Assembly (NCBI GenBank): GCA_964574655.1
Contig: CAZNOH010000001.1
Location: 471,020 to 535,019 of the forward strand
Length of the DNA: 64,000 bases
Reading direction: 5' to 3'
From: an uncultured Candidatus Saccharibacteria bacterium
GTDB lineage: Bacteria; Patescibacteriota; JABMPQ01; JAQVVF01
Shown here: in pieces, positions 1 to 64,000 of the stretch
How the letters are laid out: each line of letters opens with the position of its first letter
How positions within the stretch are numbered: position 1 is the stretch's first letter
Notes under the pieces: model-generated
The model's input: only the letters and a program-made list of their open reading frames with translations
Database searches by the model: none
What the model was told of the DNA's origin: nothing
Position numbers and translations under genes: made by a program

Positions 1-925
1 TTAGTTTTAAGGCGGATTTTGAATCTGAAAGCAAATTATAGCTAGTCAGAATTGGTTTTTGGGAATCAGAGACTAATAATTCTTTATTTCCATCAGAGTC
101 GATATCGCCGAAGTTTGGAACAATACTGCTTGGATATTTTGTGGCTTTTAGTTCTTTTATGGAATTCTTTTTGAAGCCAAAACGAAAAATTTTGCATTGT
201 GTTCCTGATGATGCTTGACATGCAGCAATCTCATCATACCCATCATTGTTCATATCGCCTGCTGATATATTTACTCCGCCTCGAAAATTCTGGTCAAAAA
301 TTAAAAATTGGCCAATTTTTTCTTGCTTGCTATTATAGATTTCGATATATGGAGCTTGGCCTTCGTTTGTTGCGACAATAATTTCGTCCTGACCGTCTGA
401 ATCAATATCGCCCGTAGTAATATTAATTCCTTTGTTGAAGTTTGCAGGAAAGGCAAGAATATCAGGCGCTATTTTTTCTCCTTTTTTATTAAAAAATCTA
501 ATCACTGGTTTTGTATTTTTCCCTGATGCAGTAATGATTTCATCTTTGCCGTCGTTGTTAAGATCGCCTGTTGCAACATCAATGCTTGTTTTGACATTTT
601 TATTATAAGCAAAAAAAGAACTTATTTTTTTGCCATTTTTAGAATATATGCGGATTTCAGGTTGCCAATTGCTTTTTGGTCCAACAATAATTTCATCTTT
701 TCCATCGCCTGTAACATCGCCGACTGCTAAATTTATTCCGCCTGAAAAATTCTTGCCATAAGGCCAGATTTTTTTTGTTTCTTTTTTTGTATTATAATTA
801 TATATTTTAACTGGTTTAAGATCGTCTGTTTTTGGAGCTGTAACAACTAAAGAAGCGGCACATGTTGTTCCGGCCAAACCTAAAAGCGCTATATTAAATA
901 TTAAAAATTTAACAAATTTCTTCAT
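1..925 (-). CDS. FG-GAP/VCBS-type repeat secreted protein; ORF runs off the window start (3' end missing)
   Basis: ATG at 925 (minus strand) followed by a signal-peptide-like MKKFVKFLIFNIALLGLAGTTCAAS. Repeated GDxxGDGKDEIIV / GDLNNDGKDEII / GDIDSDGQDEIIV units typical of FG-GAP beta-propeller repeats. The frame stays open to position 1. Absent from the ORF track only because it lacks an in-window stop. Confidence 0.7.
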   Translation of the reverse strand, partial: MKKFVKFLIFNIALLGLAGTTCAASLVVTAPKTDDLKPVKIYNYNTKKETKKIWPYGKNFSGGINLAVGDVTGDGKDEIIVGPKSNWQPEIRIYSKNGKKISSFFAYNKNVKTSIDVATGDLNNDGKDEIITASGKNTKPVIRFFNKKGEKIAPDILAFPANFNKGINITTGDIDSDGQDEIIVATNEGQAPYIEIYNSKQEKIGQFLIFDQNFRGGVNISAGDMNNDGYDEIAACQASSGTQCKIFRFGFKKNSIKELKATKYPSSIVPNFGDIDSDGNKELLVSDSQKPILTSYNLLSDSKSALKL

Positions 926-1054
926 AATTTGTTTTGTTATTGATGAAGTAATATTAGCTTAAGTTTTTGTTTTTGACAAGGATGACCTGTCATCCTGAGT
1001 GGCAACGAAGGATCCAGCTGTTGTATGATTAATCATGGGATTCTTCACTGCGGT

Positions 1055-1807
1055 TCAGAATGACTCAGCAGAAAAGTTATGAGAAATTAGATTAGCAAAA
1101 TCAGTTGGTTTTGGATTGTTTAAAGATATCTTTTTATTCAATGACCAAAATCCATGCCTGGAATGATCACCAAATTTACCGATTTTTTGCATTCCATGGT
1201 CTGAGATTATTAAAATAGTTGCTTCTTGATGTTCAGTTTGAACTTTTCTAGCAATATCGTTTAATTCCTGATAAATTATTTTCATTTTTAGATCCAAACC
1301 AAAGCTTAGATGACCAATAATGTCAGCTAAATTGAAATAGCCGAAAACTAGATCTTTGTTAGTTTTTAATTCTTTAAGGAATTGCTCTTTGACAAATTTG
1401 TGATGATCAAATGCGCACTTATCAAATTCCTTAATGCCATTTTTTTTTTCAAAAAAACCTTTTAGTAATTTTCTTTCTAAATCATGCTGTTTTTTTATGT
1501 ATGAAAAGCCTGGTACGTCAATTGTGTAGTGATTTTTAAATCTTTTTAAAAAAGTATTTTTTGGTTTGATTGATGATTGCCACATTTCTGCGCCTTTAGC
1601 CAGAATGTCTTTTTCTAGATTTTTGCCAGCCATAAAAGATGACCAGATCACAATTGTTCTTGGTTCGCTGAATTCTGATAGATCTGTTTTGCCGTATGAT
1701 ATTTGTTTTAGATTTGTGAAATTATTTTTTTCTACAAAATCATATTCTAAACCATCGTAACCTAAAATGATTAACATAACTATTATTTTTAAATAACCAA
1801 GAAACAA
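1055..1807 (-). CDS. alkaline-phosphatase-superfamily metalloenzyme (phosphodiesterase/phosphomutase-like)
   Basis: 250-aa ORF. The C-terminal ILIISDHGM metal-ligand motif and N-terminal LGYDGLEYDF are characteristic of the alkaline phosphatase / type I phosphodiesterase core. Start may be the internal MLIILGYDG. Confidence 0.5.
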   Translation of the reverse strand: MFLGYLKIIVMLIILGYDGLEYDFVEKNNFTNLKQISYGKTDLSEFSEPRTIVIWSSFMAGKNLEKDILAKGAEMWQSSIKPKNTFLKRFKNHYTIDVPGFSYIKKQHDLERKLLKGFFEKKNGIKEFDKCAFDHHKFVKEQFLKELKTNKDLVFGYFNLADIIGHLSFGLDLKMKIIYQELNDIARKVQTEHQEATILIISDHGMQKIGKFGDHSRHGFWSLNKKISLNNPKPTDFANLISHNFSAESF

Positions 1808-1918
1808 GAAACAAACAAATTAGAATATTCAATAACCAATAATCAAACCTTTCGTCGACGAGTTTGGTTGTTGCTTCTTATATCTTGTTTGTATCTTGCT
1901 TTTTGTATCTTAGATGAA

Positions 1919-3157
1919 TTATTGAATGTCAGGAATAATACCACCAGCCACTGTATCATATTGATCAGCTAAAACAAATCTACCTGTTTCTTGAATTTTA
2001 GAAAAAACATCAATAGCAATCGGCTTTTCTAACTTAATTGTAACTTCTCCGACTTCAGTATTGTTGATTACTGGCGCATTTTCCTCCAATGTTTCTAAAG
2101 TTGATGAATTAACGCGTTTGTTTATGCAAGCAATTGTTCCCAATGCTTCTTGAGTGACTGATCTGAAAATTATTTTTTGGCCTTTCTTGTAGCCTTGTTT
2201 TGACATCCAAAAGACATTGGCTTTAAATTCTGAGGTTGTTTTTGCAGGATCTTCTTTTTTGCAAATTATCTCCCCTCTTTCAACAAAAGGATCATCTTTG
2301 ATTGTGATGCCAGTACTTTCTCCTGCAGAGGCTTCTTTCTTGTTTGGATTATTAAATTCCTCTACTGAAGTTATCACTGATTCATTGTTTGACGGCAACA
2401 TCAAAATTTTATCGCCAGTTTTCAAGGTTCCTGATTCTACTCTACCAGCTAAAACACGTTTGTCGCCAATTTTATAAACATCTTGCACTGGAAAACGAAG
2501 CGCTTGATTTGCTTTGTCGCTCAAAGGACTAAAAGTGTCCAAGGCTTGCAAGATGGTATGGCCGTTGTACCATTTCATATTCGTTGATGGTTTGGCTATG
2601 TTCTCGCCTTTGTTTGCAGATACTGGTATGATATACGTTGGTTTTAAATTTATTGAAGATAAGAATTTTTTTAATTCTTGAACGACTTCGTTAAATCTAT
2701 CAAGCTTGTAGTCTACTAAATCCATTTTGTTGACAGCAATAACGACTTGCTGAATGCCAAGCATGCTTAGAACATAAGCATGACGTTTTGTTTGCTCTTG
2801 AACGCCTTCGTTAGCATCAACAATTAAAATCGTTGCTTCAGCTTGTGAAGCGCCAGTAATCATGTTTTTTAAAAATTCTTTGTGACCTGGAGCGTCGATT
2901 ATTACATATTCTCTTTTTTCTGTTTTGAAAAAGATTTGGGTAGTGTCAATTGTGATTCCTTGCTCTCTTTCTTCTTGAAAATGGTCAGTAATAAAACCAA
3001 ATTCCATCTCTCGCCCAAGAGACTCACAGACTTGTTTTATTTCAGCAACTTTGTCTTCTGGTACACAGCCTGTATCATAAAGTAAGCGACCTATTAAAGT
3101 TGATTTGCCGTGATCGACGTGACCAGTTATTACTAATTTTAAGTATTGTTTTTCCAT
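1919..3157 (-). CDS. cysN: sulfate adenylyltransferase subunit 1 (GTPase CysN)
   Basis: [16 protein letters not shown]-loop, DAPGH, NKMD G-motifs, and an EF-Tu-like domain II/III tail. 412 aa, with no fused APS-kinase domain. Confidence 0.88.
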
Positions 3158-3197
3158 AGGTTTAATGTGGTTATTTGTTTAAAAACGTAAATTATAA

Positions 3198-3292
3198 TAC
3201 GAATCCGAGTACGAATAATGCGAATGTTGCGAATTACGAATACGACGATTTGCAATTCGTATCATTTGCATTATTCGTATTTCATTCGTATT
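3198..3292. repeat. array of about 5 direct TACGAAT/GCGAAT heptamers followed by about 3 inverted ATTCGTA copies (long imperfect dyad) in the cysD-cysN spacer
   Basis: Read directly: tacgaat..tacgaataatgcgaatgttgcgaattacgaatacgac..attcgtatc..attcgtattt..attcgtatt. The reverse complement of the region is nearly the region itself. Confidence 0.7.
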
Positions 3293-3297
3293 GTATT

Positions 3298-4101
3298 TTA
3301 CATATATCCCAACGCTCTTAGCTTATTCATAACATAAACACTTTCTTTATCTTGTGCTCTTCCTGATCGTTCTGAAATTTTGGTTGTTTCTAATTCTTGA
3401 ACAACTTCATGAACATTTGAAGCGCAAGAAGTTACCGGACTGCAACATGTTTCACAGCCAATTGATCTGAATCTTTTGCCATTTTTAGCAAAATATAAAT
3501 CAACGATTGGAATATTTTCTCTTTCGACGTAAGCCCAAATATCTTTTTCGGTCCAGTCAAGCAAGGGATGTACTCTGATGTGTTGTTCTGCAGCTTGTTT
3601 TTGTTTATATTGATCCCATAATTCAGCTGGCTGGTCTTTGTAATTCCACTGGAATTGTTGATTGCGTGGAGAAAAAACTCTTTCTTTTGCTCTAATTCCA
3701 TGCTCATCTCTTCTGATGCCTAAAAGCAAGGCTTTGAATTTGTATTTGGCGATTGCTTGTTTTAGAGCTTCAGTTTTTAATTGACCACAGCAATCTAGCT
3801 TGTCTTTTGTTTTTGGATTCATTCCGGCTTTTAAAGCAATTTCGTTTCTGGCAATAAGTAATTTTAGATTCCATTTTTTTGCATATTCATCGCGGAATTG
3901 ATAAATTTCTTTAAATTTAAAGCTTGTATCAATGTGCATTACAGGAAAAGGCAAATGACCATAGAATGCTTTTTGACAAAGCCATAATAATGTTGTTGAG
4001 TCTTTACCGATTGACCAAAGTTGAGCAATGTCATGGTATTGCTTGTAGGCCTCTCTGATGATAAAAATGCTTTTTGATTCAAGATAGTCTAAATGTGTCA
4101 T
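3298..4101 (-). CDS. cysD: sulfate adenylyltransferase subunit 2 (CysD, PAPS-reductase-like ATP pyrophosphatase fold)
   Basis: SIGKDSTTLLWL PP-loop motif, CysD-like length (267 aa), immediately upstream of cysN on the same strand. Confidence 0.88.
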   Translation of the reverse strand: MTHLDYLESKSIFIIREAYKQYHDIAQLWSIGKDSTTLLWLCQKAFYGHLPFPVMHIDTSFKFKEIYQFRDEYAKKWNLKLLIARNEIALKAGMNPKTKDKLDCCGQLKTEALKQAIAKYKFKALLLGIRRDEHGIRAKERVFSPRNQQFQWNYKDQPAELWDQYKQKQAAEQHIRVHPLLDWTEKDIWAYVERENIPIVDLYFAKNGKRFRSIGCETCCSPVTSCASNVHEVVQELETTKISERSGRAQDKESVYVMNKLRALGYM

Positions 4102-4224
4102 GAGTTTGTAAGGTTAAAAAGTTATAAAGTTTTTAAACTATTATATTAATAGTGATATATGGTGATAGCTAATTTAAGTATAATAGATAATTATAAAAAC
4201 TCAAATAATGTTGTTAATAACTTA

Positions 4225-4434
4225 TTATTTTATATAGCCCATTTCTCGTAATCTTTTCATTACTCTTTTTGTATCAGCTTCAAAATTACCTTCTCCACCT
4301 TTGACATATTCGCGAAGTAAATAAGCAGCAAAACTTGAAACAGATGGAAAACCTTTGTCATTGATATATTGCTCTGTTGCATCGTAGACTGTTTTTGGAA
4401 TAGAAATGGTTTTGAATTTTTTGTTTATTGCCAT
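4225..4434 (-). CDS. small ribbon-helix-helix-like protein; possible regulator upstream of cysDN
   Basis: 69 aa. N-terminal beta-strand-like TISIPKTVYDATEQYI followed by helical segments (RHH/CopG-like pattern). Sits at the head of the minus-strand cysD-cysN transcription unit. Confidence 0.35.
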   Translation of the reverse strand: MAINKKFKTISIPKTVYDATEQYINDKGFPSVSSFAAYLLREYVKGGEGNFEADTKRVMKRLREMGYIK

Positions 4435-4517
4435 ATGCTTGAAAGTGTTTTAAAATATATTTGATGATGTATTCGTATTGATATAAATGTTTTTTTGTTG
4501 TAAAATAAGATAAATAA

Positions 4518-4970
4518 TTGCTTATGAAAATAAAAACTTTGTTATATTCTATTTTAGTGTTTTTAGCGGTTTTGTCAATTGTTGCATTGATAATGTCTTT
4601 TTGGCTAGGAGTTGCAAGTTCTTTTCGGTTAGTATTCGGTATTCTCTATATTCTGTTTATTCCCGGACTTATTTGGAGTTATGTGTTTTTCTCAAGCGCT
4701 GATTCAACGCTGATTTCTAACGCTGATAATACGCTGATAAAAAATACTGATAATAAAAAAGTAGAAGGTATTGATTCGATTGAAAGAATAATATTGTCAG
4801 TTGCTTTGTCGTTAGCTTTAGTGCCATTGGTTATTTTCTTTATAAATAAGATTGGCGTAAAAATTAATTTGATAAGTGTTGTGCTTGAGGTACTCGGAAT
4901 TATTTTAATTGGCATGACGATTTTAGTTGTTAAATATTTTTTGGATAGGAAAGTAGTAAGTAGAAAGTAG
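4518..4970 (+). CDS. small polytopic membrane protein (hypothetical)
   Basis: 150 aa, 4 predicted hydrophobic helices, and an internal SADSTLISNADNTLIKNTDN mini-repeat encoded by tandem ACGCTGAT units. Confidence 0.5.
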   Translation: MLMKIKTLLYSILVFLAVLSIVALIMSFWLGVASSFRLVFGILYILFIPGLIWSYVFFSSADSTLISNADNTLIKNTDNKKVEGIDSIERIILSVALSLALVPLVIFFINKIGVKINLISVVLEVLGIILIGMTILVVKYFLDRKVVSRK

Positions 4971-5008
4971 AAAGTCTACTTACTGCTTGCTACGTTCTGC
5001 ATTCTACT

Positions 5009-6112
5009 ATGCCACATTATGATATTTTGGTTGTTGGCGCTGGTTTTGCGGGCGCTGTAATTGCTGAAAGATTGGCATCCCAATTAGACAAAAAGGTTTT
5101 AATCATTGATAAAAGAAATCATATTGGAGGCAATTGTTATGATTGCTATGATAAATCAGGTGTTTTGATTCATAAGTATGGGGCTCATTTATTTCATACT
5201 GACAAGAAAGAAGTTTTTGATTATCTATCAAAATTTGCAAAATGGCATAAATATGAGCATAGAGTTAAGGCTAATATCAAGGGTGAAATTTATGACATGC
5301 CTATTAACTTGAATACCATTAATAAGTTCTTTAAAAAAGATTTTACCCAAGTTCAATGCCAAAAATATTTAAATAAAATTAAAGTTAATATTAAAAATCC
5401 AAAGAATGCAGAAGAGCAAGTTGTTTCACAAGTAGGCTGGGATATTTATAATAAATTTTTTAAGAATTATACAATCAAGCAATGGGAACGACATCCAAGA
5501 AAGCTTGACGCTTTAATAACTGCAAGAGTGCCTATTAGATTAAATACTGATGATAGATATTTCGATGACCCATATCAATTCATGCCGAAACTAGGTTTTA
5601 CTGATCTTTTTGAAAAAATATTAAGTCATAAAAATATAGAAATTAAGTTAAAAACTGATTTTAAGGAAATAAAGGATGGCATTGATTGCAAATTTATAAT
5701 ATACACTGGATGCATTGATGATTTCTTTGATAAAAAGTTTGGCGGACTTCCCTATCGATCATTAAAGTTTAGATTTAAGAATTATAATCAACCCTTTTTT
5801 CAAGAGCATACTGTAATAAATTTTCCAAATGAACATAAATATACAAAAGCTGTTGAGATTAAACATGCAACTAAGCAAAGAATAAATAAGACAACTGTTG
5901 GTTATGAATACCCTGCATCAGCTGGTGAACAATATTATCCTGTTTTTGAGCCTAAGAATGAAAAATTATATAATAAATATTCAAGATTAGCTGCAAAATT
6001 AAAAAATGTTTATTTTATTGGAAGATTGGCTGAGTATAAATATTATGATATGGATGATGTCGTCTTTAGAGCCTTGACTCTTTATAAAGAGATTGAAGGT
6101 AAGAAAAAATAG
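5009..6112 (+). CDS. glf: UDP-galactopyranose mutase (copy 1)
   Basis: N-terminal FAD-binding VVGAGFAGAV. Signature NHIGGNCYD and KYGAHLFHT motifs, and YFIGRLAEYKYYDMD at the C-terminus. Confidence 0.9.
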   Translation: MPHYDILVVGAGFAGAVIAERLASQLDKKVLIIDKRNHIGGNCYDCYDKSGVLIHKYGAHLFHTDKKEVFDYLSKFAKWHKYEHRVKANIKGEIYDMPINLNTINKFFKKDFTQVQCQKYLNKIKVNIKNPKNAEEQVVSQVGWDIYNKFFKNYTIKQWERHPRKLDALITARVPIRLNTDDRYFDDPYQFMPKLGFTDLFEKILSHKNIEIKLKTDFKEIKDGIDCKFIIYTGCIDDFFDKKFGGLPYRSLKFRFKNYNQPFFQEHTVINFPNEHKYTKAVEIKHATKQRINKTTVGYEYPASAGEQYYPVFEPKNEKLYNKYSRLAAKLKNVYFIGRLAEYKYYDMDDVVFRALTLYKEIEGKKK

Positions 6113-6161
6113 AGTTATTGTTTTATTGTCAAATTGCTAAATTGTTAAGAATTAATAACGT

Positions 6162-6197
6162 TAAGCAATTTAACAATTTAACAATTTAACAATTTAA
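6162..6197. repeat. tandem octamer (CAATTTAA)x4 flanked by an inverted ttgctaaattgttaag / cttaacgttaagcaa pair immediately upstream of the gmd start
   Basis: Read directly: gcaatttaacaatttaacaatttaacaatttaagctATG. Confidence 0.7.
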
Positions 6198-7274
<1,077 letters not shown>

Positions 7275-7282
7275 TTTAGAAA

Positions 7283-7642
7283 TTGAAAATTTTAATATTA
7301 AATATTAAAATGAAAATTGTTTATTTTAAAGGTTATGAATCTAGCTGGTTTAAATATTCTTTTGATGAGCAAATGGGCAATATTGGTAGCGAGGTTTCTC
7401 GTATGAGCTCTGCTTTTAAAATAAAAGATAAGAAAAGAGCGTCGGATTGTTACAAATATGCTTCAGAGTTAATTTATTTAACCTCGATTGATCCGAGACG
7501 GAAAAATAAAACAAAAGAAATCAAGAGAGTTCGTGAAGATTTATTGGTTGCTTTTAATGATTATGATAAAAATAAGTGTTTGCTTGATAATCTAAACAAA
7601 TATCTTTATAACTTTGCTTATCGTTGTCGTGCTAATAGATAA
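7283..7642 (+). CDS. hypothetical protein wedged between gmd and the reductase gene
   Basis: 119-aa ORF with 8-9 nt gaps to both neighbours. No recognisable motif. The true start may be the internal MKIVYFKG. Confidence 0.4.
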   Translation: MKILILNIKMKIVYFKGYESSWFKYSFDEQMGNIGSEVSRMSSAFKIKDKKRASDCYKYASELIYLTSIDPRRKNKTKEIKRVREDLLVAFNDYDKNKCLLDNLNKYLYNFAYRCRANR

Positions 7643-7651
7643 ATTTATATA

Positions 7652-8569
7652 ATGAAAAAAGCTTTAATAACAGGCATATCAGGATTTGTCGGACCATACT
7701 TAGCAAAAGAATTAAAAAAACATAAATATGATGTTTTTGGACTTGATCGAACTGGCGGCTTAATTACTGATAAGATAAAGATTGAAAAATGCGACTTGTT
7801 AGACAAAGAAAATGTTTTTGAAGTTATAAATGAAATTAAACCTGATTTTGTTTTTCATCTTGCTGGTTTTAGTTCTGTTAAAGATAGCTGGGACAAGCCT
7901 GAATTGTGTAAAAAAATTAATGTTGAAGGGACGAGAAATTTGCTTGATGCAATCATGAAAGCTAAACTTAACCCAAAAATATTAATAATTACTTCTGCTG
8001 AAGTTTATGGCAAACCTAAAAAATTGCCTCTTAAAGAAACATTTACGCTATCTCCAGAAAGTCCTTATGCAAAATCAAGAGTTGAACAAGAAAAATTATT
8101 ATTAAATTATAAAAATTTAGATTGGATTGTTTCACGAAGTTTTAATCATACTGGACCAGGACAACAGCCTATTTTTGTTATTCCTGAATTTGCTAAACAA
8201 TTAGCAGAAATTAAGCTAAAAAAGTCTAAGCCTAAAATTTTTGTTGGAAATTTAAAAGCAAAACGTGATTTTAGCGATGTTAGAGATGTTGTAGCTGCCT
8301 ATCGAATTTTACTTGAAAAAGGGAAAAGTCATGAGATTTATAATGTTTGTTCTGGCAAATCTTATGTTGTTAAAAGTTTGCTTTCTAGAATGATTAAAAT
8401 GTCTGGAAAAAAAGTTAATGTTGTTGTTGATAAAGACAAGTTTAGACCAGTTGATATTATGGATTTAAAAGGAGATAATAAAAAGTTTAAAAAACTAGGT
8501 TTTAAATTTAAATATAGTATTAATAAAACTTTGAAAGATAGTTTGAATTGGTGGATTGACAAGCGTTGA
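7652..8569 (+). CDS. NAD-dependent epimerase/dehydratase family reductase, GDP-4-keto-6-deoxy-D-mannose reductase (Rmd)-like or GDP-fucose synthase-like
   Basis: ITGISGFVGPYL Rossmann motif, YAKSR (YxxxK), SFNHTGPGQ. Position directly after gmd. Confidence 0.6.
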   Translation: MKKALITGISGFVGPYLAKELKKHKYDVFGLDRTGGLITDKIKIEKCDLLDKENVFEVINEIKPDFVFHLAGFSSVKDSWDKPELCKKINVEGTRNLLDAIMKAKLNPKILIITSAEVYGKPKKLPLKETFTLSPESPYAKSRVEQEKLLLNYKNLDWIVSRSFNHTGPGQQPIFVIPEFAKQLAEIKLKKSKPKIFVGNLKAKRDFSDVRDVVAAYRILLEKGKSHEIYNVCSGKSYVVKSLLSRMIKMSGKKVNVVVDKDKFRPVDIMDLKGDNKKFKKLGFKFKYSINKTLKDSLNWWIDKR

Positions 8570-8623
8570 TTTGACGCTGATCACTAAAACTGATTTAATG
8601 CTAATTTTTGTTAACATAAAATT

Positions 8624-10069
8624 ATGTCGTTAGCAAGGACAATGTTTAAAAATACTTTTTGGCTAGGTGTTTCTTCGGCTATCCAAATGTTTTTCGGTTT
8701 TTTTGTAAGTATTTTTTTAGCTCGATATTTGGGAAATATTGATTATGGCAAGTATGTTTTTGTGTTTTCTTTTACTGGATTGTTTGGTATTTTGGTTGAA
8801 TTTGGATTTTCAAATTTTTTAATAAATGAAATCGCTCGTGATAAAAGTAAGCTAAAGGATTATTTAGAGAATGTTTTAGCGCTTAAAATAATTATAAGCA
8901 TTTTATTTTTATTCTTGGTTTTTTTATTGCTTTATTTTACTAATAAACCACTTGAAGTCAAAATTTTTATTTATATTTCATCAATCGCTATTATTTTTAA
9001 TTCCTTTACAACTGTTTTTTATTCTGTTTTTCGTGCATATGAACAAATGAAAAATGAAGCAATTATTATTGTTGCATTAGCAATTATAAACTTTGTGCTA
9101 GTTTTCTTTGCAATTTTTAAAGAATTTCCTTTGCTTGTTTTTTTTGAAATAAACTTACTTGTCTCAATACTTGGTTTTTTGCTTGCTTTACTTTTTGTGC
9201 GTCGAAAATTTGTTCTATTCAGTCTTCGTAGAAATATTGCTTTATGGAAAAGAATACTGAAAAACATTATTCCTTTTGTATTGAGTGGTATTTTTATGAG
9301 CATTTATTTTTATACTGATCAGGTAATGCTTTCTTTTTTGAAAGGTGATCAAGCTACTGGATGGTATGGTGCTGTTTATAAAATATTTTCTGTTTTTTTT
9401 GGTTTAAGTGCAGTTTATTTTGGTGTTTTTTATCCAGTTGTTTCAAGACTTTATACTGAAAGCAGAGAGAAACTAGAACTTTTACTGAAGACTACTTTGA
9501 AAATTTCTTTTATAATTTTTCTGCCAATATCATTAATTATTTTTTTGTTAGCTAAGCCAATTATGTTGCTTTTATATGGCAATGATTTTTTGGGTGGTGT
9601 GCTAGCGTTACAGATTATAATATGGATAATTCTGTTGTTTTTCATAAGTCCAGTATATAGCAATACATTATTAGCTTGTTCTCAAAGAAAAGTTTTTACA
9701 ATTGGTACGCTTCTAGGAACTATTACGAATGTTGTTTTGAATTTTTTATTAATTCCAGCTTATAGCTTGAATGGCGCTGCAGCTGCAACTCTGATTTCCC
9801 AGTTAGTTGTTTTTATTTACATGTTTTATATGCTCTCAAAAAAAATCATATACATCAATTTTTTATGCTATATAGCAAAACCTTTGATTGCATCTATTTT
9901 TATGGGTGTTTTTGTATATCTACTTTGTATGAAGAATGTTAATTTGTTTGTGATATTGTTTATAGGTATCATCGTATACTCGGCTATTTTTATATTATTA
10001 AAAGGAATAAAAAAAGAAGATTTATTGTTTATTTATAAGTTATTAAAAGAAAAAAATGTTAAATCATAA
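8624..10069 (+). CDS. Wzx-like oligosaccharide flippase (MOP/polysaccharide biosynthesis protein family)
   Basis: 481 aa, about 12-14 TM helices, typical Wzx N-terminal NTFWLGVSSAIQMFFGFFVSIFLARYLG. Confidence 0.8.
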   Translation: MSLARTMFKNTFWLGVSSAIQMFFGFFVSIFLARYLGNIDYGKYVFVFSFTGLFGILVEFGFSNFLINEIARDKSKLKDYLENVLALKIIISILFLFLVFLLLYFTNKPLEVKIFIYISSIAIIFNSFTTVFYSVFRAYEQMKNEAIIIVALAIINFVLVFFAIFKEFPLLVFFEINLLVSILGFLLALLFVRRKFVLFSLRRNIALWKRILKNIIPFVLSGIFMSIYFYTDQVMLSFLKGDQATGWYGAVYKIFSVFFGLSAVYFGVFYPVVSRLYTESREKLELLLKTTLKISFIIFLPISLIIFLLAKPIMLLLYGNDFLGGVLALQIIIWIILLFFISPVYSNTLLACSQRKVFTIGTLLGTITNVVLNFLLIPAYSLNGAAAATLISQLVVFIYMFYMLSKKIIYINFLCYIAKPLIASIFMGVFVYLLCMKNVNLFVILFIGIIVYSAIFILLKGIKKEDLLFIYKLLKEKNVKS

Positions 10070-10982
10070 TAATATTACTCTTGGGGACTATTTGTTAGCT
10101 CATTCATCGAGTCTTAAAACAAAATTTTGCACATATTTTTTTAATTTTCGTAGTATTTTTGATGGCCGAAAATCTTTGATTTCGAAAAGAATTAAGCTAA
10201 ATGAATTGCTGTATGAGATAGAAACTATAAAATATTACCAGAGGTTACATTCTGGAAATAATAACTATAAGAACTTATCGATAGATGTTGATTCTATCGA
10301 ATTTTGTTATAATAATGAGCGTTTAAAATTTTTTTACGATTGCAAGCGTCAATTGAATAATACTTTAAGTATGACTGGAGAAAATTTTCTTGATGAACAG
10401 TTTAAAAATTTTCACGTTAGAGGCAAAAATGTTATAGATATTGGAGCAAATATTGGTGATACGGCAATATATTTTGCTTTAAATGGCGCAAAACGAGTTT
10501 TTGCTTACGAACCTTACCCTTATTCATATTTAATTGCTAAAAAGAATATTGAGAAAAACAAGTTAATGGAAAAAATAACACTTAGAAATATAGGTTGTGG
10601 AAAATCTGGTCATGTAAATATTGATGAGGGGTTTAAAAATGTTGCTGGCTGTAATATCAAAAAATTTAATGCTGGAAAAAAAATTCCAATTCATAATCTT
10701 TCTGAAATTATAAAAGAGTGCCATTTGAATAATTGCGTAATGAAAATTGATTGCGAAGGACATGAATATGATTTAATTATTAATTCTGATTCAAAAGATC
10801 TAAGATTGTTTAGTAATATTGCTATGGAGTATCATTATGGTTATATAGATTTAGAAAATAAACTAAAAAGCGCTGGTTTTAATGTAAAGAAAACGGCTCC
10901 GAGATATTTCCTAAATAATGAAGTTGCTAATAAAAAAATGTATGTTGGAATGCTTTATGCAACTAGACTTAATGTTTTATGA
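10056..10982 (+). CDS. FkbM-family SAM-dependent methyltransferase
   Basis: VIDIGANIGDTAIYFALNGAKRVFAYEP motif typical of FkbM-type sugar O-methyltransferases. Overlaps the flippase by 14 nt. Confidence 0.78.
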   Translation: MLNHNNITLGDYLLAHSSSLKTKFCTYFFNFRSIFDGRKSLISKRIKLNELLYEIETIKYYQRLHSGNNNYKNLSIDVDSIEFCYNNERLKFFYDCKRQLNNTLSMTGENFLDEQFKNFHVRGKNVIDIGANIGDTAIYFALNGAKRVFAYEPYPYSYLIAKKNIEKNKLMEKITLRNIGCGKSGHVNIDEGFKNVAGCNIKKFNAGKKIPIHNLSEIIKECHLNNCVMKIDCEGHEYDLIINSDSKDLRLFSNIAMEYHYGYIDLENKLKSAGFNVKKTAPRYFLNNEVANKKMYVGMLYATRLNVL

Positions 10983-12049
10983 AGATAAATTTTATTATTC
11001 CTTTTACAGGTGTTACTGGTGGCATTAAAGTAATTTTTGAATATGCAAATCGTTTGGTTTCTTGTGGTCATAAAGTTAATGTTATATTTCCTATCATTCC
11101 ATATAGATTAACTCAGGGAAAAAAGAACTTACGTTATTGGTATTATTATTGTATGGCATTAACAATAAATTTATTGGGCAGAACTTATCCTAAATGGTTT
11201 AGTAAAAAAATTAACTTTAATTTAAAATCATCTCCTTGGATTTGCAATTATTTTATTGATGATGCTGATATCACAGTTGCAACAGCATGGCCAACTGCGC
11301 AAGATGTTGCAAAATTGAATAGTTCAAAAGGGAAGAAGTTTTACCTTATACAGCATTATGAAATTGATTCGGGCAATAAGGATGAAGTTGATAAGTCTTA
11401 TTTATTGCCACTTAATCAAATTACGACATGTAAAAGAAATGCAGAAATATTGTTTAAAATTTTCGGCAAGAAAATTGATAACATTATTCCATATGGCGTT
11501 GATTTAGCTGATTTTTATATTGATCACAAAAAAGATAATGAGAAAAAGAGATTACTGCTTTATTATGATACTTACGAAAGAAAAGGTGGCGTTGATGGCT
11601 TGGCTGCTTTAGAATTATTGAAAAAAGAATATGATAATTTCGATATCGTTATTTTTGGCAGAGAAAAACCTGATTGTTCTTTTGACTTTGATTTTGTTCA
11701 ACAACCAATAACCCAAGAAAAACTAAGACAACTTTATTGTTCTGTCGATATTTTTGTGTATCCAAGTCGTTATGAAGGCTTTGGATTGCCACCAATGGAA
11801 GCAATGGCATGTGGTTGCGCTGTAGTTGCTACTGATGTAGGGGCAGTTACTGAATATTCTATTGCTGGCAAAACTGCATTAATTGTTCCGCCTTGCAATC
11901 CGCAAGCTCTATCACAATCAATTTTGAGGTTATTAGCAGATGAATCTTTGTTGAATCAAATTTCCTATAAAGGAAACGAACATATTAATAATTTTAAGTG
12001 GCAGAATTCAGTTGACAAATTAGTAAATGTTTTTAAATCTACAATATAA
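10979..12049 (+). CDS. glycosyltransferase family 4 (GT-B)
   Basis: C-terminal EGFGLPPMEAMACGCAVVATDVGA motif. ATGA overlap with the upstream gene. Confidence 0.8.
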   Translation: MKINFIIPFTGVTGGIKVIFEYANRLVSCGHKVNVIFPIIPYRLTQGKKNLRYWYYYCMALTINLLGRTYPKWFSKKINFNLKSSPWICNYFIDDADITVATAWPTAQDVAKLNSSKGKKFYLIQHYEIDSGNKDEVDKSYLLPLNQITTCKRNAEILFKIFGKKIDNIIPYGVDLADFYIDHKKDNEKKRLLLYYDTYERKGGVDGLAALELLKKEYDNFDIVIFGREKPDCSFDFDFVQQPITQEKLRQLYCSVDIFVYPSRYEGFGLPPMEAMACGCAVVATDVGAVTEYSIAGKTALIVPPCNPQALSQSILRLLADESLLNQISYKGNEHINNFKWQNSVDKLVNVFKSTI

Positions 12050-12051
12050 GA

Positions 12052-13149
12052 ATGAAACATGATAATTTAAAAATTTATTTTTTTCCTGATGGTCAAGAAG
12101 CTTACGATCCTTCAAGCAGATATCGCTGTTTTAATATTTATCGAGAATTTGTTAAAAATAATGTTGATTGTGTTTTAGTCGAATCGCCTTTTGGTTTTAG
12201 TTTCGATTTTTATAGTTTTTTCAGAAAATTGTTTACAATTTTTAGAATTACTCTGAAACGACATTTTTGTTTGGTCAAGACAGTGTTAAATCTTGATAAG
12301 AAAAAGAATAATTATCTTTTTCTTCAGCGTGGTTTGAATGTTGGCACTGTTAGTTTAGTTTTATTTTCGAGATTTTTTTATAAATTTAAAGTTATCTTTG
12401 ATTTAGATGATGCAATTTTTTATCTCGATTTTTTAAAAGGCAGAGTAGACAAAATGTTAAAATTTTGTGACATTGTAGTTGTTGGTAGTCATTATTTGCA
12501 AGAATATGCAATAAAATTGAATAAAAATGTTTATCTAATTCCTACATCTTTAGATCTGGCTGGCAGATATTCTAAACAAAAACTTTTTGATGATTTTGAT
12601 GATAAACTTGTTAAAATTGGCTGGATTGGCAGTTATTATAATTTAAAATATCTTAATGTTTTAGTTGAATCATTAAATAATTTAGCTAAAAAGTATTCTT
12701 TAGAAATTATTATAATCGGTCCTAAGCAAAAACCAAAATTAGAATTTTCTAATTTAATTAAGATAAACTATATTATTTGGAATGATAAAACTGAAATTGA
12801 TGATTTATTGAAGATCGATATTGGCGTAATGCCATTATTTGATTCTAATGTTGAACGTGGCAAATGCGCATTTAAAGCAATACAATACATGGCTTTAGGA
12901 ATCCCAACCGTAGCAAGTTCTGTTGGAGAGAATAATTATCTAATTCAAGATGGACAAAATGGTTTTTTGGCATCAAATTCAAAGGAATGGGAAGAAAAAA
13001 TTGAAAAATTGATTTTAGATGCGAACTTAAGAAATAAGTTCTCTATTGAAGCAAAAAAAAGAATAATTGATAATTATTCTTTAGATAAAAATGCTTTGAA
13101 ATTATTGGAAATAATTGAAAATAATTTATCTTTTAAAAGGGTTTCTTAA
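12052..13149 (+). CDS. glycosyltransferase group 1 (GT4-like)
   Basis: AIQYMALGIPTVASSVGENNYLIQDGQNGFL C-terminal GT-B motif. Confidence 0.75.
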   Translation: MKHDNLKIYFFPDGQEAYDPSSRYRCFNIYREFVKNNVDCVLVESPFGFSFDFYSFFRKLFTIFRITLKRHFCLVKTVLNLDKKKNNYLFLQRGLNVGTVSLVLFSRFFYKFKVIFDLDDAIFYLDFLKGRVDKMLKFCDIVVVGSHYLQEYAIKLNKNVYLIPTSLDLAGRYSKQKLFDDFDDKLVKIGWIGSYYNLKYLNVLVESLNNLAKKYSLEIIIIGPKQKPKLEFSNLIKINYIIWNDKTEIDDLLKIDIGVMPLFDSNVERGKCAFKAIQYMALGIPTVASSVGENNYLIQDGQNGFLASNSKEWEEKIEKLILDANLRNKFSIEAKKRIIDNYSLDKNALKLLEIIENNLSFKRVS

Positions 13150-14127
13150 AGCTTTTGGACTTGTTCTCAATTGATATGGCAACAGTCTATGCGGACTGTT
13201 TTTTAATAGTTCTTGATCAGAAATTTTCCGATTTTTGAATAATGATTGCTGTTTTTTGTAGTTTTTAAAAGCCTTAATCATTCCATATAAACCAGCTGGT
13301 GCGGAAAAATCTAAGACTAGCAAATCTAGAGGAAGAATCAACAATTTGTAAAATAGATATTTTGTAATTGATTTTGGCAATGTTTTTTTATCTAGATTCT
13401 TTAATAAAGTTTTTAGATAGTCCTTTTCAAAGATATATCTACGTCTATATAGTTCTTTGAAAGATATTTTTTTAGAATCTTTGGCAATTTTATAATGGTA
13501 GACTATAGATTTTGGTACATAGAAATTTTTATAACCACAGAGTCTAATTCGCCAGGATAAATCAACATCATCACAAAAGAACTTGTATTTTTCATCAAAT
13601 TGTCCAGCTTCATAAAATGCTTTTTTTGAAACTAGCCAAGAAGTAATACCAAAATGTACTTCTCGTGATTCATTATTATCATCTAAACAATTTGCAAATT
13701 GCGGAGAAAAAAAACCGTTTCTGTCTATTATTCCGCCTCTCACAAATGAAGATTTGGTGCCTGTATCAATAATCTGACTAGTGCAAAGTCCTGCATTTTG
13801 CTGTGAAGTAATTGTCGAGACTAATTCTAGAAGCCAATTTTTATCAACTTTTGTATCGTTATCCAAAAAAAGAAAATATTCACCTTGAGCATATTTTGCA
13901 CCCTTGTTAAGAGCTTTTGAATAACCGAGATTGGAATCGCAAACAACAAGCTTAACTTTTGAAAAATTTTTTGTTATAAATTCTACACTGTCATCTGTAG
14001 AATTATTATCTATTAAAATTACCTCAAAGTTCTGATAAACATTTTTGTATATCGATGGCAAGCATTTTTCTAAAAATTTTTCGCCATTAAAATTCGGAAT
14101 TAAAATTGATACTTTAGGATATTGCAT
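13126..14127 (-). CDS. glycosyltransferase family 2
   Basis: VSILIPNFNGEKFLEKCLPSIYKNVYQNFEVILIDNNSTDDS. The DxD region follows. Confidence 0.8.
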   Translation of the reverse strand: MQYPKVSILIPNFNGEKFLEKCLPSIYKNVYQNFEVILIDNNSTDDSVEFITKNFSKVKLVVCDSNLGYSKALNKGAKYAQGEYFLFLDNDTKVDKNWLLELVSTITSQQNAGLCTSQIIDTGTKSSFVRGGIIDRNGFFSPQFANCLDDNNESREVHFGITSWLVSKKAFYEAGQFDEKYKFFCDDVDLSWRIRLCGYKNFYVPKSIVYHYKIAKDSKKISFKELYRRRYIFEKDYLKTLLKNLDKKTLPKSITKYLFYKLLILPLDLLVLDFSAPAGLYGMIKAFKNYKKQQSLFKNRKISDQELLKNSPHRLLPYQLRTSPKALRNPFKR

Positions 14128-15319
14128 TTTTGTAAATGTTTTCTAAGGCTAAAAGATGTTTTTCAATTGTATAATTATTGATCAAATCTTGATATGCATT
14201 ATTCGTCAGTTTTTGTCTTAATTCTTTATCTTTTATCAACAATTCAATCTTTTCTTTCAAATCATTACTATTGCCTACTTTGAAATATAAACCATTTTGA
14301 TTGTTTTTTATTAACTCCTTCATTCCTCCTATTTCGCTAACTATCAAGGCTGTTTTATTCTTAAATCCTTCATAAATTGTAACTGGTGAATTTTCATACC
14401 AAATTGATGGCACAATAGCTATATCTGCTTTTTGCCATAATTCTTGTTTTTCTTTTCCAGAAATGAAACCATAAAATTTAATTTTCTTATCGTAGCTGAA
14501 ATTGTGTTGCAATTTTTTAAATAGAGGACCATCTCCTGCAATATGCAAAATGACATTTTTATTTTTTAGCTTTGTAAATGCTTCAAGTAAAATATTAATG
14601 CCCTTATGTGTCACTAACTGTCCGAAATAGACAATATTAATATAATTATCCTGAATTTTTTCAGCTAAGTCTAGATTAATGCCAAGTGGCAAGCAAATAT
14701 TTTTTGATTTTTTGAAAAAACCAAGCTGGGTGTGTTTATCGAGAGTGAATTGTGAAGGCGCTAGCACAATTTTTGCAGATTGCGAAAATTTTCTTTTAGA
14801 TTTATAAAAAAAAATTTCGAGCGAATTAAATTTTGAAATTATTTTGTTGTTTCTAAAAAGCATTGCCCATGGACTTAAGAATTGATAGTCGTGTAAAGTA
14901 TGTACTTGTGGAATATTTTGACTTTTTATCGCTGAAAAAATTGATGTAGAAAATCCTGTAACATTATGAGTATGGACTAAATCTGGTTTTTCTTTTTTCA
15001 GAATTTCTTTTATCTGTAAATATGAATGAATATTCCACAAATCAAAAAAATGCCATAAAGGCTTTAAATAAATAGGCTTTTTGTCGGCATCTTTGGAATG
15101 ATAAATATTCAGTGGATAAAAACGGTATATTTTGAGTTTATTATTTATAATTTCTGATTTAGCTTTGAGATCGCTAATGTTTTTAAATGGTTTTGTGGTA
15201 ATCAGAATGACCTGATTGTCAGTTTGCTTTGTTATATATTCAACAATTTTTTCAACATAAATTTCAGCGCCACCTAGCACATATGGTTCATAAAGATTGG
15301 AAATGATAGCAATTTTCAT
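14114..15319 (-). CDS. glycosyltransferase family 4
   Basis: N-terminal MKIAIISNLYEPYVLGGAEIYV and C-terminal GT-B domain. Confidence 0.8.
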   Translation of the reverse strand: MKIAIISNLYEPYVLGGAEIYVEKIVEYITKQTDNQVILITTKPFKNISDLKAKSEIINNKLKIYRFYPLNIYHSKDADKKPIYLKPLWHFFDLWNIHSYLQIKEILKKEKPDLVHTHNVTGFSTSIFSAIKSQNIPQVHTLHDYQFLSPWAMLFRNNKIISKFNSLEIFFYKSKRKFSQSAKIVLAPSQFTLDKHTQLGFFKKSKNICLPLGINLDLAEKIQDNYINIVYFGQLVTHKGINILLEAFTKLKNKNVILHIAGDGPLFKKLQHNFSYDKKIKFYGFISGKEKQELWQKADIAIVPSIWYENSPVTIYEGFKNKTALIVSEIGGMKELIKNNQNGLYFKVGNSNDLKEKIELLIKDKELRQKLTNNAYQDLINNYTIEKHLLALENIYKNAIS

Positions 15320-15321
15320 TA

Positions 15322-16857
15322 TTAGAGCTTATATTGGTCAATTTGGTAGATCTTTATTATTATAGAGTCTTTTTTGTATGTGTCAACCTTTGTTAAGAAA
15401 TCCGCACTATCTAGGTAGTGGTCGAACTTAAAGTCGCACTGAATTGGTATCCAACCTAAAGGTTGGTTGCGATAATAAATGAAATCGATATTGTTTTCTT
15501 TATAAAATTTTTTAGAACTATCAGCATTTGGATGATATAGAACACTATCATTGCATTCGGTACCAATAAAATTATCTTGAGATTGATAGAATAAAAATAC
15601 GAATGGGCCTGGAATATCGCTAAGACCTTTTAAAGTTGGACTTAATAAAATGTTTTTTTGTCCGGGAAATTTATCGTTTAGGTTCATGATAGCTTTATAA
15701 TCCAAATATTTCATGTCAGGAACATAATCTAAATTATTAGCAATGGTTTTAGGAATATAAATAAAAACTGATATTAATATAAAAAGGCTTAGAATAATTT
15801 TTCTATACCTATTTTGGGTTAAAATAAAGGAGAAAAATGAACAATAAATAACTAAAACTAAAGTTAAATCGCGAGAAAATCTTTCAGTTTCAATTCCGTA
15901 CTTCGTTCTTGAGCCAAAGAGCAAGAATAAAAATGCAACTATTAATATAATTGCGGCTATTCTTTTTTCTGGATTTTTATAATATAAATATATTGCTGGA
16001 ATTGAAAATAAGAAAATCAGCCATAAAAATTTGTTTGTATGGCCTATAAATTGGTCAAAAGATTTTGGACCGATTATCGGCACGCCGATTATTGACTGAT
16101 TTTTGTCTAAAGAAATATTTTGATTGCTAATATTTTTGTAAAAAATAGGAGCAAAGTATGAAGTAATAATCTGATATGGATTAATCAAAGCTAATATTGT
16201 AAAAATTAGTATCAGAATTAATGCTTTTTTCTTGATTTCTTTACCTTTGATAAATATTAAAATTCCTATCAAAGAAATAATTATGATAACTGTCGGATAT
16301 AAAAATCCAACGGTATGTAGAATTCCATTGTTAAAATAAAAGATTATGCAAACTAAAAGACAAGAAATTTTATTTTCTTTGAGATATTTATACAGATACA
16401 AAAATATTAAAGGCATAAAGAAAAAAACTGCCAAAACATTCACGACTGTAGCATCTCGCAAATACCATGCAGGATGATAAGAAATTAAGGCCATTAGAAA
16501 TACGGCCAAAAGTGCTGATTTTTCATTAATAAATTTTCGAACTAAGAGGTATAGACTAAGTAAAACAAGACAAGAAATGAACGGGACAATAATGATGAAT
16601 AGTTGGACAATACTTATGCCAGTAACAAAGTGCAACGCGCTAAGAACAATATGAAATGACGTTGGATAATTAATCCCATTGTTATTTCCTTGATCGATAA
16701 TCTGTTGAGTCATCCAAAGATGGCTAGTTGCATCACCACCGCGAGGGTAAATTATTTCGTTGCTAATAATTAAGGGTAAATATTGGATTAGAGCAACGAA
16801 AAAGATGATACAAATTAGGACTATTAAATTTAAATTTTGTTTTATAAATGATTTCAT
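15322..16857 (-). CDS. polytopic membrane protein, putative GT-C-type glycosyltransferase or glycan polymerase
   Basis: 511 aa, more than 10 TM helices, and an acidic first-loop motif IYPRGGDATSHLWMTQQ like GT-C enzymes. ATGA-coupled to the flanking glycosyltransferases. Confidence 0.55.
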   Translation of the reverse strand: MKSFIKQNLNLIVLICIIFFVALIQYLPLIISNEIIYPRGGDATSHLWMTQQIIDQGNNNGINYPTSFHIVLSALHFVTGISIVQLFIIIVPFISCLVLLSLYLLVRKFINEKSALLAVFLMALISYHPAWYLRDATVVNVLAVFFFMPLIFLYLYKYLKENKISCLLVCIIFYFNNGILHTVGFLYPTVIIIISLIGILIFIKGKEIKKKALILILIFTILALINPYQIITSYFAPIFYKNISNQNISLDKNQSIIGVPIIGPKSFDQFIGHTNKFLWLIFLFSIPAIYLYYKNPEKRIAAIILIVAFLFLLFGSRTKYGIETERFSRDLTLVLVIYCSFFSFILTQNRYRKIILSLFILISVFIYIPKTIANNLDYVPDMKYLDYKAIMNLNDKFPGQKNILLSPTLKGLSDIPGPFVFLFYQSQDNFIGTECNDSVLYHPNADSSKKFYKENNIDFIYYRNQPLGWIPIQCDFKFDHYLDSADFLTKVDTYKKDSIIIKIYQIDQYKL

Positions 16858-17963
16858 AATTGACGATATAGAGCTACTACTTTTTGTGTAATCTTTTTTA
16901 TACTAAATTGTTGTGCTGTTTTTATTGTATTAGTTATTAATTCTTCTTTATATTTTTTATTGCTTAAAATCTTTATAATACTTTCAGCTAAGAGTTGTGA
17001 ATTTCTTGGCTCGATAACAATACCTGAATTATTATCTTTAATTTCTTTTGCCATACCAGCAATTTTAGTGGTAATTACTGGCGTGCCACATGCCAAGGCT
17101 TCAACCAAAACAATGCCGAAACCTTCTTGTTCTTTATCAATTGATGGCAAAATAAATATTTCTGATTTATTGTAATATTCCACAAGCTTGTTATCTGGAA
17201 TAAATCCAAGAAATTCAACATTCTTTTCAATGCTTAATTGTTTTACTTTGTTTTTATAATAATCCAAAAGCTTGCCTCTACCACCAATATTTAGTTTTAT
17301 ATCTGGAATTTTGTTTTTGACAATTTTTATTGCATCTAGTAAATAATCTAAACCTTTATATTTGTGATATTCATCAAGAATACTGAGAAAAAATAAAGAA
17401 TTCTTTTGTTTAGGAATATTTATTTTCTTAAATCTATTAGTATCTATGCCAACAGGAATGTAAACAACTTTAGAGGCATATCTTTTTAGATGTGGCGATG
17501 TTTTGAGGTAATCTGGACCAATAATGATGATTCTATCTGCTAGGCTTAAAGTAATTCTTAAAAAAGTTGCATTATATATTTTGGAAATAGTATTACCTAT
17601 CCCCTGCCCAATTATATCATTACAATAAGAAACAACTACTTTTTTTCTTCGTAATTTACCAATAACCGCTGACCAGTCGGCGCTCCACGGAGTTGGTAGA
17701 TAAGTATGGACTAAATCATATTTTTCTTTTAGTAATCTGAATGGCAATGATAAGGTAATATTTGTGTTAGCAATTTTTAAAAATGATCTTAGTCTTTTTA
17801 TTTTTATGCCTTTATATTCTTTAATGTCTGATTTCGGCTCATCAGCACAAATAACTTCAACTTTGTTGCCTTGTCTTGCTAATTCTTGAGAAAGATCAAG
17901 AGCGTATTTCTCAACTCCACCTGTTGCTGGATAAAATCTAATTGGAGTTTGAAGCATTTTCAT
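16854..17963 (-). CDS. glycosyltransferase family 4
   Basis: EGFGIVLVEALACGTPVITTKIAGM motif. Confidence 0.8.
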   Translation of the reverse strand: MKMLQTPIRFYPATGGVEKYALDLSQELARQGNKVEVICADEPKSDIKEYKGIKIKRLRSFLKIANTNITLSLPFRLLKEKYDLVHTYLPTPWSADWSAVIGKLRRKKVVVSYCNDIIGQGIGNTISKIYNATFLRITLSLADRIIIIGPDYLKTSPHLKRYASKVVYIPVGIDTNRFKKINIPKQKNSLFFLSILDEYHKYKGLDYLLDAIKIVKNKIPDIKLNIGGRGKLLDYYKNKVKQLSIEKNVEFLGFIPDNKLVEYYNKSEIFILPSIDKEQEGFGIVLVEALACGTPVITTKIAGMAKEIKDNNSGIVIEPRNSQLLAESIIKILSNKKYKEELITNTIKTAQQFSIKKITQKVVALYRQL

Positions 17964-18014
17964 AAATAATACTAGATTAATAAGTAGCGTAACTAAATTT
18001 ACGCTACCAATAAT

Positions 18015-18548
18015 TTAATATACTGTTATAAAGAAACCTTGACCTTGTAAGGTATGAATATATGCAGAGTTACCTGTTATTGATTTAATATATGTATTTC
18101 CGGAATACATAGTAATGCCATAAGGTGTTATTTGAATATACTTATTCGAAACATCAGATCCAAAATTTATTGTAAATTCTCCTGTTGAATAATTTATCGC
18201 GGTTATTTGTTGACTAGATAGCTTATTAAATGATTTGATTACTCTTCCATCGCTAGCTATTTCTGCGCTTGCTTTTATGAGTCCATCTGATTCATATACT
18301 TGTGTACCTTTTAAAATGCCATTAATTTTGAGATCATCATTAATCACAACTGGCTTATTTTTGACTGGATTTCTAATACTGCCCTTTAAGTTAAGTTTTC
18401 CATTATTGCTATCTGTTCCAACGGTTAGAACTTTTTGAATTAGACCATCACTAATAGTCCAAATTGATGCTGCACTTGCGAAAGCGGTTGATAATAGCAA
18501 CACGCCTCCTAAAACAAGCGACAGAATCAAAACTTTTTTGTTCTTCAT
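18015..18548 (-). CDS. secreted or signal-anchored surface protein, paralog of 56946..57704
   Basis: N-terminal MKNKKVLILSLVLGGVLLLSTAFASAAS signal, then SIWTISDGLIQKVLTVGTDSNNGKLNLKGSIRNPVKNKPV matching the N-terminus of the 56946 gene residue for residue. Shared C-terminal GFFITVY. Confidence 0.7.
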   Translation of the reverse strand: MKNKKVLILSLVLGGVLLLSTAFASAASIWTISDGLIQKVLTVGTDSNNGKLNLKGSIRNPVKNKPVVINDDLKINGILKGTQVYESDGLIKASAEIASDGRVIKSFNKLSSQQITAINYSTGEFTINFGSDVSNKYIQITPYGITMYSGNTYIKSITGNSAYIHTLQGQGFFITVY

Positions 18549-18559
18549 TTTGTTTTATA

Positions 18560-19687
18560 TTATTTATTATAAATATTTTGATAATATTTTTCTAAATCTA
18601 AAATTATATTTTGCCAATCATATTTTTTGGCTTCAGTTATGGCTTGCTTTTTAAATTTTGGATAACTATTTTTATCTCGCAAAAATTTAATTATTTTAGC
18701 TGCTAGATCAAATTCATCAAAATTAGCAATAAAACCATTGTAATTATCTTTGATTAAATCTTTGGCAGCATTTTCTTGATGATTTATTGCAATAACTGGC
18801 ACTCCGCATGCATTGGCTTCACAAAGAGTAATTCCAAAACCTTCGCGCGTGGAAGGAAGAACGAATAGCTTAGCTGATTTTAAATAGCTGAATAAGTCTT
18901 GTTTGTTCTCTAAGAAATTCTTAAAACTGATATTTTTATTAAGTTGATATCTGTTAACCAGTTCTTGCAGCTTGTCTTTTTCTGGACCCTCACCGATTAC
19001 TAGACAGCGAATATTGATAATTTCTTTTTGAACTAGTTTAATTGCCTTGATTAAAAGATCAATATTTTTTTCTTTAATAAATCTGCCTGCAAAAATAATA
19101 TCGTATTTTTCTATTTGACTATTTATTTTAGTAATATCGTCATATTCGATGCCTACTGGCAAAACCTTGATGTTTGGTTTATTTATTCTTTGCTTTGTCA
19201 ACTCTGAAATAGAAATTATGTTTGGCGATAATTTAAGTACTAATTTTTCTATTATACGGCCAATAAAGCCAAGAGATCCTAGATATTTGTTCCAAGATTC
19301 TCCCCAAAATTCAAACCAAGTAACAACTAATGGCACTTTTTTAAATTTTGAATATAGCCAAACAGGAAAAACTGAAAAATATGGGAATGCGGCGCAATCT
19401 ATTACATCAAATTTTTCTTTGAATAACGGTCTAATTAATTTAAATGCAAAATAAATTGGCTGGATAAAATTTCTTCTGCCTTCTTTTGAATAAAGTTTTA
19501 AAGCTTTGCAAACACCATGAAGATAAACACCATTTTGTTTAATAATATTATTCCCCTGCCAAAACTTCATGCCGAATAAGTGAACTTCGTGTTTATTCTT
19601 TAATCTTTGAGCAATTTCAAAATAACGTTTTTCTCCCCCGCCTTTTACATATGGATATATGCAGTCGTAAATTAAAGCTATTTTCAT
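18560..19687 (-). CDS. glycosyltransferase family 4
   Basis: EGFGITLCEANACGVPVIAINHQ motif. Confidence 0.8.
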   Translation of the reverse strand: MKIALIYDCIYPYVKGGGEKRYFEIAQRLKNKHEVHLFGMKFWQGNNIIKQNGVYLHGVCKALKLYSKEGRRNFIQPIYFAFKLIRPLFKEKFDVIDCAAFPYFSVFPVWLYSKFKKVPLVVTWFEFWGESWNKYLGSLGFIGRIIEKLVLKLSPNIISISELTKQRINKPNIKVLPVGIEYDDITKINSQIEKYDIIFAGRFIKEKNIDLLIKAIKLVQKEIINIRCLVIGEGPEKDKLQELVNRYQLNKNISFKNFLENKQDLFSYLKSAKLFVLPSTREGFGITLCEANACGVPVIAINHQENAAKDLIKDNYNGFIANFDEFDLAAKIIKFLRDKNSYPKFKKQAITEAKKYDWQNIILDLEKYYQNIYNK

Positions 19688-19768
19688 ATCGTAAATTTAC
19701 ATGAATTAACCACAAATTTCGCTAGCCTTTGTGCTATTTGTAATAAATTTGTGTAAATTCGAGACAGA

Positions 19769-20941
19769 TTAGTCTTCATTTTTCGTATGAATATTTAGAA
19801 TACTTAAGAAGAAAGCGGAGAAAATAGTTTGGATGCCGATGACGATTAATGTTAACGAGGCTAGTGTTTTCCTGATCTCAAATAAATTGCCATATTGCGC
19901 TTCTTTCCATTTCCAAAAAACAAATCCTGCCAATATTGTACCAGCTATAATAAAAAGTAATCCAAAATATAATGTTTTTTCTAAAGAAAAATATTTGTTA
20001 AAATAGCGAACAGTTTTACCCTCTTTTTCTAATCCCTTATTATATGCATAAAGTTTACCGAATATACCGAAAGAAAAAACTTGATAGCCTAGTATTGCTA
20101 AAAATGAGCCCAAAAACATTGGATGCAGATCTAAAGTTGCCGTTCCTATCTGGATTGGGCCAAACATCATTCTGATTGAAAATAATAAGCCACTAACAAA
20201 TAGGACTAAACCTGGAATAAGAAATAAATAGTTTGGGCTATATAATAGCATAAAGCGTAGATGACGCCATCCATCAGAGAAAGTATTGAGTTTTGATTCC
20301 CCTTTTCTCACGCCATAGTAAATAGGAATTTCAGAAATTTTTAGATTTTCTTTTCCAGCTTTGATAATCATTTCAGAAGCATATTCCATGCCAGTAGTTT
20401 GCAGATTAAGCTTGTTGTAGGCGTCACGTGAAAATGCTCTCATACCACAATGGGCGTCTCTGACGCCAACTTTGAACATTGTTCTCAAAATTCCGGAAAG
20501 TATTGGATTGCCAACATAGCGATGCAAAAATGGCATGGCTTCTTTTTGCATTGGATAAGCAAAGCGATTGCCAATCACAAAATCTTGCCCTTCCTGAATT
20601 GGCCTGACAAAAGAATCAATTTTAGTAAAATCATATGTATCGTCAGAATCGCCGATAATGATGATCTTGCCTTTTGCTTCAGCAATTCCTTTGTGGTAGG
20701 CATTGCCATATCCTTTGCTTGGTTGAAAAACAACTTTGGCGCCTAATTTTTTAGCAATATTTATTGAATTGTCAGTTGAACCATTGTCAGCAACGATGAT
20801 TTCGGCATTAAGATTTAATTTTTTTATGGCTTGTTTGGCTTTTGCAATACAAGAACCGATTGTCTTTTCTTCATTCAAACAAGGCATAACAATAGATAAT
20901 TGAGGATATTTTTTTTGTTGAACAGGGGGGTATACAGCCAT
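19769..20941 (-). CDS. GT2 polyprenol-phosphate glycosyltransferase (DPM1/GtrB/ArnC-like) with C-terminal TM helices
   Basis: LSIVMPCLNEEKTIGSCI ... ADNGSTDNS ... IIIGDSDDT GT2 core followed by about 4 C-terminal hydrophobic helices. Confidence 0.75.
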   Translation of the reverse strand: MAVYPPVQQKKYPQLSIVMPCLNEEKTIGSCIAKAKQAIKKLNLNAEIIVADNGSTDNSINIAKKLGAKVVFQPSKGYGNAYHKGIAEAKGKIIIIGDSDDTYDFTKIDSFVRPIQEGQDFVIGNRFAYPMQKEAMPFLHRYVGNPILSGILRTMFKVGVRDAHCGMRAFSRDAYNKLNLQTTGMEYASEMIIKAGKENLKISEIPIYYGVRKGESKLNTFSDGWRHLRFMLLYSPNYLFLIPGLVLFVSGLLFSIRMMFGPIQIGTATLDLHPMFLGSFLAILGYQVFSFGIFGKLYAYNKGLEKEGKTVRYFNKYFSLEKTLYFGLLFIIAGTILAGFVFWKWKEAQYGNLFEIRKTLASLTLIVIGIQTIFSAFFLSILNIHTKNED

Positions 20942-20954
20942 TGTGGATAGTTAT

Positions 20955-23900
20955 TTATTTAACATTTAATTTAAAGTTATCAAAGGATAAATCGATATTA
21001 TCATCATTACCATCTTCAAGAGATATCTCGATGCTTTGTATATAAACATTATTGGAATCTCTTTGTTGAAAGATTAGATTATTATTTTGCCAAAATTCTA
21101 CTTTGTCTTTGTCTTTATTTATTTTTAGTTCATTCCATTGATTTAGATTAAATTTAGATGGATATCTGCTTTGATTATTTTGAGAATCTCTAAATACGAT
21201 CATTGATTTCGGATTAGTAATAGTAATTTTGTTTACAATATTATTATTGCTGTCGATCAGGCTTATGTTTAACTTTGGTCCATTTTGCCATTTAGATGTT
21301 TTGGTCATTATCGTAAAATCTACTTCATTGAAACAACCGTAAATGTCCTTGGAAATTTTTCCTTGTTGTGATAAAAATTTTAAGGATTGTTTTCCGTAAA
21401 AAGAATCTTCTTGATTGAATAATAATTCCCATGGACGATTAATTAATTTGTCTCTAGAATAATTTTCATCCTCAAAGCTATCAAAGAATTCTTTACTAAA
21501 ATTATATTTTTCAAAAATTTGTCTAAAATTGTCTGAACAATAATCTCGATTTTCAAAATCAGTTTTATTAATTGGCAAATCATTACGTTCAACTTTAAAA
21601 TTTGAGAGTCGGATACCATTATTATTATTGATAATAATTTCATTATTATTATCATCGTAAATTTTAAGGAGTATCTCGTTTTCTTGTGGTTTTAAATTGG
21701 GTAAATCAATAGTAATATTTTGTTCTTGGCCAACTTTCATAATTGGAATGTCAATCTCTTTAAGCTCTGCTTCATCTAACCAATCTTCATTTAAAAACAA
21801 TTTAATTGTCCTTGATCTATTGTCAAAATTCTCGACTTTAAAAGATAAAATAGCATTGACATTGCTTTCTTCTTGATTGTTAATTGTTATTCTTGCATTA
21901 TTATAAGCAACATTAAAGAAACGATCAGTTTGTTTTTCCCATTCATTTATCCCCCAATTTCCTGTGAAGCCTAATAGTAGCTGTTTACTAACTTCTTTAG
22001 GCTTAATTTGTAGAACAACAATTTGATTATCATTAAAAGGAACATTTTCTACGTCAAAATTATTAATAATGAATTTAGTTAGATTAGAAAAATCCTTTAC
22101 ATTTAGCCAATCTTTGTTAATTGCTAAGTACCTTATATTATATCTATTTAATGTATCTTGTCCAGATGAATAATAATAATCTTTATCAAATATATTAAGC
22201 GTTTGCCTTAAATCAAGATTATTAAAAAATAATTTATCCAAAACTGGAATGTTAGTTATTTGAGCATTTTCTTCATCTATCAAGTCTTTTATAAAAATAA
22301 ATTGGGAATTATCTTTTAGACTGTCAATTTCAGCTGGCAACATCAGAATTTTAGAATCTGAGTCTAAACTGTTGTAAAAATTAGGAAGAAAATTATCATC
22401 GTAGATTTTTTTATATTTTATGGCATAAAATAAAACTGATTCTGTTTTATTGCCCTCAGCAATATTAATATTCTGTCCTTCAAAATCTTTGACCTTAAAT
22501 GAGATGGTTGATTGACCAGGTCGAATATTTTTTAAATCGATAAGATATGCTTTAGGCTGATTGACAATAGTTAAATCAGTGATTTTTGTATTATTTAAGT
22601 AAATCTCAAGTTTTCTTGGTTCGTTATTTGCTTTTGCATTAAGATAAAGCTCAATATTTTTATTATCATTAGATGGATTATCTAAAACTAAAGTTGAATT
22701 ATTAAGCATCCAATGCTCTTGCAAAATCTGTTTCCTTTTTTCATTGATTAAGATACTTTGATCAAAATCATCCTGTCCCCAATTCTGTCCTTGATAAATC
22801 GTAACTTGATCGTTTTTTTGTCCGGTAATTTCATATACCAGTTCATCCCCTATTGTTTGCCAATTGCCTTGAGTATTTTCTTTGAGAAACTTGATCGTTT
22901 TCTGAAAACTAAATAAATTTTTAAAATTTTTCTCTTCCCAATTATTTTCACTGACTTGAAATTTTTGCGGTATTGTTTTTTGAATAAATTGGCTGTCAAA
23001 AACAATATATTTTATTTTTTCATTAGCTAAATAATCAGTAAAAGTTTTTGTGTAATCTGGTTGAATAAAATTGGCATAATTTATTTCTCTGCCTTGTGGC
23101 AAATTATCAATAAACGCAGAAACCGGAGTTTTTTTGTTAGATTGATTTAAATTATCAAAGAATAATTTTTGATTAGAAATAATTTTTGATTTATTTTCAT
23201 AATTTTGGTAAAGAAAATTTCCTGGTTCCTGCAATGGGACATTCAGGTAGGCTATGTTTTCATCTGATTTAAGATTGGCGTAAAATGAAGACGTTGTTGG
23301 TCCTGGTTGCCAGATTAACCATGAGCTGAACAGAATTAAAAGAAAGAATGCGCCCAAAATTAAAGTTTTTATTTTTGGGGAATAATTAATTTTTTCTAGA
23401 AAGAATTTGAAGCCAAAGGAAATGAAAATTATGAAGAATAATAAACTGAAGATTAAGAAACTTTTTGGGTCGATTGTCTGATTGAAATATGGAAAGAAAC
23501 GATATAGAAAAAGATAAGGTAAGCTAATTTTTGGCGAAATTATGTTTTGTTGGAAGATTAAATATGGACCAAAAGAAAAGATGATAAATATTATTGATAA
23601 AATAAACGAAAAAATGATATATTTGTTTTTTTGATATGACCTAAATGCAAAGACAATAAAAATTAATAACAGAAATATAAAAATAACGCTTAGGCAAATT
23701 ACTGGCGAAAACTTGAACAAAGCTGATTGGGTAAAGTCTAGAAGCTTAGAAAGGTCTAGAGAATTGCTGATAAATAGTTGACCGTCTAAGTCAAAAGACT
23801 GAATTTGCCTTAACGGCCAATAACATTTTAGGCTAAAAACGATGATTAACAGCAAAATAAAGCTTATTAATTTGGTCAATTCTTTAGATTGATGGATGAA

Positions 23901-24500
23901 ATCTTTAAATTTTGGATAAAGAACAAAAATTATTACTATAAATGATAATAATAAAGCCGCAATGCTAAAGAATAAATTGTAACTGCAGATAAATAAGTAG
24001 AATAAACATGCCAGCAGGCCGAATTTAATACTTGATTTTTCTAAAGACTTTAGCAAGAAATAAATAAAAAATAAAACTAAAATTAACGGATAACAAACAA
24101 TTGACGCCAAGCCGAATAAAATTCCGCCGAAAATTGCGCTAAGCTTACTTTCTTGATGCATCAGATAGTCAATCAGCAAATAACCGCCAAAAGCGCCAAA
24201 TGGAAAAAAGAGAATTAAAAATAAATTGAAGCCCAATGGTTCGGAAAAGATTAGATGAAATAAATAACCAATTGCTGAGGGACTTAAAATATCGTAAACA
24301 GCAGTAATTATAGTTTGGCTGTTTAAATTTTGAAATACTTTAATGACTTCAAAGTATTTGGCGTTGAAAGAAAAAACATCTAGATTTAGCGCTAAATTTT
24401 GGTTAATTAAAAATATGGCCGGCAAAATGATAATTATGCCTAAGCTAAAATATAGAATAAAAATTGATAATTTTAGATGTTTTTTAACAAAATTAATCAT
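20955..24500 (-). CDS. giant integral membrane protein (about 1180 aa): N-terminal polytopic GT-C-like domain plus an about 800-aa extracytoplasmic N/Q/K/D-rich domain
   Basis: The ORF-track start at 24560 adds an unlikely MAFWANLYFICANIKIKKKP. The internal MINFVKKHLKLS at 24500 is the more plausible start. About 12 TM segments in the first 420 aa, then a long soluble region. Confidence 0.6.
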   Translation of the reverse strand: MINFVKKHLKLSIFILYFSLGIIIILPAIFLINQNLALNLDVFSFNAKYFEVIKVFQNLNSQTIITAVYDILSPSAIGYLFHLIFSEPLGFNLFLILFFPFGAFGGYLLIDYLMHQESKLSAIFGGILFGLASIVCYPLILVLFFIYFLLKSLEKSSIKFGLLACLFYLFICSYNLFFSIAALLLSFIVIIFVLYPKFKDFIHQSKELTKLISFILLLIIVFSLKCYWPLRQIQSFDLDGQLFISNSLDLSKLLDFTQSALFKFSPVICLSVIFIFLLLIFIVFAFRSYQKNKYIIFSFILSIIFIIFSFGPYLIFQQNIISPKISLPYLFLYRFFPYFNQTIDPKSFLIFSLLFFIIFISFGFKFFLEKINYSPKIKTLILGAFFLLILFSSWLIWQPGPTTSSFYANLKSDENIAYLNVPLQEPGNFLYQNYENKSKIISNQKLFFDNLNQSNKKTPVSAFIDNLPQGREINYANFIQPDYTKTFTDYLANEKIKYIVFDSQFIQKTIPQKFQVSENNWEEKNFKNLFSFQKTIKFLKENTQGNWQTIGDELVYEITGQKNDQVTIYQGQNWGQDDFDQSILINEKRKQILQEHWMLNNSTLVLDNPSNDNKNIELYLNAKANNEPRKLEIYLNNTKITDLTIVNQPKAYLIDLKNIRPGQSTISFKVKDFEGQNINIAEGNKTESVLFYAIKYKKIYDDNFLPNFYNSLDSDSKILMLPAEIDSLKDNSQFIFIKDLIDEENAQITNIPVLDKLFFNNLDLRQTLNIFDKDYYYSSGQDTLNRYNIRYLAINKDWLNVKDFSNLTKFIINNFDVENVPFNDNQIVVLQIKPKEVSKQLLLGFTGNWGINEWEKQTDRFFNVAYNNARITINNQEESNVNAILSFKVENFDNRSRTIKLFLNEDWLDEAELKEIDIPIMKVGQEQNITIDLPNLKPQENEILLKIYDDNNNEIIINNNNGIRLSNFKVERNDLPINKTDFENRDYCSDNFRQIFEKYNFSKEFFDSFEDENYSRDKLINRPWELLFNQEDSFYGKQSLKFLSQQGKISKDIYGCFNEVDFTIMTKTSKWQNGPKLNISLIDSNNNIVNKITITNPKSMIVFRDSQNNQSRYPSKFNLNQWNELKINKDKDKVEFWQNNNLIFQQRDSNNVYIQSIEISLEDGNDDNIDLSFDNFKLNVK

Positions 24501-25104
24501 AGGTTTCTTTTTTATTTTTATGTTGGCGCAGATAAAGTATAAATTGGCCCAAAACGCCAATAACTAGAAAAAGATAAGCTAAATTTGCTGATCGTTCAGC
24601 AATCGGTTCGTATTTAAAGAATAAGAAAAATGGACAAAGAATCAAAAAAAACAGAGCAAGAATTATAAAAGCGCGTGGTTCTTTAAATTTGAGAAGTATA
24701 TTTTTAATTGCCAAACCAATTGGGCCATGATTTAAAGCAAATGTCATTATGCTTAAAAATAAAACTGCGTAAGTCAAGCGATATGGAAAAAGTTGAAATT
24801 CTTGGATGTCTGGTTGAGCAATAACTGTTTCCATCAAACCGATAAGATCAATGCTTAGAAAAAAAACGACTAGGCTAAGAATAATTTGCTCATTTTTCAA
24901 ACCGTTATAACTAGTTACGCGATTAAGAATATAAAGAAACAGAATAGATGATAACAAAAATAAATAGTTAATATTTTGCCAAATCAAGAAATGTGGAGAT
25001 ATTACTTGAGCAATAAAAGTAATCATAAAAATGACTAAAAAAATCCAGGAAAATGAGTGTATTGTTTTGTATTTGATGTTTAATGACGTGCTACTAAATT
25101 TCAT
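24493..25104 (-). CDS. polytopic membrane protein (hypothetical)
   Basis: 203 aa, 5-6 hydrophobic helices, between two GT-C-like genes. Confidence 0.45.
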   Translation of the reverse strand: MKFSSTSLNIKYKTIHSFSWIFLVIFMITFIAQVISPHFLIWQNINYLFLLSSILFLYILNRVTSYNGLKNEQIILSLVVFFLSIDLIGLMETVIAQPDIQEFQLFPYRLTYAVLFLSIMTFALNHGPIGLAIKNILLKFKEPRAFIILALFFLILCPFFLFFKYEPIAERSANLAYLFLVIGVLGQFILYLRQHKNKKETYD

Positions 25105-25165
25105 TTGACAAAAGGATAAGTTAATTTTATTGTAGCAAAAAATAGATTATTTAAAAGACTAATTT

Positions 25166-26902
25166 TTACTTTATTTTATAAATATAAGTTTGACCAAAAC
25201 GCTGAATTAATTCCAAGTTTGGATTAATGTTCTTTGGATTAATACTTCTGCTCAATATTTTTTCTGGCGGAATCTCTGTTCCCCTCCAAAATGGTTTATT
25301 ATACTGGTCTTTATGCACAAAGACGTAATTGGCGCCAAGTTTTTTCAAAGTAGTTACGCTATTTGGATTTGTAATATCGTAAATTTGTAATCGAATCTGT
25401 TCCTTGCCTGTTGTATCTGGTTCTGGCTGGCCGTTAATCATTGGCTGATGATGATATCTTTGCCAAAATAAATATGTTGGAGTTGGGCTATAATTTGTAT
25501 TAACGTAAGGATATTCAGCGATAACAGTATTTCTGGGTTGATTTTTAAGCCAGATATATTCTGCAGGAGGCTGACTAACATCAGTTGTTTTGAATGATGG
25601 CAATAAATCAAGAATAATTATAATAAAAATTATAGTAAAAGCATGAATTATTAGGCGCTTAATTGGAATATATTTTAATAATTTGGATGTTTTAAAATAT
25701 TCAAATAAATATTTTAGACCAACACCAGCCAAAACTGCTATTGAGAGACTGACTAAAACAAATAGTCTAGAATAAACTCTGAATTGAGGTAGAATCTTAT
25801 AGATCCAGTGCGATGGAGATATGGGTGGAGAAAATGAGAAAATAGTTGCTGTGATAGCGGTAACAATGAATAAGATCATTATAAAATCTAACTGTTGATT
25901 TTCAGTTTTTTCTTTACGCCATTTATAAATTGCATAAATTGCTAATAAGATTGCTGGAATACTCAAATATGCTAGATATTCGAAATCTGGAATCCCTTGG
26001 CCATGATAAAATATTTTGTTATAAAAATCACCAAATAAATAATTATCTTGCGAAGGGACAAGAAGATATTTTATACTTTGTTGGCCCCATCGAGCTAAAT
26101 CTTCAACTGGACGTGAAAAACTTAACATTCCGCTATTGGCTTCTTTTTTTTGACTTAAAATTATAGGGGTTAGATAACTGCCGATTAGGATAAAAACTGT
26201 TAAGCAAAAAACTGCAGCAAGTTTTAGTTTTTGTTTTGTAATATGGCTTTTGATGACAAATAATCTAACTGATAAAAAGATTATTAAAAAGATACTTAAG
26301 AATAAACCGTAATAATAATCAGTAAAGAAATTTAAGGCAAAAAATATTCCCGAAAAGACAGCATAGCGATATTTTTTTGTCTCGACTAACTTCAATATGG
26401 ACAATGCAAAAAAAGGAAACCATTCAATATTTGCTAAGGTTGTATGACCAGTTACTCGAATAAAATGATATGGTGAAAACGAAAAAATTAATGCCGAAAT
26501 AACACTCGCCCATCGATTTTTTGTTATGTAAAGAACCAGCAAATACATACCGATTGCTGACAAAGGAAAGCTAATCCAATTTATTATGTTGTAAACTGCT
26601 ATTTCATTTACAAAAATATTCAAGAACGATATGATGTGGTTCCAAATGTAGTAAACATTATTTTGCGCATTGCGTCCGTCTGGAAAATTAATTAAAGAAA
26701 AATTGTTTTGATCGAGATTATTTGTAGTACTATACTCTTGCCACCAAATAGAATAGATTCCTCCAAAATCATCCCCTCCTCCAGCTCCTGAAATTGTCGA
26801 GCTTGGGTGCAAAATTGCGGGATAGAACAAAACACTGATTGCAATAAAAAACAAAAAAATCCAGATTTCAGGTGTTTTCAAAATTTTAAATATTCTTGTC
26901 AT
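25166..26902 (-). CDS. polytopic membrane protein, putative GT-C-type (YfhO/ArnT-like) glycosyltransferase
   Basis: 578 aa, more than 10 TM segments, and a conserved acidic loop ISGAGGGDDFGGIYSIWWQE after TM1. Confidence 0.55.
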   Translation of the reverse strand: MTRIFKILKTPEIWIFLFFIAISVLFYPAILHPSSTISGAGGGDDFGGIYSIWWQEYSTTNNLDQNNFSLINFPDGRNAQNNVYYIWNHIISFLNIFVNEIAVYNIINWISFPLSAIGMYLLVLYITKNRWASVISALIFSFSPYHFIRVTGHTTLANIEWFPFFALSILKLVETKKYRYAVFSGIFFALNFFTDYYYGLFLSIFLIIFLSVRLFVIKSHITKQKLKLAAVFCLTVFILIGSYLTPIILSQKKEANSGMLSFSRPVEDLARWGQQSIKYLLVPSQDNYLFGDFYNKIFYHGQGIPDFEYLAYLSIPAILLAIYAIYKWRKEKTENQQLDFIMILFIVTAITATIFSFSPPISPSHWIYKILPQFRVYSRLFVLVSLSIAVLAGVGLKYLFEYFKTSKLLKYIPIKRLIIHAFTIIFIIIILDLLPSFKTTDVSQPPAEYIWLKNQPRNTVIAEYPYVNTNYSPTPTYLFWQRYHHQPMINGQPEPDTTGKEQIRLQIYDITNPNSVTTLKKLGANYVFVHKDQYNKPFWRGTEIPPEKILSRSINPKNINPNLELIQRFGQTYIYKIK

Positions 26903-29261
26903 TGATTTTTTTTGGTTTTCTAAATAAGAATATCGTTAAGACTATTAATGTATACAGTATAATAGCAATTGTTGATATTATCATTCCTATATAAAAAATT
27001 CTCTGCGGAACAAACTCGATCATTATCTCGTAATTTTCTTTTCCTTTGCTATCATTTGGTTCTATTAACCATGAATTTGCAAAATTGTTGACAACATAAT
27101 GTTTGTCATCAGCTATTGGTTTGTTTCGCCATGTGCTAAAAATAGATTGTTTTTTTTGAGAATCAACAAGATATATCTTCCAATTTTTATTGTAGCTATC
27201 TAAAAAATTTAGCAGATAGGAATTTTTTGCACCAGTAACTTGAACTTTATATTTTGTTGGAGATATTTGATTAAAAACTATTTGTGGAGCACTTAATGAA
27301 GGGTTATTTTCAAATTTTAGATCATTACCATCTTTTGATAAAATGATTGATGGCTTCTCTTGCTTTGGCTTTTTTAGATTATTTTTTAAATAGTATAAAT
27401 ATTCATTCAATCCGCCCTCGACATAAATAGGGTTTGTTGAAGCGTAAATTTGAGGCAGTAAATAATCATCGTTTATTTTATAAAAATCAATTTCTTCAAA
27501 TGATTTATCAAATGATATCTCGTTTTGATTTGATAATACTTTTTTAATATCTTTTGAATCTAACTGATATGGAGTATTGAAATAATAATTTAAATCATTA
27601 TGAACAAGAATGTATTTTACGTTGGTTAATCCTAAAGCCTTAATCCCTACATCAGCTGTGCTATCCATCTGAAACAAATTAAATAGCTTTTGGATATAGA
27701 TACCATCCTTACCAACTAAAACCGATGGCGTCAAAATTGGTCTTTGAAAAATTTGTACTGCTGGATCCTCACTGCCCCCATACCCAAATCGCCAGTCATA
27801 TGAAGCACCTTCTTGATGCGGAAGTGAAATGATTTTAAATTCTTCTGGCTGATCTTTTAACCAAGTTTGTGCTTCATAATAATTATCAGGTATTTTTACA
27901 TGAGCAGAAGGGGTTTTGCTGTAGTTGTCAGGAATAAGATCGCCAGTCCAGTATGGCCACATGTAAACACCGAACATCAAAATTAATACAGATGGTACAA
28001 AAATTTGTGCAATTTTTGGGCTTCTCTTTTTAATAAAATCATATCCATATCCAATGCTCGATCCGATAATCATTGAATAACCAATAGCTACGATTGTGCC
28101 AAATTTTTCATATTGATTTCTAAAAGCCGAAAAAAAAGAAACACTGCTAAATATCCATTCACTTAAGCCTTTCAATGGCTCATGAGCTCCTTTCATTAAA
28201 AATAAACCAATCAAAAATAGAATTGCAAAAAAATACATAATCTTTTTTTTCTTTCTCAGAAAAAAGATTGATGCCAGCAAAGGAGCTATAAAACCTAATA
28301 ATATAAAAATTGAAGATCCATAAATATTCGCCCATGCAAAATATGGCTCGCCTGCTGTATTATTAGAATAAAATGACCATGGACCGAATAAGCGATATAA
28401 ATTCAGTATGCTTGTGTTTAAACTACTCCCTTGAAAAACCGATAATGTTCCTCCCGTAGCTGATGCACTTTCCATTTCCGAGCTTAGATTAAGAATTATT
28501 GGTAATATCCACCAGGTATTAAATACAATGAAAAGTACTAGAATGATAACTGAAGAAAAAAAAGCTGATTTTATTTTTTTCTTTTCATTTTTATTTATAG
28601 CTATGTAATAAATAAAATATAAAAATAGAATTAGAAATAAAACTAGCGCATATGCCGGATTTGCAACGGCAATGGGAAATATAACAGTCGCAATTATCAA
28701 AAATAATGTTAAGTATTTAAGCTGGAATCTATCTAGCATCTTTATATAGGTACAAAGCATTAATGGTGCTATTGTATAAAAAAATGCTAGTCCAATAAAT
28801 ACTCTCCAGAATGAAAAAAGCGCAAAGAAATTAAACATGTAAAAGAAGGTTGTAGATAAACTAATAATATTCTTTCTTTTGTCTTCTGCGAAAGTACTTG
28901 AGGCTAGATAATACATTGAGAGACCAGAACCAGCAAAAATTCCATAAAAAATAATTTTTTCTGCAATAATCTCAGATGAGAATATTGCTTGAAATACTGC
29001 AAGAAAGAGTGTCAAAAAAGATGCTGCGAGAATTCTCATATTTACTATTCCTGTAGCATAAAGATGATCCCATGATGACAAAGATCTAATGGCGTTTTCT
29101 GTTGTCATTTGAGGAAGAAAAAAATCACCATTGCTTATGAATAAATCTTTTTCAAACCATGTCAAAGACAATAAACCAATCGTTAAAATAAATAGAATAT
29201 TAACGATTTTAGAATGTTTCTGATAGAAATTGCTAATTGTTTTTTTTATTTTTGCGAACAT
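26886..29261 (-). CDS. large polytopic membrane protein with extracytoplasmic C-terminal domain and terminal TM anchor, putative GT-C glycosyltransferase
   Basis: 791 aa. N-terminal about 450 aa multi-TM, then a soluble region and a final hydrophobic helix (MIISTIAIILYTLIVLTIFLF). Confidence 0.55.
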   Translation of the reverse strand: MFAKIKKTISNFYQKHSKIVNILFILTIGLLSLTWFEKDLFISNGDFFLPQMTTENAIRSLSSWDHLYATGIVNMRILAASFLTLFLAVFQAIFSSEIIAEKIIFYGIFAGSGLSMYYLASSTFAEDKRKNIISLSTTFFYMFNFFALFSFWRVFIGLAFFYTIAPLMLCTYIKMLDRFQLKYLTLFLIIATVIFPIAVANPAYALVLFLILFLYFIYYIAINKNEKKKIKSAFFSSVIILVLFIVFNTWWILPIILNLSSEMESASATGGTLSVFQGSSLNTSILNLYRLFGPWSFYSNNTAGEPYFAWANIYGSSIFILLGFIAPLLASIFFLRKKKKIMYFFAILFLIGLFLMKGAHEPLKGLSEWIFSSVSFFSAFRNQYEKFGTIVAIGYSMIIGSSIGYGYDFIKKRSPKIAQIFVPSVLILMFGVYMWPYWTGDLIPDNYSKTPSAHVKIPDNYYEAQTWLKDQPEEFKIISLPHQEGASYDWRFGYGGSEDPAVQIFQRPILTPSVLVGKDGIYIQKLFNLFQMDSTADVGIKALGLTNVKYILVHNDLNYYFNTPYQLDSKDIKKVLSNQNEISFDKSFEEIDFYKINDDYLLPQIYASTNPIYVEGGLNEYLYYLKNNLKKPKQEKPSIILSKDGNDLKFENNPSLSAPQIVFNQISPTKYKVQVTGAKNSYLLNFLDSYNKNWKIYLVDSQKKQSIFSTWRNKPIADDKHYVVNNFANSWLIEPNDSKGKENYEIMIEFVPQRIFYIGMIISTIAIILYTLIVLTIFLFRKPKKINDKNI

Positions 29262-29262
29262 A

Positions 29263-30174
29263 TTAACATTTATGCTGTATAACTAAAGATAGGCCTGCAT
29301 AAGTACCCTTAATATAGCTATATATGCCATCAAGTCTTTTATTGCGCAGAGATAATTGACTGTAATAGATAAAATAAACTGGCAAAAATAATAGAAATAT
29401 TCCAAAATATTTAGAATGTCTTTTCATAAAAATAATTCTATTGCGGGCAATATGGAATGTTTGTCCAACTAGCTTATCAGCCTTGCTGAGTTCTTTATGA
29501 TAAACAATTGATTTCGGAGCATACATAACTTTATAGCCATTTTTTTTGGCGCGAAAACAAAAATCAGTATCTTCATAATTATGAAAATAAATACTATCAA
29601 AGCTCTTTAAAATATTTAGTAAAGTCCTTTTAACTAGAATAATTGCTGTTGGCGCGACTTGGATTTCTCTATTTTTTTCATATTGTCCAACATCTTCTCC
29701 GTTATCAAAATGGATCTGACCAGTAACTAAATTAATTGATGTTCCAGCTGACCAAATCACTTTTGGATCGCTAAAGACAAGAACTTTGCTTGTGACAATA
29801 CCGATTTCTTGATCTAATTCACTCACTTTGACTAATTCTGATAGAGCGTTTTTTTTCAAAAAAATATCGTGGTCGGAAAATAAAACATAGCTGCTATTTG
29901 GGTCGCAATATTTTATACCATAATTCCTGCCACCGGCTCCTCCCAAATTTTCTTTAGGTTTGACAAGCTTTATTTTATTATTATGCTGATATAGTTTATT
30001 TAATTTTTGCCAAAATTCTGGAAGAGGAGAATTATCAACAATAATTATTTCAAAATTTGGATAATCTTGATTTATAACAGAATCAACGACATTATAAATG
30101 TCTTGGTTATTGTAATTTGGAATGATTATTGATACTTTTGACGTTCCAGCTCTATCTATCATATTTTTAAACAA
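29263..30174 (-). CDS. glycosyltransferase family 2
   Basis: VSIIIPNYNNQDIYNVVDSVINQDYPNFEIIIVDNSP motif. Confidence 0.8.
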   Translation of the reverse strand: MFKNMIDRAGTSKVSIIIPNYNNQDIYNVVDSVINQDYPNFEIIIVDNSPLPEFWQKLNKLYQHNNKIKLVKPKENLGGAGGRNYGIKYCDPNSSYVLFSDHDIFLKKNALSELVKVSELDQEIGIVTSKVLVFSDPKVIWSAGTSINLVTGQIHFDNGEDVGQYEKNREIQVAPTAIILVKRTLLNILKSFDSIYFHNYEDTDFCFRAKKNGYKVMYAPKSIVYHKELSKADKLVGQTFHIARNRIIFMKRHSKYFGIFLLFLPVYFIYYSQLSLRNKRLDGIYSYIKGTYAGLSLVIQHKC

Positions 30175-30321
30175 AATTGACTATAATTCCTAAATATAGT
30201 TTGTGTATATATTTTACAATAAAAATAATAAGAATACTAGAACCAAATTCGAGCTAATTTGATTGAATTATAATAATAAATATTCTATGCTGTATTAATG
30301 ATAAATTAGCTTATTATTTGA

Positions 30322-31410
30322 ATGAAATATGACTATTTAATAGTTGGCTGTGGTTTTGCAGGAGCCACATTAGCAAGAAAATTAGCTGAAGAAAAAAATA
30401 AGAAAGTCTTAATTATTGATCGTAGAAACCATATAGGTGGCAATAGTTTTGATTATGTTGATAAAACTGGCGTCTTGATCCATAAATATGGACCGCATTA
30501 TATCCACACTGATTATAGAGATGTCTGGAATTTTTTAAGCCGTTTTACGGCCTGGAGAAAATACAGATATGTTTCCAAATCGATGATAGATAACGAATTA
30601 TATGATTTCCCTATTAATTTAAATACAATAAATAAGCTTTATGACAAAAATTTATCGCCTTCAGAAGCAAATAAATTTTTAGAAAAACAAAGGATTATAA
30701 TTAAAAAGCCAAAAAATTCAGAAGAACAAGTAATTTCTCAAGCGGGTTGGAAAATTTATAATAGTTTATTCAAAAATTATATTAAGAAACAATGGGGTGT
30801 TGATGCGAAGGAACTAGAACCATTGGTGGCAGCTAGGATTCCTATTCGTTGCACTCGAAAAATTTACTATTTTGATAATCTTTTTGAAGGAATTCCAAAA
30901 GATGGCTATGCACAATTATTTAAAAATTTATTAAATCATAAAAATATTGATATTAAGTTAAAAACTGATTTTTTTACAAACAAAAAATCTTTCGAGTATG
31001 AAAGATTGGTATATACAGGCTGTATTGATGAATTCTTTAATTATAAATATGGCAGATTACCATATCGCTCTCTTTATTTTAGACAAGAGCATTACAATAA
31101 AGAATTTTATCAACCATATCCTCAGATTAATTATCCTAATGAAAAAAAGTTTACAAGAATAATTGAGATCAAGCATATAACAGGGCAAAAAATAAAACGC
31201 ACAACAATTGTAAAAGAATTTCCTAAAAGCTATGGAGATCCATATTATCCAATTCCTGCCAAAAAAAATGAGCTGCTATATTCAAAATATAAAGCCGAAG
31301 CAAAGAAGCTGAAAAATACTTACTTTGTTGGAAGACTGGCTCAATATAAATATTTTAATATGGATCTAGTCGTCAGAGAAAGCTTAGATCTTTATAAAAA
31401 ATTGATTTAA
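30322..31410 (+). CDS. glf: UDP-galactopyranose mutase (copy 2, divergent paralog)
   Basis: IVGCGFAGATLA, NHIGGNSFDY, KYGPHYIHTD, YFVGRLAQYKYFNMD. The same signatures as copy 1 but clearly diverged. Confidence 0.88.
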   Translation: MKYDYLIVGCGFAGATLARKLAEEKNKKVLIIDRRNHIGGNSFDYVDKTGVLIHKYGPHYIHTDYRDVWNFLSRFTAWRKYRYVSKSMIDNELYDFPINLNTINKLYDKNLSPSEANKFLEKQRIIIKKPKNSEEQVISQAGWKIYNSLFKNYIKKQWGVDAKELEPLVAARIPIRCTRKIYYFDNLFEGIPKDGYAQLFKNLLNHKNIDIKLKTDFFTNKKSFEYERLVYTGCIDEFFNYKYGRLPYRSLYFRQEHYNKEFYQPYPQINYPNEKKFTRIIEIKHITGQKIKRTTIVKEFPKSYGDPYYPIPAKKNELLYSKYKAEAKKLKNTYFVGRLAQYKYFNMDLVVRESLDLYKKLI

Positions 31411-31411
31411 C

Positions 31412-31443
31412 AAAAAAACTGCAATATTTTTGCAGTTTTTTTG
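31412..31443. terminator. bidirectional Rho-independent terminator between convergent glf and the reductase gene
   Basis: aaaaactgca-atattt-tgcagttttt hairpin flanked by A-run and T-run. Confidence 0.7.
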
Positions 31444-31450
31444 TTAGGAA

Positions 31451-32353
31451 TTATATTTTATCTTTCCATTCTTTATTAATGTATTCTTTTAAGCAGACCT
31501 TCCAATCTCTCATCTTGTTCAATCCTCTTATCGTTAGTTTTCGATCTATTAATCTTTCGGAATCTGGCCTAGGCGCAAAATATTCTTTATTCTTTTCATT
31601 GAATTCTTTTGTCGTGACTTTTTTAATTACAATTTTTTTCTCTAAACCAAGATCTTTTACTAATTCTTTAGCGACATCATATCTGCTAGCGTTGCCTCCG
31701 CAAACCATATTGTAAATACCATAAAAATTGGTTTTAATCATAACTAGAGCATTATTAGCAAAATCATAAGTGTATGTTGGCGTGCCGTAGAGATCATCAA
31801 TAACATGCAATGTTTTTTTGCCGTCAATAATTTGATTGATAATTTTAGCGATAAATTTCTTGTCTTTTTTTCCTCCCCCCATCATCCAGCCTGCTCGGAA
31901 AACGAAATATTTCGATAAGTTTTTTTCAACGAAGAGTTCACCCATATATTTTGATCTTCCATAATGGCTTAGTGGATTTGGGACATCATAATCATCATAA
32001 ATATCTTTTGCACCGTCAAATATTCCTGCTGTTGATATATATATAAGTGGGACATCCAATTCTTTAGCAAGAATAGCCATGTTCTCTGTTCCTAGCGTAT
32101 TTGTTATGTATGATTCATTAATTTTATTTTCGCAATATTCTAGATCAGTTAAAGCTGCTAAATGAAAAATATAATCTGGTTTAAACTGCTTTACAACTTT
32201 TTTTGCTTCTTTATAGTCTCTTGCGTCTAGATGTGATAACCATTTCTCATTTAAATCTATATCTGTCGCTTTGACCTTAAATTCTTTTTTAAAGACTTCA
32301 TAGAATGCTTTTCCCAACATCCCTCCACATCCCGTAATCAAAATTCGTTTCAT
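31451..32353 (-). CDS. RmlD-like NAD(P)-dependent sugar 4-reductase (dTDP-4-dehydrorhamnose reductase family)
   Basis: ILITGCGGMLG Rossmann motif, YGRSKYMGE catalytic YxxxK. About 300 aa, as for RmlD. Confidence 0.55.
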   Translation of the reverse strand: MKRILITGCGGMLGKAFYEVFKKEFKVKATDIDLNEKWLSHLDARDYKEAKKVVKQFKPDYIFHLAALTDLEYCENKINESYITNTLGTENMAILAKELDVPLIYISTAGIFDGAKDIYDDYDVPNPLSHYGRSKYMGELFVEKNLSKYFVFRAGWMMGGGKKDKKFIAKIINQIIDGKKTLHVIDDLYGTPTYTYDFANNALVMIKTNFYGIYNMVCGGNASRYDVAKELVKDLGLEKKIVIKKVTTKEFNEKNKEYFAPRPDSERLIDRKLTIRGLNKMRDWKVCLKEYINKEWKDKI

Positions 32354-32451
32354 AGATTTGTAGATATTAATTTATTATTTTTTTGTTGAAATATTAGTTT
32401 ATCAAAAATATGTTTTATATTCAATAGCATAATTGCAAGCATGAATTAATT

Positions 32452-33681
32452 TCATTCTTGAAATCTTTCTTCGACAGATTTGAATATTAGATCAGATCTT
32501 TTATTCCAAGACCATTCTTGTGCTAATTTAATTGCTTCTTGACTGAAGTGCGCGTACATTTTTTTGTTTTCTAGCAATTGGAGAATGTTTTTTGCAAATT
32601 CGAATTGATTATAACATTTGGTTTTTATAACACCCTTTGGGTAATAAGTTTTCAAAGCCAAAAGGTCAAAACTGATGCCTGGCAATCCCCATGCTAGTGC
32701 TTCGCACATAGCCATTCCTCCGCTATCATATACTGCGGGATGAACAACTATTTTGCTTTGCTGAAAAATTTCGTATTTTTCATTTCCGTCTTTGAATCCA
32801 TAAAATGTAATATTATTGAGAAGCTTAAGATTTTTTGCCTTAGCTTTTGCCGACTCTAGCAATGGTCCGTTTCCTATCATTGCCAGTTTTGCTGTTGGCA
32901 TTGTTTGACAAACTACTTGCCAGATATTAATTAATTCCAATACTCCTTTTTGTGGATGGAATCTTCCGATAAAACAAGCATCGTGTAATCTTTTTTCGAT
33001 TGGTATAATCATTTTTGAACGAAAGTGCTCGTTAGCTGTCTTGGTATCAACTCCTCCTTTTACTACCACAATGTCATTTTTTGTCCTTTTCTTGGTTATA
33101 AACTTGCTGACATCTGGCTCGCTTGTAACAAAAACAAAATCAGCATATTTTTTAATTAACCAATAAATAGGTGTCTGCGTTAAATAAAATAGAATTCCAA
33201 TAATTGAACTTAAGCCTTTATATGGAGAATCTTTCTGCCATGGTTTTGGAGCGGAAAGAAAAAAACCTGCAATCCATTTAGAATTTTTATTTTTGAGCTT
33301 CATTAAGAACGCAGGGACAGAATCCGGCCAATAATCGGATGACGAATAAAATATTTCGTTATCTTTGCCGTGATATTTTATTGCCGAAATTATGCCTTTA
33401 ATCAGACCCCACAAGTATAAGAAAAATATTGTAAAACTACTAAATTTTTCTTTCTTAGCAAATGGAATATCCCATGTAGAAAAGCTAGCGCCCACTAGGC
33501 CATTTTTTGTACATAAAATTTGCCCAACATCTGTGGTTTGAATTCTTATATCGGCCATATAGCAACTTAACCATTGCTTTGCAAGTTCTATAAAGATTCT
33601 ATTACCCCCACTCATGCCTGGTTCGACAATAGAATTCGCGATTATATTAAATTTCAGTTTAGACATAACATTGAACAGCAA
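32452..33681 (-). CDS. glycosyltransferase group 1 (GT-B)
   Basis: C-terminal GGMAMCEALAWGLPGISFD motif. Confidence 0.7.
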   Translation of the reverse strand: MLFNVMSKLKFNIIANSIVEPGMSGGNRIFIELAKQWLSCYMADIRIQTTDVGQILCTKNGLVGASFSTWDIPFAKKEKFSSFTIFFLYLWGLIKGIISAIKYHGKDNEIFYSSSDYWPDSVPAFLMKLKNKNSKWIAGFFLSAPKPWQKDSPYKGLSSIIGILFYLTQTPIYWLIKKYADFVFVTSEPDVSKFITKKRTKNDIVVVKGGVDTKTANEHFRSKMIIPIEKRLHDACFIGRFHPQKGVLELINIWQVVCQTMPTAKLAMIGNGPLLESAKAKAKNLKLLNNITFYGFKDGNEKYEIFQQSKIVVHPAVYDSGGMAMCEALAWGLPGISFDLLALKTYYPKGVIKTKCYNQFEFAKNILQLLENKKMYAHFSQEAIKLAQEWSWNKRSDLIFKSVEERFQE

Positions 33682-33696
33682 ATGGACTTAACAAAT

Positions 33697-34854
33697 TTAT
33701 TTTAGATAACTTTGTTTTATCACGTTAATATTATTTTCACTAAAACGATTAATTGAATATTTTTTACAATTATTTGATAGCTCTGCCAGCTTCGCTTGAT
33801 TTTTGTAATAATATTCAATTTTTTTGGCGAATTCTTCGGCTGATGGAGGAGAAATTAATTCTCCTACTGATGGGTTAATAATTTCTGGCAGGCATCCTAT
33901 CGAGCTCGCTAGAACTGGCGTACCGCAGAGCATTGCCTCTAAATTAACTCTGGCAAAACCTTCATTATATTGAGAAGGAACAGCAAGAATATCAGCTGCA
34001 TTGTAATATAAGTTCAACGTTAAATAATCAACTGGTCCAACATAAATAATATTATCATTTATGTTTTTAGAATTAATTGTTTCTAGAAAATCTGCACGCG
34101 TACCGGTTGTGATAAATGCAAAATATACGTTTTTGTTTATTTTCTTTGCAGCCTCTATTAATATGTGAGCTCCTTTTTTTTTTAGCAATCGTCCAACAAA
34201 TAATATAACAAATTTATTTTTCCAGCCGACTTTATTTTTACACATGTATTTGTCCATCGGTTTAAATTTGTTGCTATCAGCCCAATAAGTGAAAAGTTCT
34301 ATTTTTTTAGGATCTACCCCATATGGTTGCAATTCCTTACGAGCTCCTTCTGATACTACTAATATTTTGTCGTATGATTTTAAAATCCAACTGAATATTT
34401 TTCCAAGTAACGGTTTTTTATCTAAACTATATACTGTGTGCACACTCATTACATATCTTTTTTTAAAAAATAATTTTAAAACTTTTCCAATCAGTCCAGC
34501 AATATATCCTTGCGAATGTATAATATCAACTTGCTTATTGTTTTTTAATAAATAAAAAAAAGTGTAGAAGAAAAGTCCTGGAAAAAGATAAAGCCATTCT
34601 AAGATCGGATAACGTTCTAATTTTGGAAACCAATTATATCCAAACCAATCTAATCTACGAATTTCAAGGTTGTCTTTTTTCTCAAAACTTACCCCCCTTT
34701 TTTTTGTTGTTAATGGCTGATAAGTAATAACTTTTACGTTGTATCCATCATGACATAATTTATTACATAAATCGTCAAAATGTGTTTCTACTCCACCAAT
34801 ATTAGGCGAAAAAAATGGTGTTAGAATTAAAATATTTTGTTTTTTTATGCTCAT
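33697..34854 (-). CDS. glycosyltransferase family 4
   Basis: EGFARVNLEAMLCGTPVLASSIG motif. Confidence 0.8.
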   Translation of the reverse strand: MSIKKQNILILTPFFSPNIGGVETHFDDLCNKLCHDGYNVKVITYQPLTTKKRGVSFEKKDNLEIRRLDWFGYNWFPKLERYPILEWLYLFPGLFFYTFFYLLKNNKQVDIIHSQGYIAGLIGKVLKLFFKKRYVMSVHTVYSLDKKPLLGKIFSWILKSYDKILVVSEGARKELQPYGVDPKKIELFTYWADSNKFKPMDKYMCKNKVGWKNKFVILFVGRLLKKKGAHILIEAAKKINKNVYFAFITTGTRADFLETINSKNINDNIIYVGPVDYLTLNLYYNAADILAVPSQYNEGFARVNLEAMLCGTPVLASSIGCLPEIINPSVGELISPPSAEEFAKKIEYYYKNQAKLAELSNNCKKYSINRFSENNINVIKQSYLK

Positions 34855-35663
34855 TTGGTTATAAATTTAATACCGACAAGAAATCTTAATGAGTACATTC
34901 CAGCTGTTAGGATTGGAGATTTAGCTATTCTTTTCCATTTTCCTTTTTCAATGAATACTCCAAAAAAACGGTAATAAAATCCAAGCTGTTTTTTTATATC
35001 AGGATCTTGTTTTGGCCATTTGTTAACATATTTATCAAAACTAACAATGTAGTATCCTTTTTTTTGAATGTACTTTTTTAAATTAAAATTTATTTCATTG
35101 TGATATAGCGGATTTGTTGAAATATCTACGTTGCCTAAATTTCTAATTTTTTTATCAAAATCCCAGTCCTCGGGCCCAGATATTGATTCATCAAACCCTC
35201 CACTTTTTAAAAAGTATTTTTTATTAACAAACCTGACTGCATCAATTACTGTACCATCATAAAAACTTCTTTCAAAGCGCCGAACCTTATTCCAAAATTT
35301 ATCGCCCATAATTACTTCTGGAATATACAATGCAATAACATTTGAATATTTTACTTTTTGAACACAATCTTCCAATAGTCCTGGCGATAAAATCATATCC
35401 GCATCTAGATATAGAATCCACTCACCTCTTGAATTTAAAACACCAAAATTTCTTTGTGCTGATCTTTCTGAACCTTTTATAAAAATCAGCTTAGTATATC
35501 TATGTGCTATCTTTGTTGTTCGGTCGCTCGAATTATTATCAACAACAATAATTTCTATTTTGTCTTTTGGATAGGTTTGTTTTCTAATTGATTCGAGACA
35601 ATTTTTAATGTTGCTTTCTTCGTTTTTAGTTGTAATAATAATTGAAACTAGTTTTTGATTCAT
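34851..35663 (-). CDS. glycosyltransferase family 2
   Basis: VSIIITTKNEESNIKNCLESIRKQTYPKDKIEIIVVDNNSSD motif. Confidence 0.8.
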   Translation of the reverse strand: MNQKLVSIIITTKNEESNIKNCLESIRKQTYPKDKIEIIVVDNNSSDRTTKIAHRYTKLIFIKGSERSAQRNFGVLNSRGEWILYLDADMILSPGLLEDCVQKVKYSNVIALYIPEVIMGDKFWNKVRRFERSFYDGTVIDAVRFVNKKYFLKSGGFDESISGPEDWDFDKKIRNLGNVDISTNPLYHNEINFNLKKYIQKKGYYIVSFDKYVNKWPKQDPDIKKQLGFYYRFFGVFIEKGKWKRIAKSPILTAGMYSLRFLVGIKFITK

Positions 35664-37870
35664 AAATTATTGCCAAATAAAATTTTTCTGAATGATATTT
35701 TTTCAATATTAATATTTTCCGGATAAAGCCACCATGCAAATCCCATATTTTTTTCTAATTCCACTGTTACTTTCTTTATTTTTCTGGGTTCTGGAAACAA
35801 AGCCTTTATTTCTTGAGTTTTGTTGATATTCACTAAATCGTATTTTAAATAAATTGGATTTTTTTTGTTATCGGTTTCAATATGAATGTTCCAACGATAT
35901 TTTACGAAATATTTCTTAAAGATGCTATCATCTAATTTTAGCTTCAAAATAACATCAGAAACATTTGAGATTGGTTTTTCGAGAGTCATGGTCCAACTCG
36001 CACGCGAACCTTTTATAGAGTAGCTATTCCCATCATTTTTTTCTAATAACTTTAGGGCAATATTATTTTGATTAAAATCAGTTATCTCGGAAATTATTTC
36101 TCTATTCTGGATATTTGCTGGTTGAGCTTTAGGCGCCATAATGATCGCCCTATCGTTGTAATAAACGGGTGTATAATTCTCTAAAATAAATTTTTCTATT
36201 TTATTTCCGTCGCCGGTAAAAATAGGACTATTCTTCTCATTACTGGAAAAATAACCAGCATCAAGTTTGTCCGTCGTAGTGGATGCAATGCAACAAAACA
36301 TTTTATCTTTTATGCTAATGTTGATAACGATAAATTTAGGTGGATTATTCTTAATCTGAACAAGCGCTTGATTGATAAATTTTTCACCGTAATTATCTAT
36401 ATAAAAGTAGATTGGATTATCAAAAATAATTGGTGATTTTCGGCGTGCTACTTGATTAATTATTCCCCATGGATATTCGTATACAAAATCTTTAGCATCT
36501 GAGTTTTTAATAATATAATCAATAGTTTCTTCGAACTTATCTTTGACATTTTTATCAAGATAATACGCGAGTGATGGAGAATATGATTTGGTTGTTTTTG
36601 AGAACTGCGGTAAAATTCTGTAGGGATTATAATCAAAAATTTTGGCAATATATCCTGTATTTTCAGAAATGATAAACCACAAAACAATTATAAAAATACC
36701 GAGATAGCCAAAAAACTTAAACGATTTATTTTTGCTTCTTTGCAATAAGAAATAGAAGTCATATATTGTAATTGTCAGCAATAAAAAGAATGGCACTAAA
36801 CCGTACGTAAATATTGATATTTCTGGATTTTGAAGAGTGCGAAAATAGACTAAAAGGCCAAAGATTATTAAAAATATTTTTATTAAGTTTTTTTGGCTAA
36901 TTTTTCGGGATTTAATTGAAATAGTAATTGATGTAGCAAAATAAATAATAAAAAATATAAATATAATATATAAATTCAATCTGGAAATAAATTCTAATGG
37001 AATATTGAATATCTCTAAGTTGTAATTATCATGAAAACGTAATTCCGAGAAACGAGCGAAGCTTGCGCCAGATCCTGGCCCAGCATAATAAAAGAGACTG
37101 GCTGTATTCAAAAAGTATTTCCAAAATTCCATGAAGGTGCCTTGCAAAAAAAGAAGCAATGAATATGGGATAAAGATAACCATTTCACCTAATAAAAACT
37201 TGGTAACATAAATGGTGCCTAGTTTTTTATTATCCGACCAGATATTAAAAAACAAAATTATTAATATGGCGGCATTTAAGGCAATTGCGTATTCCATTGA
37301 AGTCAGCATGGCAATTCCGCCTATTATTCCGCTGACAAAAAGCCAAAGCGATTTTTTCTGATAAAAATAAAATATGAAAAAAGCGAGACTTAATTCTGCA
37401 GAAAGGTGCCTTATCGATGTCAGCTGATCGTTAACTCCGAATAAAAGCAAGAAAAATAAAAATAGCAGAACTAGGCTATCTTTTCTTAATATTAATTTTC
37501 CAATAAAATAGCTGACTATTATGCCAATTACTGGAAGAAAAATGTAGTTACTTATTATGATGGCTAGAAAATTATGTCCAAAGATCAAATAACCGATTGA
37601 CTGCAAAAAAAGAAAAAATATTCCATAGTTAAAAAAATAGTCTTTATACATTACATCAAAAGAAAGAAAATGTTCGACTGAATTCCAAAATTGGTTAAGG
37701 TCAACAGAGTTTATGACAGTAGATGCATTATTCAGAATTCTAAAAAAATCTGTGAGTATGATAAACGCATAAGCAATAAAAATTAATGCATATAAAAATA
37801 TATAAATTGTTTTTTTATATTTATTGAAAAAAATGTGATGCGGTGTTTTTAATGTCTCTTTAATATCCAT
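35660..37870 (-). CDS. large polytopic membrane protein with about 330-aa C-terminal soluble domain, putative GT-C-type glycosyltransferase
   Basis: 736 aa. N-terminal about 400 aa multi-TM, and a C-terminal hydrophilic domain. Confidence 0.55.
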   Translation of the reverse strand: MDIKETLKTPHHIFFNKYKKTIYIFLYALIFIAYAFIILTDFFRILNNASTVINSVDLNQFWNSVEHFLSFDVMYKDYFFNYGIFFLFLQSIGYLIFGHNFLAIIISNYIFLPVIGIIVSYFIGKLILRKDSLVLLFLFFLLLFGVNDQLTSIRHLSAELSLAFFIFYFYQKKSLWLFVSGIIGGIAMLTSMEYAIALNAAILIILFFNIWSDNKKLGTIYVTKFLLGEMVIFIPYSLLLFLQGTFMEFWKYFLNTASLFYYAGPGSGASFARFSELRFHDNYNLEIFNIPLEFISRLNLYIIFIFFIIYFATSITISIKSRKISQKNLIKIFLIIFGLLVYFRTLQNPEISIFTYGLVPFFLLLTITIYDFYFLLQRSKNKSFKFFGYLGIFIIVLWFIISENTGYIAKIFDYNPYRILPQFSKTTKSYSPSLAYYLDKNVKDKFEETIDYIIKNSDAKDFVYEYPWGIINQVARRKSPIIFDNPIYFYIDNYGEKFINQALVQIKNNPPKFIVINISIKDKMFCCIASTTTDKLDAGYFSSNEKNSPIFTGDGNKIEKFILENYTPVYYNDRAIIMAPKAQPANIQNREIISEITDFNQNNIALKLLEKNDGNSYSIKGSRASWTMTLEKPISNVSDVILKLKLDDSIFKKYFVKYRWNIHIETDNKKNPIYLKYDLVNINKTQEIKALFPEPRKIKKVTVELEKNMGFAWWLYPENINIEKISFRKILFGNNL

Positions 37871-37897
37871 ATTTTTAATGTGACTAATTCTACTTAA

Positions 37898-39070
37898 CTA
37901 TTCCAGCATGCTTTCATTCAAATATTGTGGCCATAGGAAATTATTTTTTAAATATTTTCCTATTTGCATGTCATAATTATTAAAAGGAAAGCCTTGAATT
38001 TTTTTTACTAAATCATTAATGTTTTCTTCTTCAAAAAAAGTGGCATATTCTTTCAGAACCTCCCTATTTACTAGCGTATTTGCTGCCAATATTCTTTTGC
38101 CAGCGAGTAAATAATCAATAAATTTATACCTATCAAAATATGTGTAAGTCATACAGCGAACTGATGGCACTACAAAAATATCGCATCCACCCAGCATTAG
38201 TTTATGAAGATCATCAAAGTATTTAAAATTACCGTAACTCTTGCAATGCTGTTCCAAATTATATTTTTCGATAATTATTTTTTCTTCTTTGGTTAAAGGA
38301 GAGCCAATAATTATAAAGAAATATTTTTTGCCCATGGCAATTAATTTTGCCAGTGCCAGAAAAATTTGGTAGCGTCCTTGAATATCAACCTTTTTATTAT
38401 GTATTTTTCTAATCCATGTCCCGCCTGTTGCGCAAATTATTTTAGTATCTCCGTTGATGTTTAGTTTTTTTCTTAATACAGATTTAGAAAATAAATTTTT
38501 ATCTTTAGAAAAAATTTCTATTTCTTTTTCTTCAACGCAATTTTTAATTACAATAGCGTCTTCTCTAATATTTTTTTTGATATATTCACACCAGGTTTTG
38601 TTGATAACAATTATTTTCGTTGCTGATTTAAGCACAAACTTTTCCCAATAATACCCTAAAGAAGGCTGGTCATCAAAATATAATAAATCAGCATGGTCAA
38701 TTATTATTTTTTTTCTAAAAAATAATAAAGCTGCAGTAATGGGAAGCAACAATAAATGCGCATTTGTGATTACTATATACTTTGGTTTTTTTTGTAGAAT
38801 AAGAATAAATATCCGAAGAAAATAGAGTTGCAGCAAAAGGACACTTACTAGCAAATTCAGAAATCTATTTCTAAAAAAGTTAAAAGCTTTAAATTCGCAA
38901 TCATATGCGGTTTTTTTAAAATTATCATTTTTATTATCGGAACGAAAAAGCGTACGCATATTAGAGCAGTCACAATAATGCAGATTAGAATTTTTATTAA
39001 GGAAATTAATAAACGCTTTTGTTCGACGATTATTAAAATAGGATATATAGAAGATACTGCTTTTTATCAT
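37898..39070 (-). CDS. membrane-associated GT-B-like glycosyltransferase (hypothetical)
   Basis: N-terminal TM segments followed by a Rossmann-like IICATGGTW...IIIGSPLT...FVVPSVR pattern resembling GT1/GT4 folds. Confidence 0.45.
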   Translation of the reverse strand: MIKSSIFYISYFNNRRTKAFINFLNKNSNLHYCDCSNMRTLFRSDNKNDNFKKTAYDCEFKAFNFFRNRFLNLLVSVLLLQLYFLRIFILILQKKPKYIVITNAHLLLLPITAALLFFRKKIIIDHADLLYFDDQPSLGYYWEKFVLKSATKIIVINKTWCEYIKKNIREDAIVIKNCVEEKEIEIFSKDKNLFSKSVLRKKLNINGDTKIICATGGTWIRKIHNKKVDIQGRYQIFLALAKLIAMGKKYFFIIIGSPLTKEEKIIIEKYNLEQHCKSYGNFKYFDDLHKLMLGGCDIFVVPSVRCMTYTYFDRYKFIDYLLAGKRILAANTLVNREVLKEYATFFEEENINDLVKKIQGFPFNNYDMQIGKYLKNNFLWPQYLNESMLE

Positions 39071-39072
39071 TA

Positions 39073-40005
39073 TTAAAAATTAATTTTCTGCTTAACGATA
39101 TAAAGTGGCCTACCGTTAATTTCACTAATGAGCTTTGAAAAATAAAGTGAAAAGATTCCCCAGATAATAAAATTGATGTTGATCATTATAAAGATTGCAG
39201 CAATTACATAAACCCATTTATTGACAAATATTCCTTCTAAAATAAATTTGTAGATTAAGTAGACTATTATAACAATTGATGATGCTAATCCTAGAATACC
39301 GATATAAAACGGAAGTTTTAATGGCAAATCAGAGAAAGATATAATTGCATCTTCTGCTAGTTTTAATGATGATCGGAATGAATATGTTGGTTTGCCCGCA
39401 AAACGATTATCTCTGTCATATTCCAAACCAATTTGCTTGAAACCGACCCAAGCGCGAATACCGCGAATGTATTTGCTTCTTTCTTTAAATGAGATAATTT
39501 CTTTCTTAATCTTCTTGTCAATTAGAGAAAAATCACCTGAATCTTTTGGAATTGGAACCTGTGAAATCTTGTTTAAAATTCGGTAGAATATTTTTGCTAA
39601 AATTTTTTTTAGCATTTTATCTTTTCTGGTTCTTCTGATCGCGTAGACGACATCATAACCCTGTTCCCATTTTTTTATCATTTCTGGAATGAATTCAGGA
39701 GGATCTTGAAGATCGCTATCCATAACAATAATCGCATCGCCATTAGCATGCTCTATTCCGGCGCTAATAGCTATTTGCTGTCCAAAATTTCTTGAAAAAT
39801 CAATCAGCTTGAATCTGCTGTCAGCTCTCGCTTTTCTAACTAAGATTTCATAAGAATTATCGATACTGCCATCATTGACAAAGATAAATTCAATTTTGTA
39901 CGCCAAAAGATTATTGGCTAATTTATCGAGCCTGTTTAAGAGCTCCTCTAGAATGCTGGCTTCATTAAATACTGGCAACACAATTGAGATATTTTTGTCT
40001 GACAT
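39073..40005 (-). CDS. GT2 polyprenol-phosphate glycosyltransferase (GtrB/ArnC-like)
   Basis: ISIVLPVFNEASILEEL ... VNDGSIDNS ... IIVMDSDLQDPPEFIPEMIKKWEQGYDVVYAIR plus two C-terminal TM helices. The classic GtrB/ArnC architecture. Confidence 0.8.
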   Translation of the reverse strand: MSDKNISIVLPVFNEASILEELLNRLDKLANNLLAYKIEFIFVNDGSIDNSYEILVRKARADSRFKLIDFSRNFGQQIAISAGIEHANGDAIIVMDSDLQDPPEFIPEMIKKWEQGYDVVYAIRRTRKDKMLKKILAKIFYRILNKISQVPIPKDSGDFSLIDKKIKKEIISFKERSKYIRGIRAWVGFKQIGLEYDRDNRFAGKPTYSFRSSLKLAEDAIISFSDLPLKLPFYIGILGLASSIVIIVYLIYKFILEGIFVNKWVYVIAAIFIMININFIIWGIFSLYFSKLISEINGRPLYIVKQKINF

Positions 40006-40017
40006 TATATAAAAATA

Positions 40018-40926
40018 TTATTTTTTTTGAGCTGCAATTATGAGCTCGTCTTTTTCTTTAACAAAATATTGGGCTAGATAGTAGAAAGGAGATAGCAACA
40101 GTTGTTCCATAAAAATCCCTGACCTGAAGAACTGTCTAATAATCTTGATCTTTTTTGATTCTTGATTGTTCCTATAGAAAATCTTTATTTTTTCTTGTTG
40201 ATTTTTTCCTAATTTTGAATACAAGAAATAGCCTAGCGAAAAGATTGGGTAATGAATCGAACTCAATGCTTTTGTTGAAGATTTCATTATCGTAAAATTA
40301 TTTTGTTCCAACCAAATTTTTGCAGACTGACTTGTAAAAAAACTGATATGCTGTGGAAAACAGATTACTGGACTATTTTTCTTTAGCTGTTTAATAAAAA
40401 AAGCGTTCCCATTAGGCGTGAACAGAATTAGAGCACCGTTTTTTTTAAGCTTTTGCTTGATATTCGAAATAAAAGTGCTAAATTCTTTTGGTTCGATATG
40501 CTCTAGAACGTGAAAAGAACAAATCACATCAAACTGCTCGTTCGCTAGACTACTAAGATCGTTAACTGGAATAACATTATTTACTCTTTTTGAAAAATCT
40601 AAAGCAAACTTCGATTTTTCATAACTATAGACAGTGCATTCTTTTTTTTCTTGCAGGAGATTGCCAAAAAAACTTAAACCGCCACCAATTTCGAGAATTT
40701 TAGATCTTGCCTTAATAAATTTTTCTGATTTGCGGTAATAATCTCTGGCTGCTATTCTGCTTTTTAGAATTAGATTCTGATCTGTATAACCATCAACGTA
40801 GTCTATTTTTTGGTCTTCTGGAATTCTTTTCAGAAAAAAACATTTAGGACATTGGTAATACTCATATGCTTCGTCATACTTAAAAAATGGGCTCAACTCA
40901 TTTCTACAAATATCACAATTTGGCAT
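40018..40926 (-). CDS. class I SAM-dependent methyltransferase with N-terminal CxxC...CxxC zinc ribbon (tandem paralog A)
   Basis: CDICRNEL...CPKCFF zinc ribbon. ILEIGGGLSFFG motif I and DVICSFHVLEHI motif. Confidence 0.75.
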   Translation of the reverse strand: MPNCDICRNELSPFFKYDEAYEYYQCPKCFFLKRIPEDQKIDYVDGYTDQNLILKSRIAARDYYRKSEKFIKARSKILEIGGGLSFFGNLLQEKKECTVYSYEKSKFALDFSKRVNNVIPVNDLSSLANEQFDVICSFHVLEHIEPKEFSTFISNIKQKLKKNGALILFTPNGNAFFIKQLKKNSPVICFPQHISFFTSQSAKIWLEQNNFTIMKSSTKALSSIHYPIFSLGYFLYSKLGKNQQEKIKIFYRNNQESKKIKIIRQFFRSGIFMEQLLLSPFYYLAQYFVKEKDELIIAAQKK

Positions 40927-40929
40927 ATC

Positions 40930-41871
40930 TTATATTATCCCTTTGATATTATTTTTTGCAACAACTAGCAATTCATCTTTTTGGCTAGTAAATAGATCAA
41001 CCAAGTAATGTAGCGGAAGCAAGCATATTCTTTCTGCAAACGTAATTTTTTTAATTATATTTATACAAGTGTTTTCTTTTTTGCTGATTGGTTTTTTTCT
41101 TGCCATTTCAATTAAATTATTTTTTTTACTCCTTAATAGATAAGTCGCTAAAAAACTTGGAGAGATCAAAGGATAATGTATATAAGACAATATTCTTGTT
41201 TCCGAATCAATTATTTCAAAAGTATGGTTTTCTAGCAAGATTTTTGCTGATCTCTGCGAAAAAAATGATATATGATCAGGAAAACAAATGCATGGATATA
41301 ATTTTTTAAACAGGTTCATCTTCGATGAATGGCCATTAGGAGTTAATATGATTATCAAGCCATCTTTTTTTAACTTTTGTTTTATAGTTGCAATGAATTT
41401 ATTAAATTCATTTGGTTCGATATGTTCTATGACATGGAATGCACAGATGACGTCAAACATTCCATTATATTTTTTCTGATCAATATCAGTTATTGGAACG
41501 ACATTGTTTATTTTTTTTGAATAATCTAAAGCATACTTTGATAATTCGTAATTATAAACATCACATTTTTTTTCGTCGCTTAAGATCTTTCCAAAAAAAC
41601 CTAAACTTCCGCCTATTTCAAGCACTTTTTGTTCAGACGAGAAATAATTTTTGAGCTTACGATAATAATTTTTTGCTAATATTTTGCTTCTATTAATCGC
41701 ATTGCTATTCATATATTCATTTACATAATCTATTTTAGCGTCCTCTGGACTTCTTTTTACGAAGTTGCAATTTGGGCATTTGTGATATGAATAGTCCTTA
41801 TCGTAAATAAAAAAAAGCTTCATGTTTCCATTGCAGATATTACATTTGTGGATAGTTTGGAACATAAACAA
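40930..41871 (-). CDS. class I SAM-dependent methyltransferase with N-terminal zinc ribbon (tandem paralog B)
   Basis: CNICNGNM...CPNCNF, VLEIGGSLGFFG, DVICAFHVIEHI. About 45% identical to the adjacent gene by eye. Confidence 0.75.
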   Translation of the reverse strand: MFMFQTIHKCNICNGNMKLFFIYDKDYSYHKCPNCNFVKRSPEDAKIDYVNEYMNSNAINRSKILAKNYYRKLKNYFSSEQKVLEIGGSLGFFGKILSDEKKCDVYNYELSKYALDYSKKINNVVPITDIDQKKYNGMFDVICAFHVIEHIEPNEFNKFIATIKQKLKKDGLIIILTPNGHSSKMNLFKKLYPCICFPDHISFFSQRSAKILLENHTFEIIDSETRILSYIHYPLISPSFLATYLLRSKKNNLIEMARKKPISKKENTCINIIKKITFAERICLLPLHYLVDLFTSQKDELLVVAKNNIKGII

Positions 41872-41876
41872 TATTT

Positions 41877-43337
41877 TTATTTCTTAAAATCTGTTAGATG
41901 CCCGATCACTTTTATTCCAGCCTTCCATAAAAATTTTAAGTCGTCAAGATTTCTAGTTTGACTAATTTTTTTAAAGATAAATTTTGGAGACATAAAAGCT
42001 TTGTACAATCCTGATGTTAGTTCTTTGACATCAGAAGTTGTTAAAACACTTTTCATAACTTGTTCTCGCTGATCGAAGCGATCATAATCAGTAAAATTTA
42101 GTAAATTATTTTCTAGACAATATTTATATAATGGCGTACCTGGATAAGGTATTAGTACTGTTGCCTGAAGAGTGTCAACGTAACCTTTTTTAAATAAATC
42201 TTTTGCAAGACAAACAGTTCTTTGTGCATCTTCTTTTGTCTCCCAAGGATAGCCAATCATGGCAGTAATATGTGGCTCCAAGCCTGCTTGCTTGCAAATT
42301 CTTAAACCATATTCAATTTCTTCTACTTTTAGATTTTTATTAATTCTATCTAATGTTTTTTGATTTGCCGATTCTAGGCCAAACAAAACAAAACGAAAAC
42401 CTGCTTGCTTCATCAACTGCCAAATCTTTGGATCTTTAATGCCACTAATCCTCATATTGCAGCTCATGGTAACTTTTTTGTTGTAACCTTTTTCGATCAT
42501 GCCATTGCAAAATTCTTCTAGCCAATTTCCGATTGGTAATGATCCTGAATCTTCCATAATTTCTTTAACACCTAATTTTATAAGTTCACCAACCTCATCA
42601 AGAGCTAATTTTGCTGAGCGCGTGCGGAAATGCTGGCCTGGAAAAAGTGTTGTCCAAGAACAAAACGTACATCTCCCCCACCAACAATCACGGCCTGACA
42701 TCATGTACGTGCCTGGAGTATGCTTAAAATTACCATTTTTAAAGGCATATAATTGCCATTCAACAAGCTTACGATCAATCATTGGTAAGCTGTTTAAATT
42801 ATGCCTAGATAAATCAACTGGACCAGAATTTTTAATTATTCCATTTTCTCTATACCAAATTCCGCCTTCTAAATTTTCTCCCTTGCTTAGATGATTAGCT
42901 AGGTTTAATAATAGAAAATCAAAATCTCCACCAGTTAGAACATAATCAACTTTTGAATTCTTAAAAGACTCTTCTGGCATTGCAGTAACATGATCACCCA
43001 TCAGAACAATTTTTAAATTTTTATCTTTAATTTGTTCTTTCAGCTCATTTATTATTTTCCAGTGCTTTTTTATAACAGGTGTTTTTGATTCTATAACTAG
43101 AATATCAGGTTTTGTATTAATTATATCGCTAAGCCATTTTTGATAAGTCTGTTCTTTGGCAATTCCATCATGCCAAAAAACCTGATGGCCATTTTTCGAT
43201 AATAAAGTCGCAGCATAAGCGGGAATAACTGGAAAAATATAGGTTGGAGAATTAAACCATTGAAATTGACGGTTCTGAGATAACAACGGCGTGCCTTTTT
43301 CTGATTGAATGGGCGGATATGAGATTGAAATCTTCAT
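41877..43337 (-). CDS. B12-binding-domain radical SAM enzyme (class B radical SAM methyltransferase-like)
   Basis: N-terminal Rossmann-like B12-binding region, then the cluster CWWGRCTFCS (CxxxCxxC-type motif) and GDF-type glycine-rich region. 486 aa. Confidence 0.7.
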   Translation of the reverse strand: MKISISYPPIQSEKGTPLLSQNRQFQWFNSPTYIFPVIPAYAATLLSKNGHQVFWHDGIAKEQTYQKWLSDIINTKPDILVIESKTPVIKKHWKIINELKEQIKDKNLKIVLMGDHVTAMPEESFKNSKVDYVLTGGDFDFLLLNLANHLSKGENLEGGIWYRENGIIKNSGPVDLSRHNLNSLPMIDRKLVEWQLYAFKNGNFKHTPGTYMMSGRDCWWGRCTFCSWTTLFPGQHFRTRSAKLALDEVGELIKLGVKEIMEDSGSLPIGNWLEEFCNGMIEKGYNKKVTMSCNMRISGIKDPKIWQLMKQAGFRFVLFGLESANQKTLDRINKNLKVEEIEYGLRICKQAGLEPHITAMIGYPWETKEDAQRTVCLAKDLFKKGYVDTLQATVLIPYPGTPLYKYCLENNLLNFTDYDRFDQREQVMKSVLTTSDVKELTSGLYKAFMSPKFIFKKISQTRNLDDLKFLWKAGIKVIGHLTDFKK

Positions 43338-43361
43338 GAAATTAAAATTTATTTTATATTC

Positions 43362-44108
43362 CTATTTTTTTTGAGCGATAATAACAACGAATGATCCGGA
43401 AGATAGAGATTTAGAAAATCTTTTTTGAAATTTATATACTATATTTTTGAGGCTGTAGATTGAAGAAATCTTATTTTTTGAAACAATGGGAAGAAAATCT
43501 GAATTAATTGAAATAATATTGTATGAATTTAATACTTTTTTATAATCACAAATTTCGTGGCTAGTCTCATTTGGTGTTACTAAATTACGCTTAATTAAAA
43601 AATCATTACCAACTATTTTTTCAAGCATTTTTCTGTTCATTTGAGAAAATTTGTTGATAATATTTGAACCGTTTGGTTCCATAATGATAATAGTCCCCTT
43701 TTCTTTAAGCCAAAAATCTAAATTACTTGTAACTTTTTCAAGGTCAGGAAAATGATGGAGAACAAAAGGACAAAGTATAAAATCAAATTGTTCTTTGTTG
43801 AATTGATCTTTATTATCCAAATCTCCTGATATTGCATGATAATTTTTTGTTTTATCATTCGCTAATTTAACCATGTTGGGCGCAATTTCTAATCCAGTTA
43901 CTTGGAGTTCTGGAAATTTATTTAAAAGATATTTTCCAAACACTCCAGTGCCACATCCTGCCTCAAGCATTTTTCCTCTTAAGTTTACTCTGTTTTTCGA
44001 TACAAAATTATACAAATATTCATAATATTTTTTGTCGGTTAACTCATAGGAATTTTTGTTAACAACATTAAAGAATTCAATTTCGTAATCTTTATTTTGG
44101 TGTTGCAT
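43362..44108 (-). CDS. class I SAM-dependent methyltransferase
   Basis: MLEAGCGTGVFGKYL motif I, ILCPFVLHHF, IIIMEPNG. Confidence 0.75.
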   Translation of the reverse strand: MQHQNKDYEIEFFNVVNKNSYELTDKKYYEYLYNFVSKNRVNLRGKMLEAGCGTGVFGKYLLNKFPELQVTGLEIAPNMVKLANDKTKNYHAISGDLDNKDQFNKEQFDFILCPFVLHHFPDLEKVTSNLDFWLKEKGTIIIMEPNGSNIINKFSQMNRKMLEKIVGNDFLIKRNLVTPNETSHEICDYKKVLNSYNIISINSDFLPIVSKNKISSIYSLKNIVYKFQKRFSKSLSSGSFVVIIAQKK

Positions 44109-44146
44109 GTATGATGAAATATTTTATTAAAATCGTCAAAAAAACG

Positions 44147-45124
44147 TTACCGATACTTACTTTTTAATTCTTTTGTAAAAATAAATCCTTGCAGAAATCT
44201 GATTCCGTACCAGATATGTGTAAGGAAAATGTAATAAAAAGTATTAAATATTATTAAGATATTTTTTTCGTATTTATAAATATCCAAAAATGTTTTTATG
44301 TAGGAAAGAATATAGATTCCCCAGCCCAGCAAATATAAATTAAAAATAATTTTTGAAAAAATACTAGCGATTGCACCTATAATTATAAAAGCTACAAATA
44401 AACTTGGAACAAAGTATTTTAATTTTAAAGAAGTCTCTGGATATTTCTTGGCGAAAAAACCACGGTGAATTCCATAATTTCCGACTTGCTTTAAGTGAGC
44501 TTGCAATCCTTGACGGCGATGATGGTAAACAATCAATTCTGGATCGTAAATTATTTTACCTTGATTCTCTTTTAACAAATCAATGCATAACTTTGTATCT
44601 TCTCCTGGCCAATATTCTGAATTAAAGCCTTTTGCTAGCTGAAAATTGTTTTTTCTAATTGACAAATTGACGCTCGGCCAATCATTAATAAATCTTTTTT
44701 TGCCAACTGGCACATAACGCTCTGGAAATCCGCCAGAGAAACTGCTTAAAAAAACTGATCCGGAAACTTTTTGCCAAAAATTATCATCATCAGGAGTTAC
44801 AGCTGGACCGCCGACTGCAATTATATTTTTATCTTTAAAATCTCGGTCAAGAATTTCTAATAAATCACTCTTTGGATAAGCATCATCGTCTACAAATATT
44901 AGTATCTCGCCTTGCGCATCTTTGATTGCCAAATTTCTTTTCATTGCCGGTCCGCCAGGACCACTGGCGATTTGCTTTGTCTTTGGCCAGCTCTCTGAAT
45001 TTTTCTCGTTCGGATAAATAACTATCTCAAAATCATCTCTTTCAATTTCCAGAATTTTAGAAACAGTTTCTCTAATATAATCGTTAATTTCTTTAACTGG
45101 GATAATAAAACTATATTTGATCAT
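44147..45124 (-). CDS. glycosyltransferase family 2 with C-terminal TM helices
   Basis: FIIPVKEINDYIRETV ... IFVDDDAYP. Three hydrophobic helices at the C-terminus. Confidence 0.7.
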   Translation of the reverse strand: MIKYSFIIPVKEINDYIRETVSKILEIERDDFEIVIYPNEKNSESWPKTKQIASGPGGPAMKRNLAIKDAQGEILIFVDDDAYPKSDLLEILDRDFKDKNIIAVGGPAVTPDDDNFWQKVSGSVFLSSFSGGFPERYVPVGKKRFINDWPSVNLSIRKNNFQLAKGFNSEYWPGEDTKLCIDLLKENQGKIIYDPELIVYHHRRQGLQAHLKQVGNYGIHRGFFAKKYPETSLKLKYFVPSLFVAFIIIGAIASIFSKIIFNLYLLGWGIYILSYIKTFLDIYKYEKNILIIFNTFYYIFLTHIWYGIRFLQGFIFTKELKSKYR

Positions 45125-45134
45125 AGCTCGAATG

Positions 45135-46064
45135 TTAGAGCTTTTTTTGATTGATAATATAAAGCGGTCGATTTATAACTTGAAAATTGATATTGGCAAT
45201 ATACAAAGCAATAAGTCCTAAACAACTCAAGACAATGCCAATCAAAAATAAATTTATGATTGCTAAGATAGCTGGACCTGAGAAATTCTGCATTTTTAAC
45301 ACATAATTGGAAATAAACATGTAGACTCCCATGAGCCCTGAACCGATTGTGATAAATATCCCAAGATAACCCGCAATTTTTAATGGAAATAGACTCAAAG
45401 ATACAAATGATGAGAAGGCTAGTCGAACTAGCTTTACAAAGCTATATCCAGGTCGACCTTCTCTTCTATCTTCTGCGTCAAAATAGACATATTTTTTTTC
45501 AAATCCCAGCCAATCGATTAATCCGCGCGTAATTCTGTTTTTTTCTCTAAGCTTATTGAATTCATCAATGACCTGTCGATCTAAAAGTCGATAATCTGTT
45601 GATCCTTGAACCATTGTTGTTTCTGAAATATTATTTAATATTTTGTAGAATAGCCAAGAACCAATTTTTTTAGAAATTTTGTCACTTTTGCTTTTGTTTC
45701 TGACACCGATAACGACCTTGCTGCCTTTTTGCCAATATTTAATGAATTTTGGAATTAAGTATAAGGGATGTTGCAAATCTGCATCTATTGTGATTGCTGC
45801 ATCGCCATGGCAAAAATTAAGACCAGCTGTTGTTGCAATTTCTTTTCCAAAGTTTTTTGTAAAATCTAGATATTTGATTTTACTATTTTGGTTTGATAGA
45901 TTTTTCAGAACGTTTCGGCTATTATCTTTGCTCCCATCATTGACAAAGATTATTTCGTAAGTTAGATTTGGGATTTTATTCAAAACTGAATTAACCTCTC
46001 GATAAAAATATTCTAAATTTTTTGATTCATTATACGCCGGAACTATTATTGATACCATTGACAT
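45135..46064 (-). CDS. GT2 polyprenol-phosphate glycosyltransferase (GtrB/ArnC-like)
   Basis: VSIIVPAYNESKNLEYF ... VNDGSKDNS ... ITIDADLQHP, plus two C-terminal TM helices. The ORF-track start at 46112 (MSAEAERSEAKADPKA) would overlap the upstream flippase. The internal MSMVSIIVP start is preferred. Confidence 0.75.
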   Translation of the reverse strand: MSMVSIIVPAYNESKNLEYFYREVNSVLNKIPNLTYEIIFVNDGSKDNSRNVLKNLSNQNSKIKYLDFTKNFGKEIATTAGLNFCHGDAAITIDADLQHPLYLIPKFIKYWQKGSKVVIGVRNKSKSDKISKKIGSWLFYKILNNISETTMVQGSTDYRLLDRQVIDEFNKLREKNRITRGLIDWLGFEKKYVYFDAEDRREGRPGYSFVKLVRLAFSSFVSLSLFPLKIAGYLGIFITIGSGLMGVYMFISNYVLKMQNFSGPAILAIINLFLIGIVLSCLGLIALYIANINFQVINRPLYIINQKKL

Positions 46065-46086
46065 AGCTTTTGGATCCGCCTTCGCC

Positions 46087-47370
46087 TCACTTCGTTCGGC
46101 TTCGGCGGACAAAGGGAAAATATACTAAAACCAAACAGAAAGCTGCCGAACAGCTTATCAGGATTAAACATATCATAATAACTTGGAAAAGTGAAGCGTG
46201 AAAAAAGCAAATTAAAATAATTTGTAATAATGATGCACTTATCAAGAATGGCAAAAAAATGAATTTCTTAATTGAAATTAAATAAGTAATAATAAGATTT
46301 AGGATTGAATACGCAGTCATAACTATGCTCATAACTCCTAGCAAATTACTGCCTTGTAAGTATTTTTCTCCAAAAAGCATCTTGATAATCTGATCTGGAA
46401 AGAAAAAATATAAGATATTTAAAATTATGCTTGTTACGATAACTAGCAAAAGCGCGACGAAAAATAGATGTTGATGTTTTTCTTGTCGCTCAAATTTTTC
46501 TGTCGCCATTGGCAAAAGGACTGAAGCAATGATGCCTGTTCCAAAAAAGATGATTCGGGTAAGCATTGCTAATGAGCTGTAAAGACCAGCCTGCAAATCA
46601 GTAAAATAGTGTTTGACTAAAATTAAGTCAATATTATATAAAAGTGTTAAGCAAAGAGAAGTAACAAAAAAATAGCTGATGCTTTGTATTTGTTTAGAAC
46701 TAATTTTTATTGGCTGAAGATCTTTCTGATTTATTTTACGAGAATTGAGATCTTTTATTAAAAAGTAAACAATAATTGCGCAGATAACTGAAGGAAAAAC
46801 AAACCCAGCTACAGCTCCGGAAACTGAAAATCCAAGCAAAACTAATCCAACACCTAATATGATTTTGAGTATAGTACCAATGACGTTAACAATGGAAAGT
46901 GCTTTGAATCTTTGCAAACCTTGTAAAATTGATATATAAAAACTGCCTACATAGGCAAGCACAAGGCATGAGGCCATGATTATTATTGGAATCTGCGAAA
47001 CTTTTAAATATCCAGCTATTGGACCAGAGAAGATTGTCAATGCTAAAAATATAATAATTCCAAAAAAGAAAAATTTCTTTTCAAAATAGGATTTAAACTG
47101 TGCGAGTTTTTTAAAGAGCTTCTTGGATTTTAATTCTGCAACTTTTCTAGTCCCTGCAATAATAATTGCACCGCCAATCATAGTAACAATTAAAAAAATA
47201 CTTTCTAGAGAAACTAATTGGCCATATTCGTCAACCGTAAGCACACGGCCTATTATTAAATTGAATAAGTAGTTTAAAACACTTGCTATTATTGTGCCAG
47301 CAAAAAGAACAGCTGTATTTTTAAAAAATAGACTGCTTAATAATTTTTGTTTGATTTTATATAACAACAT
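46087..47370 (-). CDS. Wzx-like flippase (MOP superfamily), second copy
   Basis: 427 aa, about 12 TM helices, NTAVLFAGTIIASVLNYLFNLIIGRVL N-terminus typical of Wzx/polysaccharide biosynthesis proteins. Confidence 0.75.
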   Translation of the reverse strand: MLLYKIKQKLLSSLFFKNTAVLFAGTIIASVLNYLFNLIIGRVLTVDEYGQLVSLESIFLIVTMIGGAIIIAGTRKVAELKSKKLFKKLAQFKSYFEKKFFFFGIIIFLALTIFSGPIAGYLKVSQIPIIIMASCLVLAYVGSFYISILQGLQRFKALSIVNVIGTILKIILGVGLVLLGFSVSGAVAGFVFPSVICAIIVYFLIKDLNSRKINQKDLQPIKISSKQIQSISYFFVTSLCLTLLYNIDLILVKHYFTDLQAGLYSSLAMLTRIIFFGTGIIASVLLPMATEKFERQEKHQHLFFVALLLVIVTSIILNILYFFFPDQIIKMLFGEKYLQGSNLLGVMSIVMTAYSILNLIITYLISIKKFIFLPFLISASLLQIILICFFHASLFQVIMICLILISCSAAFCLVLVYFPFVRRSRTK

Positions 47371-47380
47371 GATGCAAATA

Positions 47381-47560
47381 TGCTAATTTATGCCAATCTA
47401 CTAATTGCTAATGAGAATAGTCACAATCTGAAAATTATTAATATAATTGATAATATTATTTTTATAGTATACAATATAAAATAAGTTATTGCGAATTAGC
47501 TAAGTATATTATTTCGATTGGCAATTAGCATTATTGGCATAAGATTTGTAGATTAGCATC
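47381..47560. promoter_or_regulatory. divergent promoter region with at least 5 copies of an AATTAGC(A/T)/GCTAATT motif in both orientations
   Basis: tgctaattta, ctaattgctaatg, gcgaattagctaag, gcaattagcatta, gattagcatc. Lies between the minus-strand flippase start and the plus-strand UDP-xylose synthase start. Confidence 0.45.
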
Positions 47561-47574
47561 ATAATAAAATATTT

Positions 47575-48513
47575 ATGAAACGCATTTTAATAACAGGAGG
47601 AGCAGGATTTATTGGTTCGCATTTATGCGAATATTTATTGAAAAAAAATCACGAAGTAATTTGTGTTGATAATTTTTTTACTGGCCAAAAAAACAATGTC
47701 AAACATTTATTAAAAAATCCTTATTTTGAAATTATCAGACATGATGTAACTTGGCCTTTGTATGTTGAGGTTGATCAGATTTATCATCTTGCTTCACCTG
47801 CTGCACCAATTCATTATCAAAAAGATCCGATTCAAACGACAAAAACTAATGTATTAGGCGCAATTCAAATGCTTGGCTTGGCTAAAAGATTGAAAATTAA
47901 AATCTTGCTGTCTTCAACTTCAGAAGTTTATGGCGATCCAAAAGTTCACCCGCAGAAAGAAAGCTATTGGGGTAATGTCAATTGTTTAGGTCCTAGAGCG
48001 TGCTACGATGAAGCAAAAAGATGCGCAGAGACATTATTTATGGATTATTGGCGGCAAAATAAGGTAAAGATAAAAATTGTGAGGATTTTTAATACTTACG
48101 GTCCCAGGTTAGCTATGAATGATGGCCGAGTGGTTTCTAATTTTCTTATCCAGGCTTTGCAAAATGAACCAATTACTATTTATGGCAAAGGCACGCAGAC
48201 TCGATCTTTTTGTTATGTTGATGATTTAGTCAGAGGACTTTATAAAATGATGGAAACTGATGACAAAATTACTGGGCCAATAAACTTAGGAAATCCTGGA
48301 GAATTTACAATGTTGGAACTTGCAAAGCTTGTAATTAAAATGACGAAATCTAAAAGCAAAATTATTTATGAGCCATTGCCAATTAATGATCCAAAACAAA
48401 GAAAGCCGGATATTGCATTGGCTAAAAAAGTTTTGAATTGGTCTCCAACAATCAATCTTGTTTCTGGACTCAAGAAAACAATCCCATATTTTAAAACTAA
48501 GATAAAGAATTGA
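47575..48513 (+). CDS. UDP-glucuronate decarboxylase (UDP-xylose synthase)
   Basis: [19 protein letters not shown]...[21 protein letters not shown] (YxxxK). The UXS/ArnA-decarboxylase pattern. 312 aa. Confidence 0.85.
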
Positions 48514-48562
48514 TTTATTGTTCTTTTAAAAACTAAATCACAACCAGACAAGGAGGACAGAG

Positions 48563-50761
48563 ATGCAATCACAAATTGCTTTTTTGTTGCTTATTTTGTT
48601 GTTAGGATGTTCGAATAGCGATACCTCTTCATTTTCTGAAAAAGCAAAAGAATTATGCAGAGAAGAACATTGTGTAGCTGAAATTGCTGAATTTGAAAAT
48701 GATTTTTTACTTTCCCCTGCTAACATTGATTTGAAAGCTGAAGATTCTGATGGCAATATTGCTTCAACAAATACTTTGCTGGTTAAATTCAAGAGCAATA
48801 CTAGTGTCTCTGAAATTAAGAAAGCTCTTGATGAAATTGATGGCAAGGTCTCAGCATTTATTCCGGAAGTAAATATCTTTGAATTGAGATTTGACTGTGA
48901 TTCTATTGATCAGATTGAAAGAAATATTCAAACATTGCTTTCAAGCGGAATTGTTGAATTGGCGGAAATGAATTATGTAGCTCAACTGGAAGATTTGGAT
49001 ATTGGAAGCAATAATGATGATGGTTTGTGGGGATTTAAAAAAATCAGACTTGCAGAAGCTTACAATTTTATTGAACAAAATAGTATTGTTTTGCAACCGA
49101 TTAAGATCGCTGTTATTGATAGTGGTGTTAGATTAACGCATAGCGACTTAAAAGGGGTCTCTGTTGAAGAGTACGATTTGTTTGATAATGACAATGATGT
49201 TACTACTTTGGATGGACACGGTACAGCAGTTGCAGGCATAATTTTTGCTCAAAATCATAATGGCGATTTGAATGGCATTGCTTTTAACGCGACTTTGATG
49301 GCATACAAAATCACAAATAATTCTGGTAGCAATGAATATTTTGATCGAGATTCAATTGTTGCAATAATACACGCAGTACAACACAATGCTTCTGTCATTA
49401 ATATTAGTTCAAGAACTTCATCAGATAGTGAAACAGTTGAAGCACTCTATAGTGCAATTAGATTTGCATATGAAAATGGAGTGACTATTGTTGCTTCTGC
49501 GGGAAATGGTGAAGACGAATTGCTGTGTCGTGTTAATCAAAATCTTGATATCTGCTTTATTGGCGATGATGCAACCAACCATTATCCTTCAGCATTCTCT
49601 GAAGTTATCTCGGTTGGTGCTACCTATATTGATGAATTTGGACTTGAAAATAGAGCTCCTTGGTCTAATTACTCCCAAGATGATGATATAAATATTTTAG
49701 CTCTCTCTGCTCCGGCAAATAATATTACTGTCTTAACCTTAACAGATTTTGATCATAATAAAGGCACTTCTTTTGCTTCACCAATGGTTGCTGGTCTTGC
49801 TGGTTTATTAATATCTATTAGGCCAGAATTACGTCCTGATGAAGTTAGAAAAATTATGTATGAATCTGCTGTTGAAATTCTAGTTACCTATCCAGATGGC
49901 GTTTTTCATAACTGGAGAAGAATTAATGTATTGGAAGCTGTGAAGAAAGCAACTCATGAAATGGATCTGCCAAATCATGGAATTGGAAAAGATTGCTTTG
50001 AACTTAGTGATTGTAATTTTGGTTTGTATTGTGTCTCTGGAATTTGTACGGAATTTTGTTTTGAAGAGAAAAGTCGCGGCTTGGATTCAGGATTCAGTTG
50101 CGATAATTGCAATATGTTCAATGAATGTCCAAACGGAACTGCCTGTATTAAAATAAGAGATCCTCATGGTCCTTCGATCGGCAGAATACCGCTGAAATTG
50201 TGTTTTATATCATGCAAGAACGACAATGATTGCTACGATGGGCATATTTGTTGGCTAAATATCAATAGTTCAGGTGGTTTTTGTGTGCCAAAGCATTATG
50301 AAGATCTTTATAATGATGGAAGTACAGAAGGTGGAATTTGTGGCGATATCTTTGATGGTTATCTCCCAATAGGCTGTAAAGAAGGTGTTTGTAGTTTGCA
50401 TCTTGATATGATAAAGATCGGCTATTGCCGACGAGATTGTACTCCAAATGTTTCTGGTCATTCTTCATGTTATGAAAATGAATTCTGTGAATCAAATAAA
50501 TATTTTGATTATAATGGGATAAGAAAATGCGGTTTTTGCCAAGCAAGAAATTCTTTTCTACAAGTCAACGAAAATTGCATTTCTTCTACTGATTGTCCTC
50601 TCGGTACTACGTGCGTAACTTTATCTGATAGAAATGATTTTCGCTGTAAGATTCCTTGCGATTTTAATAACCCAAGCTGTCCTGAAGGATATTGGTGCAG
50701 CGAATATCTTTCAGACAGTAATGTCTGCCATGAATTAGGACTGGGTGCTTGTTCATTGTAA
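48563..50761 (+). CDS. subtilisin-like serine protease (peptidase S8) lipoprotein with about 270-aa Cys-rich C-terminal domain
   Basis: Signal/lipobox LLLGCSN. Catalytic triad contexts IAVIDSGV (Asp), DGHGTAVAG (His), GTSFASPMVAGLAG (Ser). About 30 Cys in the last 270 aa. SD CAAGGAGGACAGAGATG. Confidence 0.85.
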   Translation: MQSQIAFLLLILLLGCSNSDTSSFSEKAKELCREEHCVAEIAEFENDFLLSPANIDLKAEDSDGNIASTNTLLVKFKSNTSVSEIKKALDEIDGKVSAFIPEVNIFELRFDCDSIDQIERNIQTLLSSGIVELAEMNYVAQLEDLDIGSNNDDGLWGFKKIRLAEAYNFIEQNSIVLQPIKIAVIDSGVRLTHSDLKGVSVEEYDLFDNDNDVTTLDGHGTAVAGIIFAQNHNGDLNGIAFNATLMAYKITNNSGSNEYFDRDSIVAIIHAVQHNASVINISSRTSSDSETVEALYSAIRFAYENGVTIVASAGNGEDELLCRVNQNLDICFIGDDATNHYPSAFSEVISVGATYIDEFGLENRAPWSNYSQDDDINILALSAPANNITVLTLTDFDHNKGTSFASPMVAGLAGLLISIRPELRPDEVRKIMYESAVEILVTYPDGVFHNWRRINVLEAVKKATHEMDLPNHGIGKDCFELSDCNFGLYCVSGICTEFCFEEKSRGLDSGFSCDNCNMFNECPNGTACIKIRDPHGPSIGRIPLKLCFISCKNDNDCYDGHICWLNINSSGGFCVPKHYEDLYNDGSTEGGICGDIFDGYLPIGCKEGVCSLHLDMIKIGYCRRDCTPNVSGHSSCYENEFCESNKYFDYNGIRKCGFCQARNSFLQVNENCISSTDCPLGTTCVTLSDRNDFRCKIPCDFNNPSCPEGYWCSEYLSDSNVCHELGLGACSL

Positions 50762-50787
50762 CCGAGAATTTTCTCGGTTTTTTATTT
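50762..50787 (+). terminator. Rho-independent terminator
   Basis: ccgagaa-tttt-ctcgg followed by tttttt, directly after the protease stop. Confidence 0.7.
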
Positions 50788-50814
50788 GACAAAAGATATA
50801 TTTTGAAGTATACT
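50786..50814 (+). promoter_or_regulatory. sigma70-type promoter (-35 TTGACA, 17-nt spacer, -10 TATACT)
   Basis: ttgacaaaagatatattttgaagtatact read directly. Followed by the conserved leader TTGTTCTTTTAAAA and SD GAGGAGGAAGAGATG. Confidence 0.6.
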
Positions 50815-50898
50815 ATATTATTGTTCTTTTAAAATTTTTACTTGTCAACCAGCATCAAAGGTTGGCATCAGAAGTGAAAAACAGGAGAGGAGGAAGAG

Positions 50899-51735
50899 AT
50901 GAAACGGACAAAATTGCTTGCTTTGTCAGCTTTGATTTTTTTGGGACTTGCATCTTGTTCAAAACAAGAAATTGCTGTGGAACAAGTTCGCAAAGATGTT
51001 GAAATTTATTATCAACAACTTTTTGCAAAGTCATTCAGATATGTCTGCACACCGAATGTTTTTTCTGTTGATATTTTAGAAAGATGGACAAAAGATGACA
51101 AAACTGAATTGAAAGTCCGTACTGGTTTGAAATTGCAATGTAGATTAACATTGAATTCTGAAGTTAATGGCGATTTTATGACTTCGCGAATTGAAAGTTC
51201 TTCAAATTTGAAAGTTGGATCCAATTTCTTCCAAGATTGTTTCAAAATGCAATATGAGAAATTCAGCGAAGGATTCAAACTGCAAGGAGAGTTTAATCAG
51301 GATGAAAATTGTCCGTCGTCTGAAGTTTTTGATGCCTATAAAAGGTTGGCTCTAGAAAATCTGCTGAAAGAAACTGCTTTGGCGGCGTGCACTTGCAAAC
51401 AGCCAAATTCTAATTGTACGCATGAAGAAAATATTTGTCGAATTTATGAAGAAAGAGATATCAATGGCGATGGAATTGCGGAAATGGTTTTATCTGATGC
51501 GATAAATCCGAGAAATGGAATTGATTTCGGTTCCACTTGGGCAATTATTAATGGAAGTCCTAAAATGATTTTGCCGGCTACTATTTCTTTGAAAGATTTG
51601 CCAGTATCAGATGGCTTTCCAAGTATTAAAACTTCTGACGAAATAGGTTGCTGCTTAGAAATCATTACCACATATCAATTTGATGTTAGACGAGGAGAAT
51701 ATGTCAAGGTTGGCACTTTTGAACGGAAGATATAA
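50899..51735 (+). CDS. lipoprotein (hypothetical), tandem paralog 1
   Basis: Lipobox LGLASC. Shares LLKETALAACTCK, ERDINGDG and other blocks with the next gene. Confidence 0.7.
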   Translation: MKRTKLLALSALIFLGLASCSKQEIAVEQVRKDVEIYYQQLFAKSFRYVCTPNVFSVDILERWTKDDKTELKVRTGLKLQCRLTLNSEVNGDFMTSRIESSSNLKVGSNFFQDCFKMQYEKFSEGFKLQGEFNQDENCPSSEVFDAYKRLALENLLKETALAACTCKQPNSNCTHEENICRIYEERDINGDGIAEMVLSDAINPRNGIDFGSTWAIINGSPKMILPATISLKDLPVSDGFPSIKTSDEIGCCLEIITTYQFDVRRGEYVKVGTFERKI

Positions 51736-51739
51736 AAAT

Positions 51740-51768
51740 TTACCGAAAGTTATCTTTCGGTTTTTTTA
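51740..51768 (+). terminator. Rho-independent terminator (copy 1 of a duplicated element)
   Basis: accgaaag-ttat-ctttcggt followed by ttttttt. An identical hairpin recurs at 52961. Confidence 0.75.
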
Positions 51769-51769
51769 T

Positions 51770-51798
51770 TTGACAAAAAATATAATTTAGAGTATACT
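51770..51798 (+). promoter_or_regulatory. sigma70-type promoter (-35 TTGACA, 17-nt spacer, -10 TATACT)
   Basis: ttgacaaaaaatataatttagagtatact. The conserved TTGTTCTTTTACA leader is 7 nt downstream. SD GAGGAGGAAGGAAGATG. Confidence 0.6.
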
Positions 51799-51863
51799 AT
51801 AATATTGTTCTTTTACATTTTTACTCCCAAATATATAGGCCAGACAACAGAGGAGGAAGGAAG

Positions 51864-52697
51864 ATGACAACGAGACTGATGTTTTTGTGTGTACTTTTCG
51901 CTACTCTCTTTCTTGCGTCATGCAAAAAAGAAGTCAAGGAAGGACAAGTTCGACAAGATGTTGATCAGTTTTATATTTCTATGACCAGACAACATTCTAG
52001 TGGAAATTTGAATTGCAGTTTTTCCATTTCTGATGTCAGCGAGATTGAAAAACTTAGCCGTGATGAAAAAGTTGAGTTAAAAGTAAGACTTGTTGTAACA
52101 AAAAATTGCGTTCGCAAAGAAAACCTTAGTATTTCCCAAACCATTGCCGGCACATTTGATGATAATATGGCCAATCGCGAACCAGGAATTTTTGTATATC
52201 AGGAATGTTTGTCATTGTCTTATGAAATTTTTGATAACGGCTTTAAACTGCGAAATACTTCTATCGATGATAGCTGTCCAGAATCAGCAGACTTCAAAGC
52301 TAGTCAAAAAACTAGGCTTGATACTTTACTGAAAGAAACTGCTTTGGCGGCGTGCACATGCAAGCATGAAAAATGCGAGCCTGGGATGATGGAAGATGCC
52401 TGTGGCATAAAAGCTGAAAGAGATTTAAATGGCGATGGCTTAGTTGAAATTTTGGTGGGCGATACCTGTGGCGGAAATGCTTATATTTGTGGCTTCAGAT
52501 TATGGTCATTGCTCAATGGATTGCCAACTATTATTTTTGAGGATACGAATCTTACAGACCTGCAGGAAATTAAAGCAAATTCAAATGGTAAATTTCCTGT
52601 AATTGAATCAACAGATATTTCATATGATGAAAAATTTTTCTATTTGTATGGTTTCTCTGAAAAGTCAAAATTATACCAACTCATAAAAAAAGGATAG
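51864..52697 (+). CDS. lipoprotein (hypothetical), tandem paralog 2
   Basis: Lipobox LFLASC. LLKETALAACTCK identical to paralog 1. ERDLNGDGLVEILVGD. Confidence 0.7.
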   Translation: MTTRLMFLCVLFATLFLASCKKEVKEGQVRQDVDQFYISMTRQHSSGNLNCSFSISDVSEIEKLSRDEKVELKVRLVVTKNCVRKENLSISQTIAGTFDDNMANREPGIFVYQECLSLSYEIFDNGFKLRNTSIDDSCPESADFKASQKTRLDTLLKETALAACTCKHEKCEPGMMEDACGIKAERDLNGDGLVEILVGDTCGGNAYICGFRLWSLLNGLPTIIFEDTNLTDLQEIKANSNGKFPVIESTDISYDEKFFYLYGFSEKSKLYQLIKKG

Positions 52698-52702
52698 AAA
52701 AA

Positions 52703-52954
52703 ATAAGGACAATTCAATTCAATGGCTTACCTGTCGGGGTAGACATTTATGTTGATGGCAAATTTGCTGGCGTGGCAAAACCTTGTTCTTCTGAGCCTAA
52801 CAATGGCTGTCTGAATGCAGATGTTAAGCAGACTAAAGCAAGAATTGTGATTAAAAAAGCTGGATATAAAACTTCAATTACGGATTGGGATTGGAATATG
52901 CTAGGCAGAATTAATGAAGGAGGTTGGTTTAGCTATTTATTAGAAAAAGAGTAA
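52703..52954 (+). pseudogene. PEGA-like domain coding fragment with no in-frame ATG (the ORF track calls a GTG at 52772). Possible remnant or frameshifted C-terminal extension of the upstream lipoprotein
   Basis: Open frame from 52661. IRTIQFNGLPVGVDIYVDGKFAGVAKP...ARIVIKKAGYKTSITDWDW is a recognisable PEGA/carboxypeptidase-regulatory-like beta-sandwich motif. The only start candidates are GTG 52772 (mid-domain) or non-canonical codons. Confidence 0.3.
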
Positions 52955-52958
52955 AAAT

Positions 52959-52986
52959 TTACCGAAAGTTATCTTTCGGTTTTTAT
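52959..52986 (+). terminator. Rho-independent terminator (copy 2 of the duplicated element)
   Basis: aaatttaccgaaagttatctttcggttttt, identical to 51735-51765. Confidence 0.75.
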
Positions 52987-53038
52987 TTTGCAAAAAATAT
53001 GCTATACTTTAATTTCTAATAAGTAATTTTTAAAAAGC

Positions 53039-53704
53039 ATGAAGAAAATTTTATGCGTTGTAATGGCAATGTGTTTCCTTGTTTCATTGTCATTTGCATT
53101 AAACGCATCAGCAAAAAATGTTAAAAAGAACAAGCCATTAAATGTGACAGTTGATTCATCTGTGCAGGTTCCGGAAAATTTGAAAGTGCTGGATAGAAGA
53201 TCGACAACTAGCCATGTCATTTGGGACGAGGTAGAAGAAGCAGATAAATATGAATTGAGAATTGCTGATAATAATGAGATTGTTTTGGGTTATCTTAGGT
53301 CAAATATTAATTATAAAACTGTTTCTAGTAAATGGTTGGTTTCTAACAAAACTTATAAAATTGCTGTCAGGACAATAAATGGAGCTTTGGCTAGCGAATG
53401 GAGCTCGTATGTTTCTTTCAGGACTAAACCAGCAAAAGTGAAAAATGTTTTAGTCACGAGCATAACTGAAAATTCAGCTGTTGTTTCTTGGAATGCTTGC
53501 AGAGGTTCAAATTTAAAATATCTTGTAAAATTAACTGATGGAAGCAACGAATTAATATCAACTAATTATGTAGCTGGCAGAACTCTAACATTGTCAGGAT
53601 TATCATCAAATACTGCCTACAAAGTTAAAGTACAAGCTCAAAACATCACTAAAAATTCTGATAAAGGCGCTTTGTCTGAAGAAGTTTTATTTGAAACGCT
53701 TTAA
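53039..53704 (+). CDS. secreted protein with two fibronectin type III-like domains
   Basis: Signal peptide MKKILCVVMAMCFLVSLSFALNASA. Two about 90-aa units with the FN3 pattern (PxNLKVLDRRSTTSHVIWDEV...YELRI...Y.I.VRT.N and PAKVKNVLVTSITENSAVVSWNA...YLVKL...AYKVKVQAQN). Confidence 0.7.
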   Translation: MKKILCVVMAMCFLVSLSFALNASAKNVKKNKPLNVTVDSSVQVPENLKVLDRRSTTSHVIWDEVEEADKYELRIADNNEIVLGYLRSNINYKTVSSKWLVSNKTYKIAVRTINGALASEWSSYVSFRTKPAKVKNVLVTSITENSAVVSWNACRGSNLKYLVKLTDGSNELISTNYVAGRTLTLSGLSSNTAYKVKVQAQNITKNSDKGALSEEVLFETL

Positions 53705-53721
53705 ATTAATAATAATTTAAA

Positions 53722-53753
53722 TAAAAAAGCCGAAGAATTTTCTTCGGTTTTTG
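53722..53753. terminator. bidirectional Rho-independent terminator between convergent genes
   Basis: aaaaaagccgaaga-attt-tcttcggttttt. Confidence 0.7.
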
Positions 53754-53772
53754 ATTGAGCAAAAATAGAACA

Positions 53773-54768
53773 TTATTTTTTTTCTAATGCAATTGAAACC
53801 TTTACTGCTGTGCTAAGTGTTTGATCTTCCGGATAAATTGCGATAACCTTAGTTGGGTCAAACAGATAAGCAAGATTGGAGCACTTGGTACATTTTTCTT
53901 GACCGGTTGTCCAATAAAATCCGATATTAATTTTTCTTGCATTCGGTTGCTGGCTCAAAGATGTCAAATAGCTTGCTGTTGCAAGCGCTGTTTTGAATTC
54001 AATAATTCTAATAAGAAATGAACCGTATTCATATTCATAGGCCTTCTTGAATCCCTTGATCTGCTTAGAATAATCGCTACTAGTTCTGGCTTCTTTTAGA
54101 ACGTTGCCTAAAATATTTCCAGGAATTAACAGCTTTTCAGATGACTTAATCTTGGAAATTGATGGCCTTTTTTCTACATCATCTTCTTCAACTTGAATTA
54201 GCGAATCGTCCTCAGATTGACTTGACCTCGGCTTTGATTTTGCTGTTGGCTTTTCATCTGATTCTGAATCGTCAGGATTAATACATTGATTTCGACGATT
54301 AACGAAACAAATAGCTGTGCCGGTTGCCTTGGTGTGCATTCGTTGTGCATTAACATCAACTTTTCCGCCTCGTGCATAGTATTCTACTGATGTTGAGTAA
54401 CGGACATTGATTATTGCACCTAGAATTGAACCATATTGATCATAAGCACGATCGAGCATAAGCCTTGTTGCTTGCTGGTAGTCTGGTTTCAAATCATCAG
54501 GTGGCGCTTCAAGAATATAGCTTTTTTTGTGTACTTTTGTGTCGCCATACTTTTTAAAATTTCTTTCATAGCTTTTTAATTCTGGTGTTGATCTTTTGGA
54601 AAAGTAGGAAGGAACACCTGTTGCTTCTACTTTTCCTAAAACCTTATATTGCCGGCCAGGATTGCCAGATGTATAGGCTTTGATTCTTTCAGGTGACCAA
54701 ATCAGCATTCGACCGCATGACGACAAAAAAATTGACAACAGAATAATAACGATGGCTTGTTGCCTCAT
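53773..54768 (-). CDS. lipoprotein (hypothetical) with acidic/Ser-rich central linker
   Basis: Lipobox IFLSSCG. SD CAAGGAGGCAGGGAAATG on the minus strand. Confidence 0.65.
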   Translation of the reverse strand: MRQQAIVIILLSIFLSSCGRMLIWSPERIKAYTSGNPGRQYKVLGKVEATGVPSYFSKRSTPELKSYERNFKKYGDTKVHKKSYILEAPPDDLKPDYQQATRLMLDRAYDQYGSILGAIINVRYSTSVEYYARGGKVDVNAQRMHTKATGTAICFVNRRNQCINPDDSESDEKPTAKSKPRSSQSEDDSLIQVEEDDVEKRPSISKIKSSEKLLIPGNILGNVLKEARTSSDYSKQIKGFKKAYEYEYGSFLIRIIEFKTALATASYLTSLSQQPNARKINIGFYWTTGQEKCTKCSNLAYLFDPTKVIAIYPEDQTLSTAVKVSIALEKK

Positions 54769-54853
54769 TTCCCTGCCTCCTTGTTCCCTTTCTTTGTGTA
54801 AGGTGCGAGTAATAATATAATACTTTAAAAATTGATGATTGTCAAGTTAAATT

Positions 54854-54882
54854 TGACAAAAATTATTTATTATCTTATATTA
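54854..54882 (+). promoter_or_regulatory. candidate sigma70-type promoter in divergent intergenic region (-35 TTGACA, -10 TATATT)
   Basis: atttgacaaaaattatttattatcttatatta. The TGTTCTTTTAAAA leader motif is at 54906. SD GAGGAGGAAGGAATG. Confidence 0.45.
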
Positions 54883-54949
54883 TATAGTTGCATTATGTTT
54901 GTAATGTTCTTTTAAAATTTAATTTCCCGCGAGAAAAGAGGAGGAAGGA

Positions 54950-56335
54950 ATGAAAGACAATGCCAGAAAGTTTTCTTTGGCAATTTTTGTGGCGATTTTG
55001 GTTTGTTTTTTGATGCCTTTTTTGGATTTGTCGTGCGGAGAACAAAAAATTGTCAACTTAACTGGATTGGAACTTATTACTGGAAAAACAATTGCAGATT
55101 CAAGTATTTACGGCGTGGAAAATAATCATACTCATCCGCATCTGTTGGTTATTTTAGCTTCTTTATGCTCAATTGCAGGTTTTGTTTTTGTTTATGTGAA
55201 GGGCAAATCAAGGCTTATTTCTTCGGCATTAAGCTTGCTGGGATTTGTTTTTTTACTGAAGTTTAAAATTCTGATGGATGGCAATATTGCTGAAAAAGGC
55301 GATGGCATGATTTTTGCTGACTGGCGATATGGTTTTTGGTTGGCATGCGTTCTATTTATCTTGGCATCTGTTATTTGCTTGGTTGCTTATTATCGGGAAA
55401 AAAGTAAGACAGTTGTTTCTGGCACGATGATTAGTTGTTTTGCTGTTTTTTTTGTTGCTTTGATAGGATATAACTGCAATTCGAATAAAACACCATCTTT
55501 TAGAGAATTAGCGAAATCTGACGCTTCTTGGGATTTACATCCTATTTGGCATCCACAGAAAAACATTGTTATTTTTGAACGCTGGGATGAGAATATTGGC
55601 TGGAATACTTACCAATTGAACATGAATGATTTTGCTATTGCCAGATTTAAGCCTGCAAGCAACTTTGATGATTATAATAGCATTGATTGGTTTTCTGATG
55701 GCAATAGTTTTGTCTTTTGGACTGGCGGAAATGTGAATGCGCCTCCTAAAATTTGGCGTTATGATTCGAATAATCAGGTTTCTGAATTAGCTGACAATGC
55801 TGCTCATCCGTGCTGGATTAATAATTATAAAAGCATTATTTATATGGACACGCAACGCGGTGATTCGATTTGGCTGATGGATGGCAATGGCAATAATAAA
55901 CGCCTTCTAATTAAACCAGGTTCCGCTCCTGATTGCATGGCAGACGGCGAATGGTTTGTTTATAATTCAAGACCGTCAAGAGATGATTTTAGAGGAAATA
56001 TTTATGCTTTTAACATTGCCAGCCAACAGATGATTTCTATCACAAATAGTGATAATGCCAAAAGTGCCAGTTTTTCTTTTGATGGTAAAAAAGTAGTCTA
56101 TGTTAGAATTGTTCTTCCAGAAAAATATGATAGAGATAAAGAAGTAATAATTGAGAGCAGTAAATACCAAATAGTTGTTGTTGATTTTCCAAGCCTAGAA
56201 AATGAAAGAGTCATTTTTGAGAGTTTGGGTATTGTTGAGTGCACTCCAACGATATCTCCTAATAGTAAGCACTTGGCATGGTGCCATAGCGAAGGGGGGC
56301 GTAAATTTAGTCACATACGATTTCTTGAACTTTGA
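54950..56335 (+). CDS. membrane-anchored TolB-like beta-propeller protein
   Basis: Four N-terminal TM helices (about 180 aa), then a WD40/PD40-like repeat pattern (SIDWFSDGNSFVFW, SIIYMDTQRGDSIWLMDGNG, NIYAFNIASQQ, FSFDGKKVVYV). Confidence 0.6.
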   Translation: MKDNARKFSLAIFVAILVCFLMPFLDLSCGEQKIVNLTGLELITGKTIADSSIYGVENNHTHPHLLVILASLCSIAGFVFVYVKGKSRLISSALSLLGFVFLLKFKILMDGNIAEKGDGMIFADWRYGFWLACVLFILASVICLVAYYREKSKTVVSGTMISCFAVFFVALIGYNCNSNKTPSFRELAKSDASWDLHPIWHPQKNIVIFERWDENIGWNTYQLNMNDFAIARFKPASNFDDYNSIDWFSDGNSFVFWTGGNVNAPPKIWRYDSNNQVSELADNAAHPCWINNYKSIIYMDTQRGDSIWLMDGNGNNKRLLIKPGSAPDCMADGEWFVYNSRPSRDDFRGNIYAFNIASQQMISITNSDNAKSASFSFDGKKVVYVRIVLPEKYDRDKEVIIESSKYQIVVVDFPSLENERVIFESLGIVECTPTISPNSKHLAWCHSEGGRKFSHIRFLEL

Positions 56336-56363
56336 ACAGCTTATTTATAAGCTGTTTTTTTAT
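56336..56363 (+). terminator. Rho-independent terminator
   Basis: acagcttat-ttat-aagctgt followed by tttttt. Confidence 0.7.
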
Positions 56364-56374
56364 TAACAATTTAT

Positions 56375-56403
56375 TTGTTGCTTTATTAAAAATGTGCTAT
56401 AAT
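56375..56403 (+). promoter_or_regulatory. promoter: -35 TTGTTG, 17-nt spacer, extended -10 TGcTATAAT
   Basis: ttgttgctttattaaaaatgtgctataat read directly. Confidence 0.5.
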
Positions 56404-56428
56404 TTTATTGTTAAATTTGATTTGAGAT

Positions 56429-56920
56429 ATGAAAACAAAAAAAGAAATTACAATTAATGATTTGGCCAAGTTACTTGAAAAGCTTGGCGAAAAAGTTGAA
56501 AAGTTATCTGTGAAAATGGATACAGGTTTTAAGAAAAATGACGTGCGATTTTTTAGTTTAGAGAGAAAGATGGAGACTGGTTTTAAAAACCAAGAAAAAA
56601 AGTTAGAAGAAAAATTCGACAAAAAAATTTCAGAGCTTGCGTTGATGGTTGCAAAAGGTTTTAAAGAAACTGCATCTAAAGAAGAAGCTGCTACAAAAAT
56701 AGATATAGAAAATTTAAATTTAAAGATTGATAATGTTGAAGAATCTTTGATAAATAAAATTGATTCTGCAAAAGGTGATGTAATTCTGATTATTAGAAAA
56801 TTAGATGAAAAGATAATTGTTTTAGTTGATTTTCTTAAGGGTCATCAAATTTTAAACGATGTTGAATACGAAAAGCTATGCAAAATAAAGGCTTTTCAAA
56901 CTATTGAGCTTAAGTCTTAA
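56429..56920 (+). CDS. K/E-rich coiled-coil protein (hypothetical)
   Basis: 163 aa, heptad-like LEKLGEKVEKLSVKMD..., with no TM or signal peptide. Confidence 0.5.
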   Translation: MKTKKEITINDLAKLLEKLGEKVEKLSVKMDTGFKKNDVRFFSLERKMETGFKNQEKKLEEKFDKKISELALMVAKGFKETASKEEAATKIDIENLNLKIDNVEESLINKIDSAKGDVILIIRKLDEKIIVLVDFLKGHQILNDVEYEKLCKIKAFQTIELKS

Positions 56921-56945
56921 TTTTAAAAATAAATAACACAACAAA

Positions 56946-57704
56946 ATGAGACAAAAAAGATTTTTGGTGTTGTCGCTTGTTTTAGGAAGCGCGTTGTTGA
57001 TAACAACAGCTTTTGCAAGTGCAACATCCGTATGGACAACTGATTCTATGCTAGTAAAGAAAGTAGCAACAGTTGGAACAAATAGCAATAAAGGACAATT
57101 GCTAGTAAAAGGTTTTATCAGAAATCCTGTCAAAGGCAAAAAAGTTTATGTAAAAGATCATTTGAAAGTTCAAGGCAATGTTCAAGTTGGCGGAATTTTG
57201 CAAGGAAACAATATTGTAAGTGCTGACAATCTTGGAACTGGTGTTGTAACTGAAACAAAATTGGGAACTGGCGCGGTAACTGCTGATAAATTAGGAACAG
57301 GCGCTGTAACAACTGATAAATTAGGAACAGGCGCGGTATCTTCTGCAAAAATTGCTGATGACGCTGTAAATGCTGATAAATTAGATTTTTCGATTGATGG
57401 CGTGGTAAAGGCGGCGGCGTATGGAACACAAGCAACTTGCAATAGTACTGCTTTGGCAAGATCTTTTAATAAGTTGGCTTCTAGTAGCGCAACTTGTTCA
57501 CGTACAAGTACTGGTATTTATACTGTAAATTTTAACACGACTATAAGTAGTAGATTTTTTCAGGTTACGCCGTTACACACTTCAGATATTTATCCGGTCA
57601 TTAACTCTTTACCTTCTAGCACAATAGAAATTTATTTTTATGATGCTGCTGGGGCTACTGCCGACTTAACTGATCCAACTGGATTTTATATAACTGTTTA
57701 TTAA
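56946..57704 (+). CDS. secreted surface protein, paralog of 18015..18548, with an inserted KLGTGAVTxD repeat array
   Basis: MRQKRFLVLSLVLGSALLITTAFASATSVWTTDSMLVKKVATVGTNSNKGQLLVKGFIRNPVKGKKV aligns to the 18015 gene. Four tandem (K/N)LGTG(A/V)VT(A/T/E)(D/T) units. Shared C-terminal GFYITVY. Confidence 0.7.
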   Translation: MRQKRFLVLSLVLGSALLITTAFASATSVWTTDSMLVKKVATVGTNSNKGQLLVKGFIRNPVKGKKVYVKDHLKVQGNVQVGGILQGNNIVSADNLGTGVVTETKLGTGAVTADKLGTGAVTTDKLGTGAVSSAKIADDAVNADKLDFSIDGVVKAAAYGTQATCNSTALARSFNKLASSSATCSRTSTGIYTVNFNTTISSRFFQVTPLHTSDIYPVINSLPSSTIEIYFYDAAGATADLTDPTGFYITVY

Positions 57705-57728
57705 AAAGTTAAGTGTTTATTATAGTTC

Positions 57729-57763
57729 TAACTTCCTTGCTAAAATGCAGGGAAGTTTTTTTA
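57729..57763 (+). terminator. Rho-independent terminator
   Basis: aacttccttgc-taaaat-gcagggaagtt followed by ttttttt. Confidence 0.65.
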
Positions 57764-57796
57764 TTGATGGACTTTTTGTAATTTGATTTCTTGTAT

Positions 57797-57821
57797 AAAA
57801 AAACCACAGATAAATCTGTGG
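57797..57821 (-). terminator. Rho-independent terminator for the minus-strand MopE/LamG gene
   Basis: Minus-strand reading ccacagat-tt-atctgtgg followed by ttttttt, ending 16 nt from the stop codon. Confidence 0.7.
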
Positions 57822-57836
57822 TAATAGAAAGTACAA

Positions 57837-60686
57837 CTAGCGTCTCATGATTTCAAAGTAGTGCTGGATTTCAGCGTCGGAAAGTGCCTTGTTGAAGAAG
57901 GAAAATTCGTCGATGGTCATATCGCTTTTTTGACCACCAACGTTCTGTGCACCTAAAAGCATTGCATTTCCAATAATATTTACATACGGGCCATTCCAAA
58001 TGGGCACGCCATCATTATAGACTGTGAAATTTCCGTTTTGATATTTTGCGGCAAACGCGTACAGTTGATTAGCGTTAACGTTTACCATTTGTGCAAATCG
58101 TTCCTGTGACAAATAAAATGTCCACTTAAATCCGTCATCTGTCGAAAGTATCCCGAGTCCAGGCATTCTGTTACGTGAGAAAATCATGTCTCCTGTTTCA
58201 TACGTTCGTACTTTAACAGACACGAAGTATGTGAACTCATTCGCAATGCTGTCCATACTCACACTATCAGCCACCTCGGCGTAGTCGTCAACTCCGTCGA
58301 ACGATGCAGCCTGGCCACAAACTGCATCCGCAGTGAAAGTGGCGCCGTGGTTGACAGCATTGTTGGCATTTGGCGAACCATCATTGAAGTGGTTGTCAAA
58401 CGACAGGTACATGACCAACGACCGGCAGTCTTCATCAACAGCGCCATCGCAGTCATTGTCAACCTGATCGCAGATTTCCACTCCGCAGTTGGTAACCGTA
58501 CATTCACAGCCATCAGTAGGATTAGCATTCACATCGAAGCGGAAGCGGTTGCACTGCAACACGCACTGTCCTGCTACACAACGCGAGCTAGAAGTCCCCT
58601 GATTTCCGCAAACGCGATTGCATTGGCCACAGTTCAATGGATCAACCAAGAGGTCGAAGCCATTGTCTGCAGTACCATCACAATCGTTGTCCAGGCCATC
58701 ACAGATTTCAGCAACTGATGTGATCTGATTCTGGCATTCTCCCCACTCACGGCTCTCCCAGCAGATCTGCGTTCCGATCTGGCATTCGCCGACATCGGTA
58801 CCGCAGTTGCGAGAAACACCTGGTGAGCAACAGCCAATCAGATTTTCGTCAGTTTCAGAATTGCAATTGTTATCCAGACCATCGCAGATTTCATCAGACG
58901 GTCCAGTTGCACCTTCGCACCAGCCCCAAGAGCGGTTGGCCTGGCAAGTGGAAGTTCCCTTCTCACATTCGCCAGTGTCAATTCCGCAATAGGAAAGATC
59001 ACGAGGTTCGCAACAACCTTCCAAATCTTCATCAGTCGAATCGTCGCAATCGTTGTCCAAGCCATCGCAGATTTCATCTGTCGACGGATTGGCAATTGCG
59101 TTGCAACTACTGGTCTGGTCATTAACACATGCAATCACGCCTTCGGCATAACATTCGCCAACGCCGTTAGAGCAAAAATTGCGAGTGTTAAAACCTTCAT
59201 CAGTGTTGTGATCGCAATTGTTATCAAGGCTATCGCAGATTTCGTTGCTCGACTGAACCTCGCCTTCACAGGCAAGCCAGACGCCAGCGAAACAAGACTG
59301 CACGCCCTTCTGACACTCACCGACATCATTGCCACATTCCTGCGTCAATGCTTCGTCGGTTGCGCCATCGCAATCATTGTCCTTGTTGTCGCAAAGCTCG
59401 TCGTGAGACAGGCCAGCAACAGCATTGCAGAACGTTGACTGCTGATCAATGCCACATACCAACTGACCAAGCGACAAGCACGCGCCTACGCCGATCTGGC
59501 ACTCTGCGCCAAGATTGACATAAGCTTCATCAGTGTTGCCGTCGCAGTTGTTATCTTTGGCATCGCATAGTTCAGCCGTGGGCTTCACTTCGTCAGTGCA
59601 TTCACTCCACACACCATCTTGCGAGCAAGTCTTGCGACCCTTTTGGCATTCGCCAACATTGGAGCCACATACGACCTGATCATTTGCATTGCAACATCCA
59701 ACCAAATCCTCATCAGTTGCGCCATCGCAGTCATTGTCCTGCTGGTCGCAAGCTTCTTCGGTTGGCTGAATGGTCTGTGCATTGCAAGTTGCTGAAAGCT
59801 TGTCATCACTGCAAACATAAACACCGCGCGAAATACAGAGACCTTGACCGATCTGGCAGGCACTTTCAAGGTTTACGAAATCCTCGTCAGTGTTACCGTC
59901 ACAGTCATTGTCCAACAAGTCGCAAAGATCTGCAGATGGGTCAACAGCATTTTCACACTGGCCCCAACTACCGTCTTCTTGACAAGTCATTTGACCCTTC
60001 TGGCATTCCCCGACATCATTGCCACATTCCTGAACATCGTTTTGATCGCAACAGCCAACCAATTCTTCATCGATTGTGCCATCGCAATCGTTATCCAGTT
60101 CATCACACTCTTCAGGAATTGCCTGACCAGCGACTGCATTGCAAGTCGTAGTGTTGCCGTCAGCGCTACAAACGTAGACGCCTTCTGCAAAACATTCGCC
60201 CTTGCCAACATTGCAGACCTGATTTAGGTTGTCGAAACCTTCATCAGTCTGATTGTCGCAGTCGTTGTCCTTGCCATCGCAGATTTCAGTGGACGGAATA
60301 CAAGGAATGTCAGCACCTGTATCAGGAGTCGTGTCTGGCTCACTGTCAGGCGAAACATCTTTGCCACCACCTGAGTCTACATCTGGAGTTCCAACTTCAG
60401 CATCAGCTTCGGGGCCAACTTCAGCGTCTGCTTCAGCATCAGGCCCTGCATCAAAGCAATTGGTGCATACGGCCTTGCAAACTGTGTCCTTGTCGGCGTG
60501 AAGCATTTCATCGTTGAGTTCGTTGCTTTCAACACAGATCTTTTTCTCATTCAAGCAAACACAAGTGAACTTTTCAGTACAAAGCGCATTTTCATCACAG
60601 AGATTCTTTTTGTCCATGTCGTCAAAACTCTGCAAACATCCAGAAATTGCCAACGCAAAAAACATAGCCAGCGTTCTCGTTGTCAT
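57837..60686 (-). CDS. lipoprotein with about 12 MopE-like 'CDGxDNDCDGxTDE' Cys-rich repeats and a C-terminal LamG/concanavalin-A-like domain
   Basis: Lipobox ALAISGC. Alternating repeat types (…DNDCDGxTDEgF.NL…C..G.G.C…G..VC and …DNDCDGxxDE.L.GCC…CG..VGECQKG..TC). C-terminal FDGVDDYAEV…KWTFY…NGNFTVYNDG matches the Laminin_G_3 pattern. GC about 50-53% against about 28% for the glycan locus. SD GAGGAGGAAGGAAAATG. Confidence 0.85.
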   Translation of the reverse strand: MTTRTLAMFFALAISGCLQSFDDMDKKNLCDENALCTEKFTCVCLNEKKICVESNELNDEMLHADKDTVCKAVCTNCFDAGPDAEADAEVGPEADAEVGTPDVDSGGGKDVSPDSEPDTTPDTGADIPCIPSTEICDGKDNDCDNQTDEGFDNLNQVCNVGKGECFAEGVYVCSADGNTTTCNAVAGQAIPEECDELDNDCDGTIDEELVGCCDQNDVQECGNDVGECQKGQMTCQEDGSWGQCENAVDPSADLCDLLDNDCDGNTDEDFVNLESACQIGQGLCISRGVYVCSDDKLSATCNAQTIQPTEEACDQQDNDCDGATDEDLVGCCNANDQVVCGSNVGECQKGRKTCSQDGVWSECTDEVKPTAELCDAKDNNCDGNTDEAYVNLGAECQIGVGACLSLGQLVCGIDQQSTFCNAVAGLSHDELCDNKDNDCDGATDEALTQECGNDVGECQKGVQSCFAGVWLACEGEVQSSNEICDSLDNNCDHNTDEGFNTRNFCSNGVGECYAEGVIACVNDQTSSCNAIANPSTDEICDGLDNDCDDSTDEDLEGCCEPRDLSYCGIDTGECEKGTSTCQANRSWGWCEGATGPSDEICDGLDNNCNSETDENLIGCCSPGVSRNCGTDVGECQIGTQICWESREWGECQNQITSVAEICDGLDNDCDGTADNGFDLLVDPLNCGQCNRVCGNQGTSSSRCVAGQCVLQCNRFRFDVNANPTDGCECTVTNCGVEICDQVDNDCDGAVDEDCRSLVMYLSFDNHFNDGSPNANNAVNHGATFTADAVCGQAASFDGVDDYAEVADSVSMDSIANEFTYFVSVKVRTYETGDMIFSRNRMPGLGILSTDDGFKWTFYLSQERFAQMVNVNANQLYAFAAKYQNGNFTVYNDGVPIWNGPYVNIIGNAMLLGAQNVGGQKSDMTIDEFSFFNKALSDAEIQHYFEIMRR

Positions 60687-60795
60687 TTTCCTTCCTCCTC
60701 TTGATGTAAGGTTCGGTCTGTTCAGCCGAATCCTTGGGTTTTCAGTTCAAATTATAGTAGCATATACATAAAATTTTGGCAAGAGAAAATTGTTT

Positions 60796-60824
60796 ATTAT
60801 GGCTTTTTTGACTATTTTTGTCAA
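60796..60824 (-). promoter_or_regulatory. candidate promoter (minus strand -35 TTGACA, 17-nt spacer, -10 CATAAT)
   Basis: Minus-strand reading ttgacaaaaatagtcaaaaaagccataat. Confidence 0.45.
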
Positions 60825-60833
60825 TTTTTTGCA

Positions 60834-60856
60834 TAAAAAAAAGACTCTAAGAGTCT
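60834..60856 (-). terminator. Rho-independent terminator for the minus-strand C-type lectin gene
   Basis: Minus-strand agactc-tta-gagtct followed by tttttttt. Confidence 0.65.
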
Positions 60857-60862
60857 AAATGA

Positions 60863-62146
60863 TTAAAAAAGTTCGTTCCATTCACAGAAAAAAGGACGAG
60901 TCAAGCCGCAGAAAGCATCATTCCAACCGCCATTTGGTGGCAAGTCAATGCGAATTTCTACGCAATCTTCACCGCTTGCGCCAATAGCTTGAGAGTTATT
61001 TGGTTCTCCAGAAGCCCATTCAAGGACATCTGAAATTTCGCCAGATTCCCAGACCCAGGTATTTTCTTGCGCAATATCGTTTAAACCGATCCAGGCGGAA
61101 AAATAGCCTAATTGCAAGGTGTAAAAATATCCGTCTTCAAGCAAATCATTTATTGTAGCAAGATGACTGTTAAATCTTCGGCAATATTGAACTGCTTCAA
61201 TCCAAACAAGCTCTTGGTTGCAATAAGCATAAGTATGATTTTGATATTCCATAATTTGGCAATTCATATCTAAGCATTGGCCTTCTAGACAGATGCCTTG
61301 AGGCTGGCAGGGATTATTTTCATCTGTCTCCCCATCGCAATCATTATCTAGTCCATCGCAAATTTCATCAGTTTTCAGCCATAATTTTTCTTCTGCATCA
61401 CAATTTGAAAGCAAATCACCATCGCAAGCAATCTGGCCTAGAGCTCTACAAACTCCATTTCCAATTTCACAATATTCGCCAATTAGAAAACCGTCATCAA
61501 TTTCTTCATCGCAGTCATTATCTAAGCCATCACAAATATCATGTTCTGGATTCTTGCTATTACATTCTGACCATGTGCCAAAGGCTAAACATGTTTGTCT
61601 GCCAAGTCTGCATTCACCAATATTGCTGTTTCCGCAAATTCTCGTCTCGGTTACTATGCAACAATCTTCAAGATTTTCATCAGTCTCGCCATCACAATCG
61701 TTGTCTAGGCTATCACAGACTTCATCTGTTTTTAGCCAAGACCTTTCTTCAGCATTACAAAACGAATATTCATGAGTCTCACAGAAAAAATGGCCAGTTC
61801 CCGTACAAACTCCTTTTCCATTTTCACAATGTTCGCCTACTTTGAAATTTTCATCAATCTCGCCATCACAATCGTTGTCTTGATTATCACAAATTTCTTT
61901 GACACATTCTATGTTGTTTTCTGTATCTGGTTCATCAGTTTTTTCATCGTTATCGTCCTGATTTCTTGAATCTTCTCGGATTAATACCTCTGGTTGAATT
62001 AATTTTTCACAAATTCCAGAAATACAATAATAGCCATCAACGCAGTCAAAAATTTCAGAGCATTGATTTTTTGCTTCTAATCCTGTTGAATCAAAACTGC
62101 ATCCGCATGCCAAAATCGCTAGACAAAGACATGTTGCTCGTTGCAT
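60863..62146 (-). CDS. lipoprotein with 4 MopE-like Cys-rich repeats and a C-terminal canonical C-type lectin carbohydrate-recognition domain
   Basis: Signal peptide MQRATCLCLAILACGCS. Repeats CDNQDNDCDGEIDE, CDSLDNDCDGETDE, CDGLDNDCDEEIDD, CDGLDNDCDGETDE. CTLD hallmarks YCRRFNSHLATI, WIGLND, WVWESGE, WASGEPNN, EDCVEI, GGWNDAFC, FFCE. Confidence 0.85.
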   Translation of the reverse strand: MQRATCLCLAILACGCSFDSTGLEAKNQCSEIFDCVDGYYCISGICEKLIQPEVLIREDSRNQDDNDEKTDEPDTENNIECVKEICDNQDNDCDGEIDENFKVGEHCENGKGVCTGTGHFFCETHEYSFCNAEERSWLKTDEVCDSLDNDCDGETDENLEDCCIVTETRICGNSNIGECRLGRQTCLAFGTWSECNSKNPEHDICDGLDNDCDEEIDDGFLIGEYCEIGNGVCRALGQIACDGDLLSNCDAEEKLWLKTDEICDGLDNDCDGETDENNPCQPQGICLEGQCLDMNCQIMEYQNHTYAYCNQELVWIEAVQYCRRFNSHLATINDLLEDGYFYTLQLGYFSAWIGLNDIAQENTWVWESGEISDVLEWASGEPNNSQAIGASGEDCVEIRIDLPPNGGWNDAFCGLTRPFFCEWNELF

Positions 62147-62193
62147 TTGTGTCTCCTTGTTTTGAGTGTGCAGGCATTCATTTACCGCTTTAT

Positions 62194-62222
62194 ATTATAT
62201 AACAAATTGCTAGAAATTGCAA
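62194..62222 (-). promoter_or_regulatory. candidate promoter (minus strand -35 TTGCAA, 17-nt spacer, -10 TATAAT)
   Basis: Minus-strand reading ttgcaatttctagcaatttgttatataat. SD AAGGAGACACAAATG follows. Confidence 0.45.
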
Positions 62223-62227
62223 GAGAA

Positions 62228-62253
62228 TAAAAAAAACGCCATAAATAGCGTTT
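62228..62253 (-). terminator. weak Rho-independent terminator overlapping the stop of the 62252 gene
   Basis: Minus-strand aaacgc-tatttatg-gcgttt followed by tttttt. The stem is only 6 bp. Confidence 0.4.
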
Positions 62254-63346
62254 AGAAATAAAGGTTCAATGATACGCCGCTTGGATTCGGAATAATAATC
62301 GCCTGTGGCGATTTGGGATTCTTGTGAATGATTTCGAAATGATCAAGCAAGAAAAGCGTTGCGCCAGTTGCCAAAGCGCCTCCGCCATAAATAAACATGG
62401 TGTTGGCCATGGCAGCTGAAGATTGTGATTCATCTCTGAAAGAAACAGCCTGACGCTGAATATTGGTTCCCTCATAATTGGCTCTGGAAGTATTGGCAGA
62501 AACGCCGAAATACCCACCAGTTCCAACCATTCCAGCTCCAAGACTCATCAATGCAATACCGCTCCATGCATGCCAGTCAAGGCCTTTTTTGATCTTGGGC
62601 TCTGCTGTCTTAACAACTTCAGCAACAGGCTTCAGCTCTTCTGGCCTTACCTCTTCCCCCACTTCTTCCTCGACTGGTGCAGGAGGCGGTGGGATAACTT
62701 CCAATTCTTGTGGCTGAAGACCGAGAAAGGCTTCATCAGCACGCAGACTGGGCATTCGTTCTGCCCAAATCATCGGCGTTTTCCGCAAAATTGCGACTGT
62801 TGCATCTGCAATTTCGGGCACTGTCTTGTCATAAACCTCTTCTGACGCACAAGACTTGCATACCCAAGTCATTTCAATCCTATTGTTGATGGCATCAAAA
62901 AGCGTCAGATCTATGGAAAGCCTTGCCTTGGGCTTGGTCGTTTTCGCACCCTTGACCTTCTTCTTGCCCTTAGCCTTCTGTACTGCTAGCTTACCTTTTT
63001 CCTTGACGATCGTGCCATATAGCATTCTTCCCATTTGCTTGGTAACACAAACGTTTCGGACACATCCTTCAGTGGCAAAACACTGACGGATTTCCTCATT
63101 GTTCTTGATACCAAAGATTTCTTGTCCAGCAAAATTCAATCCAAGGTTTGCCCCTGCAAATTTTGCGATCAAAAGTTCGATAACGGAATCTGAGAGATTC
63201 GGCTCCTGACTTTTGTTGCCCGGAATGACAACAATCGCAAAATCAGGATGTTCAATCTTTTTTTCTCCATCGATAGGTTCTTGAGCGTACGCAATTCTAG
63301 AAAACAAAGTAATCAAAATCAACATTGTAATGTGCGCGGTTCTCAT
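62252..63346 (-). CDS. secreted protein with Lys-rich and Pro/Glu-rich linkers and a Gly-rich hydrophobic C-terminal region ending LNLYF (hypothetical)
   Basis: SD GGAGGGAAGG sits directly before the second Met (MRTAHITMLILITLFSRIAYAQ), so the start is placed at 63346 rather than 63358. GC about 47%. Confidence 0.6.
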   Translation of the reverse strand: MRTAHITMLILITLFSRIAYAQEPIDGEKKIEHPDFAIVVIPGNKSQEPNLSDSVIELLIAKFAGANLGLNFAGQEIFGIKNNEEIRQCFATEGCVRNVCVTKQMGRMLYGTIVKEKGKLAVQKAKGKKKVKGAKTTKPKARLSIDLTLFDAINNRIEMTWVCKSCASEEVYDKTVPEIADATVAILRKTPMIWAERMPSLRADEAFLGLQPQELEVIPPPPAPVEEEVGEEVRPEELKPVAEVVKTAEPKIKKGLDWHAWSGIALMSLGAGMVGTGGYFGVSANTSRANYEGTNIQRQAVSFRDESQSSAAMANTMFIYGGGALATGATLFLLDHFEIIHKNPKSPQAIIIPNPSGVSLNLYF

Positions 63347-63502
63347 CCTTCCCTCCATTGTCCGCCAAAGCTAAGCTACGGCGGGCTGTCTTCTGTGTCG
63401 GAGCACTGTTTTGGCTTCATATTAGTGTAACAAAAGATTATCCACTTGTCAAGTTTCACTATTTGATATTTTTCCTGTATAATATAATATGTATTTTAAT
63501 AT

Positions 63503-64000
63503 ATGAAAATAAATTTAAATTCTTACGCAAAAATCGCGCAGATTGTTTCAGCTGGAATTATAATTATTCTATTGTTTTATGCTGTTTTTTCCTATTTTGG
63601 ACCATTGGGCTCAACAAAGCTTTCAATAGTTTTTAATAAGAATAAACTGCCTATTTATATTACGGATATGACTGGTCTCGAAACTCCTGAAAAAAATTTA
63701 AAGACCGGCCAAACATACAGAAGAGTTTCTGGTTTTGTAGCTCAACTGAAAATCAAGGTTTTTAAAACCTTTAAAAGCTTAAATGTTAAATTAAAATACG
63801 AAAATCAAAATACTAATTTTGTCTTAGCAGCTATTGCTCTAAAAAGTCCTTTTAAATATAGAGATGCTTATAAAAATGCAACTAAAGTTTTGGAGAATAA
63901 ACTTTTTGATAATTTAGATTGGTACAAAATAGCTGATAAAAATCAAAGCAAAATTCTATTTCAAAAAGGTGATGATATCTGTGAAAAAAAAGTTAAGGAA
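63503..64000 (+). CDS. membrane protein, N-terminal part (ORF open to the window end)
   Basis: ATG 63503. MKINLNSYAKIAQIVSAGIIIILLFYAVFSYF TM helix. 166 codons without a stop, running off the window. The track ORF at 63358..63636 is a different, shorter frame. Confidence 0.55.
   Translation, partial: MKINLNSYAKIAQIVSAGIIIILLFYAVFSYFGPLGSTKLSIVFNKNKLPIYITDMTGLETPEKNLKTGQTYRRVSGFVAQLKIKVFKTFKSLNVKLKYENQNTNFVLAAIALKSPFKYRDAYKNATKVLENKLFDNLDWYKIADKNQSKILFQKGDDICEKKVKE

What the first reader, a model, noticed from the sequence alone, without database searches (positions are those of the whole stretch)
50762..54950. Repeated terminator-promoter-leader module with an unusually long GAGGAGGAAGG Shine-Dalgarno, confined to secreted-protein genes
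Upstream of the genes at 48563, 50899, 51864 and 54950 there is a recurring block. It has a hairpin terminator (the 30-nt aaatttaccgaaagttatctttcggttttt is duplicated verbatim at 51735 and 52946). Then comes TTGACA-17nt-TATACT, then a conserved leader motif (A)TTGTTCTTTTA(A/C)A(A/T)TT about 7 nt after the -10. Last is a purine-rich SD (CAAGGAGGACAGAGATG, GAGGAGGAAGAGATG, GAGGAGGAAGGAAGATG, GAGGAGGAAGGAATG). The same SD is used by the GC-rich 57837 gene and the 53773 lipoprotein. Glycan-locus genes mostly have no discernible SD. This looks like a dedicated high-expression or co-regulated regulon for envelope and secreted proteins. The conserved leader motif may be a regulator or sRNA target.
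Basis: seen in the sequence. Interest (0 to 1): 0.55.

Follow-up and report, generated by a model that had tools for sequence, protein, structure and literature searches.

The report
Strong ribosome-binding sites only on envelope genes
In a tiny-genome Patescibacteria (CPR) bacterium whose sampled genes otherwise lack Shine-Dalgarno sites, a cluster of exported envelope genes, mostly lipoproteins, keeps very strong ones, and three neighbouring gene families share a short conserved leader box; related genomes show the same pattern, which points to a gene-class-specific way of starting translation.

Summary
The sequence features are real, but the block is less uniform than described. Only 50899 and 51864 carry the full terminator, TTGACA-17-TATACT promoter, box and SD module. 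They are tandem paralogues. 54950 carries a copy of the same promoter and leader with a 16-nt insertion. 48563 has only the box and the SD.

The box (ATTGTTCTTTTAAAA, core GTTCYTT) occurs 4 times against 0.74 expected. It always lies in the sense-strand 5' leader of a strong-SD gene. It is conserved upstream of the subtilase and lipoprotein orthologues in 4-5 related Patescibacteria genomes.

The larger result concerns the SD. Eight of 51 window genes have a canonical strong SD (-8.3 to -16.5 kcal/mol, 5-7 nt spacing). All eight are exported envelope proteins and six are lipoproteins. The other 43 genes have none, and neither do metK and the sugar-nucleotide genes of relatives. Orthologues keep this split.

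The best reading is ordinary expression signals, a duplicated cassette, a class-specific SD, and a leader box bound by an unknown sequence-specific factor. Tests for cis anti-SD pairing, a uORF and Rfam families were negative. The genome-wide extent and the 16S tail could not be checked.

The parts
48517..48531 (+). Leader box U1 (ATTGTTCTTTTAAAA) in the 49-nt gap between the decarboxylase stop and the subtilase start
   Evidence: The box is conserved in the subtilase leaders of L089, L090 and L087/L091.
48550..48562 (+). SD AAGGAGGACAGAG of the subtilase lipoprotein gene 48563-50761
   Evidence: -12.5 kcal/mol. Pfam Peptidase_S8. Lipobox LLGC.
50760..50785 (+). Intrinsic terminator of the subtilase gene
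   Evidence: 8-bp stem, 4 GC pairs, T tail. A homologous hairpin is present in L084 and L087.
50786..50814 (+). Sigma-70-type promoter TTGACA-17-TATACT of 50899
   Evidence: 11 of 12 positions. The -35 and -10 elements are invariant in alignment A1.
50820..50834 (+). Leader box U2 (ATTGTTCTTTTAAAA), starting 6 nt after the -10 hexamer
50887..50898 (+). SD GAGGAGGAAGAG of lipoprotein gene 50899-51735
   Evidence: -16.4 kcal/mol. Lipobox LASC.
51736..51765 (+). Intrinsic terminator, verbatim copy 1
51770..51798 (+). Promoter TTGACA-17-TATACT of 51864
   Evidence: The 61-nt repeat D3 is 89% identical to the 50778 copy.
51804..51818 (+). Leader box U3 (ATTGTTCTTTTACAT)
51850..51863 (+). SD GAGGAGGAAGGAAG of lipoprotein gene 51864-52697. 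The gene is frameshifted, and its C-terminal domain continues in another frame to 52954.
52955..52984 (+). Intrinsic terminator, verbatim copy 2. It is followed by the SD-less fn3 gene 53039.
   Evidence: D6
54853..54881 (+). Promoter TTGACA-17-TATATT of 54950, a copy of the lipoprotein-type promoter
   Evidence: (D1)
54903..54917 (+). Leader box U4 (AATGTTCTTTTAAAA), 22 nt after the -10 hexamer
54938..54949 (+). SD GAGGAGGAAGGA of 54950-56335, a membrane protein with a TolB-like propeller
54769..54782 (-). SD AAGGAGGCAGGGAA of the CsgG-like lipoprotein gene 53773-54768. There is no box. The leader carries a different conserved element, GCACCTTACA.
60687..60700 (-). SD GAGGAGGAAGGAAA of the GC-rich MopE/LamG lipoprotein gene 57837-60686. 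There is no box. The leader has a conserved 5' hairpin.
62147..62158 (-). SD AAGGAGACACAA of the MopE/C-type-lectin lipoprotein gene 60863-62146
63347..63358 (-). SD (AT)GGAGGGAAGG of the exported protein gene 62252-63346. The true start is the ATG at 63346.
   Evidence: The orthologue keeps AGGAGGGAGAGAG.

Best explanation
SHOWN
1. The block is the normal set of expression signals of a conserved cluster of exported cell-envelope genes in a Patescibacteria genome. In order, these are the intrinsic terminator of the upstream gene, a sigma-70-type promoter, a 40-80-nt 5' leader, and a canonical but unusually strong, purine-rich SD 5-7 nt from the ATG.
2. The near-verbatim repeats come from duplication of a promoter-leader(-terminator) cassette. 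There was a tandem duplication of the lipoprotein gene (50899 and 51864). A third copy of the promoter and leader, with a 16-nt insertion, drives the lineage-specific gene 54950.
3. All other genes sampled here and in relatives have G-depleted, A/U-rich, SD-less start regions. The strong SD is kept in orthologues of exactly the envelope genes. It therefore behaves as a gene-class-specific translation signal.
4. The 14-16-nt box (core GTTCYTT plus an A-rich tail) is under purifying selection in two gene families across 4-5 genomes. It always lies on the sense strand, between the -10 hexamer and the SD.

INFERRED
5. The box is a recognition site for a sequence-specific trans-acting factor: a protein, or an RNA, acting on the leader DNA or RNA just downstream of the transcription start. 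This factor would co-regulate the neighbouring subtilase, lipoprotein and 54950 genes.
6. The SD works through ordinary pairing with the 16S 3' tail, which must therefore be intact in this lineage.
For: SD split:
- Duplex energies against CACCUCCUUUCU are bimodal. Eight of 51 window genes score -8.3 kcal/mol or lower, and the other 43 score -5.7 or higher.
- All eight strong-SD genes have an N-terminal signal or anchor sequence, and six have a lipobox.
- The same split holds in L084/L212 and L087/L214, where metK, ugd, rmlA and others are SD-less.
- GGAGG lies 5-7 nt from the ATG in all eight genes.
- SD-less start regions are G-depleted and A-rich.

Box:
- Four copies against 0.74 expected.
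- It is present in the orthologous subtilase leaders of L089, L090 and L087/L091. It is present in the lipoprotein-family leaders of L084, L087 and L089, as variants GTTCTTTT, GTTCTTTTT and GTTCCTT. The flanking leader sequence has diverged.
- Leader identity is 68-85%, against 64-73% for coding DNA and 37-60% for protein.

Duplication: repeat families D1, D3, D6 and D9, the alignment of the four leaders, and the absence of 54950 from L084 and L087.

Promoters and terminators.

Sequence-specific recognition rather than structure: the core is invariant without covariation, and the leader folds are not significant (z = -1.5 to +1.35).
Against: - No regulator, sRNA or 16S sequence was available, so the trans-factor and the SD/anti-SD pairing are inferred.
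- The box is not palindromic, and its distance from the promoter varies (6, about 17 and 22 nt). That is unusual for a classical operator.
- It was found in only three adjacent gene families, so shared ancestry inflates its apparent recurrence.
- Four of the eight strong-SD genes lack it.
- The subtilase leader of L084 lacks it, and that of L003 has only a loose variant.
- Only about 100 kb of genomes of about 650 kb was examined, all from one syntenic region. The statement that the genome is SD-poor apart from envelope genes is therefore an extrapolation.
- All strong-SD genes sit in one 15-kb cluster, which confounds gene class with location.
Confidence: 0.55

Rival explanations
1. Cis anti-SD element, similar to a fourU thermometer or an attenuator. 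The U/C-rich box (UUCUUUU) would pair with the purine-rich SD (GGAGGAA) in the same leader. This would occlude the ribosome-binding site until the pairing is melted or displaced.
For: - The box is always in cis with a strong SD (4 of 4 in the window, about 10 of 10 in relatives).
- Box-SD duplexes of -6.4 to -8.9 kcal/mol rank in the top 1-5% of background 12-mers in 9 of 11 leaders.
- The MFE fold of the 48563 leader pairs UGUUCUUUU with AGGAGGACA.
Against: - Leader folds are not more stable than shuffles (z = -0.97, -1.51, +1.35, -0.54).
- SD opening energy exceeds shuffled-leader controls in only 1 of 8 genes, at the 5% level.
- Cognate box-SD pairs are no better than non-cognate pairs (-6.9 against -6.65 kcal/mol), so there is no covariation.
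- MFE partners differ between leaders.
- Any pyrimidine run would pair with this SD.
Confidence: 0.12
2. Translational enhancer or standby site. The unstructured U-rich box would recruit 30S subunits, for example through bS1, upstream of the SD. It would resemble AU-rich leader enhancers or the T7 gene 10 epsilon sequence, which pairs with another part of 16S rRNA.
For: - The box lies in the transcribed leader, 19-55 nt upstream of the SD, on the sense strand only.
- Its U-rich composition and its likeness to epsilon (UUAACUUUA) come from my own knowledge, not from a test here.
Against: - bS1-type enhancers are not sequence-specific, yet the GTTC core is invariant in a genome where AU-rich sequence is everywhere.
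- SD-less genes, which would need such an enhancer most, lack the box.
- The 16S sequence needed to test complementarity was unavailable.
Confidence: 0.12
3. The box has no function of its own. It recurs because one promoter-leader cassette was duplicated or gene-converted among adjacent surface-protein genes, as with the conserved 5' cassettes of Mycoplasma variable lipoprotein families. It has simply not yet diverged.
For: - The 50899, 51864 and 54950 leaders are clearly homologous over about 110 nt.
- The genes are adjacent.
- The terminator is duplicated verbatim.
Against: - The paralogous proteins are only 35-37% identical, while the box is identical.
- The box survives in subtilase and lipoprotein leaders of genomes whose proteins are 46-60% identical, while the surrounding leader sequence has randomised.
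- The subtilase leader shares only the box and the SD with the lipoprotein leaders.
Confidence: 0.1
4. The SD split is an artefact of origin. Under this reading, the 48.5-63.4 kb segment is a horizontally acquired island, or an assembly chimera, from an SD-using organism.
For: The segment has higher GC (0.34-0.50 against about 0.29). All strong-SD genes are contiguous.
Against: - SD-less genes (53039, 56429, 56946 and the gene starting near 63.5 kb) are interspersed and stay SD-less in relatives.
- The junction with the glycan locus and the gene order recur in independent assemblies from JGI, NCBI and Logan.
- The promoters match those of SD-less neighbours.
- The proteins have homologues only in this lineage.
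Confidence: 0.05

Closest known systems
Bacteroidia 'SD-blind' ribosomes with a single strong-SD gene (rpsU), translated by ribosomes that lack bS21 (PMC9976891, PMC13000453, PMC7797042)
   Same: The genome is otherwise SD-poor, with A-rich, G-depleted start regions. A very small set of genes carries exceptionally strong, extended SDs (down to -16.5 kcal/mol here, below -13 kcal/mol there). These SDs are conserved across related genomes.
   Different: - The marked genes here are exported envelope proteins, mostly lipoproteins, not a ribosomal protein.
- There are several such genes rather than one.
- The phylum is different (Patescibacteria).
- Anti-SD sequestration, bS21 status and the rpsU leader could not be examined.
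Reported absence of the anti-SD motif in about half of Parcubacteria 16S rRNAs (PMC9297842)
   Same: It concerns the same superphylum and is consistent with widespread SD-independent initiation in CPR bacteria.
   Different: Here GGAGG is conserved at canonical spacing upstream of orthologous genes in at least 4 genomes. That argues the anti-SD is present and used in this lineage. The paper does not describe class-specific SD use.
Conserved 5' expression cassettes of Mycoplasma variable surface lipoprotein families (vsp, vlp, vsa); from my own knowledge
   Same: A small, AT-rich, SD-poor genome in which neighbouring surface lipoprotein genes share a near-identical promoter and 5' leader, while their coding regions diverge quickly.
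   Different: - The signal-peptide coding region is not part of the conserved cassette.
- No phase-variable homopolymer or invertible element was found in the promoters.
- The box is also kept in a non-homologous gene, the subtilase.
FourU / ROSE RNA thermometers and other cis anti-SD leaders; from my own knowledge
   Same: A U-rich stretch upstream of the SD that can pair with AGGA/GGAGG through G-U pairs.
   Different: No stable or conserved hairpin was found. SD accessibility is no lower than in shuffled leaders, and there is no covariation.

Membership tests
Canonical Shine-Dalgarno site | Complementarity to the 3' tail of 16S rRNA | tested here: inconclusive
   Scores are -8.3 to -16.5 kcal/mol against a generic tail, CACCUCCUUUCU. 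The organism's own 16S is not in the window or in any fetched locus.
Canonical Shine-Dalgarno site | Core positioned about 5-9 nt upstream of the start codon | tested here: met
   GGAG(G) lies 5-7 nt from the ATG in all 8 genes.
Canonical Shine-Dalgarno site | Conserved in orthologues | tested here: met
   Orthologues of the subtilase, the lipoprotein family, the CsgG-like gene, the MopE/LamG gene and 62252 keep GGAGG in L084/L212 and L087/L214. The subtilase, lipoprotein-family and CsgG-like orthologues also keep it in L089, and the subtilase orthologues in L090 and L003.
Bacteroidia-type selective-SD system (specialised ribosomes) | Genome-wide paucity of SDs, with A-rich, G-poor start regions | tested here: inconclusive
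   This holds for 43 of 51 window genes and for all non-envelope genes in about 40 kb of relatives. Only one syntenic region per genome was sampled, and it contains no ribosomal or tuf genes.
Bacteroidia-type selective-SD system (specialised ribosomes) | Anti-SD sequestered by bS21, bS18 and bS6, and a strong SD on rpsU or rpsR | not testable with these tools
   The rest of the genome could not be retrieved.
Cis anti-SD leader / RNA thermometer | Stable hairpin that occludes the SD | tested here: not met
   Fold z-scores range from -1.5 to +1.35. SD opening energy is not above shuffled controls in 7 of 8 genes.
Cis anti-SD leader / RNA thermometer | Compensatory changes between the two arms | tested here: not met
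   Cognate and non-cognate duplex energies are -6.9 and -6.65 kcal/mol.
Upstream ORF / leader peptide | Conserved start, frame and stop | tested here: not met
   TTG/ATG-TTC-TTT-TAA is readable in 5 of 11 leaders. The T-run length (3-5) shifts the frame in the others.
Intrinsic terminator | GC-containing hairpin followed by a T tract, downstream of a stop codon | tested here: met
   stems at 50760-50779, 51742-51761 and 52961-52980, each with 8 bp including 4 GC pairs, followed by a T tail.
Sigma-70-type promoter | TTGACA and TATAAT-like hexamers with a 17-nt spacer; mapped transcription start | tested here: inconclusive
   Three sites match 11 of 12 consensus positions and are conserved in relatives. 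No transcript 5' ends are available. 48563 has no convincing promoter.
Any Rfam RNA family | Covariance-model match | tested here: not met
   No match reaches the gathering score in the window or in 7 related loci. At E <= 5, only chance-level matches to unrelated families appear.
Mycoplasma-type variable lipoprotein cassette | Conserved 5' cassette that includes the signal peptide, plus a phase-variable switch | tested here: not met
   The promoter and leader are shared, but the signal-peptide DNA is not. No homopolymer or inverted-repeat switch was seen in the promoters.

The most novel reading that the evidence does not exclude
In this Patescibacteria lineage, SD/anti-SD pairing is no longer the general start signal. 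It would instead be retained as a dedicated channel for cell-surface proteins, mostly lipoproteins. Those mRNAs would be translated only when, or by ribosomes in which, the 16S 3' tail is available. This would be a multi-gene envelope counterpart of the bS21/rpsU specialised-ribosome circuit of Bacteroidia, with the GTTCYTT leader box as an added control site for a subset of the genes.
Probability: 0.2. Interest if true: 0.8.

Novelty: new variant of a known kind. Interest (0 to 1): 0.55.

Why it matters
If the split holds genome-wide, it would be the first case I know of in which an SD-poor bacterium reserves strong SDs for a functional class of proteins, its surface lipoproteins. These are the molecules that matter most in an episymbiotic CPR cell. 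It would extend the idea that the SD acts as a regulatory signal rather than a general one beyond Bacteroidia. It would show that the anti-SD is functional in at least some Parcubacteria-like lineages. It would also give a sequence-only way to flag surface proteins in CPR genomes, most of which have no annotation. The leader box is a candidate cis-regulatory element in a group where almost no regulation is known.

Tried and rejected
1. Retrieving the rest of the genome.
- Exact-protein look-ups gave only short Logan contigs.
- The single genome-contig scan, with the decarboxylase as query, did not contain this genome. It gave one useful syntenic relative, L003.
- As a result, no genome-wide motif or SD census and no 16S sequence could be obtained.

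2. Metagenome scan with TGTTCTTTTAAAAWN{10,40}AGGAGG.
Almost all were chance matches in unrelated contigs with no excess of exported proteins.
- Only L153, a known relative, belongs to the family.

3. An early reading of gene 1919-3157 as EF-Tu was wrong. It is CysN, and its neighbour is CysD. I make no claim about tuf.

4. Cis anti-SD pairing was tested in three ways and not supported.

5. The mini-ORF hidden in the box (TTG/ATG TTC TTT TAA) was rejected, because the frame is not conserved.

6. Reading the box as an alternative promoter was rejected. I tried TTGTTC as a -35 element and TAAAAT as a -10 element. No consistent partner hexamer sits at the right spacing in the different leaders.

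7. By-eye comparison with known operator consensus sequences (CodY, LexA/Cheo, WalR, PhoP, Rex; all recalled from memory) gave no match.

8. Rfam gave nothing. A passing likeness to preQ1-I (GUUC ... AAAAACUAA) was not supported by the covariance-model scan.

9. The family of protein 50899 has no detectable homologues apart from itself in the large protein search, so it could not be used to find distant loci.

Full report
WHAT IS THERE

The window is AT-rich, about 29-31% GC up to 48 kb and 33-50% beyond. Exact-sequence look-up places its proteins on a 654,272-bp NCBI contig. The 90%-identity cluster of the decarboxylase also contains a protein named 'MAG... [Patescibacteria group bacterium]', from a 645,164-bp contig.

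Positions 1-47 kb hold cysDN and a large glycan-synthesis locus. Positions 48.5-63.4 kb hold a cluster of exported proteins:
- a subtilase lipoprotein (48563);
- two paralogous lipoproteins (50899 and 51864, 35% identical);
- an fn3 protein (53039);
- a CsgG-like lipoprotein (53773, - strand; its L089 orthologue hits PF03783);
- a membrane protein with a TolB-like propeller (54950);
- two Cys-rich MopE-repeat lipoproteins, one with a LamG domain and one with a C-type lectin domain (57837 and 60863);
- a signal-peptide protein (62252).

CHECKING THE OBSERVATION

The 10-mer TGTTCTTTTA occurs exactly four times. All copies are on the + strand, at 48519, 50822, 51806 and 54905. The expectation is 0.74, and none of 100 shuffles reaches four. 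Each copy lies in the leader of one of the four named genes.

GAGGAGGAAG occurs at 50887, 51850, 54938 and, on the - strand, 60691. The expectation is 0.97.

The consensus scan finds TTGACA-17-TATACT at 50786 and 51770 and TTGACA-17-TATATT at 54853. It finds clean intrinsic terminators at 50760, 51742 and 52961.

The 30-nt terminator is duplicated verbatim at 51736-51765 and 52955-52984.

The block is less uniform than described:
- 48563 follows the decarboxylase stop by 49 nt and has neither a terminator nor a TTGACA promoter.
- 54950 sits in a divergent promoter region without a terminator, and its box lies 22 nt after the -10 hexamer.
- Only 50899 and 51864 have the complete module.

REPEAT ANATOMY

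The repeat families show a 61-nt promoter-plus-box copy at 89% identity and a 49-nt terminator copy at 88% (D3 and D6). A third, 73%-identical promoter copy lies upstream of 54950 (D1).

An alignment of the four leaders shows that the 54950 leader is the lipoprotein-type promoter and leader with a 16-nt insertion between the -10 hexamer and the box. Its SD block, AGAGGAGGAAGGAA, is identical to that of 51864.

The gene 54950 is absent from the syntenic position in relatives. Part of the recurrence is therefore plain duplication and transplantation of a promoter-leader cassette of about 110 nt. The subtilase leader shares only the box and the SD.

COMPARATIVE EVIDENCE

The genome itself could not be retrieved. 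Subtilase orthologues of 46-59% identity led to syntenic loci from independent assemblies:
- L084/L212, from the 645-kb JGI/NCBI contig;
- L087/L214 and L091;
- L090;
- L089;
- L003, which came from the genome scan.

The box is present in these subtilase leaders:
- L089: ATTGTTCTTTTAAAAT, 17 nt after TTGTCA-17-TATAAT;
- L090: ATTTGTTCTTTAAAAT;
- L087/L091: ATGTTCTTTAAAAAT.

L003 has a loose variant (TCGTTCCTTACAAA). L084 has no box.

In the lipoprotein family the box is present in all three relatives:
- L084: ATTGTTCTTTTAAAATTTTACTCCC. The JGI start call is wrong here. The true ATG is at L084:11725 and follows GAGAGAGGAGGAGGAAAAAG.
- L087: TTGTTCTTTTTACATTTTTACTTCC.
- L089: ATTCGTTCCTTGAAAATTTACTC.

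In the alignment of the five lipoprotein-family leaders, the -35 element, the -10 element, the box and the following TTT-ACT are invariant or nearly so. Sequence between ACT and the SD is not conserved. Leaders are 68-85% identical, against 64-73% for coding DNA and 37-60% for protein.

The box is therefore under selection, with core GTTCYTT. It was seen only in these three gene families. Relaxed matches elsewhere in about 170 kb of related sequence fall inside coding regions and lack the A-rich tail and the SD.

THE SD SPLIT

This result matters more than the box.

Against a generic 16S tail, the SD pairing energies of the 51 window genes fall into two groups. Eight genes score -8.3 to -16.4 kcal/mol. 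The other 43 score -5.7 or weaker, and most are above -3. Many start codons are anchored by conserved N-termini, such as the Rossmann motifs [14 protein letters not shown] and [14 protein letters not shown]. The absence of an SD is therefore not a start-call artefact.

The SD-less start regions are strongly G-depleted (G of 0-0.14 at positions -1 to -12, against 0.16 overall). They are A-rich, with an A-rich second codon.

The eight SD genes are exactly 48563, 50899, 51864, 53773, 54950, 57837, 60863 and 62252. The last uses the start at 63346. All have an N-terminal signal or anchor sequence, six have a lipobox, and GGAG(G) lies 5-7 nt from the ATG. Among 51 genes, eight of the eleven with a cleavable-type signal have an SD and none of the other forty does. 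A hypergeometric calculation of my own gives p of about 3e-7, but the genes are contiguous and so not independent.

Three signal-peptide genes (53039, 56946, 18015) and the cytoplasmic 56429 are SD-less, even though some lie between SD genes.

The split is evolutionarily stable. In L084/L212 and L087/L214 the orthologues of the SD genes keep strong SDs (-10.9 to -16.5 kcal/mol). The orthologues of the SD-less genes stay SD-less; the fn3 leader ...AAGTAATTTTTAAAAAGCATG is conserved. About 25 further genes have no SD, including metK, ugd, rmlA, epimerase genes and NUDIX/HD genes.

TESTING MECHANISMS FOR THE BOX

1. Cis anti-SD.
- The box is complementary to its SD region, at -6.4 to -8.9 kcal/mol. 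That is the top 1-5% of background 12-mers in 9 of 11 leaders.
- However, leader folds are not more stable than shuffles.
- The energy needed to open the SD exceeds shuffled-leader controls only for 50899, at the 5% level.
- Cognate box-SD pairs are no better than non-cognate ones.
- The complementarity is what any pyrimidine run would show against a purine-rich SD.

2. Upstream ORF. The box can be read as TTG/ATG-TTC-TTT-TAA, but the variable T-run breaks the frame in 6 of 11 leaders.

3. Known RNA families. There are no Rfam matches.

4. Alternative promoter. No consistent partner hexamer was found.

What remains is an invariant, non-palindromic, sense-strand element lying between the -10 hexamer and the SD. 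Its distances are fixed within a family and variable between families: 6, about 17 and 22 nt from the -10 hexamer, and 19-55 nt from the SD. The simplest account is a recognition site for a sequence-specific trans-factor acting on leader DNA or RNA. I cannot tell protein from RNA, nor DNA level from RNA level.

COMPARISON WITH KNOWN SYSTEMS

The closest described system is in the Bacteroidia. Their ribosomes sequester the anti-SD and genes are SD-less. One gene, rpsU, keeps an exceptionally strong SD (below -13 kcal/mol) and is translated preferentially by ribosomes that lack bS21 (PMC9976891, PMC13000453, PMC7797042).

For CPR bacteria, the anti-SD motif was reported as detected in only 48% of Parcubacteria 16S sequences (PMC9297842).

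The present case resembles the Bacteroidia in having an SD-poor background plus a few very strong, conserved SDs. It differs in that the marked genes are several envelope proteins, mostly lipoproteins. The conserved GGAGG at canonical spacing implies, by inference, that the anti-SD is intact and used in this lineage. Literature searches that combined Shine-Dalgarno with Patescibacteria, CPR, lipoproteins and signal peptides returned no description of such a pattern. That is a limited search, not proof of novelty.

LIMITS

All evidence comes from one syntenic region of about 64 kb, plus about 40 kb in each of two relatives. No ribosomal or tuf genes, no 16S and no transcript data were available. 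The metagenome pattern scan was truncated and uninformative. Gene class and chromosomal location are confounded.

VERDICT

The regulon interpretation is only partly supported. This is a new variant of the selective-SD theme and can be tested directly once the full genome is in hand.

Noticed in passing
window 52680-52954: Lipoprotein gene 51864 ends at a TAG just after an A7 run (CTCATAAAAAAAGGATAG). Its C-terminal 85 or so residues (KIRTIQFNGLPVGVDIYVDGKFAG...DWDWNMLGRINEGGWFSYLLEKE) continue in another frame up to the terminator. Orthologues are single ORFs of 364-367 aa. This is a 1-nt homopolymer frameshift, and it could be a real truncation, phase variation, or an assembly error.
   Followed up: partly
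window 54847-56335; L084 12914-14577; L087 13643-15392: Gene 54950 (N-terminal membrane segments plus a TolB-like propeller) is absent from the syntenic position in both long relatives. Its promoter and leader are a copy of the lipoprotein-family cassette with a 16-nt insertion. The cassette appears to have been re-used to drive a newly inserted gene.
   Followed up: partly
window 57837-62146 (- strand): Two Cys-rich lipoproteins are built from MopE-type repeats, one with a LamG domain and one with a C-type lectin domain. GC reaches 0.50 in a genome of about 0.30 GC. The 57837 leader carries a conserved 5' hairpin (AAGGxUUCGG...CCGAACCUU) in three genomes.
   Followed up: partly
window 53000-53041; L087 12870-12914; L089 3610-3651: The SD-less fn3 gene has a highly conserved short leader (..AAGTAATTTTTAAAAAGC/ACATG) in three genomes. 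SD-less start regions in this lineage are therefore also under sequence constraint.
   Followed up: no
window-wide, positions -25 to +9 of 35 SD-less genes: Start regions are strongly G-depleted (G of 0-0.14 at positions -1 to -12) and A-rich. The second codon is A-rich (A is 60-66% at positions +4 to +6). This resembles the SD-independent start regions described for Bacteroidia.
   Followed up: partly
window 54786-54812 (- strand); L087, L084 and L089 orthologous leaders: The CsgG-like lipoprotein leader carries its own conserved element, G(C/T)ACC(T/C)T(A/G)(C/G), about 9 nt after the -10 hexamer. A similar CCTTACA occurs in the 57837 leader and in the L003 subtilase leader. It may be a second leader motif of strong-SD genes.
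   Followed up: no
window 1919-4101 (- strand): cysN (TIGR02034, above its cut-off) and cysD sit next to the 45-kb glycan locus. This suggests sulfate activation for a sulfated surface glycan. L087 has a sulfatase-domain glycosyltransferase in its glycan locus.
   Followed up: no
window 18015-18548 (-) and 56946-57704 (+): These are two paralogous secreted proteins with nearly identical signal peptides (..LSLVLGxxLLxxTAFASAxSxW). One lies inside the glycan locus and one in the envelope cluster. Both are SD-less.
   Followed up: no
L084 11662 and 18774; L087 19404: The public gene calls in relatives start at upstream ATG, TTG or GTG codons and miss the true SD-preceded ATGs, for example L084:11725. 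Gene callers trained on the SD-less majority appear to mis-start the SD-bearing minority.
   Followed up: partly
L092-L171 (metagenome hits): Among unrelated metagenome hits where AGGAGG is followed by a real ORF, 8 of 25 have the TGTTCTTTTAAAAW string only 10-13 nt upstream of the SD, against about 3 expected. Several follow a -10 hexamer closely. This may be chance, or a common AU-rich leader layout in other small-genome bacteria.
   Followed up: partly

What the first reader, a model, noticed from the sequence alone, without database searches (positions are those of the whole stretch)
57797..63420. Compositional island (about 45-53% GC) that nevertheless carries the host-type expression signals
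Three consecutive minus-strand genes (57837, 60863, 62252) are far more GC-rich than the glycan locus (about 28%) and the intervening genes (about 33-38%). This suggests horizontal acquisition or a chimeric assembly. Against chimerism: each is flanked by the same kind of short hairpin+T-run terminators and TTGACA/TATAAT promoters as the AT-rich genes. The 57837 gene also uses the same unusually long SD (GAGGAGGAAGGAAAATG) seen upstream of the AT-rich lipoprotein genes at 50899, 51864 and 54950. The intergenic DNA within the island is AT-rich like the host. The middle gene (60863) is only about 40% GC and uses host-like GAT/TGT codons, as if more ameliorated. Together this looks like a staged acquisition and domestication of adhesin-like genes rather than a single recent insertion.
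Basis: seen in the sequence. Interest (0 to 1): 0.6.

Follow-up and report, generated by a model that had tools for sequence, protein, structure and literature searches.

The report
Old GC-rich adhesin cassette in Patescibacteria
Two GC-rich surface-protein genes, with a third of ordinary composition between them, form an old, inherited adhesin-like cluster in a tiny AT-rich Patescibacteria genome. It is not a recent insertion or an assembly error, and its foreign-looking codon usage is eroding more slowly than neutral decay predicts.

Summary
g1 (57837-60686) has GC 0.485 and GC3 0.478, and g3 (62252-63358) has GC 0.454 and GC3 0.434. Forty-eight background genes have GC3 0.242±0.035. g2 (60863-62146) has host-like GC3 (0.271). 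The spacers are AT-rich and carry host-type promoters, terminators and Shine-Dalgarno sites.

The cassette g3-g2-g1 sits at the same syntenic site in five Patescibacteria lineages, down to about 50% amino-acid identity. Every lineage shows the same per-gene pattern: g1 and g3 GC-rich, g2 host-like. g2 is ancestral and co-inherited. It was deleted in two lineages, and one of them keeps a remnant.

Independent assemblies reproduce the borders, so this is not a chimera.

g1 is a lipoprotein with 11 MopE-type cysteine repeats and a LamG tip that is hypervariable between strains. g2 has 4 such repeats and an EPN/WND C-type lectin domain. g3 is a membrane protein of unknown family.

A foreign, GC-rich origin is likely. 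Similar modules occur in a 67% GC contig and as GC3 0.83 islands in other Patescibacteria.

Substitution models reject neutral amelioration at flank rates (p≈1e-10) and place the genes' own equilibrium GC3 near 0.36-0.45. Recent changes still lose GC (66:38), but less than the neutral expectation.

The parts
57837..60686 (-). g1: 949-aa lipoprotein made of a stalk of 11 MopE-type Cys repeats and a C-terminal LamG domain. GC 0.485, GC3 0.478.
   Evidence: PF11617 scores 134 bits (cut-off 27) and PF13385 scores 44 bits (cut-off 27.6). The protein has 87 Cys and 11 CDxxDNDCD cores.
60636..60686 (-). g1 lipoprotein signal peptide with lipobox (…LAISG-C17).
   Evidence: Read from the translation. 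No signal-peptide predictor was run.
58422..60302 (-). g1 Cys-repeat stalk (aa 129-755), the GC-richest part (GC about 0.50, GC3 about 0.49). Copies are 60-79% identical to the reference copy at DNA level over the 70-72 nt repeat cores, so there has been no recent homogenisation.
57864..58298 (-). g1 LamG/ConA-like tip (aa 797-941). Identity across the last ~180-190 alignment columns (the LamG tip) falls to 0.61-0.62 and then 0.33-0.41 between strains that are 93-100% identical over the first 800 alignment columns. GC3 is 0.37-0.46 in all alleles.
57803..57822 (-). Intrinsic terminator-like hairpin plus T-run after g1.
60691..60700 (-). Extended Shine-Dalgarno GAGGAGGAAG of g1. The same sequence precedes the lipoprotein genes at 50899, 51864 and 54950.
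60710..60732 (-). Hairpin in the g1 5' UTR, present with sequence changes in the other lineages.
   Evidence: No covariation test was run.
60754..60824 (-). Two tandem promoter-like elements upstream of g1 (TTGACA-17-CATAAT and TTGCCA-17-TACTAT with TG). Blocks of invariant bases are shared by all five lineages.
60863..62146 (-). g2: 427-aa lipoprotein with 4 MopE-type repeats and a C-terminal C-type lectin domain. GC 0.386, GC3 0.271 (host-like).
60881..61207 (-). g2 C-type lectin domain (aa 314-422) with EPN (nt 60998-61006) and WND (nt 60917-60925) motifs.
   Evidence: PF00059 scores 55.9 bits, cut-off 22.6; mannose receptor C-type 2, E=3e-21.
60842..60856 (-). Terminator-like hairpin after g2. 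A copy survives in lineage A, where g2 is deleted.
62194..62222 (-). Promoter-like site of g2 (TTGCAA-17-TATAAT).
62252..63358 (-). g3: 368-aa protein (probably 364 aa, starting at 63346). It has a signal peptide, an α/β N-domain, a Pro/Glu/Lys linker, a helical hairpin and a C-terminal …LNLYF. No Pfam family matches. GC 0.454, GC3 0.434.
62234..62253 (-). Terminator-like hairpin after g3.
63424..63452 (-). Promoter-like site of g3 (TTGACA-17-TACACT with TG).

Best explanation
The region is a vertically inherited surface-adhesin cassette, g3-g2-g1, of an AT-rich Patescibacteria clade.

Gene products:
- g1 is a lipoprotein with a stalk of 11 cysteine-rich, MopE-type repeats that presents a LamG (lectin-like) tip. 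The tip is exchanged between strains.
- g2 is a shorter paralogue with an EPN-type C-type lectin head.
- g3 is a membrane-anchored partner of unknown family.
- Inferred: the three proteins bind glycans on another cell.

Composition:
- The GC-rich codon usage of g1 and g3 is most likely inherited from an ancient acquisition from a GC-richer bacterium of the Myxococcota type. The acquired unit would have been a 'g3-like membrane protein plus Cys-rich lectin lipoprotein' module. The acquisition predates the split of all five sampled lineages.
- Since then the non-coding signals have been host-type and conserved.
- The coding sequences are ameliorating only slowly, because GC-ending codons in these two genes are under constraint. 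They are lost at roughly half the flank rate, and the genes' own equilibrium GC3 is about 0.36-0.45, against 0.22 for the host.

What is shown and what is inferred:
- Shown: the composition, the synteny, the age of the cassette, the deletion of g2, the domain content, the rejection of neutral flank-rate decay, and the tip hypervariability.
- Inferred: the foreign donor, the nature of the constraint, and the adhesin function.
For: Age and inheritance:
- The same locus, with the same flanking genes (epimerase, S8 peptidase, and the 250-aa and 545-aa genes), occurs in five lineages: W (the window), A/B, C, D and E.
- g1 identity is 66-69% among W, A and C and 50% to E, in parallel with the flanking genes.
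- The per-gene pattern holds in every lineage. g1 GC3 is 0.42-0.48, g3 GC3 is 0.35-0.43, g2 GC3 is 0.26-0.33 and flank GC3 is 0.13-0.34.
- g2 is ancestral and was deleted in A/B, which keep a remnant.
- The g1 promoter region is conserved.

Foreign origin:
- The nearest non-orthologous homologues of g1 and g2 are MopE-related proteins, mostly labelled Myxococcota or 'Deltaproteobacteria'.
- A g3-like C-terminal module lies next to a Cys-motif lipoprotein in the 67% GC contig L008. It also lies next to a GC3 0.83 MopE gene in a Magasanikbacteria MAG.
- Other Patescibacteria carry MopE islands at GC3 0.83 against host values of 0.35-0.52 (L015, L016). One carries a host-like MopE+LamG gene (L017). 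Together these form a gradient of amelioration.

Constraint:
- With flank substitution probabilities and a free ancestral GC, the three-lineage pattern of g1 is rejected (2ΔlnL=46, p≈1e-10). G/C-ending codons are kept in all three lineages at 115 sites, against 66 expected.
- In the five-taxon model, equilibrium GC3 is 0.45 (CI about 0.28-0.63) and stationarity is not rejected. An equilibrium of 0.22 is rejected at p≈0.01, with or without gamma-distributed rates, and would need an ancestral GC3 of 0.87-0.96.
- Among the close strains A, B and D, synonymous changes run 66 GC→AT to 38 AT→GC. That is more than 1:1 (p=0.008) but less than the neutral expectation of 0.76 (p=0.004), and implies an equilibrium near 0.36.
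- At Lys/Gln sites conserved in W, A and C, the G-ending codon is kept in all three at 21 of 35 sites, against 5 of 89 in the flanks.

Function:
- Pfam and PDB matches, and the EPN/WND motifs.
- The LamG tip is hypervariable.
- The surrounding DNA encodes lipoproteins, an S8 protease, an fn3 protein and a large glycan locus.
Against: - No donor is identified. The best non-orthologous hits are only 31-40% identical, so the transfer is inferred from composition and family distribution and not from a phylogeny.
- There are no mobility genes, tRNAs or flanking repeats.
- The models are two-state, use 262-449 sites and assume one rate process per gene. The tests that allow free branch lengths reach only p≈0.01.
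- Lineage E has a weaker codon dialect, and g3 has lower GC3 in C and E. Both fit plain decay.
- The ancestral GC3 needed by pure decay (0.87) matches the 'fresh' islands (0.83), which makes that rival less implausible.
- The reason for a constraint on synonymous sites is unknown. It does not act on the paralogue g2 or on the L017 gene.
- Only about 130 kb of these genomes was seen, so there is no genome-wide GC distribution.
- No expression or binding data exist.
Confidence: 0.55

Rival explanations
1. Pure neutral amelioration. A cassette with GC3 of at least 0.87 entered the common ancestor of the clade and has since decayed towards the host value under host mutation bias alone, with no constraint on synonymous sites.
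For: - There is a gradient of MopE loci in Patescibacteria: GC3 0.83 in L015 and L016, 0.42-0.49 here, and 0.33 (host-like) in L017.
- The ancestral GC3 fitted under a host equilibrium is 0.87, close to that of the fresh islands.
- Recent changes show a net loss of GC, 66:38.
- On the A and B branches alone the counts are 30:15, which does not differ from the neutral 0.76 (p=0.16).
- Lineage E has a weaker dialect.
Against: - Decay at flank rates is rejected at p≈1e-10.
- An equilibrium of 0.22 is rejected at p≈0.01-0.013 even with free branch lengths and gamma-distributed rates.
- All recent singletons together differ from the neutral 0.76 (p=0.004).
- g2, a paralogue resident at the locus for the same time, is host-like.
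- AAG and CAG are retained while GAG is not.
Confidence: 0.25
2. A stable gene-specific equilibrium with no foreign origin. g1 and g3 are native genes whose GC-rich codon usage is held indefinitely, either by selection on codons or mRNA or by GC-biased gene conversion at recombining adhesin genes.
For: - Stationarity is not rejected and the fitted equilibrium GC3 is 0.45.
- GC3 lies in a narrow band, 0.42-0.50, in five lineages. A second MopE gene elsewhere in the C genome has GC3 0.49 (L012). All the divergent LamG alleles have GC3 0.37-0.46.
- Recombination does occur at the tip.
Against: - Recent changes are significantly GC-losing.
- A regional process such as biased gene conversion should also raise g2 and the spacers, and these are host-like.
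- The MopE+LamG gene in L017, and g2 itself, show that the family can be encoded with host codons.
- Ribosomal protein L19 has GC3 0.15, so GC-ending codons are not the host's 'optimal' codons.
- The family is centred on GC-rich phyla.
Confidence: 0.12
3. One reading: a staged, fairly recent acquisition in which g2 arrived earlier, or has ameliorated more, than g1 and g3.
For: g2 has host-like GC3 and host-like GAT/TGT usage, while g1 and g3 do not.
Against: - The cassette lies at the same site in five lineages.
- g2 divergence tracks g1 divergence.
- The same high-low-high pattern is seen in W, D and E.
- g2 is being lost, not gained.
- GC-rich genes flank g2 on both sides, which would need two separate insertions.
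Confidence: 0.03
4. Assembly chimera or binning error that joins DNA of a GC-richer organism to an AT-rich genome.
For: The GC content changes abruptly at 57.8 and 63.4 kb.
Against: - An independent assembly (L004) is 100% identical across the 63.4 kb border and the g3/g2 junction.
- The same junctions occur in NCBI, JGI, ENA and Logan assemblies of four other lineages.
- The GC shift stops at every stop and start codon, and the spacers are host-like.
Confidence: 0.01

Closest known systems
MopE-related / 'putative metal-binding motif' (PF11617) repeat proteins, which among the named hits here come mostly from Myxococcota
   Same: g1 and g2 carry 11 and 4 CDxxDNDCDxxxDE cores set in Cys-rich modules of about 58-61 aa. 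They score far above the Pfam cut-off. NCBI already labels the lineage C orthologue (P0007, 69% identical over 83% of g1) 'MopE-related protein'. Architectures that combine these repeats with Lectin_C or LamG also exist in Myxococcota.
   Different: The host here is a roughly 0.65 Mb, 31% GC Patescibacteria genome. The proteins are lipoproteins with a strain-variable LamG tip. Nothing links them to copper binding as in Methylococcus MopE, and no solved structure matches g1 by sequence.
Animal-type C-type lectin carbohydrate-recognition domains (for example the mannose receptor and DC-SIGN)
   Same: The g2 C-terminal domain matches PF00059 and PDB lectin domains (E=3e-21). It has the EPN and WND motifs that mark Ca2+-dependent binding of mannose, GlcNAc or fucose-type sugars. 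That rule for the motifs is textbook knowledge.
   Different: The domain is bacterial, is fused to MopE repeats behind a lipobox, and has not been tested for binding.
Classical horizontally acquired genomic islands and their amelioration (Lawrence and Ochman 1997, cited in PMC12455944)
   Same: Composition and codon usage are atypical and confined to a few adjacent genes that encode surface proteins. Recent changes show a net loss of GC.
   Different: There is no integrase, tRNA or flanking repeat. The cassette is present in every relative sampled. It is older than near-saturating synonymous divergence. Decay is slower than the neutral model predicts, and a host-like gene sits in the middle.
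Targets of diversity-generating retroelements with a C-type-lectin fold, common in CPR bacteria (PMC11661182)
   Same: Both are ligand-binding surface proteins with a variable C-terminal domain in CPR bacteria.
   Different: There is no template/variable repeat pair, and no reverse-transcriptase domain among the island and neighbouring proteins that were scanned; the rest of the window was not scanned. The variable part is a whole LamG domain at 33-62% identity, not adenine-specific changes in a short region. The g2 domain is a classical PF00059 lectin domain and not the FGE-sulfatase-like fold.

Membership tests
PF11617 MopE-type repeat proteins | Repeated Cys-rich motif scoring above the Pfam gathering threshold | tested here: met
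   g1 scores 134.2 bits and g2 scores 51.5 bits against a cut-off of 27. There are 11 and 4 CDxxDNDCD cores.
PF11617 MopE-type repeat proteins | Metal (copper or calcium) binding by the motif | not testable with these tools
   No solved structure matches g1 by sequence. Biochemistry is needed.
C-type lectin domain (PF00059) | Domain match above threshold and similarity to solved lectin domains | tested here: met
   55.9 bits against 22.6. There are 139 PDB hits, the best at E=3e-21.
C-type lectin domain (PF00059) | Ca2+/sugar-binding EPN (or QPD) and WND motifs | tested here: met
   EPN at aa 381-383 and WND at aa 408-410.
C-type lectin domain (PF00059) | Carbohydrate binding shown experimentally | not testable with these tools
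   Needs a glycan array with recombinant protein.
LamG / concanavalin A-like lectin (PF13385) | Domain match above threshold | tested here: met
   g1 aa 797-941 score 44.2 bits against 27.6.
Bacterial lipoproteins | Signal peptide ending in a lipobox cysteine | tested here: met
   g1 …LAISG-C17 and g2 …AILAC-G-C16, read from the translations. No dedicated predictor was run.
Horizontally acquired genomic island | Atypical base composition and codon usage | tested here: met
   g1 and g3 have GC3 z-scores of 6.7 and 5.4 and a distinct codon dialect. g2 does not.
Horizontally acquired genomic island | Mobility hallmarks: integrase or transposase, tRNA target, flanking direct repeats | tested here: not met
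   The window has no tRNA, the island has no flanking repeats, and the neighbouring genes encode surface proteins.
Horizontally acquired genomic island | Patchy presence among close relatives (empty site in some) | tested here: not met
   g3 and g1 are present at the same site in all five related lineages. Only g2 varies, and it does so by deletion.
Horizontally acquired genomic island | Gene phylogeny that conflicts with the host phylogeny, or an identified donor | tested here: inconclusive
   Within the clade, g1 distances parallel flank distances. Outside it, the best hits are 31-40% identical and mostly from GC-rich phyla. No tree was built because the proteins are repetitive.
Diversity-generating retroelement target | Nearby reverse transcriptase and a template/variable repeat pair with adenine-specific differences | tested here: not met
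   There is no such repeat pair in 56300-64000, and no reverse-transcriptase domain among the proteins that were scanned, i.e. the island genes and their neighbours from about 48.5 kb onwards. The rest of the window was not scanned for domains.

The most novel reading that the evidence does not exclude
Particular surface-protein genes of AT-rich Patescibacteria are held, over very long times, at a synonymous GC content about twice the genomic value by a gene-specific force. That force could be selection on codon or mRNA composition, or a recombination-linked bias at adhesin genes. On this reading, a 'compositional island' here is a stable property of the gene and not a fading trace of transfer, and a paralogue lying between the two genes escapes the force.
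Probability: 0.3. Interest if true: 0.6.

Novelty: new member of a known kind. Interest (0 to 1): 0.4.

Why it matters
How Patescibacteria recognise and bind their host cells is largely unknown (abstracts of PMC12206443 and PMC10633639). This conserved cassette offers concrete candidates: an EPN-type C-type lectin, and a LamG tip on a cysteine-repeat stalk that is swapped between near-identical strains.

For genome evolution, it is a datable case of foreign-looking codon usage that has outlasted near-saturating synonymous divergence and decays more slowly than the neutral amelioration model predicts. A co-resident paralogue of host-like composition serves as an internal control.

There is also a practical point. 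Gene callers trained on the AT-rich genome fragment these GC-rich genes in public MAG annotations, so the family is probably under-counted.

Tried and rejected
- Distant-outgroup polarisation. I polarised substitutions by parsimony with distant outgroups and with a three-lineage majority rule. The flank control gave a biased 65:173, so I dropped these counts and used likelihood models and a close-strain test.
- Exact look-up. Looking up g1 and P0004 as exact products found nothing on record. The window's own contig could therefore not be extended.
- Searches for more relatives. The 9-sequence g3 alignment was too divergent to scan with. The genome-contig scan returned only the MAG already known. 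The metagenome scan returned two loci.
- Family searches. NCBIfam had no hit for g1, g2 or g3, and Pfam had none for g3 or its relatives. PDB had no sequence hit for g1.
- g3 structure. The AlphaFold model is of low confidence (pLDDT 63). Only a weak resemblance of the N-domain to PelC and the TolB N-domain was found (E≈1e-3), and I did not use it for function.
- RNA elements. Rfam and tRNA scans were empty.
- Concerted evolution or gene conversion among the g1 repeats as the cause of high GC. Rejected, because the copies are only 60-79% identical and g3 has no repeats.
- Translational selection for high expression. Rejected, because rpL19 in a sister genome has GC3 0.15.
- An antisense gene inside g1. 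Rejected, because the antisense ORFs differ in length and position between lineages, as expected in GC-rich DNA.
- A diversity-generating retroelement. Rejected.
- MopE genes being intrinsically GC-rich in Patescibacteria. Rejected on the evidence of L017 and g2.

Full report
**1. Observation**

The window averages 31.8% GC. Forty-eight background genes have GC 0.310±0.031 and GC3 0.242±0.035, with a maximum GC3 of 0.305. The three genes of the finding are all on the minus strand.

| Gene | Coordinates | GC | GC3 | GC3 z-score |
|---|---|---|---|---|
| g1 | 57837-60686 | 0.485 | 0.478 | 6.7 |
| g2 | 60863-62146 | 0.386 | 0.271 | 0.8 |
| g3 | 62252-63358 | 0.454 | 0.434 | 5.4 |

- g2's excess GC lies in codon positions 1 and 2, so it reflects amino-acid composition only.
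- The four spacers have GC 0.265-0.324.
- Each gene has its own promoter-like site and its own hairpin-plus-T-run terminator.
- GAGGAGGAAG occurs four times in 64 kb, with none expected by chance. Each copy lies directly before a start codon: g1 and the lipoprotein genes at 50899, 51864 and 54950.
One caveat is that g2 is not compositionally foreign at synonymous sites.

**2. Gene products**

- g1 (949 aa) has a lipobox, an N-terminal Cys motif and an acidic spacer. It then has 11 MopE-type repeats (PF11617, 134 bits; 87 Cys) and a C-terminal LamG_3 domain.
- g2 (427 aa) has a lipobox, the same kind of N-terminal Cys motif and 4 repeats. It ends in a classical C-type lectin domain (PF00059). 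Its best PDB match is mannose receptor C-type 2 (E=3e-21), and it carries EPN and WND motifs.
- The repeat regions of g1 and g2 are 43-44% identical in the three best local alignments, so the two genes are paralogues.
- g3 has a signal peptide and an α/β domain, then a Pro/Glu/Lys linker, a long helical hairpin and a C-terminal …LNLYF. It has no Pfam or NCBIfam family.
- An exhaustive profile search found only six full-length relatives of g3 below E=1e-28. About 110 further proteins match only the C-terminal module.
- The neighbouring genes encode several lipoproteins, an S8 protease and an fn3 protein, and a large glycan locus lies beyond them.

**3. Organism and relatives**

The closest relatives of all three proteins come from MAGs that NCBI labels 'Patescibacteria group bacterium'. 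I found orthologous, syntenic loci in four further lineages.

| Lineage | Loci | Source |
|---|---|---|
| W | the window | NCBI contig of 654 kb (P0004 and P0242 are 100% identical) |
| A | L001, L002, L006 | GCA_028699085.1 |
| B | L003 | 96% nt identity to A |
| C | L005, L007 | GCA_041662665.1 |
| D | L009, L010 | Logan assemblies |
| E | L011 | ENA assembly |

These loci came. g1 is 66-69% identical among W, A and C and about 50% identical to E. The flanking genes diverge in parallel.

The per-gene composition is the same in every lineage:

| Gene set | GC3 range |
|---|---|
| g1 | 0.42-0.48 |
| g3 | 0.35-0.43 |
| g2 (where present) | 0.26-0.33 |
| flanks | 0.13-0.34 |

Logan contig L004, from another run, is 100% identical to window 61892-63785. 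A chimera is therefore excluded for practical purposes.

**4. History of g2**

- g2 is present in W, D and E and absent in A, B and C.
- D is sister to A and B, with g3 99% and g1 87% identical. Even so, A still carries the last codons and the terminator of g2 between g3 and g1. g2 was therefore deleted there.
- g2 identity is 65% for W-D and 45% for W-E. The g1 values are 66% and 50%.
- The three-gene cassette is therefore ancestral to the clade. This contradicts 'staged acquisition with the middle gene more ameliorated'. All three genes are equally old at the locus, and their different compositions are stable, gene-specific traits.

**5. Why g1 and g3 are GC-rich**

*Evidence for a foreign origin*
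- A foreign origin is plausible but not proven.
- Outside the clade, the best hits are MopE-related proteins at 31-40% identity. Of those that carry a name, most come from Myxococcota or 'Deltaproteobacteria'.
- The g3-like C-terminal module lies next to a lipoprotein with a g1-like N-terminal Cys motif in the 67% GC contig L008. It also lies next to a MopE gene in a Magasanikbacteria MAG.
- Two other Patescibacteria MAGs hold MopE genes at GC3 0.83 against flanks of 0.35-0.52. A third holds a MopE+LamG gene of host-like composition.
- A second MopE gene in the C genome has GC3 0.49 against flanks mostly 0.15-0.29.

*Is plain amelioration enough?*
- Parsimony with distant outgroups proved unreliable. 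The flank control gave 65:173.
- I therefore used a two-state likelihood model on synonymous third positions.
- With substitution probabilities taken from the flanking genes and a free ancestral GC, the three-lineage pattern of g1 is rejected (2ΔlnL=46.2, p≈1e-10). G/C-ending codons are kept in all three lineages at 115 sites against 66 expected.
- With free rates, the equilibrium GC3 is 0.41-0.44.
- On five taxa it is 0.45 (CI about 0.28-0.63) and stationarity is not rejected. The host value of 0.22 is rejected at p≈0.01 and would need an ancestral GC3 of 0.87-0.96. Gamma-distributed rates do not change this.
- Between E and the others, the G/C-versus-A/T state of synonymous sites is randomised in g1 and about 91% saturated in the flanks.

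*The close-strain test*
- Strains A, B and D are close enough for parsimony to be safe.
- Synonymous singletons run 66 GC→AT to 38 AT→GC. GC is therefore still being lost (p=0.008 against 1:1).
- The loss is less than the 0.76 expected from host bias (p=0.004). The implied equilibrium is near 0.36.

*Codon detail*
- AAG and CAG make up 0.67-0.85 of Lys and Gln codons in g1 of W, A, C and D, and 1.0 in the second MopE gene. GAG stays at 0.20-0.26.
- At Lys/Gln sites conserved in W, A and C, the G-ending codon is kept in all three at 21 of 35 sites, against 5 of 89 in the flanks.

*Conclusion*
- The cassette was acquired long ago, the non-coding DNA has been fully domesticated, and amelioration of the coding sequence is slowed by a constraint on synonymous sites.
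- The nature of that constraint is unknown.
- A regional process such as biased gene conversion is unlikely, because g2 and the spacers are host-like.
- Selection for high-expression codons is unlikely, because rpL19 in a sister genome has GC3 0.15.

**6. Other findings**

- Among A, B and D, g1 is 93-100% identical over the first 800 alignment columns. Identity falls to 33-62% over the LamG domain.
- The ligand-binding tip is therefore exchanged between strains, as expected for a receptor-binding protein under diversifying selection. All the tip alleles keep GC3 0.37-0.46.
- The g1 promoter region has two tandem promoter-like elements and a 5' UTR hairpin. Blocks of it are invariant across all five lineages.
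- Public annotations fragment these genes, as described under 'noticed in passing'.

**7. Verdict**

- The genes belong to known families: MopE-related repeats, the C-type lectin domain and LamG.
- The compositional anomaly is a known kind of feature, a horizontally derived island. This one is unusually old, syntenic and slow to decay.
- Interest is moderate (0.4). The region supplies testable adhesin candidates for Patescibacteria and a clean natural case for studying retarded amelioration. It does not reveal a new molecular system.

Noticed in passing
L002:7470-7932, L003:4830-5293 and L009:3860-4320 (orthologues of window 57837-58298): The LamG domain of g1 is hypervariable between near-identical strains. 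Identity is 33-62% there, against 93-100% over the first 800 alignment columns, and the boundary at the domain start is sharp. This looks like allelic replacement of the ligand-binding tip.
   Followed up: partly
L002:4816-4900, compared with L010:663-1860: Lineage A lacks g2 but keeps its last codons and its terminator between g3 and g1. Its sister strain D (g3 99% identical) still has g2. This is a recent clean deletion of one transcription unit.
   Followed up: yes
window 50887-50896, 51850-51859, 54938-54947 and 60691-60700: The extended Shine-Dalgarno GAGGAGGAAG occurs only four times in 64 kb, each time before a lipoprotein gene. This may mark a translationally co-regulated set of surface proteins.
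   Followed up: partly
window 60700-60830, with L002, L010, L005, L007 and L011 (alignment A4): The region upstream of g1 has two tandem promoter-like elements and a 5' UTR hairpin. Blocks of bases are invariant across all five lineages, so the non-coding DNA is better conserved than many codons.
   Followed up: partly
L001:11291-14239 and L005:9416-12373: Public gene calls fragment the GC-rich g1 orthologues. One is called as a 488-aa product plus a spurious 319-aa antisense ORF. The other is called as 790 aa although the intact ORF is 985 aa. The likely cause is that the callers were trained on the AT-rich genome.
   Followed up: yes
L015:5844-11282 and 14878-15642; L016:6897-11403: Two unrelated Patescibacteria MAGs carry MopE-gene clusters at GC3 0.61-0.83 inside genomes of GC3 0.35-0.52. 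These look like younger versions of the same kind of island. In L016 the gene next to the MopE gene has the g3-like C-terminal module.
   Followed up: partly
L008:410-1824: A 67% GC metagenome contig encodes a TPR protein with the g3-like C-terminal module. It is followed by a lipoprotein whose N-terminal Cys motif resembles those of g1 and g2. This is a possible GC-rich counterpart of the g3+g1 pair.
   Followed up: partly
L012:10001-11716: The C genome holds a second MopE gene (571 aa) at another locus, near rplS and gyrA. It has GC 0.48 and GC3 0.49, uses 100% AAG and CAG, and sits among flanks of GC3 mostly 0.15-0.29. A neighbouring 638-aa gene has GC3 0.36.
   Followed up: partly
window 57228-57377 (in the gene at 56946-57704): The 252-aa secreted protein next to g1 contains tandem 30-nt (10-aa) repeats of the form LGTGAVTxDK. 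The gene is conserved in all lineages, at 51-65% identity to the window copy.
   Followed up: no
window 62252-63358, L005:8152-9177 and L011:8707-9843: g3 evolves much faster than its neighbours. It is 26-34% identical between W, C and E, where g1 is 50-69% identical. Its conserved Cys residues and its C-terminal …L.LSF ending are nevertheless kept.
   Followed up: partly

Follow-up and report, generated by a model that had tools for sequence, protein, structure and literature searches.

The gene on the reverse strand at 57837..60686 of the window (the whole 64,000-nucleotide stretch of DNA that was analysed) encodes a predicted lipoprotein of 949 residues, in which cysteine-rich modules are followed by a jelly-roll head. 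The gene is a recombination mosaic, a property that the earlier sequence-only reading of this DNA had not described, and the GC-rich codons that it uses are a long-established trait of the entire lineage, not the scar of a recent transfer. The protein is most likely an adhesin or ligand-recognition fibre, anchored in the membrane and displayed on the surface of this Patescibacteria (CPR) bacterium. A lipid-anchored N-terminus and an acidic linker would lead into a rigid stalk built from 11 small modules rich in disulfides, in each of which a Dx[DN]xDG-type acidic loop probably holds a structural Ca2+ ion. The stalk would keep the LamG/ConA-like lectin-fold head away from the cell. This explanation as a whole, a Ca2+-stiffened, disulfide-rich stalk adhesin with a swappable lectin head and a long-standing codon usage, is put forward with modest confidence.

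Patescibacteria live attached to other microbes, and host recognition in these bacteria is largely unexplained. The locus is a concrete candidate for such recognition, as two adjacent predicted lipoproteins carry the same Ca2+-type Cys-rich stalk and bear a LamG head in one case and a C-type lectin head in the other.

The 949-residue open reading frame proposed earlier is complete, with an ATG start and a lipobox-type N-terminus, and its product is 100% identical to a protein (P0001) on a 654-kb NCBI contig. The gene and its parts are arranged as follows.

60796..60824, reverse strand: promoter-like TTGACA-17-CATAAT 5' of the gene, 11/12 matches (a consensus scan only, which is not functional evidence)
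60694..60700, reverse strand: Shine-Dalgarno-like GAGGAGG, 7 nt ahead of the ATG (direct sequence reading)
57837..60686, reverse strand: complete gene of the MopE-type-repeat/LamG lipoprotein, 949 aa, ATG start (open reading frame list; Pfam PF11617 and PF13385)
60636..60686, reverse strand: signal peptide with lipobox, aa 1-17, ...LAISG before C17 (sequence pattern)
60300..60635, reverse strand: small Cys-rich N-terminal segment and acidic D/E/P/T-rich linker, aa 18-129 (translation)
60391-60434, reverse strand: short tandem PEADAEVG-type repeat inside the acidic linker (direct repeat D12)
58704..60299, reverse strand: nine MopE-type modules, A-B-A-B-A-B'-A-B-B, aa 130-661 (motif positions, module lengths and alignment)
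58473..58703, reverse strand: module C, in which a Cys-rich segment, NCGxCxxxC...GCEC, comes after a MopE motif, aa 662-738
58425..58472, reverse strand: module D, the last MopE motif, directly adjoining LamG, aa 739-754
57840..58424, reverse strand: LamG_3/ConA-like jelly-roll head, aa 755-949 (Pfam, AF2 and Foldseek)
57837-57839, reverse strand: stop codon
57803..57822, reverse strand: terminator-like hairpin followed by a T run, past the stop codon (consensus scan)

The N-terminus reads MTTRTLAMFFALAISG followed by C. By pattern, a bacterial lipobox ([LVI][ASTVI][GAS]C) closes the signal peptide (...FFALAISG before C17), and the Cys after the hydrophobic region is kept in the orthologues and in the distant family members P0100, P0116 and P0118. 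The protein is presumably lipidated at this residue. The linker part is the sole length-variable region among the orthologues, in which it occupies 131, 136 or 163 codons.

The stalk matches PF11617 (Cu-binding_MopE) in 11 stretches, with E=1.7e-39 and 134.2 bits against a gathering cut-off of 27. The repeated motif is C-x3-D-N-D-C-D-G-x2-D-E with an invariant Cys pair. It occurs 11 times, at aa 136, 194, 255, 313, 374, 432, 484, 540, 601, 662 and 739, and not 12 times as had been counted from the sequence. The order of the modules, A-B-A-B-A-B'-A-B-B-C-D, agrees with the proposed super-repeat of two alternating Cys-rich module types. Type A modules are 56-58 aa long with 6 Cys and type B modules are 52-61 aa long with 6-8 Cys, each of the nine starting with C-D-x-x-D-N-[DN]-C-[DN]-G-x-T-D-E. 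All 11 motif cores and 85 of the 87 Cys are conserved in five orthologues. The structure model of an A-B module is of moderate confidence (pLDDT 70.9) and has no significant match to solved structures, including the TSP3, LDL-A and teneurin C-rich modules.

The modules had also been described as near-identical DNA units, prone to expansion and contraction. However, the pairwise DNA identity between modules is only about 46-66%, the families found by repeat search within the gene are 60-80% identical, and Tandem Repeats Finder reported no array in the gene. The number, order and lengths of the modules are the same in five orthologues, which refutes, for this gene as it now stands, the idea that the array readily expands or contracts. 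The sole departure in module count among the orthologues is a deep lineage (L172), which has one A-B pair fewer and thus 9 modules.

The linear Dx[DN]xDG calcium-loop motif (PMC3123361) is present in its exact form, D-N-[DN]-C-D-G, in 7 of the 11 modules; in the other four, the last two positions vary (DN, DH, DD, NS). A core DND-G-DG-x-T-D makes the Ca2+ sites that stabilise the fold in the crystal structure of the teneurin-4 C-rich domain (PMC9058538), and an earlier alignment had matched the teneurin C-rich motif with the PF11617 consensus (PMC3278476). The teneurin C-rich, thrombospondin type-3 and LDL-receptor class A modules share with the lipoprotein modules a core DND-x-DG-x-T-D with flanking Cys, and by analogy both kinds of module may stiffen an extracellular adhesion protein. 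Their Cys spacing differs, as do the appended A and B sub-domains. The likeness is at the motif level and suggests how the modules might work, not membership of a common family; neither in sequence nor in structure do the Dx[DN]xDG modules significantly resemble a Ca2+-binding module that has been solved. Judged from this short linear motif, the acidic loops of the stalk probably bind structural Ca2+ and not copper.

The sequence-only reading had likened the acidic loops to a Ca/Cu-binding motif of MopE. The MopE-type repeats are indeed those of PF11617, but the copper part of the comparison found no support, and no relation to the copper domain of MopE*/CorA was seen. The Pfam name, "Cu-binding_MopE, putative metal-binding motif", and the many acidic loops and cysteines might suggest a protein scavenging copper or another transition metal, like Methylococcus MopE or Methylomicrobium CorA; this is very improbable. 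MopE* and CorA are beta-sheet proteins having one structural Ca2+ and a Cu(I) site formed by His/His plus kynurenine (PMC3912023), whereas the lipoprotein has only 6 His in 949 residues (0.6%). PF11617 spans only a short motif of MopE (PMC6189053). No MopE*/CorA chain was retrieved from all PDB chains, either with the full protein (phmmer, E<=1) or with an A-B profile (hmmsearch, E<=10). M. capsulatus MopE* and M. album CorA, both extracytoplasmic, share with the lipoprotein only the short acidic Cys-containing motif after which PF11617 is named; no alignable region was found and membership of their family is not supported. The acidic motif matches the Ca2+-type loop described above, and the cysteines come in invariant sets of even number, as is typical of disulfides. 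The family name is misleading, and would be put right, if the modules prove to bind Ca2+ and not Cu.

The proposed C-terminal ConA/LamG-like jelly-roll is present. PF13385 (Laminin_G_3) matches aa 797-941 with E=2.8e-11 and 44.2 bits against a cut-off of 27.6, and the AF2 model of the head (pLDDT 94.0, pTM 0.89) has the jelly-roll fold, which places the head in the LamG_3/concanavalin A-like lectin-glucanase superfamily. The best Foldseek match in the PDB is 5hon_A, domain 4 of AbnA (E=3.5e-12, TM 0.77), followed by a trans-sialidase lectin domain and the binding (Hc) fragment of a clostridial neurotoxin. The head shares the same jelly-roll with these known domains (5HON, T. cruzi trans-sialidase and the neurotoxin fragment; TM 0.75-0.78, E down to 3.5e-12), although the sequence identity is only 13-20%. 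About 3,157 cluster representatives match the head at E<=1e-3. Domains of the LamG_3 type occur also in enzymes and toxins, so an adhesin is not the sole possible role of such a head.

Unlike the known domains of this fold, about 140 of the 195 residues of the head behave as an exchangeable hypervariable cassette, which adjoins a conserved block.

58254..58553, reverse strand: conserved "anchor" block, running from the last part of module C through module D into the first LamG strands, aa 712-811
57840..58253, reverse strand: hypervariable LamG C-terminal cassette, aa 812-949, ~140 residues (pS/pN and BLAST)

The anchor block is 84-100% identical in amino acid sequence among the orthologues, has the highest GC3 in the gene (0.51-0.59) and contains the recombination junction. 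The cassette is found in at least four allele types, between which the amino acid identity is about 22-47% (sliding window or BLAST). Two of the related assemblies (L002 and L090) differ by pS of 0.00, 0.10 and 0.16 in the first three blocks of the gene, against pS of 0.76 and pN of 0.47 in the cassette. The window differs from these two by pS of 0.26-0.30 only in the anchor block and by about 0.6 elsewhere in the gene. For a third assembly (L004), pS in the anchor block is 0.72-0.76. Strains exchange the outer two-thirds of the head as a cassette, through homologous recombination that has its anchor in the conserved block, and this exchange fits a changing ligand or host specificity. A swap of the LamG head between otherwise near-identical strains is the pattern expected of a specificity determinant.

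No second copy of the LamG cassette, or of the C-type lectin region of the paralogue described below, is present in the whole window (blastn, word size 7). The features of a diversity-generating retroelement target are not seen: no template repeat was found in the window, and the divergence of the alleles (38-53% nucleotide identity) far exceeds variation of that type.

The locus includes two neighbouring genes.

60863..62146, reverse strand: adjacent paralogue of 427 aa, with lipoprotein N-terminus, linker, A-B-A modules and C-type lectin head (Pfam PF11617 and PF00059)
62252..63358, reverse strand: upstream partner of 368 aa, with signal peptide, Pro/Glu-rich linker and two C-terminal hydrophobic segments

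The modules of the paralogue are 43-44% identical to those of the lipoprotein, and its codon usage is host-like (GC3 0.271). A homologue lies at the same position in the deep lineage, where the pair is kept. Because the paralogue combines the same stalk design with a C-type lectin head, the logic of the locus appears to be modular, a stalk plus a lectin head. The 368-residue partner matches no known family and shares the GC-rich codon signature (GC3 0.434). Its homologues were found only in this lineage, and it is situated directly upstream of the orthologue in L001, L002, L004, L090 and L172.

In agreement with the adhesin reading, the surrounding genes encode secreted and surface proteins and the synthesis of polysaccharides. 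The genomes of Patescibacteria are noted for numerous lectin (concanavalin-like) proteins of the cell surface, to which a role in attachment is ascribed (PMC12911398). A different function, in which the head is a carbohydrate-binding module for polysaccharide or nutrient capture, or the protein organises the S-layer or cell wall instead of adhering to host cells, is quite unlikely. It would suit the best structural match of the head, a GH43 arabinanase whose domain 4 binds carbohydrate, a weak PDB sequence match to the S-layer domain protein 4qvs (E=0.04), and the position of the locus among genes for polysaccharide biosynthesis and proteases. However, neither the lipoprotein nor its conserved partners contain a catalytic domain, and the swapping of head cassettes between near-identical strains is seen more typically in surfaces that serve recognition or an arms race than in those for housekeeping substrate binding.

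The lipoprotein belongs to a family already annotated as "MopE-related protein". About 3,900 matches are 30-44% identical over the repeat region, and the searches made found no solved structure or tested function for any member of the repeat family. The "MopE-related" PF11617 proteins of Myxococcota and other bacteria have the same repeated C-D-x-x-D-N-D-C-D-G-x-x-D-E motif and share the A-type GxGxC...C, B-type CC...CG..GEC..G...C and C-type NCGxCG...GCEC segments; for module C the identity to Myxococcota proteins reaches 58%. Those of Myxococcota are typically 1,000-1,600 aa long and GC-rich, and many have MYXO-CTERM or another domain at the end. The present protein, in contrast, is a predicted lipoprotein with a LamG head, and the genome that encodes it has a GC content near 30% and a size of roughly 650 kb. 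Closer relatives form a small Patescibacteria subfamily combining MopE and LamG_3 (P0002-P0004, P0100, P0116, P0118, P0123, P0125, P0126 and P0129; 498-985 aa), one of which, P0004, is annotated as "MAG: MopE-related protein [Patescibacteria group bacterium]". They share the succession of lipobox, acidic linker, A/B/C/D modules and LamG. Their LamG heads, 40-59% identical, begin with ...LVMYL(S/P)FD... and end with ...ALSDxEIxxY. The members differ in the number of modules (9 in L172, 11 here and fewer in those of 498-703 aa) and in the head cassette, which varies by allele.

The composition of the gene differs sharply from its surroundings, in agreement with the sequence-only reading. The GC content is 0.485, and GC3 is 0.478 as compared with 0.241±0.036 in 46 other genes (z=6.6). 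The correlation of the tetranucleotide signature is 0.16, whereas equally long stretches give 0.54±0.06. Amino acid bias does not explain the GC3 excess, because the protein's own sequence simulated with background codon usage gives a GC3 of only 0.262±0.013 (z=15.9). The codon shares are shifted in the direction that had been stated (GAC 0.45 vs 0.20, AAC 0.45 vs 0.19, TGC 0.61 vs 0.45 and GGC 0.47 vs 0.30, gene vs background), but GAT and AAT are still the majority codons. The signature is specific to codon families and conserved, with AAG at 0.55-0.79, CAG at 0.70-0.85, TTA at about 0 and GAG at only 0.20-0.26; GAG is near background, whereas CAG and AAG are at 3-4 times background. The flanking intergenic DNA is host-like, with a GC content of 0.27-0.32.

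Syntenic orthologues were found in the closely related assemblies L001, L002, L004 and L090 (the same as L089), to which the window belongs, and in the one deep lineage. Synonymous sites are saturated between the latter and the window clade; the correlation of S/W (G/C-vs-A/T) states is 0.01-0.14 for neighbouring genes and 0.05-0.12 for the lipoprotein gene. The GC3 of the gene is nevertheless 0.42-0.48 in all six lineages, against backgrounds of about 0.2. The earlier proposal of a recent acquisition from a higher-GC donor such as a Myxococcota, the codon usage being a fresh foreign signature, is therefore rejected as hardly credible, because six syntenic lineages share the GC3 excess even where synonymous sites are fully randomised. 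The atypical GC3 and tetranucleotide signature, and the module types, which are most abundant in Myxococcota, would agree with it, as would the GC-richer MopE-related islands of other Patescibacteria (GC3 0.79-0.83 vs 0.45-0.48 in L088, and 0.54 vs 0.22-0.29 in L033). Of the features of a recently acquired island, however, only the atypical composition is seen, and not a patchy presence with mobility genes, tRNA or flanking repeats. The window has no tRNA gene, the neighbouring genes that were scanned include no integrase, and no island repeats were seen flanking the gene. The intergenic flanks are host-like, and GAA stays at 80%, unlike in high-GC donors.

An ancient foreign origin from Myxococcota-like donors is possible. 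That the gene entered the ancestor of the Patescibacteria clade from a GC-rich donor and has since ameliorated slowly, incompletely and neutrally, with no force maintaining its composition, is unlikely. In agreement with such a history, Myxococcota-type modules and GC-rich MopE islands recur in other Patescibacteria and might form a series of stages (GC3 0.83, 0.54, 0.48, 0.33 and, for the paralogue, 0.27). The pS between L002 and L004 is 0.53 in the lipoprotein gene and 0.32-0.38 in its neighbours, as for a gene out of equilibrium, and some Myxococcota MopE genes (L009) already have high AAG and CAG and low GAG. Assuming a per-branch memory r of about 0.28 and an ancestral GC3 of 0.9, a value of about 0.40 is predicted, as compared with the observed 0.42-0.48, so that the data speak only marginally against a purely neutral relic of a single ancient transfer from a donor whose GC3 was nearly 100%. 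The neighbour-gene memory r² of about 0.08 between the deep lineage and the window clade would, however, demand an ancestor of about 100% GC3, and an r of about 0.4-0.6 inside the clade would put ancestral CAG and AAG usage above 100%. Also against neutral decay are GAG near background despite the raised CAG and AAG, a GC3 equal across all lineages, and LamG cassettes that are mutually saturated and still have a GC3 of 0.34-0.43. When the synonymous changes were polarised by parsimony, S>W and W>S were about equally frequent, a test weakened by saturation.

The GC-rich codon usage is long-standing in this gene and in its upstream partner throughout the lineage, and it is probably held by a continuing process, which may be selection at the codon level, GC-biased gene conversion in a recombination hot spot, or import, time and again, from relatives richer in GC. 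A tentative form of this view is that the GC-rich "island" is such a hot spot and not foreign DNA. Patescibacteria strains would repeatedly exchange both the adhesin gene and the partner upstream of it, with swaps of whole-head LamG cassettes anchored in the conserved block, and GC-biased conversion or expression-linked codon selection would hold GC3 near 0.45 in genomes that have their equilibrium near 0.2, for long enough to randomise synonymous sites fully. If the hot-spot view is true, the gene would clearly exemplify a compositional equilibrium that is stable and gene-specific within the genome of an ultra-small symbiont, and would caution against taking GC anomalies as horizontal transfer. 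In a reduced, AT-rich genome, even a striking anomaly of GC and codon usage can be ancient and lineage-wide, and because the present anomaly is both, composition alone is no evidence of recent transfer.

The anomaly also misleads gene callers: the lipoprotein gene is truncated or split in the calls of two public assemblies.

The MopE-LamG gene, an ATG-initiated frame on the minus strand at 57837-60686, codes for 949 residues. The sequence-only reading had called this frame correctly, and it is present in the ORF list. The following signals adjoin it:

60824-60796, minus strand: near-consensus promoter-like site TTGACA-17-CATAAT, 5' of the gene
7 nt 5' of the ATG, minus strand: Shine-Dalgarno sequence GAGGAGG, read from the sequence
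57822-57803, minus strand: terminator-like hairpin after the stop codon

In the Pfam scan the protein matches PF11617 (Cu-binding_MopE) in 11 stretches with E=1.7e-39 and 134 bits (cut-off 27 bits), and PF13385 (Laminin_G_3) over aa 797-941 with E=2.8e-11. Both names given in the sequence-only reading are thus confirmed. A regular expression finds the MopE motif 11 times (aa 136, 194, 255, 313, 374, 432, 484, 540, 601, 662 and 739), not 12 times as first counted. The N-terminus, MTTRTLAMFFALAISG followed directly by C, fits the lipobox pattern, in agreement with the earlier description of the protein as a lipoprotein. Cys accounts for 87 residues (9.2%), Asp for 12.1% and Asn for 8.4%. The modules follow each other in the order A-B-A-B-A-B'-A-B-B-C-D and have the following properties:

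Module A, 56-58 aa: motif and 4 Cys
Module B, 52-61 aa: motif and a CC...CG..GEC..G..C segment
Module C, 77 aa, single: contains NCGxC...GCEC
Module D: short motif, abutting the LamG domain

The protein falls into the PF11617 repeat family, the NCBI 'MopE-related protein', and belongs to a small Patescibacteria subfamily ending in LamG_3. A HMMER search of 1.84 billion cluster representatives found 3,157 relatives of the LamG_3 domain at E<=1e-3 and only 7 at <=1e-30. Several of the best matches, as well as the distant Patescibacteria members P0100, P0116 and P0118, are MopE+LamG proteins of 498-957 aa, and a word-index homologue search with the LamG domain alone found two proteins only. The AF2 model of the LamG head, calculated from a 37-sequence alignment, has a pLDDT of 94.0 and a pTM of 0.89. 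Its best PDB matches in a structure search are ConA-like binding domains. The modeled head resembles domain 4 of the GH43 arabinanase AbnA (5hon_A; E=3.5e-12, TM 0.77), and the lectin-like domain of the T. cruzi trans-sialidase and the binding (Hc) fragment of clostridial neurotoxin are also among the best matches of the model. The A-B unit was modeled with moderate confidence only (pLDDT 70.9). It has no significant match in the PDB, by structure or by sequence, so that this module type has no findable solved representative. In sequence searches of the PDB, neither the full protein nor an A-B profile matched MopE*/CorA, teneurin, TSP3 or LDL-A.

MopE*/CorA hold their copper through two histidines and a kynurenine; the beta-sheet domain concerned carries one structural Ca2+ as well (PMC3912023). 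The protein described here has no similarity to the crystallized chains and contains only 6 His, and its identification as a MopE/CorA copper protein was rejected. The core of its motif, D-N-[DN]-C-[DN]-G-x-T-D, constitutes a Dx[DN]xDG loop, present exactly in 7 of the 11 modules; at least a dozen structural contexts are described in which this linear motif binds Ca2+ (PMC3123361). The teneurin-4 C-rich domain, solved at 1.5 Å, has Ca2+ sites made up of DND-G-DG-x-T-D, and calcium stabilizes the protein (PMC9058538); an earlier alignment had already set this part of teneurin against the PF11617 consensus (PMC3278476). The teneurin core is essentially that of the modules. The likeness is one of motif and suggests a mechanism, but it does not show family membership. 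Judged by its residues, the motif appears to be of the calcium type and not of the copper type.

A protein identical to that of the window is encoded on a 654-kb NCBI contig. Orthologues 65-69% identical to it occur in Patescibacteria MAGs, a JGI metagenome and Logan assemblies, and P0123, a deeper relative of 824 aa (50% identity), lies in the same neighborhood in an ENA assembly. The orthologous loci are as follows, the GC3 of the neighboring genes being about 0.14-0.30 wherever a GC3 is given:

L001 (GCA_041662665.1, Patescibacteria MAG; annotated 'MopE-related protein'): GC3 0.44
L002 (JGI metagenome): GC3 0.48
L003 (JGI metagenome)
L004 (Logan assembly): GC3 0.46
L005 and L006 (Logan assemblies)
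L089 (GCA_028699085.1, Patescibacteria MAG)
L090 (Logan assembly): GC3 0.475
L172 (ENA assembly, the locus of P0123): GC3 0.42

Scans of genome and metagenome contigs were dominated by generic CDGxDNDC patterns from Myxococcota and gave no further orthologues among the matches listed. Synteny is kept throughout, in the order epimerase, MetK, Ugd, two hypothetical genes, the homologue of the upstream partner, the paralogue where present, MopE-LamG, the homologue of the 252-aa gene and a small coiled-coil protein. The two genes directly upstream in the window are:

60863-62146, minus strand: paralogue of 427 aa, with a lipoprotein-like N-terminus, an acidic linker, A-B-A and one MopE motif, and a C-type lectin domain
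62252-63358, minus strand: upstream partner of 368 aa, with a signal peptide, a Pro/Glu/Lys-rich linker and two C-terminal hydrophobic segments

The C-type lectin domain of the paralogue was identified by Pfam (PF00059, E=8e-15). Within the syntenic block this MopE+C-type-lectin gene is present only in the window and at L172, where its homologue (371 aa, GC3 0.333) has the same position; it is absent from L001, L002, L004 and L090. The upstream partner, which ends in ...SGVSLNLYF, has no match in Pfam and NCBIfam scans. Its homologues are confined to this lineage and always lie directly upstream of the MopE-LamG gene, of which it may be a functional partner.

Downstream of the MopE-LamG gene, on the plus strand, are genes for a 252-aa secreted protein with LGTGAVTxDKL repeats (56946-57704) and a 163-aa coiled-coil protein (56429-56920). 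Homologues of both are found in another Patescibacteria MAG (L087:1803-2147 and 6259-7946) beside the gene of the distant MopE-LamG protein P0118: a 330-aa protein is 35% identical to the 252-aa protein (E=9e-38) and three small proteins match the 163-aa protein (E about 1e-11). Such recurrence points to a conserved gene module for a surface structure. Further along, 54950-56335 (plus strand) encodes a membrane protein of 461 aa whose C-terminal region is weakly PD40/beta-propeller-like. L001 and L002 lack it at the equivalent site, and at L172 a gene in a similar position gives faint PD40 matches, the likeness being one of domain and position. Between 5000 and 47400 most of the ORFs scanned belong to polysaccharide/glycan biosynthesis, the scan covering some of the ORFs between about 10 and 40 kb. 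They include UDP-galactopyranose mutase, GDP-mannose dehydratase, epimerases, flippases, several GT2 glycosyltransferases and a B12/radical-SAM enzyme. The same region holds a 1,181-aa ORF (20955-24500) that has no Pfam match.

The MopE-LamG gene has a GC content of 0.485 and a GC3 of 0.478, compared to a GC3 of 0.241±0.036 (range 0.160-0.305) for 46 other genes of the window (z=6.6). This excess is not an amino acid effect, because redrawing the same protein with background codons 5,000 times gave a GC3 of only 0.262±0.013, with a maximum of 0.314 (z=15.9). GC3 is high along the whole gene (0.40-0.57 in 100-codon windows), and the flanking intergenic DNA is host-like (GC 0.27-0.32). The tetranucleotide signature correlates with that of the rest of the window at 0.16, compared to 0.54±0.06 for windows of equal size. 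The sharp contrast in GC and codon choice that had been noticed by eye is therefore real, and it survives the amino acid control. It is not a uniform shift towards GC. A-ending codons are avoided (A3 0.17 versus 0.36 in the background), TTA, ATA and AGA being nearly absent, and C-ending codons are raised (GAC 0.45 versus 0.20, AAC 0.45 versus 0.19, TTC 0.55 versus 0.19, ATC 0.48 versus 0.16). There is a strong rise of AAG (0.71 versus 0.19) and CAG (0.76 versus 0.22), and GAG stands at 0.20 (background 0.16). The upstream partner shares the anomaly (GC3 0.434, z=5.4; AAG 0.68, CAG 0.58, no TTA), and the paralogue situated between the two genes is host-like (GC3 0.271). An assembly chimera or contamination was rejected as the cause of the GC jump: the arrangement recurs, flanked on either side by host-like genes, in independent assemblies from NCBI, JGI, ENA and Logan.

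The composition had been read as pointing to recent acquisition from a donor of higher GC. This is refuted by the raised GC3 of the gene in all lineages, accompanied in every one by a raised GC3 of the upstream partner (0.35-0.43), and by the randomization of synonymous sites, both of which show that the anomaly is ancient and common to the lineage. The codon-family-specific signature recurs in all close orthologues of the gene and of its upstream partner, with AAG 0.55-0.79, CAG 0.70-0.85, GAG 0.20-0.26 and TTA/Leu <=0.03 in the MopE-LamG orthologues. The close clade has three deep branches, between which pS is about 0.6 in the gene and the JC-corrected dS of the neighbors is 0.7-1.1. Between L172 and the window clade, the correlation of the G/C-versus-A/T state at synonymous sites of conserved residues is 0.01-0.14 in MetK, Ugd, the 545-aa gene and the downstream gene, and 0.05-0.12 in the MopE-LamG gene; synonymous sites are thus randomized. 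At these sites the G/C fraction is nevertheless 0.41-0.49 in MopE-LamG versus 0.12-0.31 in the neighbors.

Neutral decay after a single old transfer is a marginal explanation at best. In a two-state decay model of our own, with a neighbor-derived memory of r² about 0.08 (r about 0.28), an ancestor with a GC3 of 0.9 would have decayed to about 0.40 by now, and the observed values require an ancestor of almost 100% GC3. For the close clade (r 0.4-0.6) the present CAG and AAG usage would need ancestral values above 100%. When synonymous changes were polarized by parsimony, S>W and W>S were about equally frequent (for example 42:35 and 29:30). This test is weak: under saturation the counts come out symmetric by construction, and control genes likewise gave compressed ratios. 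Probably a continuing process holds the composition up.

That the gene was once foreign, and reached the lineage by an ancient transfer, is plausible. Its module types are those of Myxococcota proteins, one Myxococcales MopE gene (L009) already has high AAG and CAG with low GAG, and GC-richer MopE blocks exist in two other, unrelated Patescibacteria. In one of these, a Patescibacteria MAG (L088:7844-13282 and 16878-17642), MopE-related genes have a GC3 of 0.79-0.83 versus 0.45-0.48. In the other, a Falkowbacteria MAG (L033:1-10780), the MopE gene has a GC3 of 0.54 within a GC-rich block of 0.43-0.70, host genes being at 0.22-0.29; this block is at the contig end and may be a chimeric assembly. 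A phage or mobile origin is not supported, as tblastn found no match in 50,697 phage records and none in IMG/VR.

The repeat units had also been described as nearly identical in DNA and hence prone to expansion or contraction. Neither statement holds. Compared in pairs, the modules are 23-59% identical as protein and about 46-66% identical as DNA. Tandem Repeats Finder reported no array within the gene, and a direct-repeat search found families only 60-80% identical, centered on the MopE motif. The sole short tandem DNA repeat of the gene, of PEADAEVG-type units, lies in the acidic linker (60391-60434, minus strand). The five close orthologues have 11 modules each, of equal lengths, with 11/11 motif cores and 85/87 Cys retained, and the acidic linker is their only length-variable part (131, 136 or 163 codons). 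The L172 orthologue alone is shorter, with 9 modules, that is, one A-B pair fewer. Module number thus shifts over long time scales and shows no sign of current instability.

The variants of 488 aa (L089) and 790 aa (L001) were rejected as contractions of the array, being gene-calling artifacts. The public call at L001 starts at an internal TTG, and the true ORF (L001:9416-12373) has 985 aa. At L089:11291-14239 the annotation splits the gene into a 488-aa gene and a 319-aa antisense ORF, yet the DNA matches that of L090 at 100% identity, and the L090 ORF has 954 aa. Gene finders trained on the AT-rich genome are probably led astray by the atypical composition.

The stalk is under purifying selection, with a dN/dS of about 0.2. 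In a five-way codon alignment the gene proves to be a mosaic formed by recombination, whose head can be swapped. L002 and L090 differ along their length as follows:

N-terminal 170 columns: pS 0.00
Module region: pS 0.10, with the differences clustered in columns 261-455 (window residues ~222-416)
End of module C to the first LamG strands: pS 0.16
Last ~140 LamG residues: pS 0.76, pN 0.47

In the last LamG block their identity is only 22-40% in amino acids and 38-53% in nucleotides, the divergence starting inside a conserved block, near window residues ~751-803. L002 and L004 form another mosaic: their nucleotide identity is 97-100% in columns 100-175 but 63-89% over the greater part of the remaining gene. 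At least four types of head cassette exist (window, L001, L002/L004 and L090). The types are about 22-47% identical to each other (sliding window or BLAST), and all follow an anchor (aa 712-811) that is 84-100% identical. In this anchor block the window gene and L002/L090 have a pS of 0.26-0.30 (about 0.6 elsewhere) and 91-92% nucleotide identity. This similarity is due to recent exchange and not to nucleotide-level constraint, because L004 has a pS of 0.72-0.76 there although its protein is conserved. GC3 within the gene peaks (0.51-0.59) in the block where the sign of recent exchange is strongest, which, as a single observation, is compatible with GC-biased gene conversion. A diversity-generating retroelement (DGR) was rejected as the source of variable heads: the window contains no template repeat for either the LamG or the C-type lectin head.

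Exported by Sec and lipidated at Cys17, the protein would be anchored on the outer side of the cytoplasmic membrane. An acidic linker and 11 disulfide-locked, Ca2+-stiffened modules would then form a stalk, estimated from module size at a few tens of nanometers, presenting the LamG head at the cell surface. As the paralogue would display its C-type lectin domain on the same type of stalk, the arrangement points to a modular lectin-display system. A stalk under purifying selection with a head exchanged as a cassette fits a recognition surface under diversifying pressure, for example in host-cell or glycan attachment, on which Patescibacteria are thought to depend (PMC12911398). Beyond the existing annotation, the gene combines mosaic evolution by head-cassette swaps with an ancient, gene-confined and lineage-wide GC-rich codon usage that mimics the signature of horizontal transfer.

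An EF-Tu-like ORF (1919-3157), considered as a highly expressed reference gene, proved to be CysN-like. At 1919-4101 (minus strand) this GTPase with EF-Tu-type domains (412 aa) adjoins a PAPS_reduct/CysD-like protein (267 aa), and together they resemble the sulfate adenylyltransferase pair of a reduced genome. Their usage of C-ending codons is somewhat above that of their neighbors.
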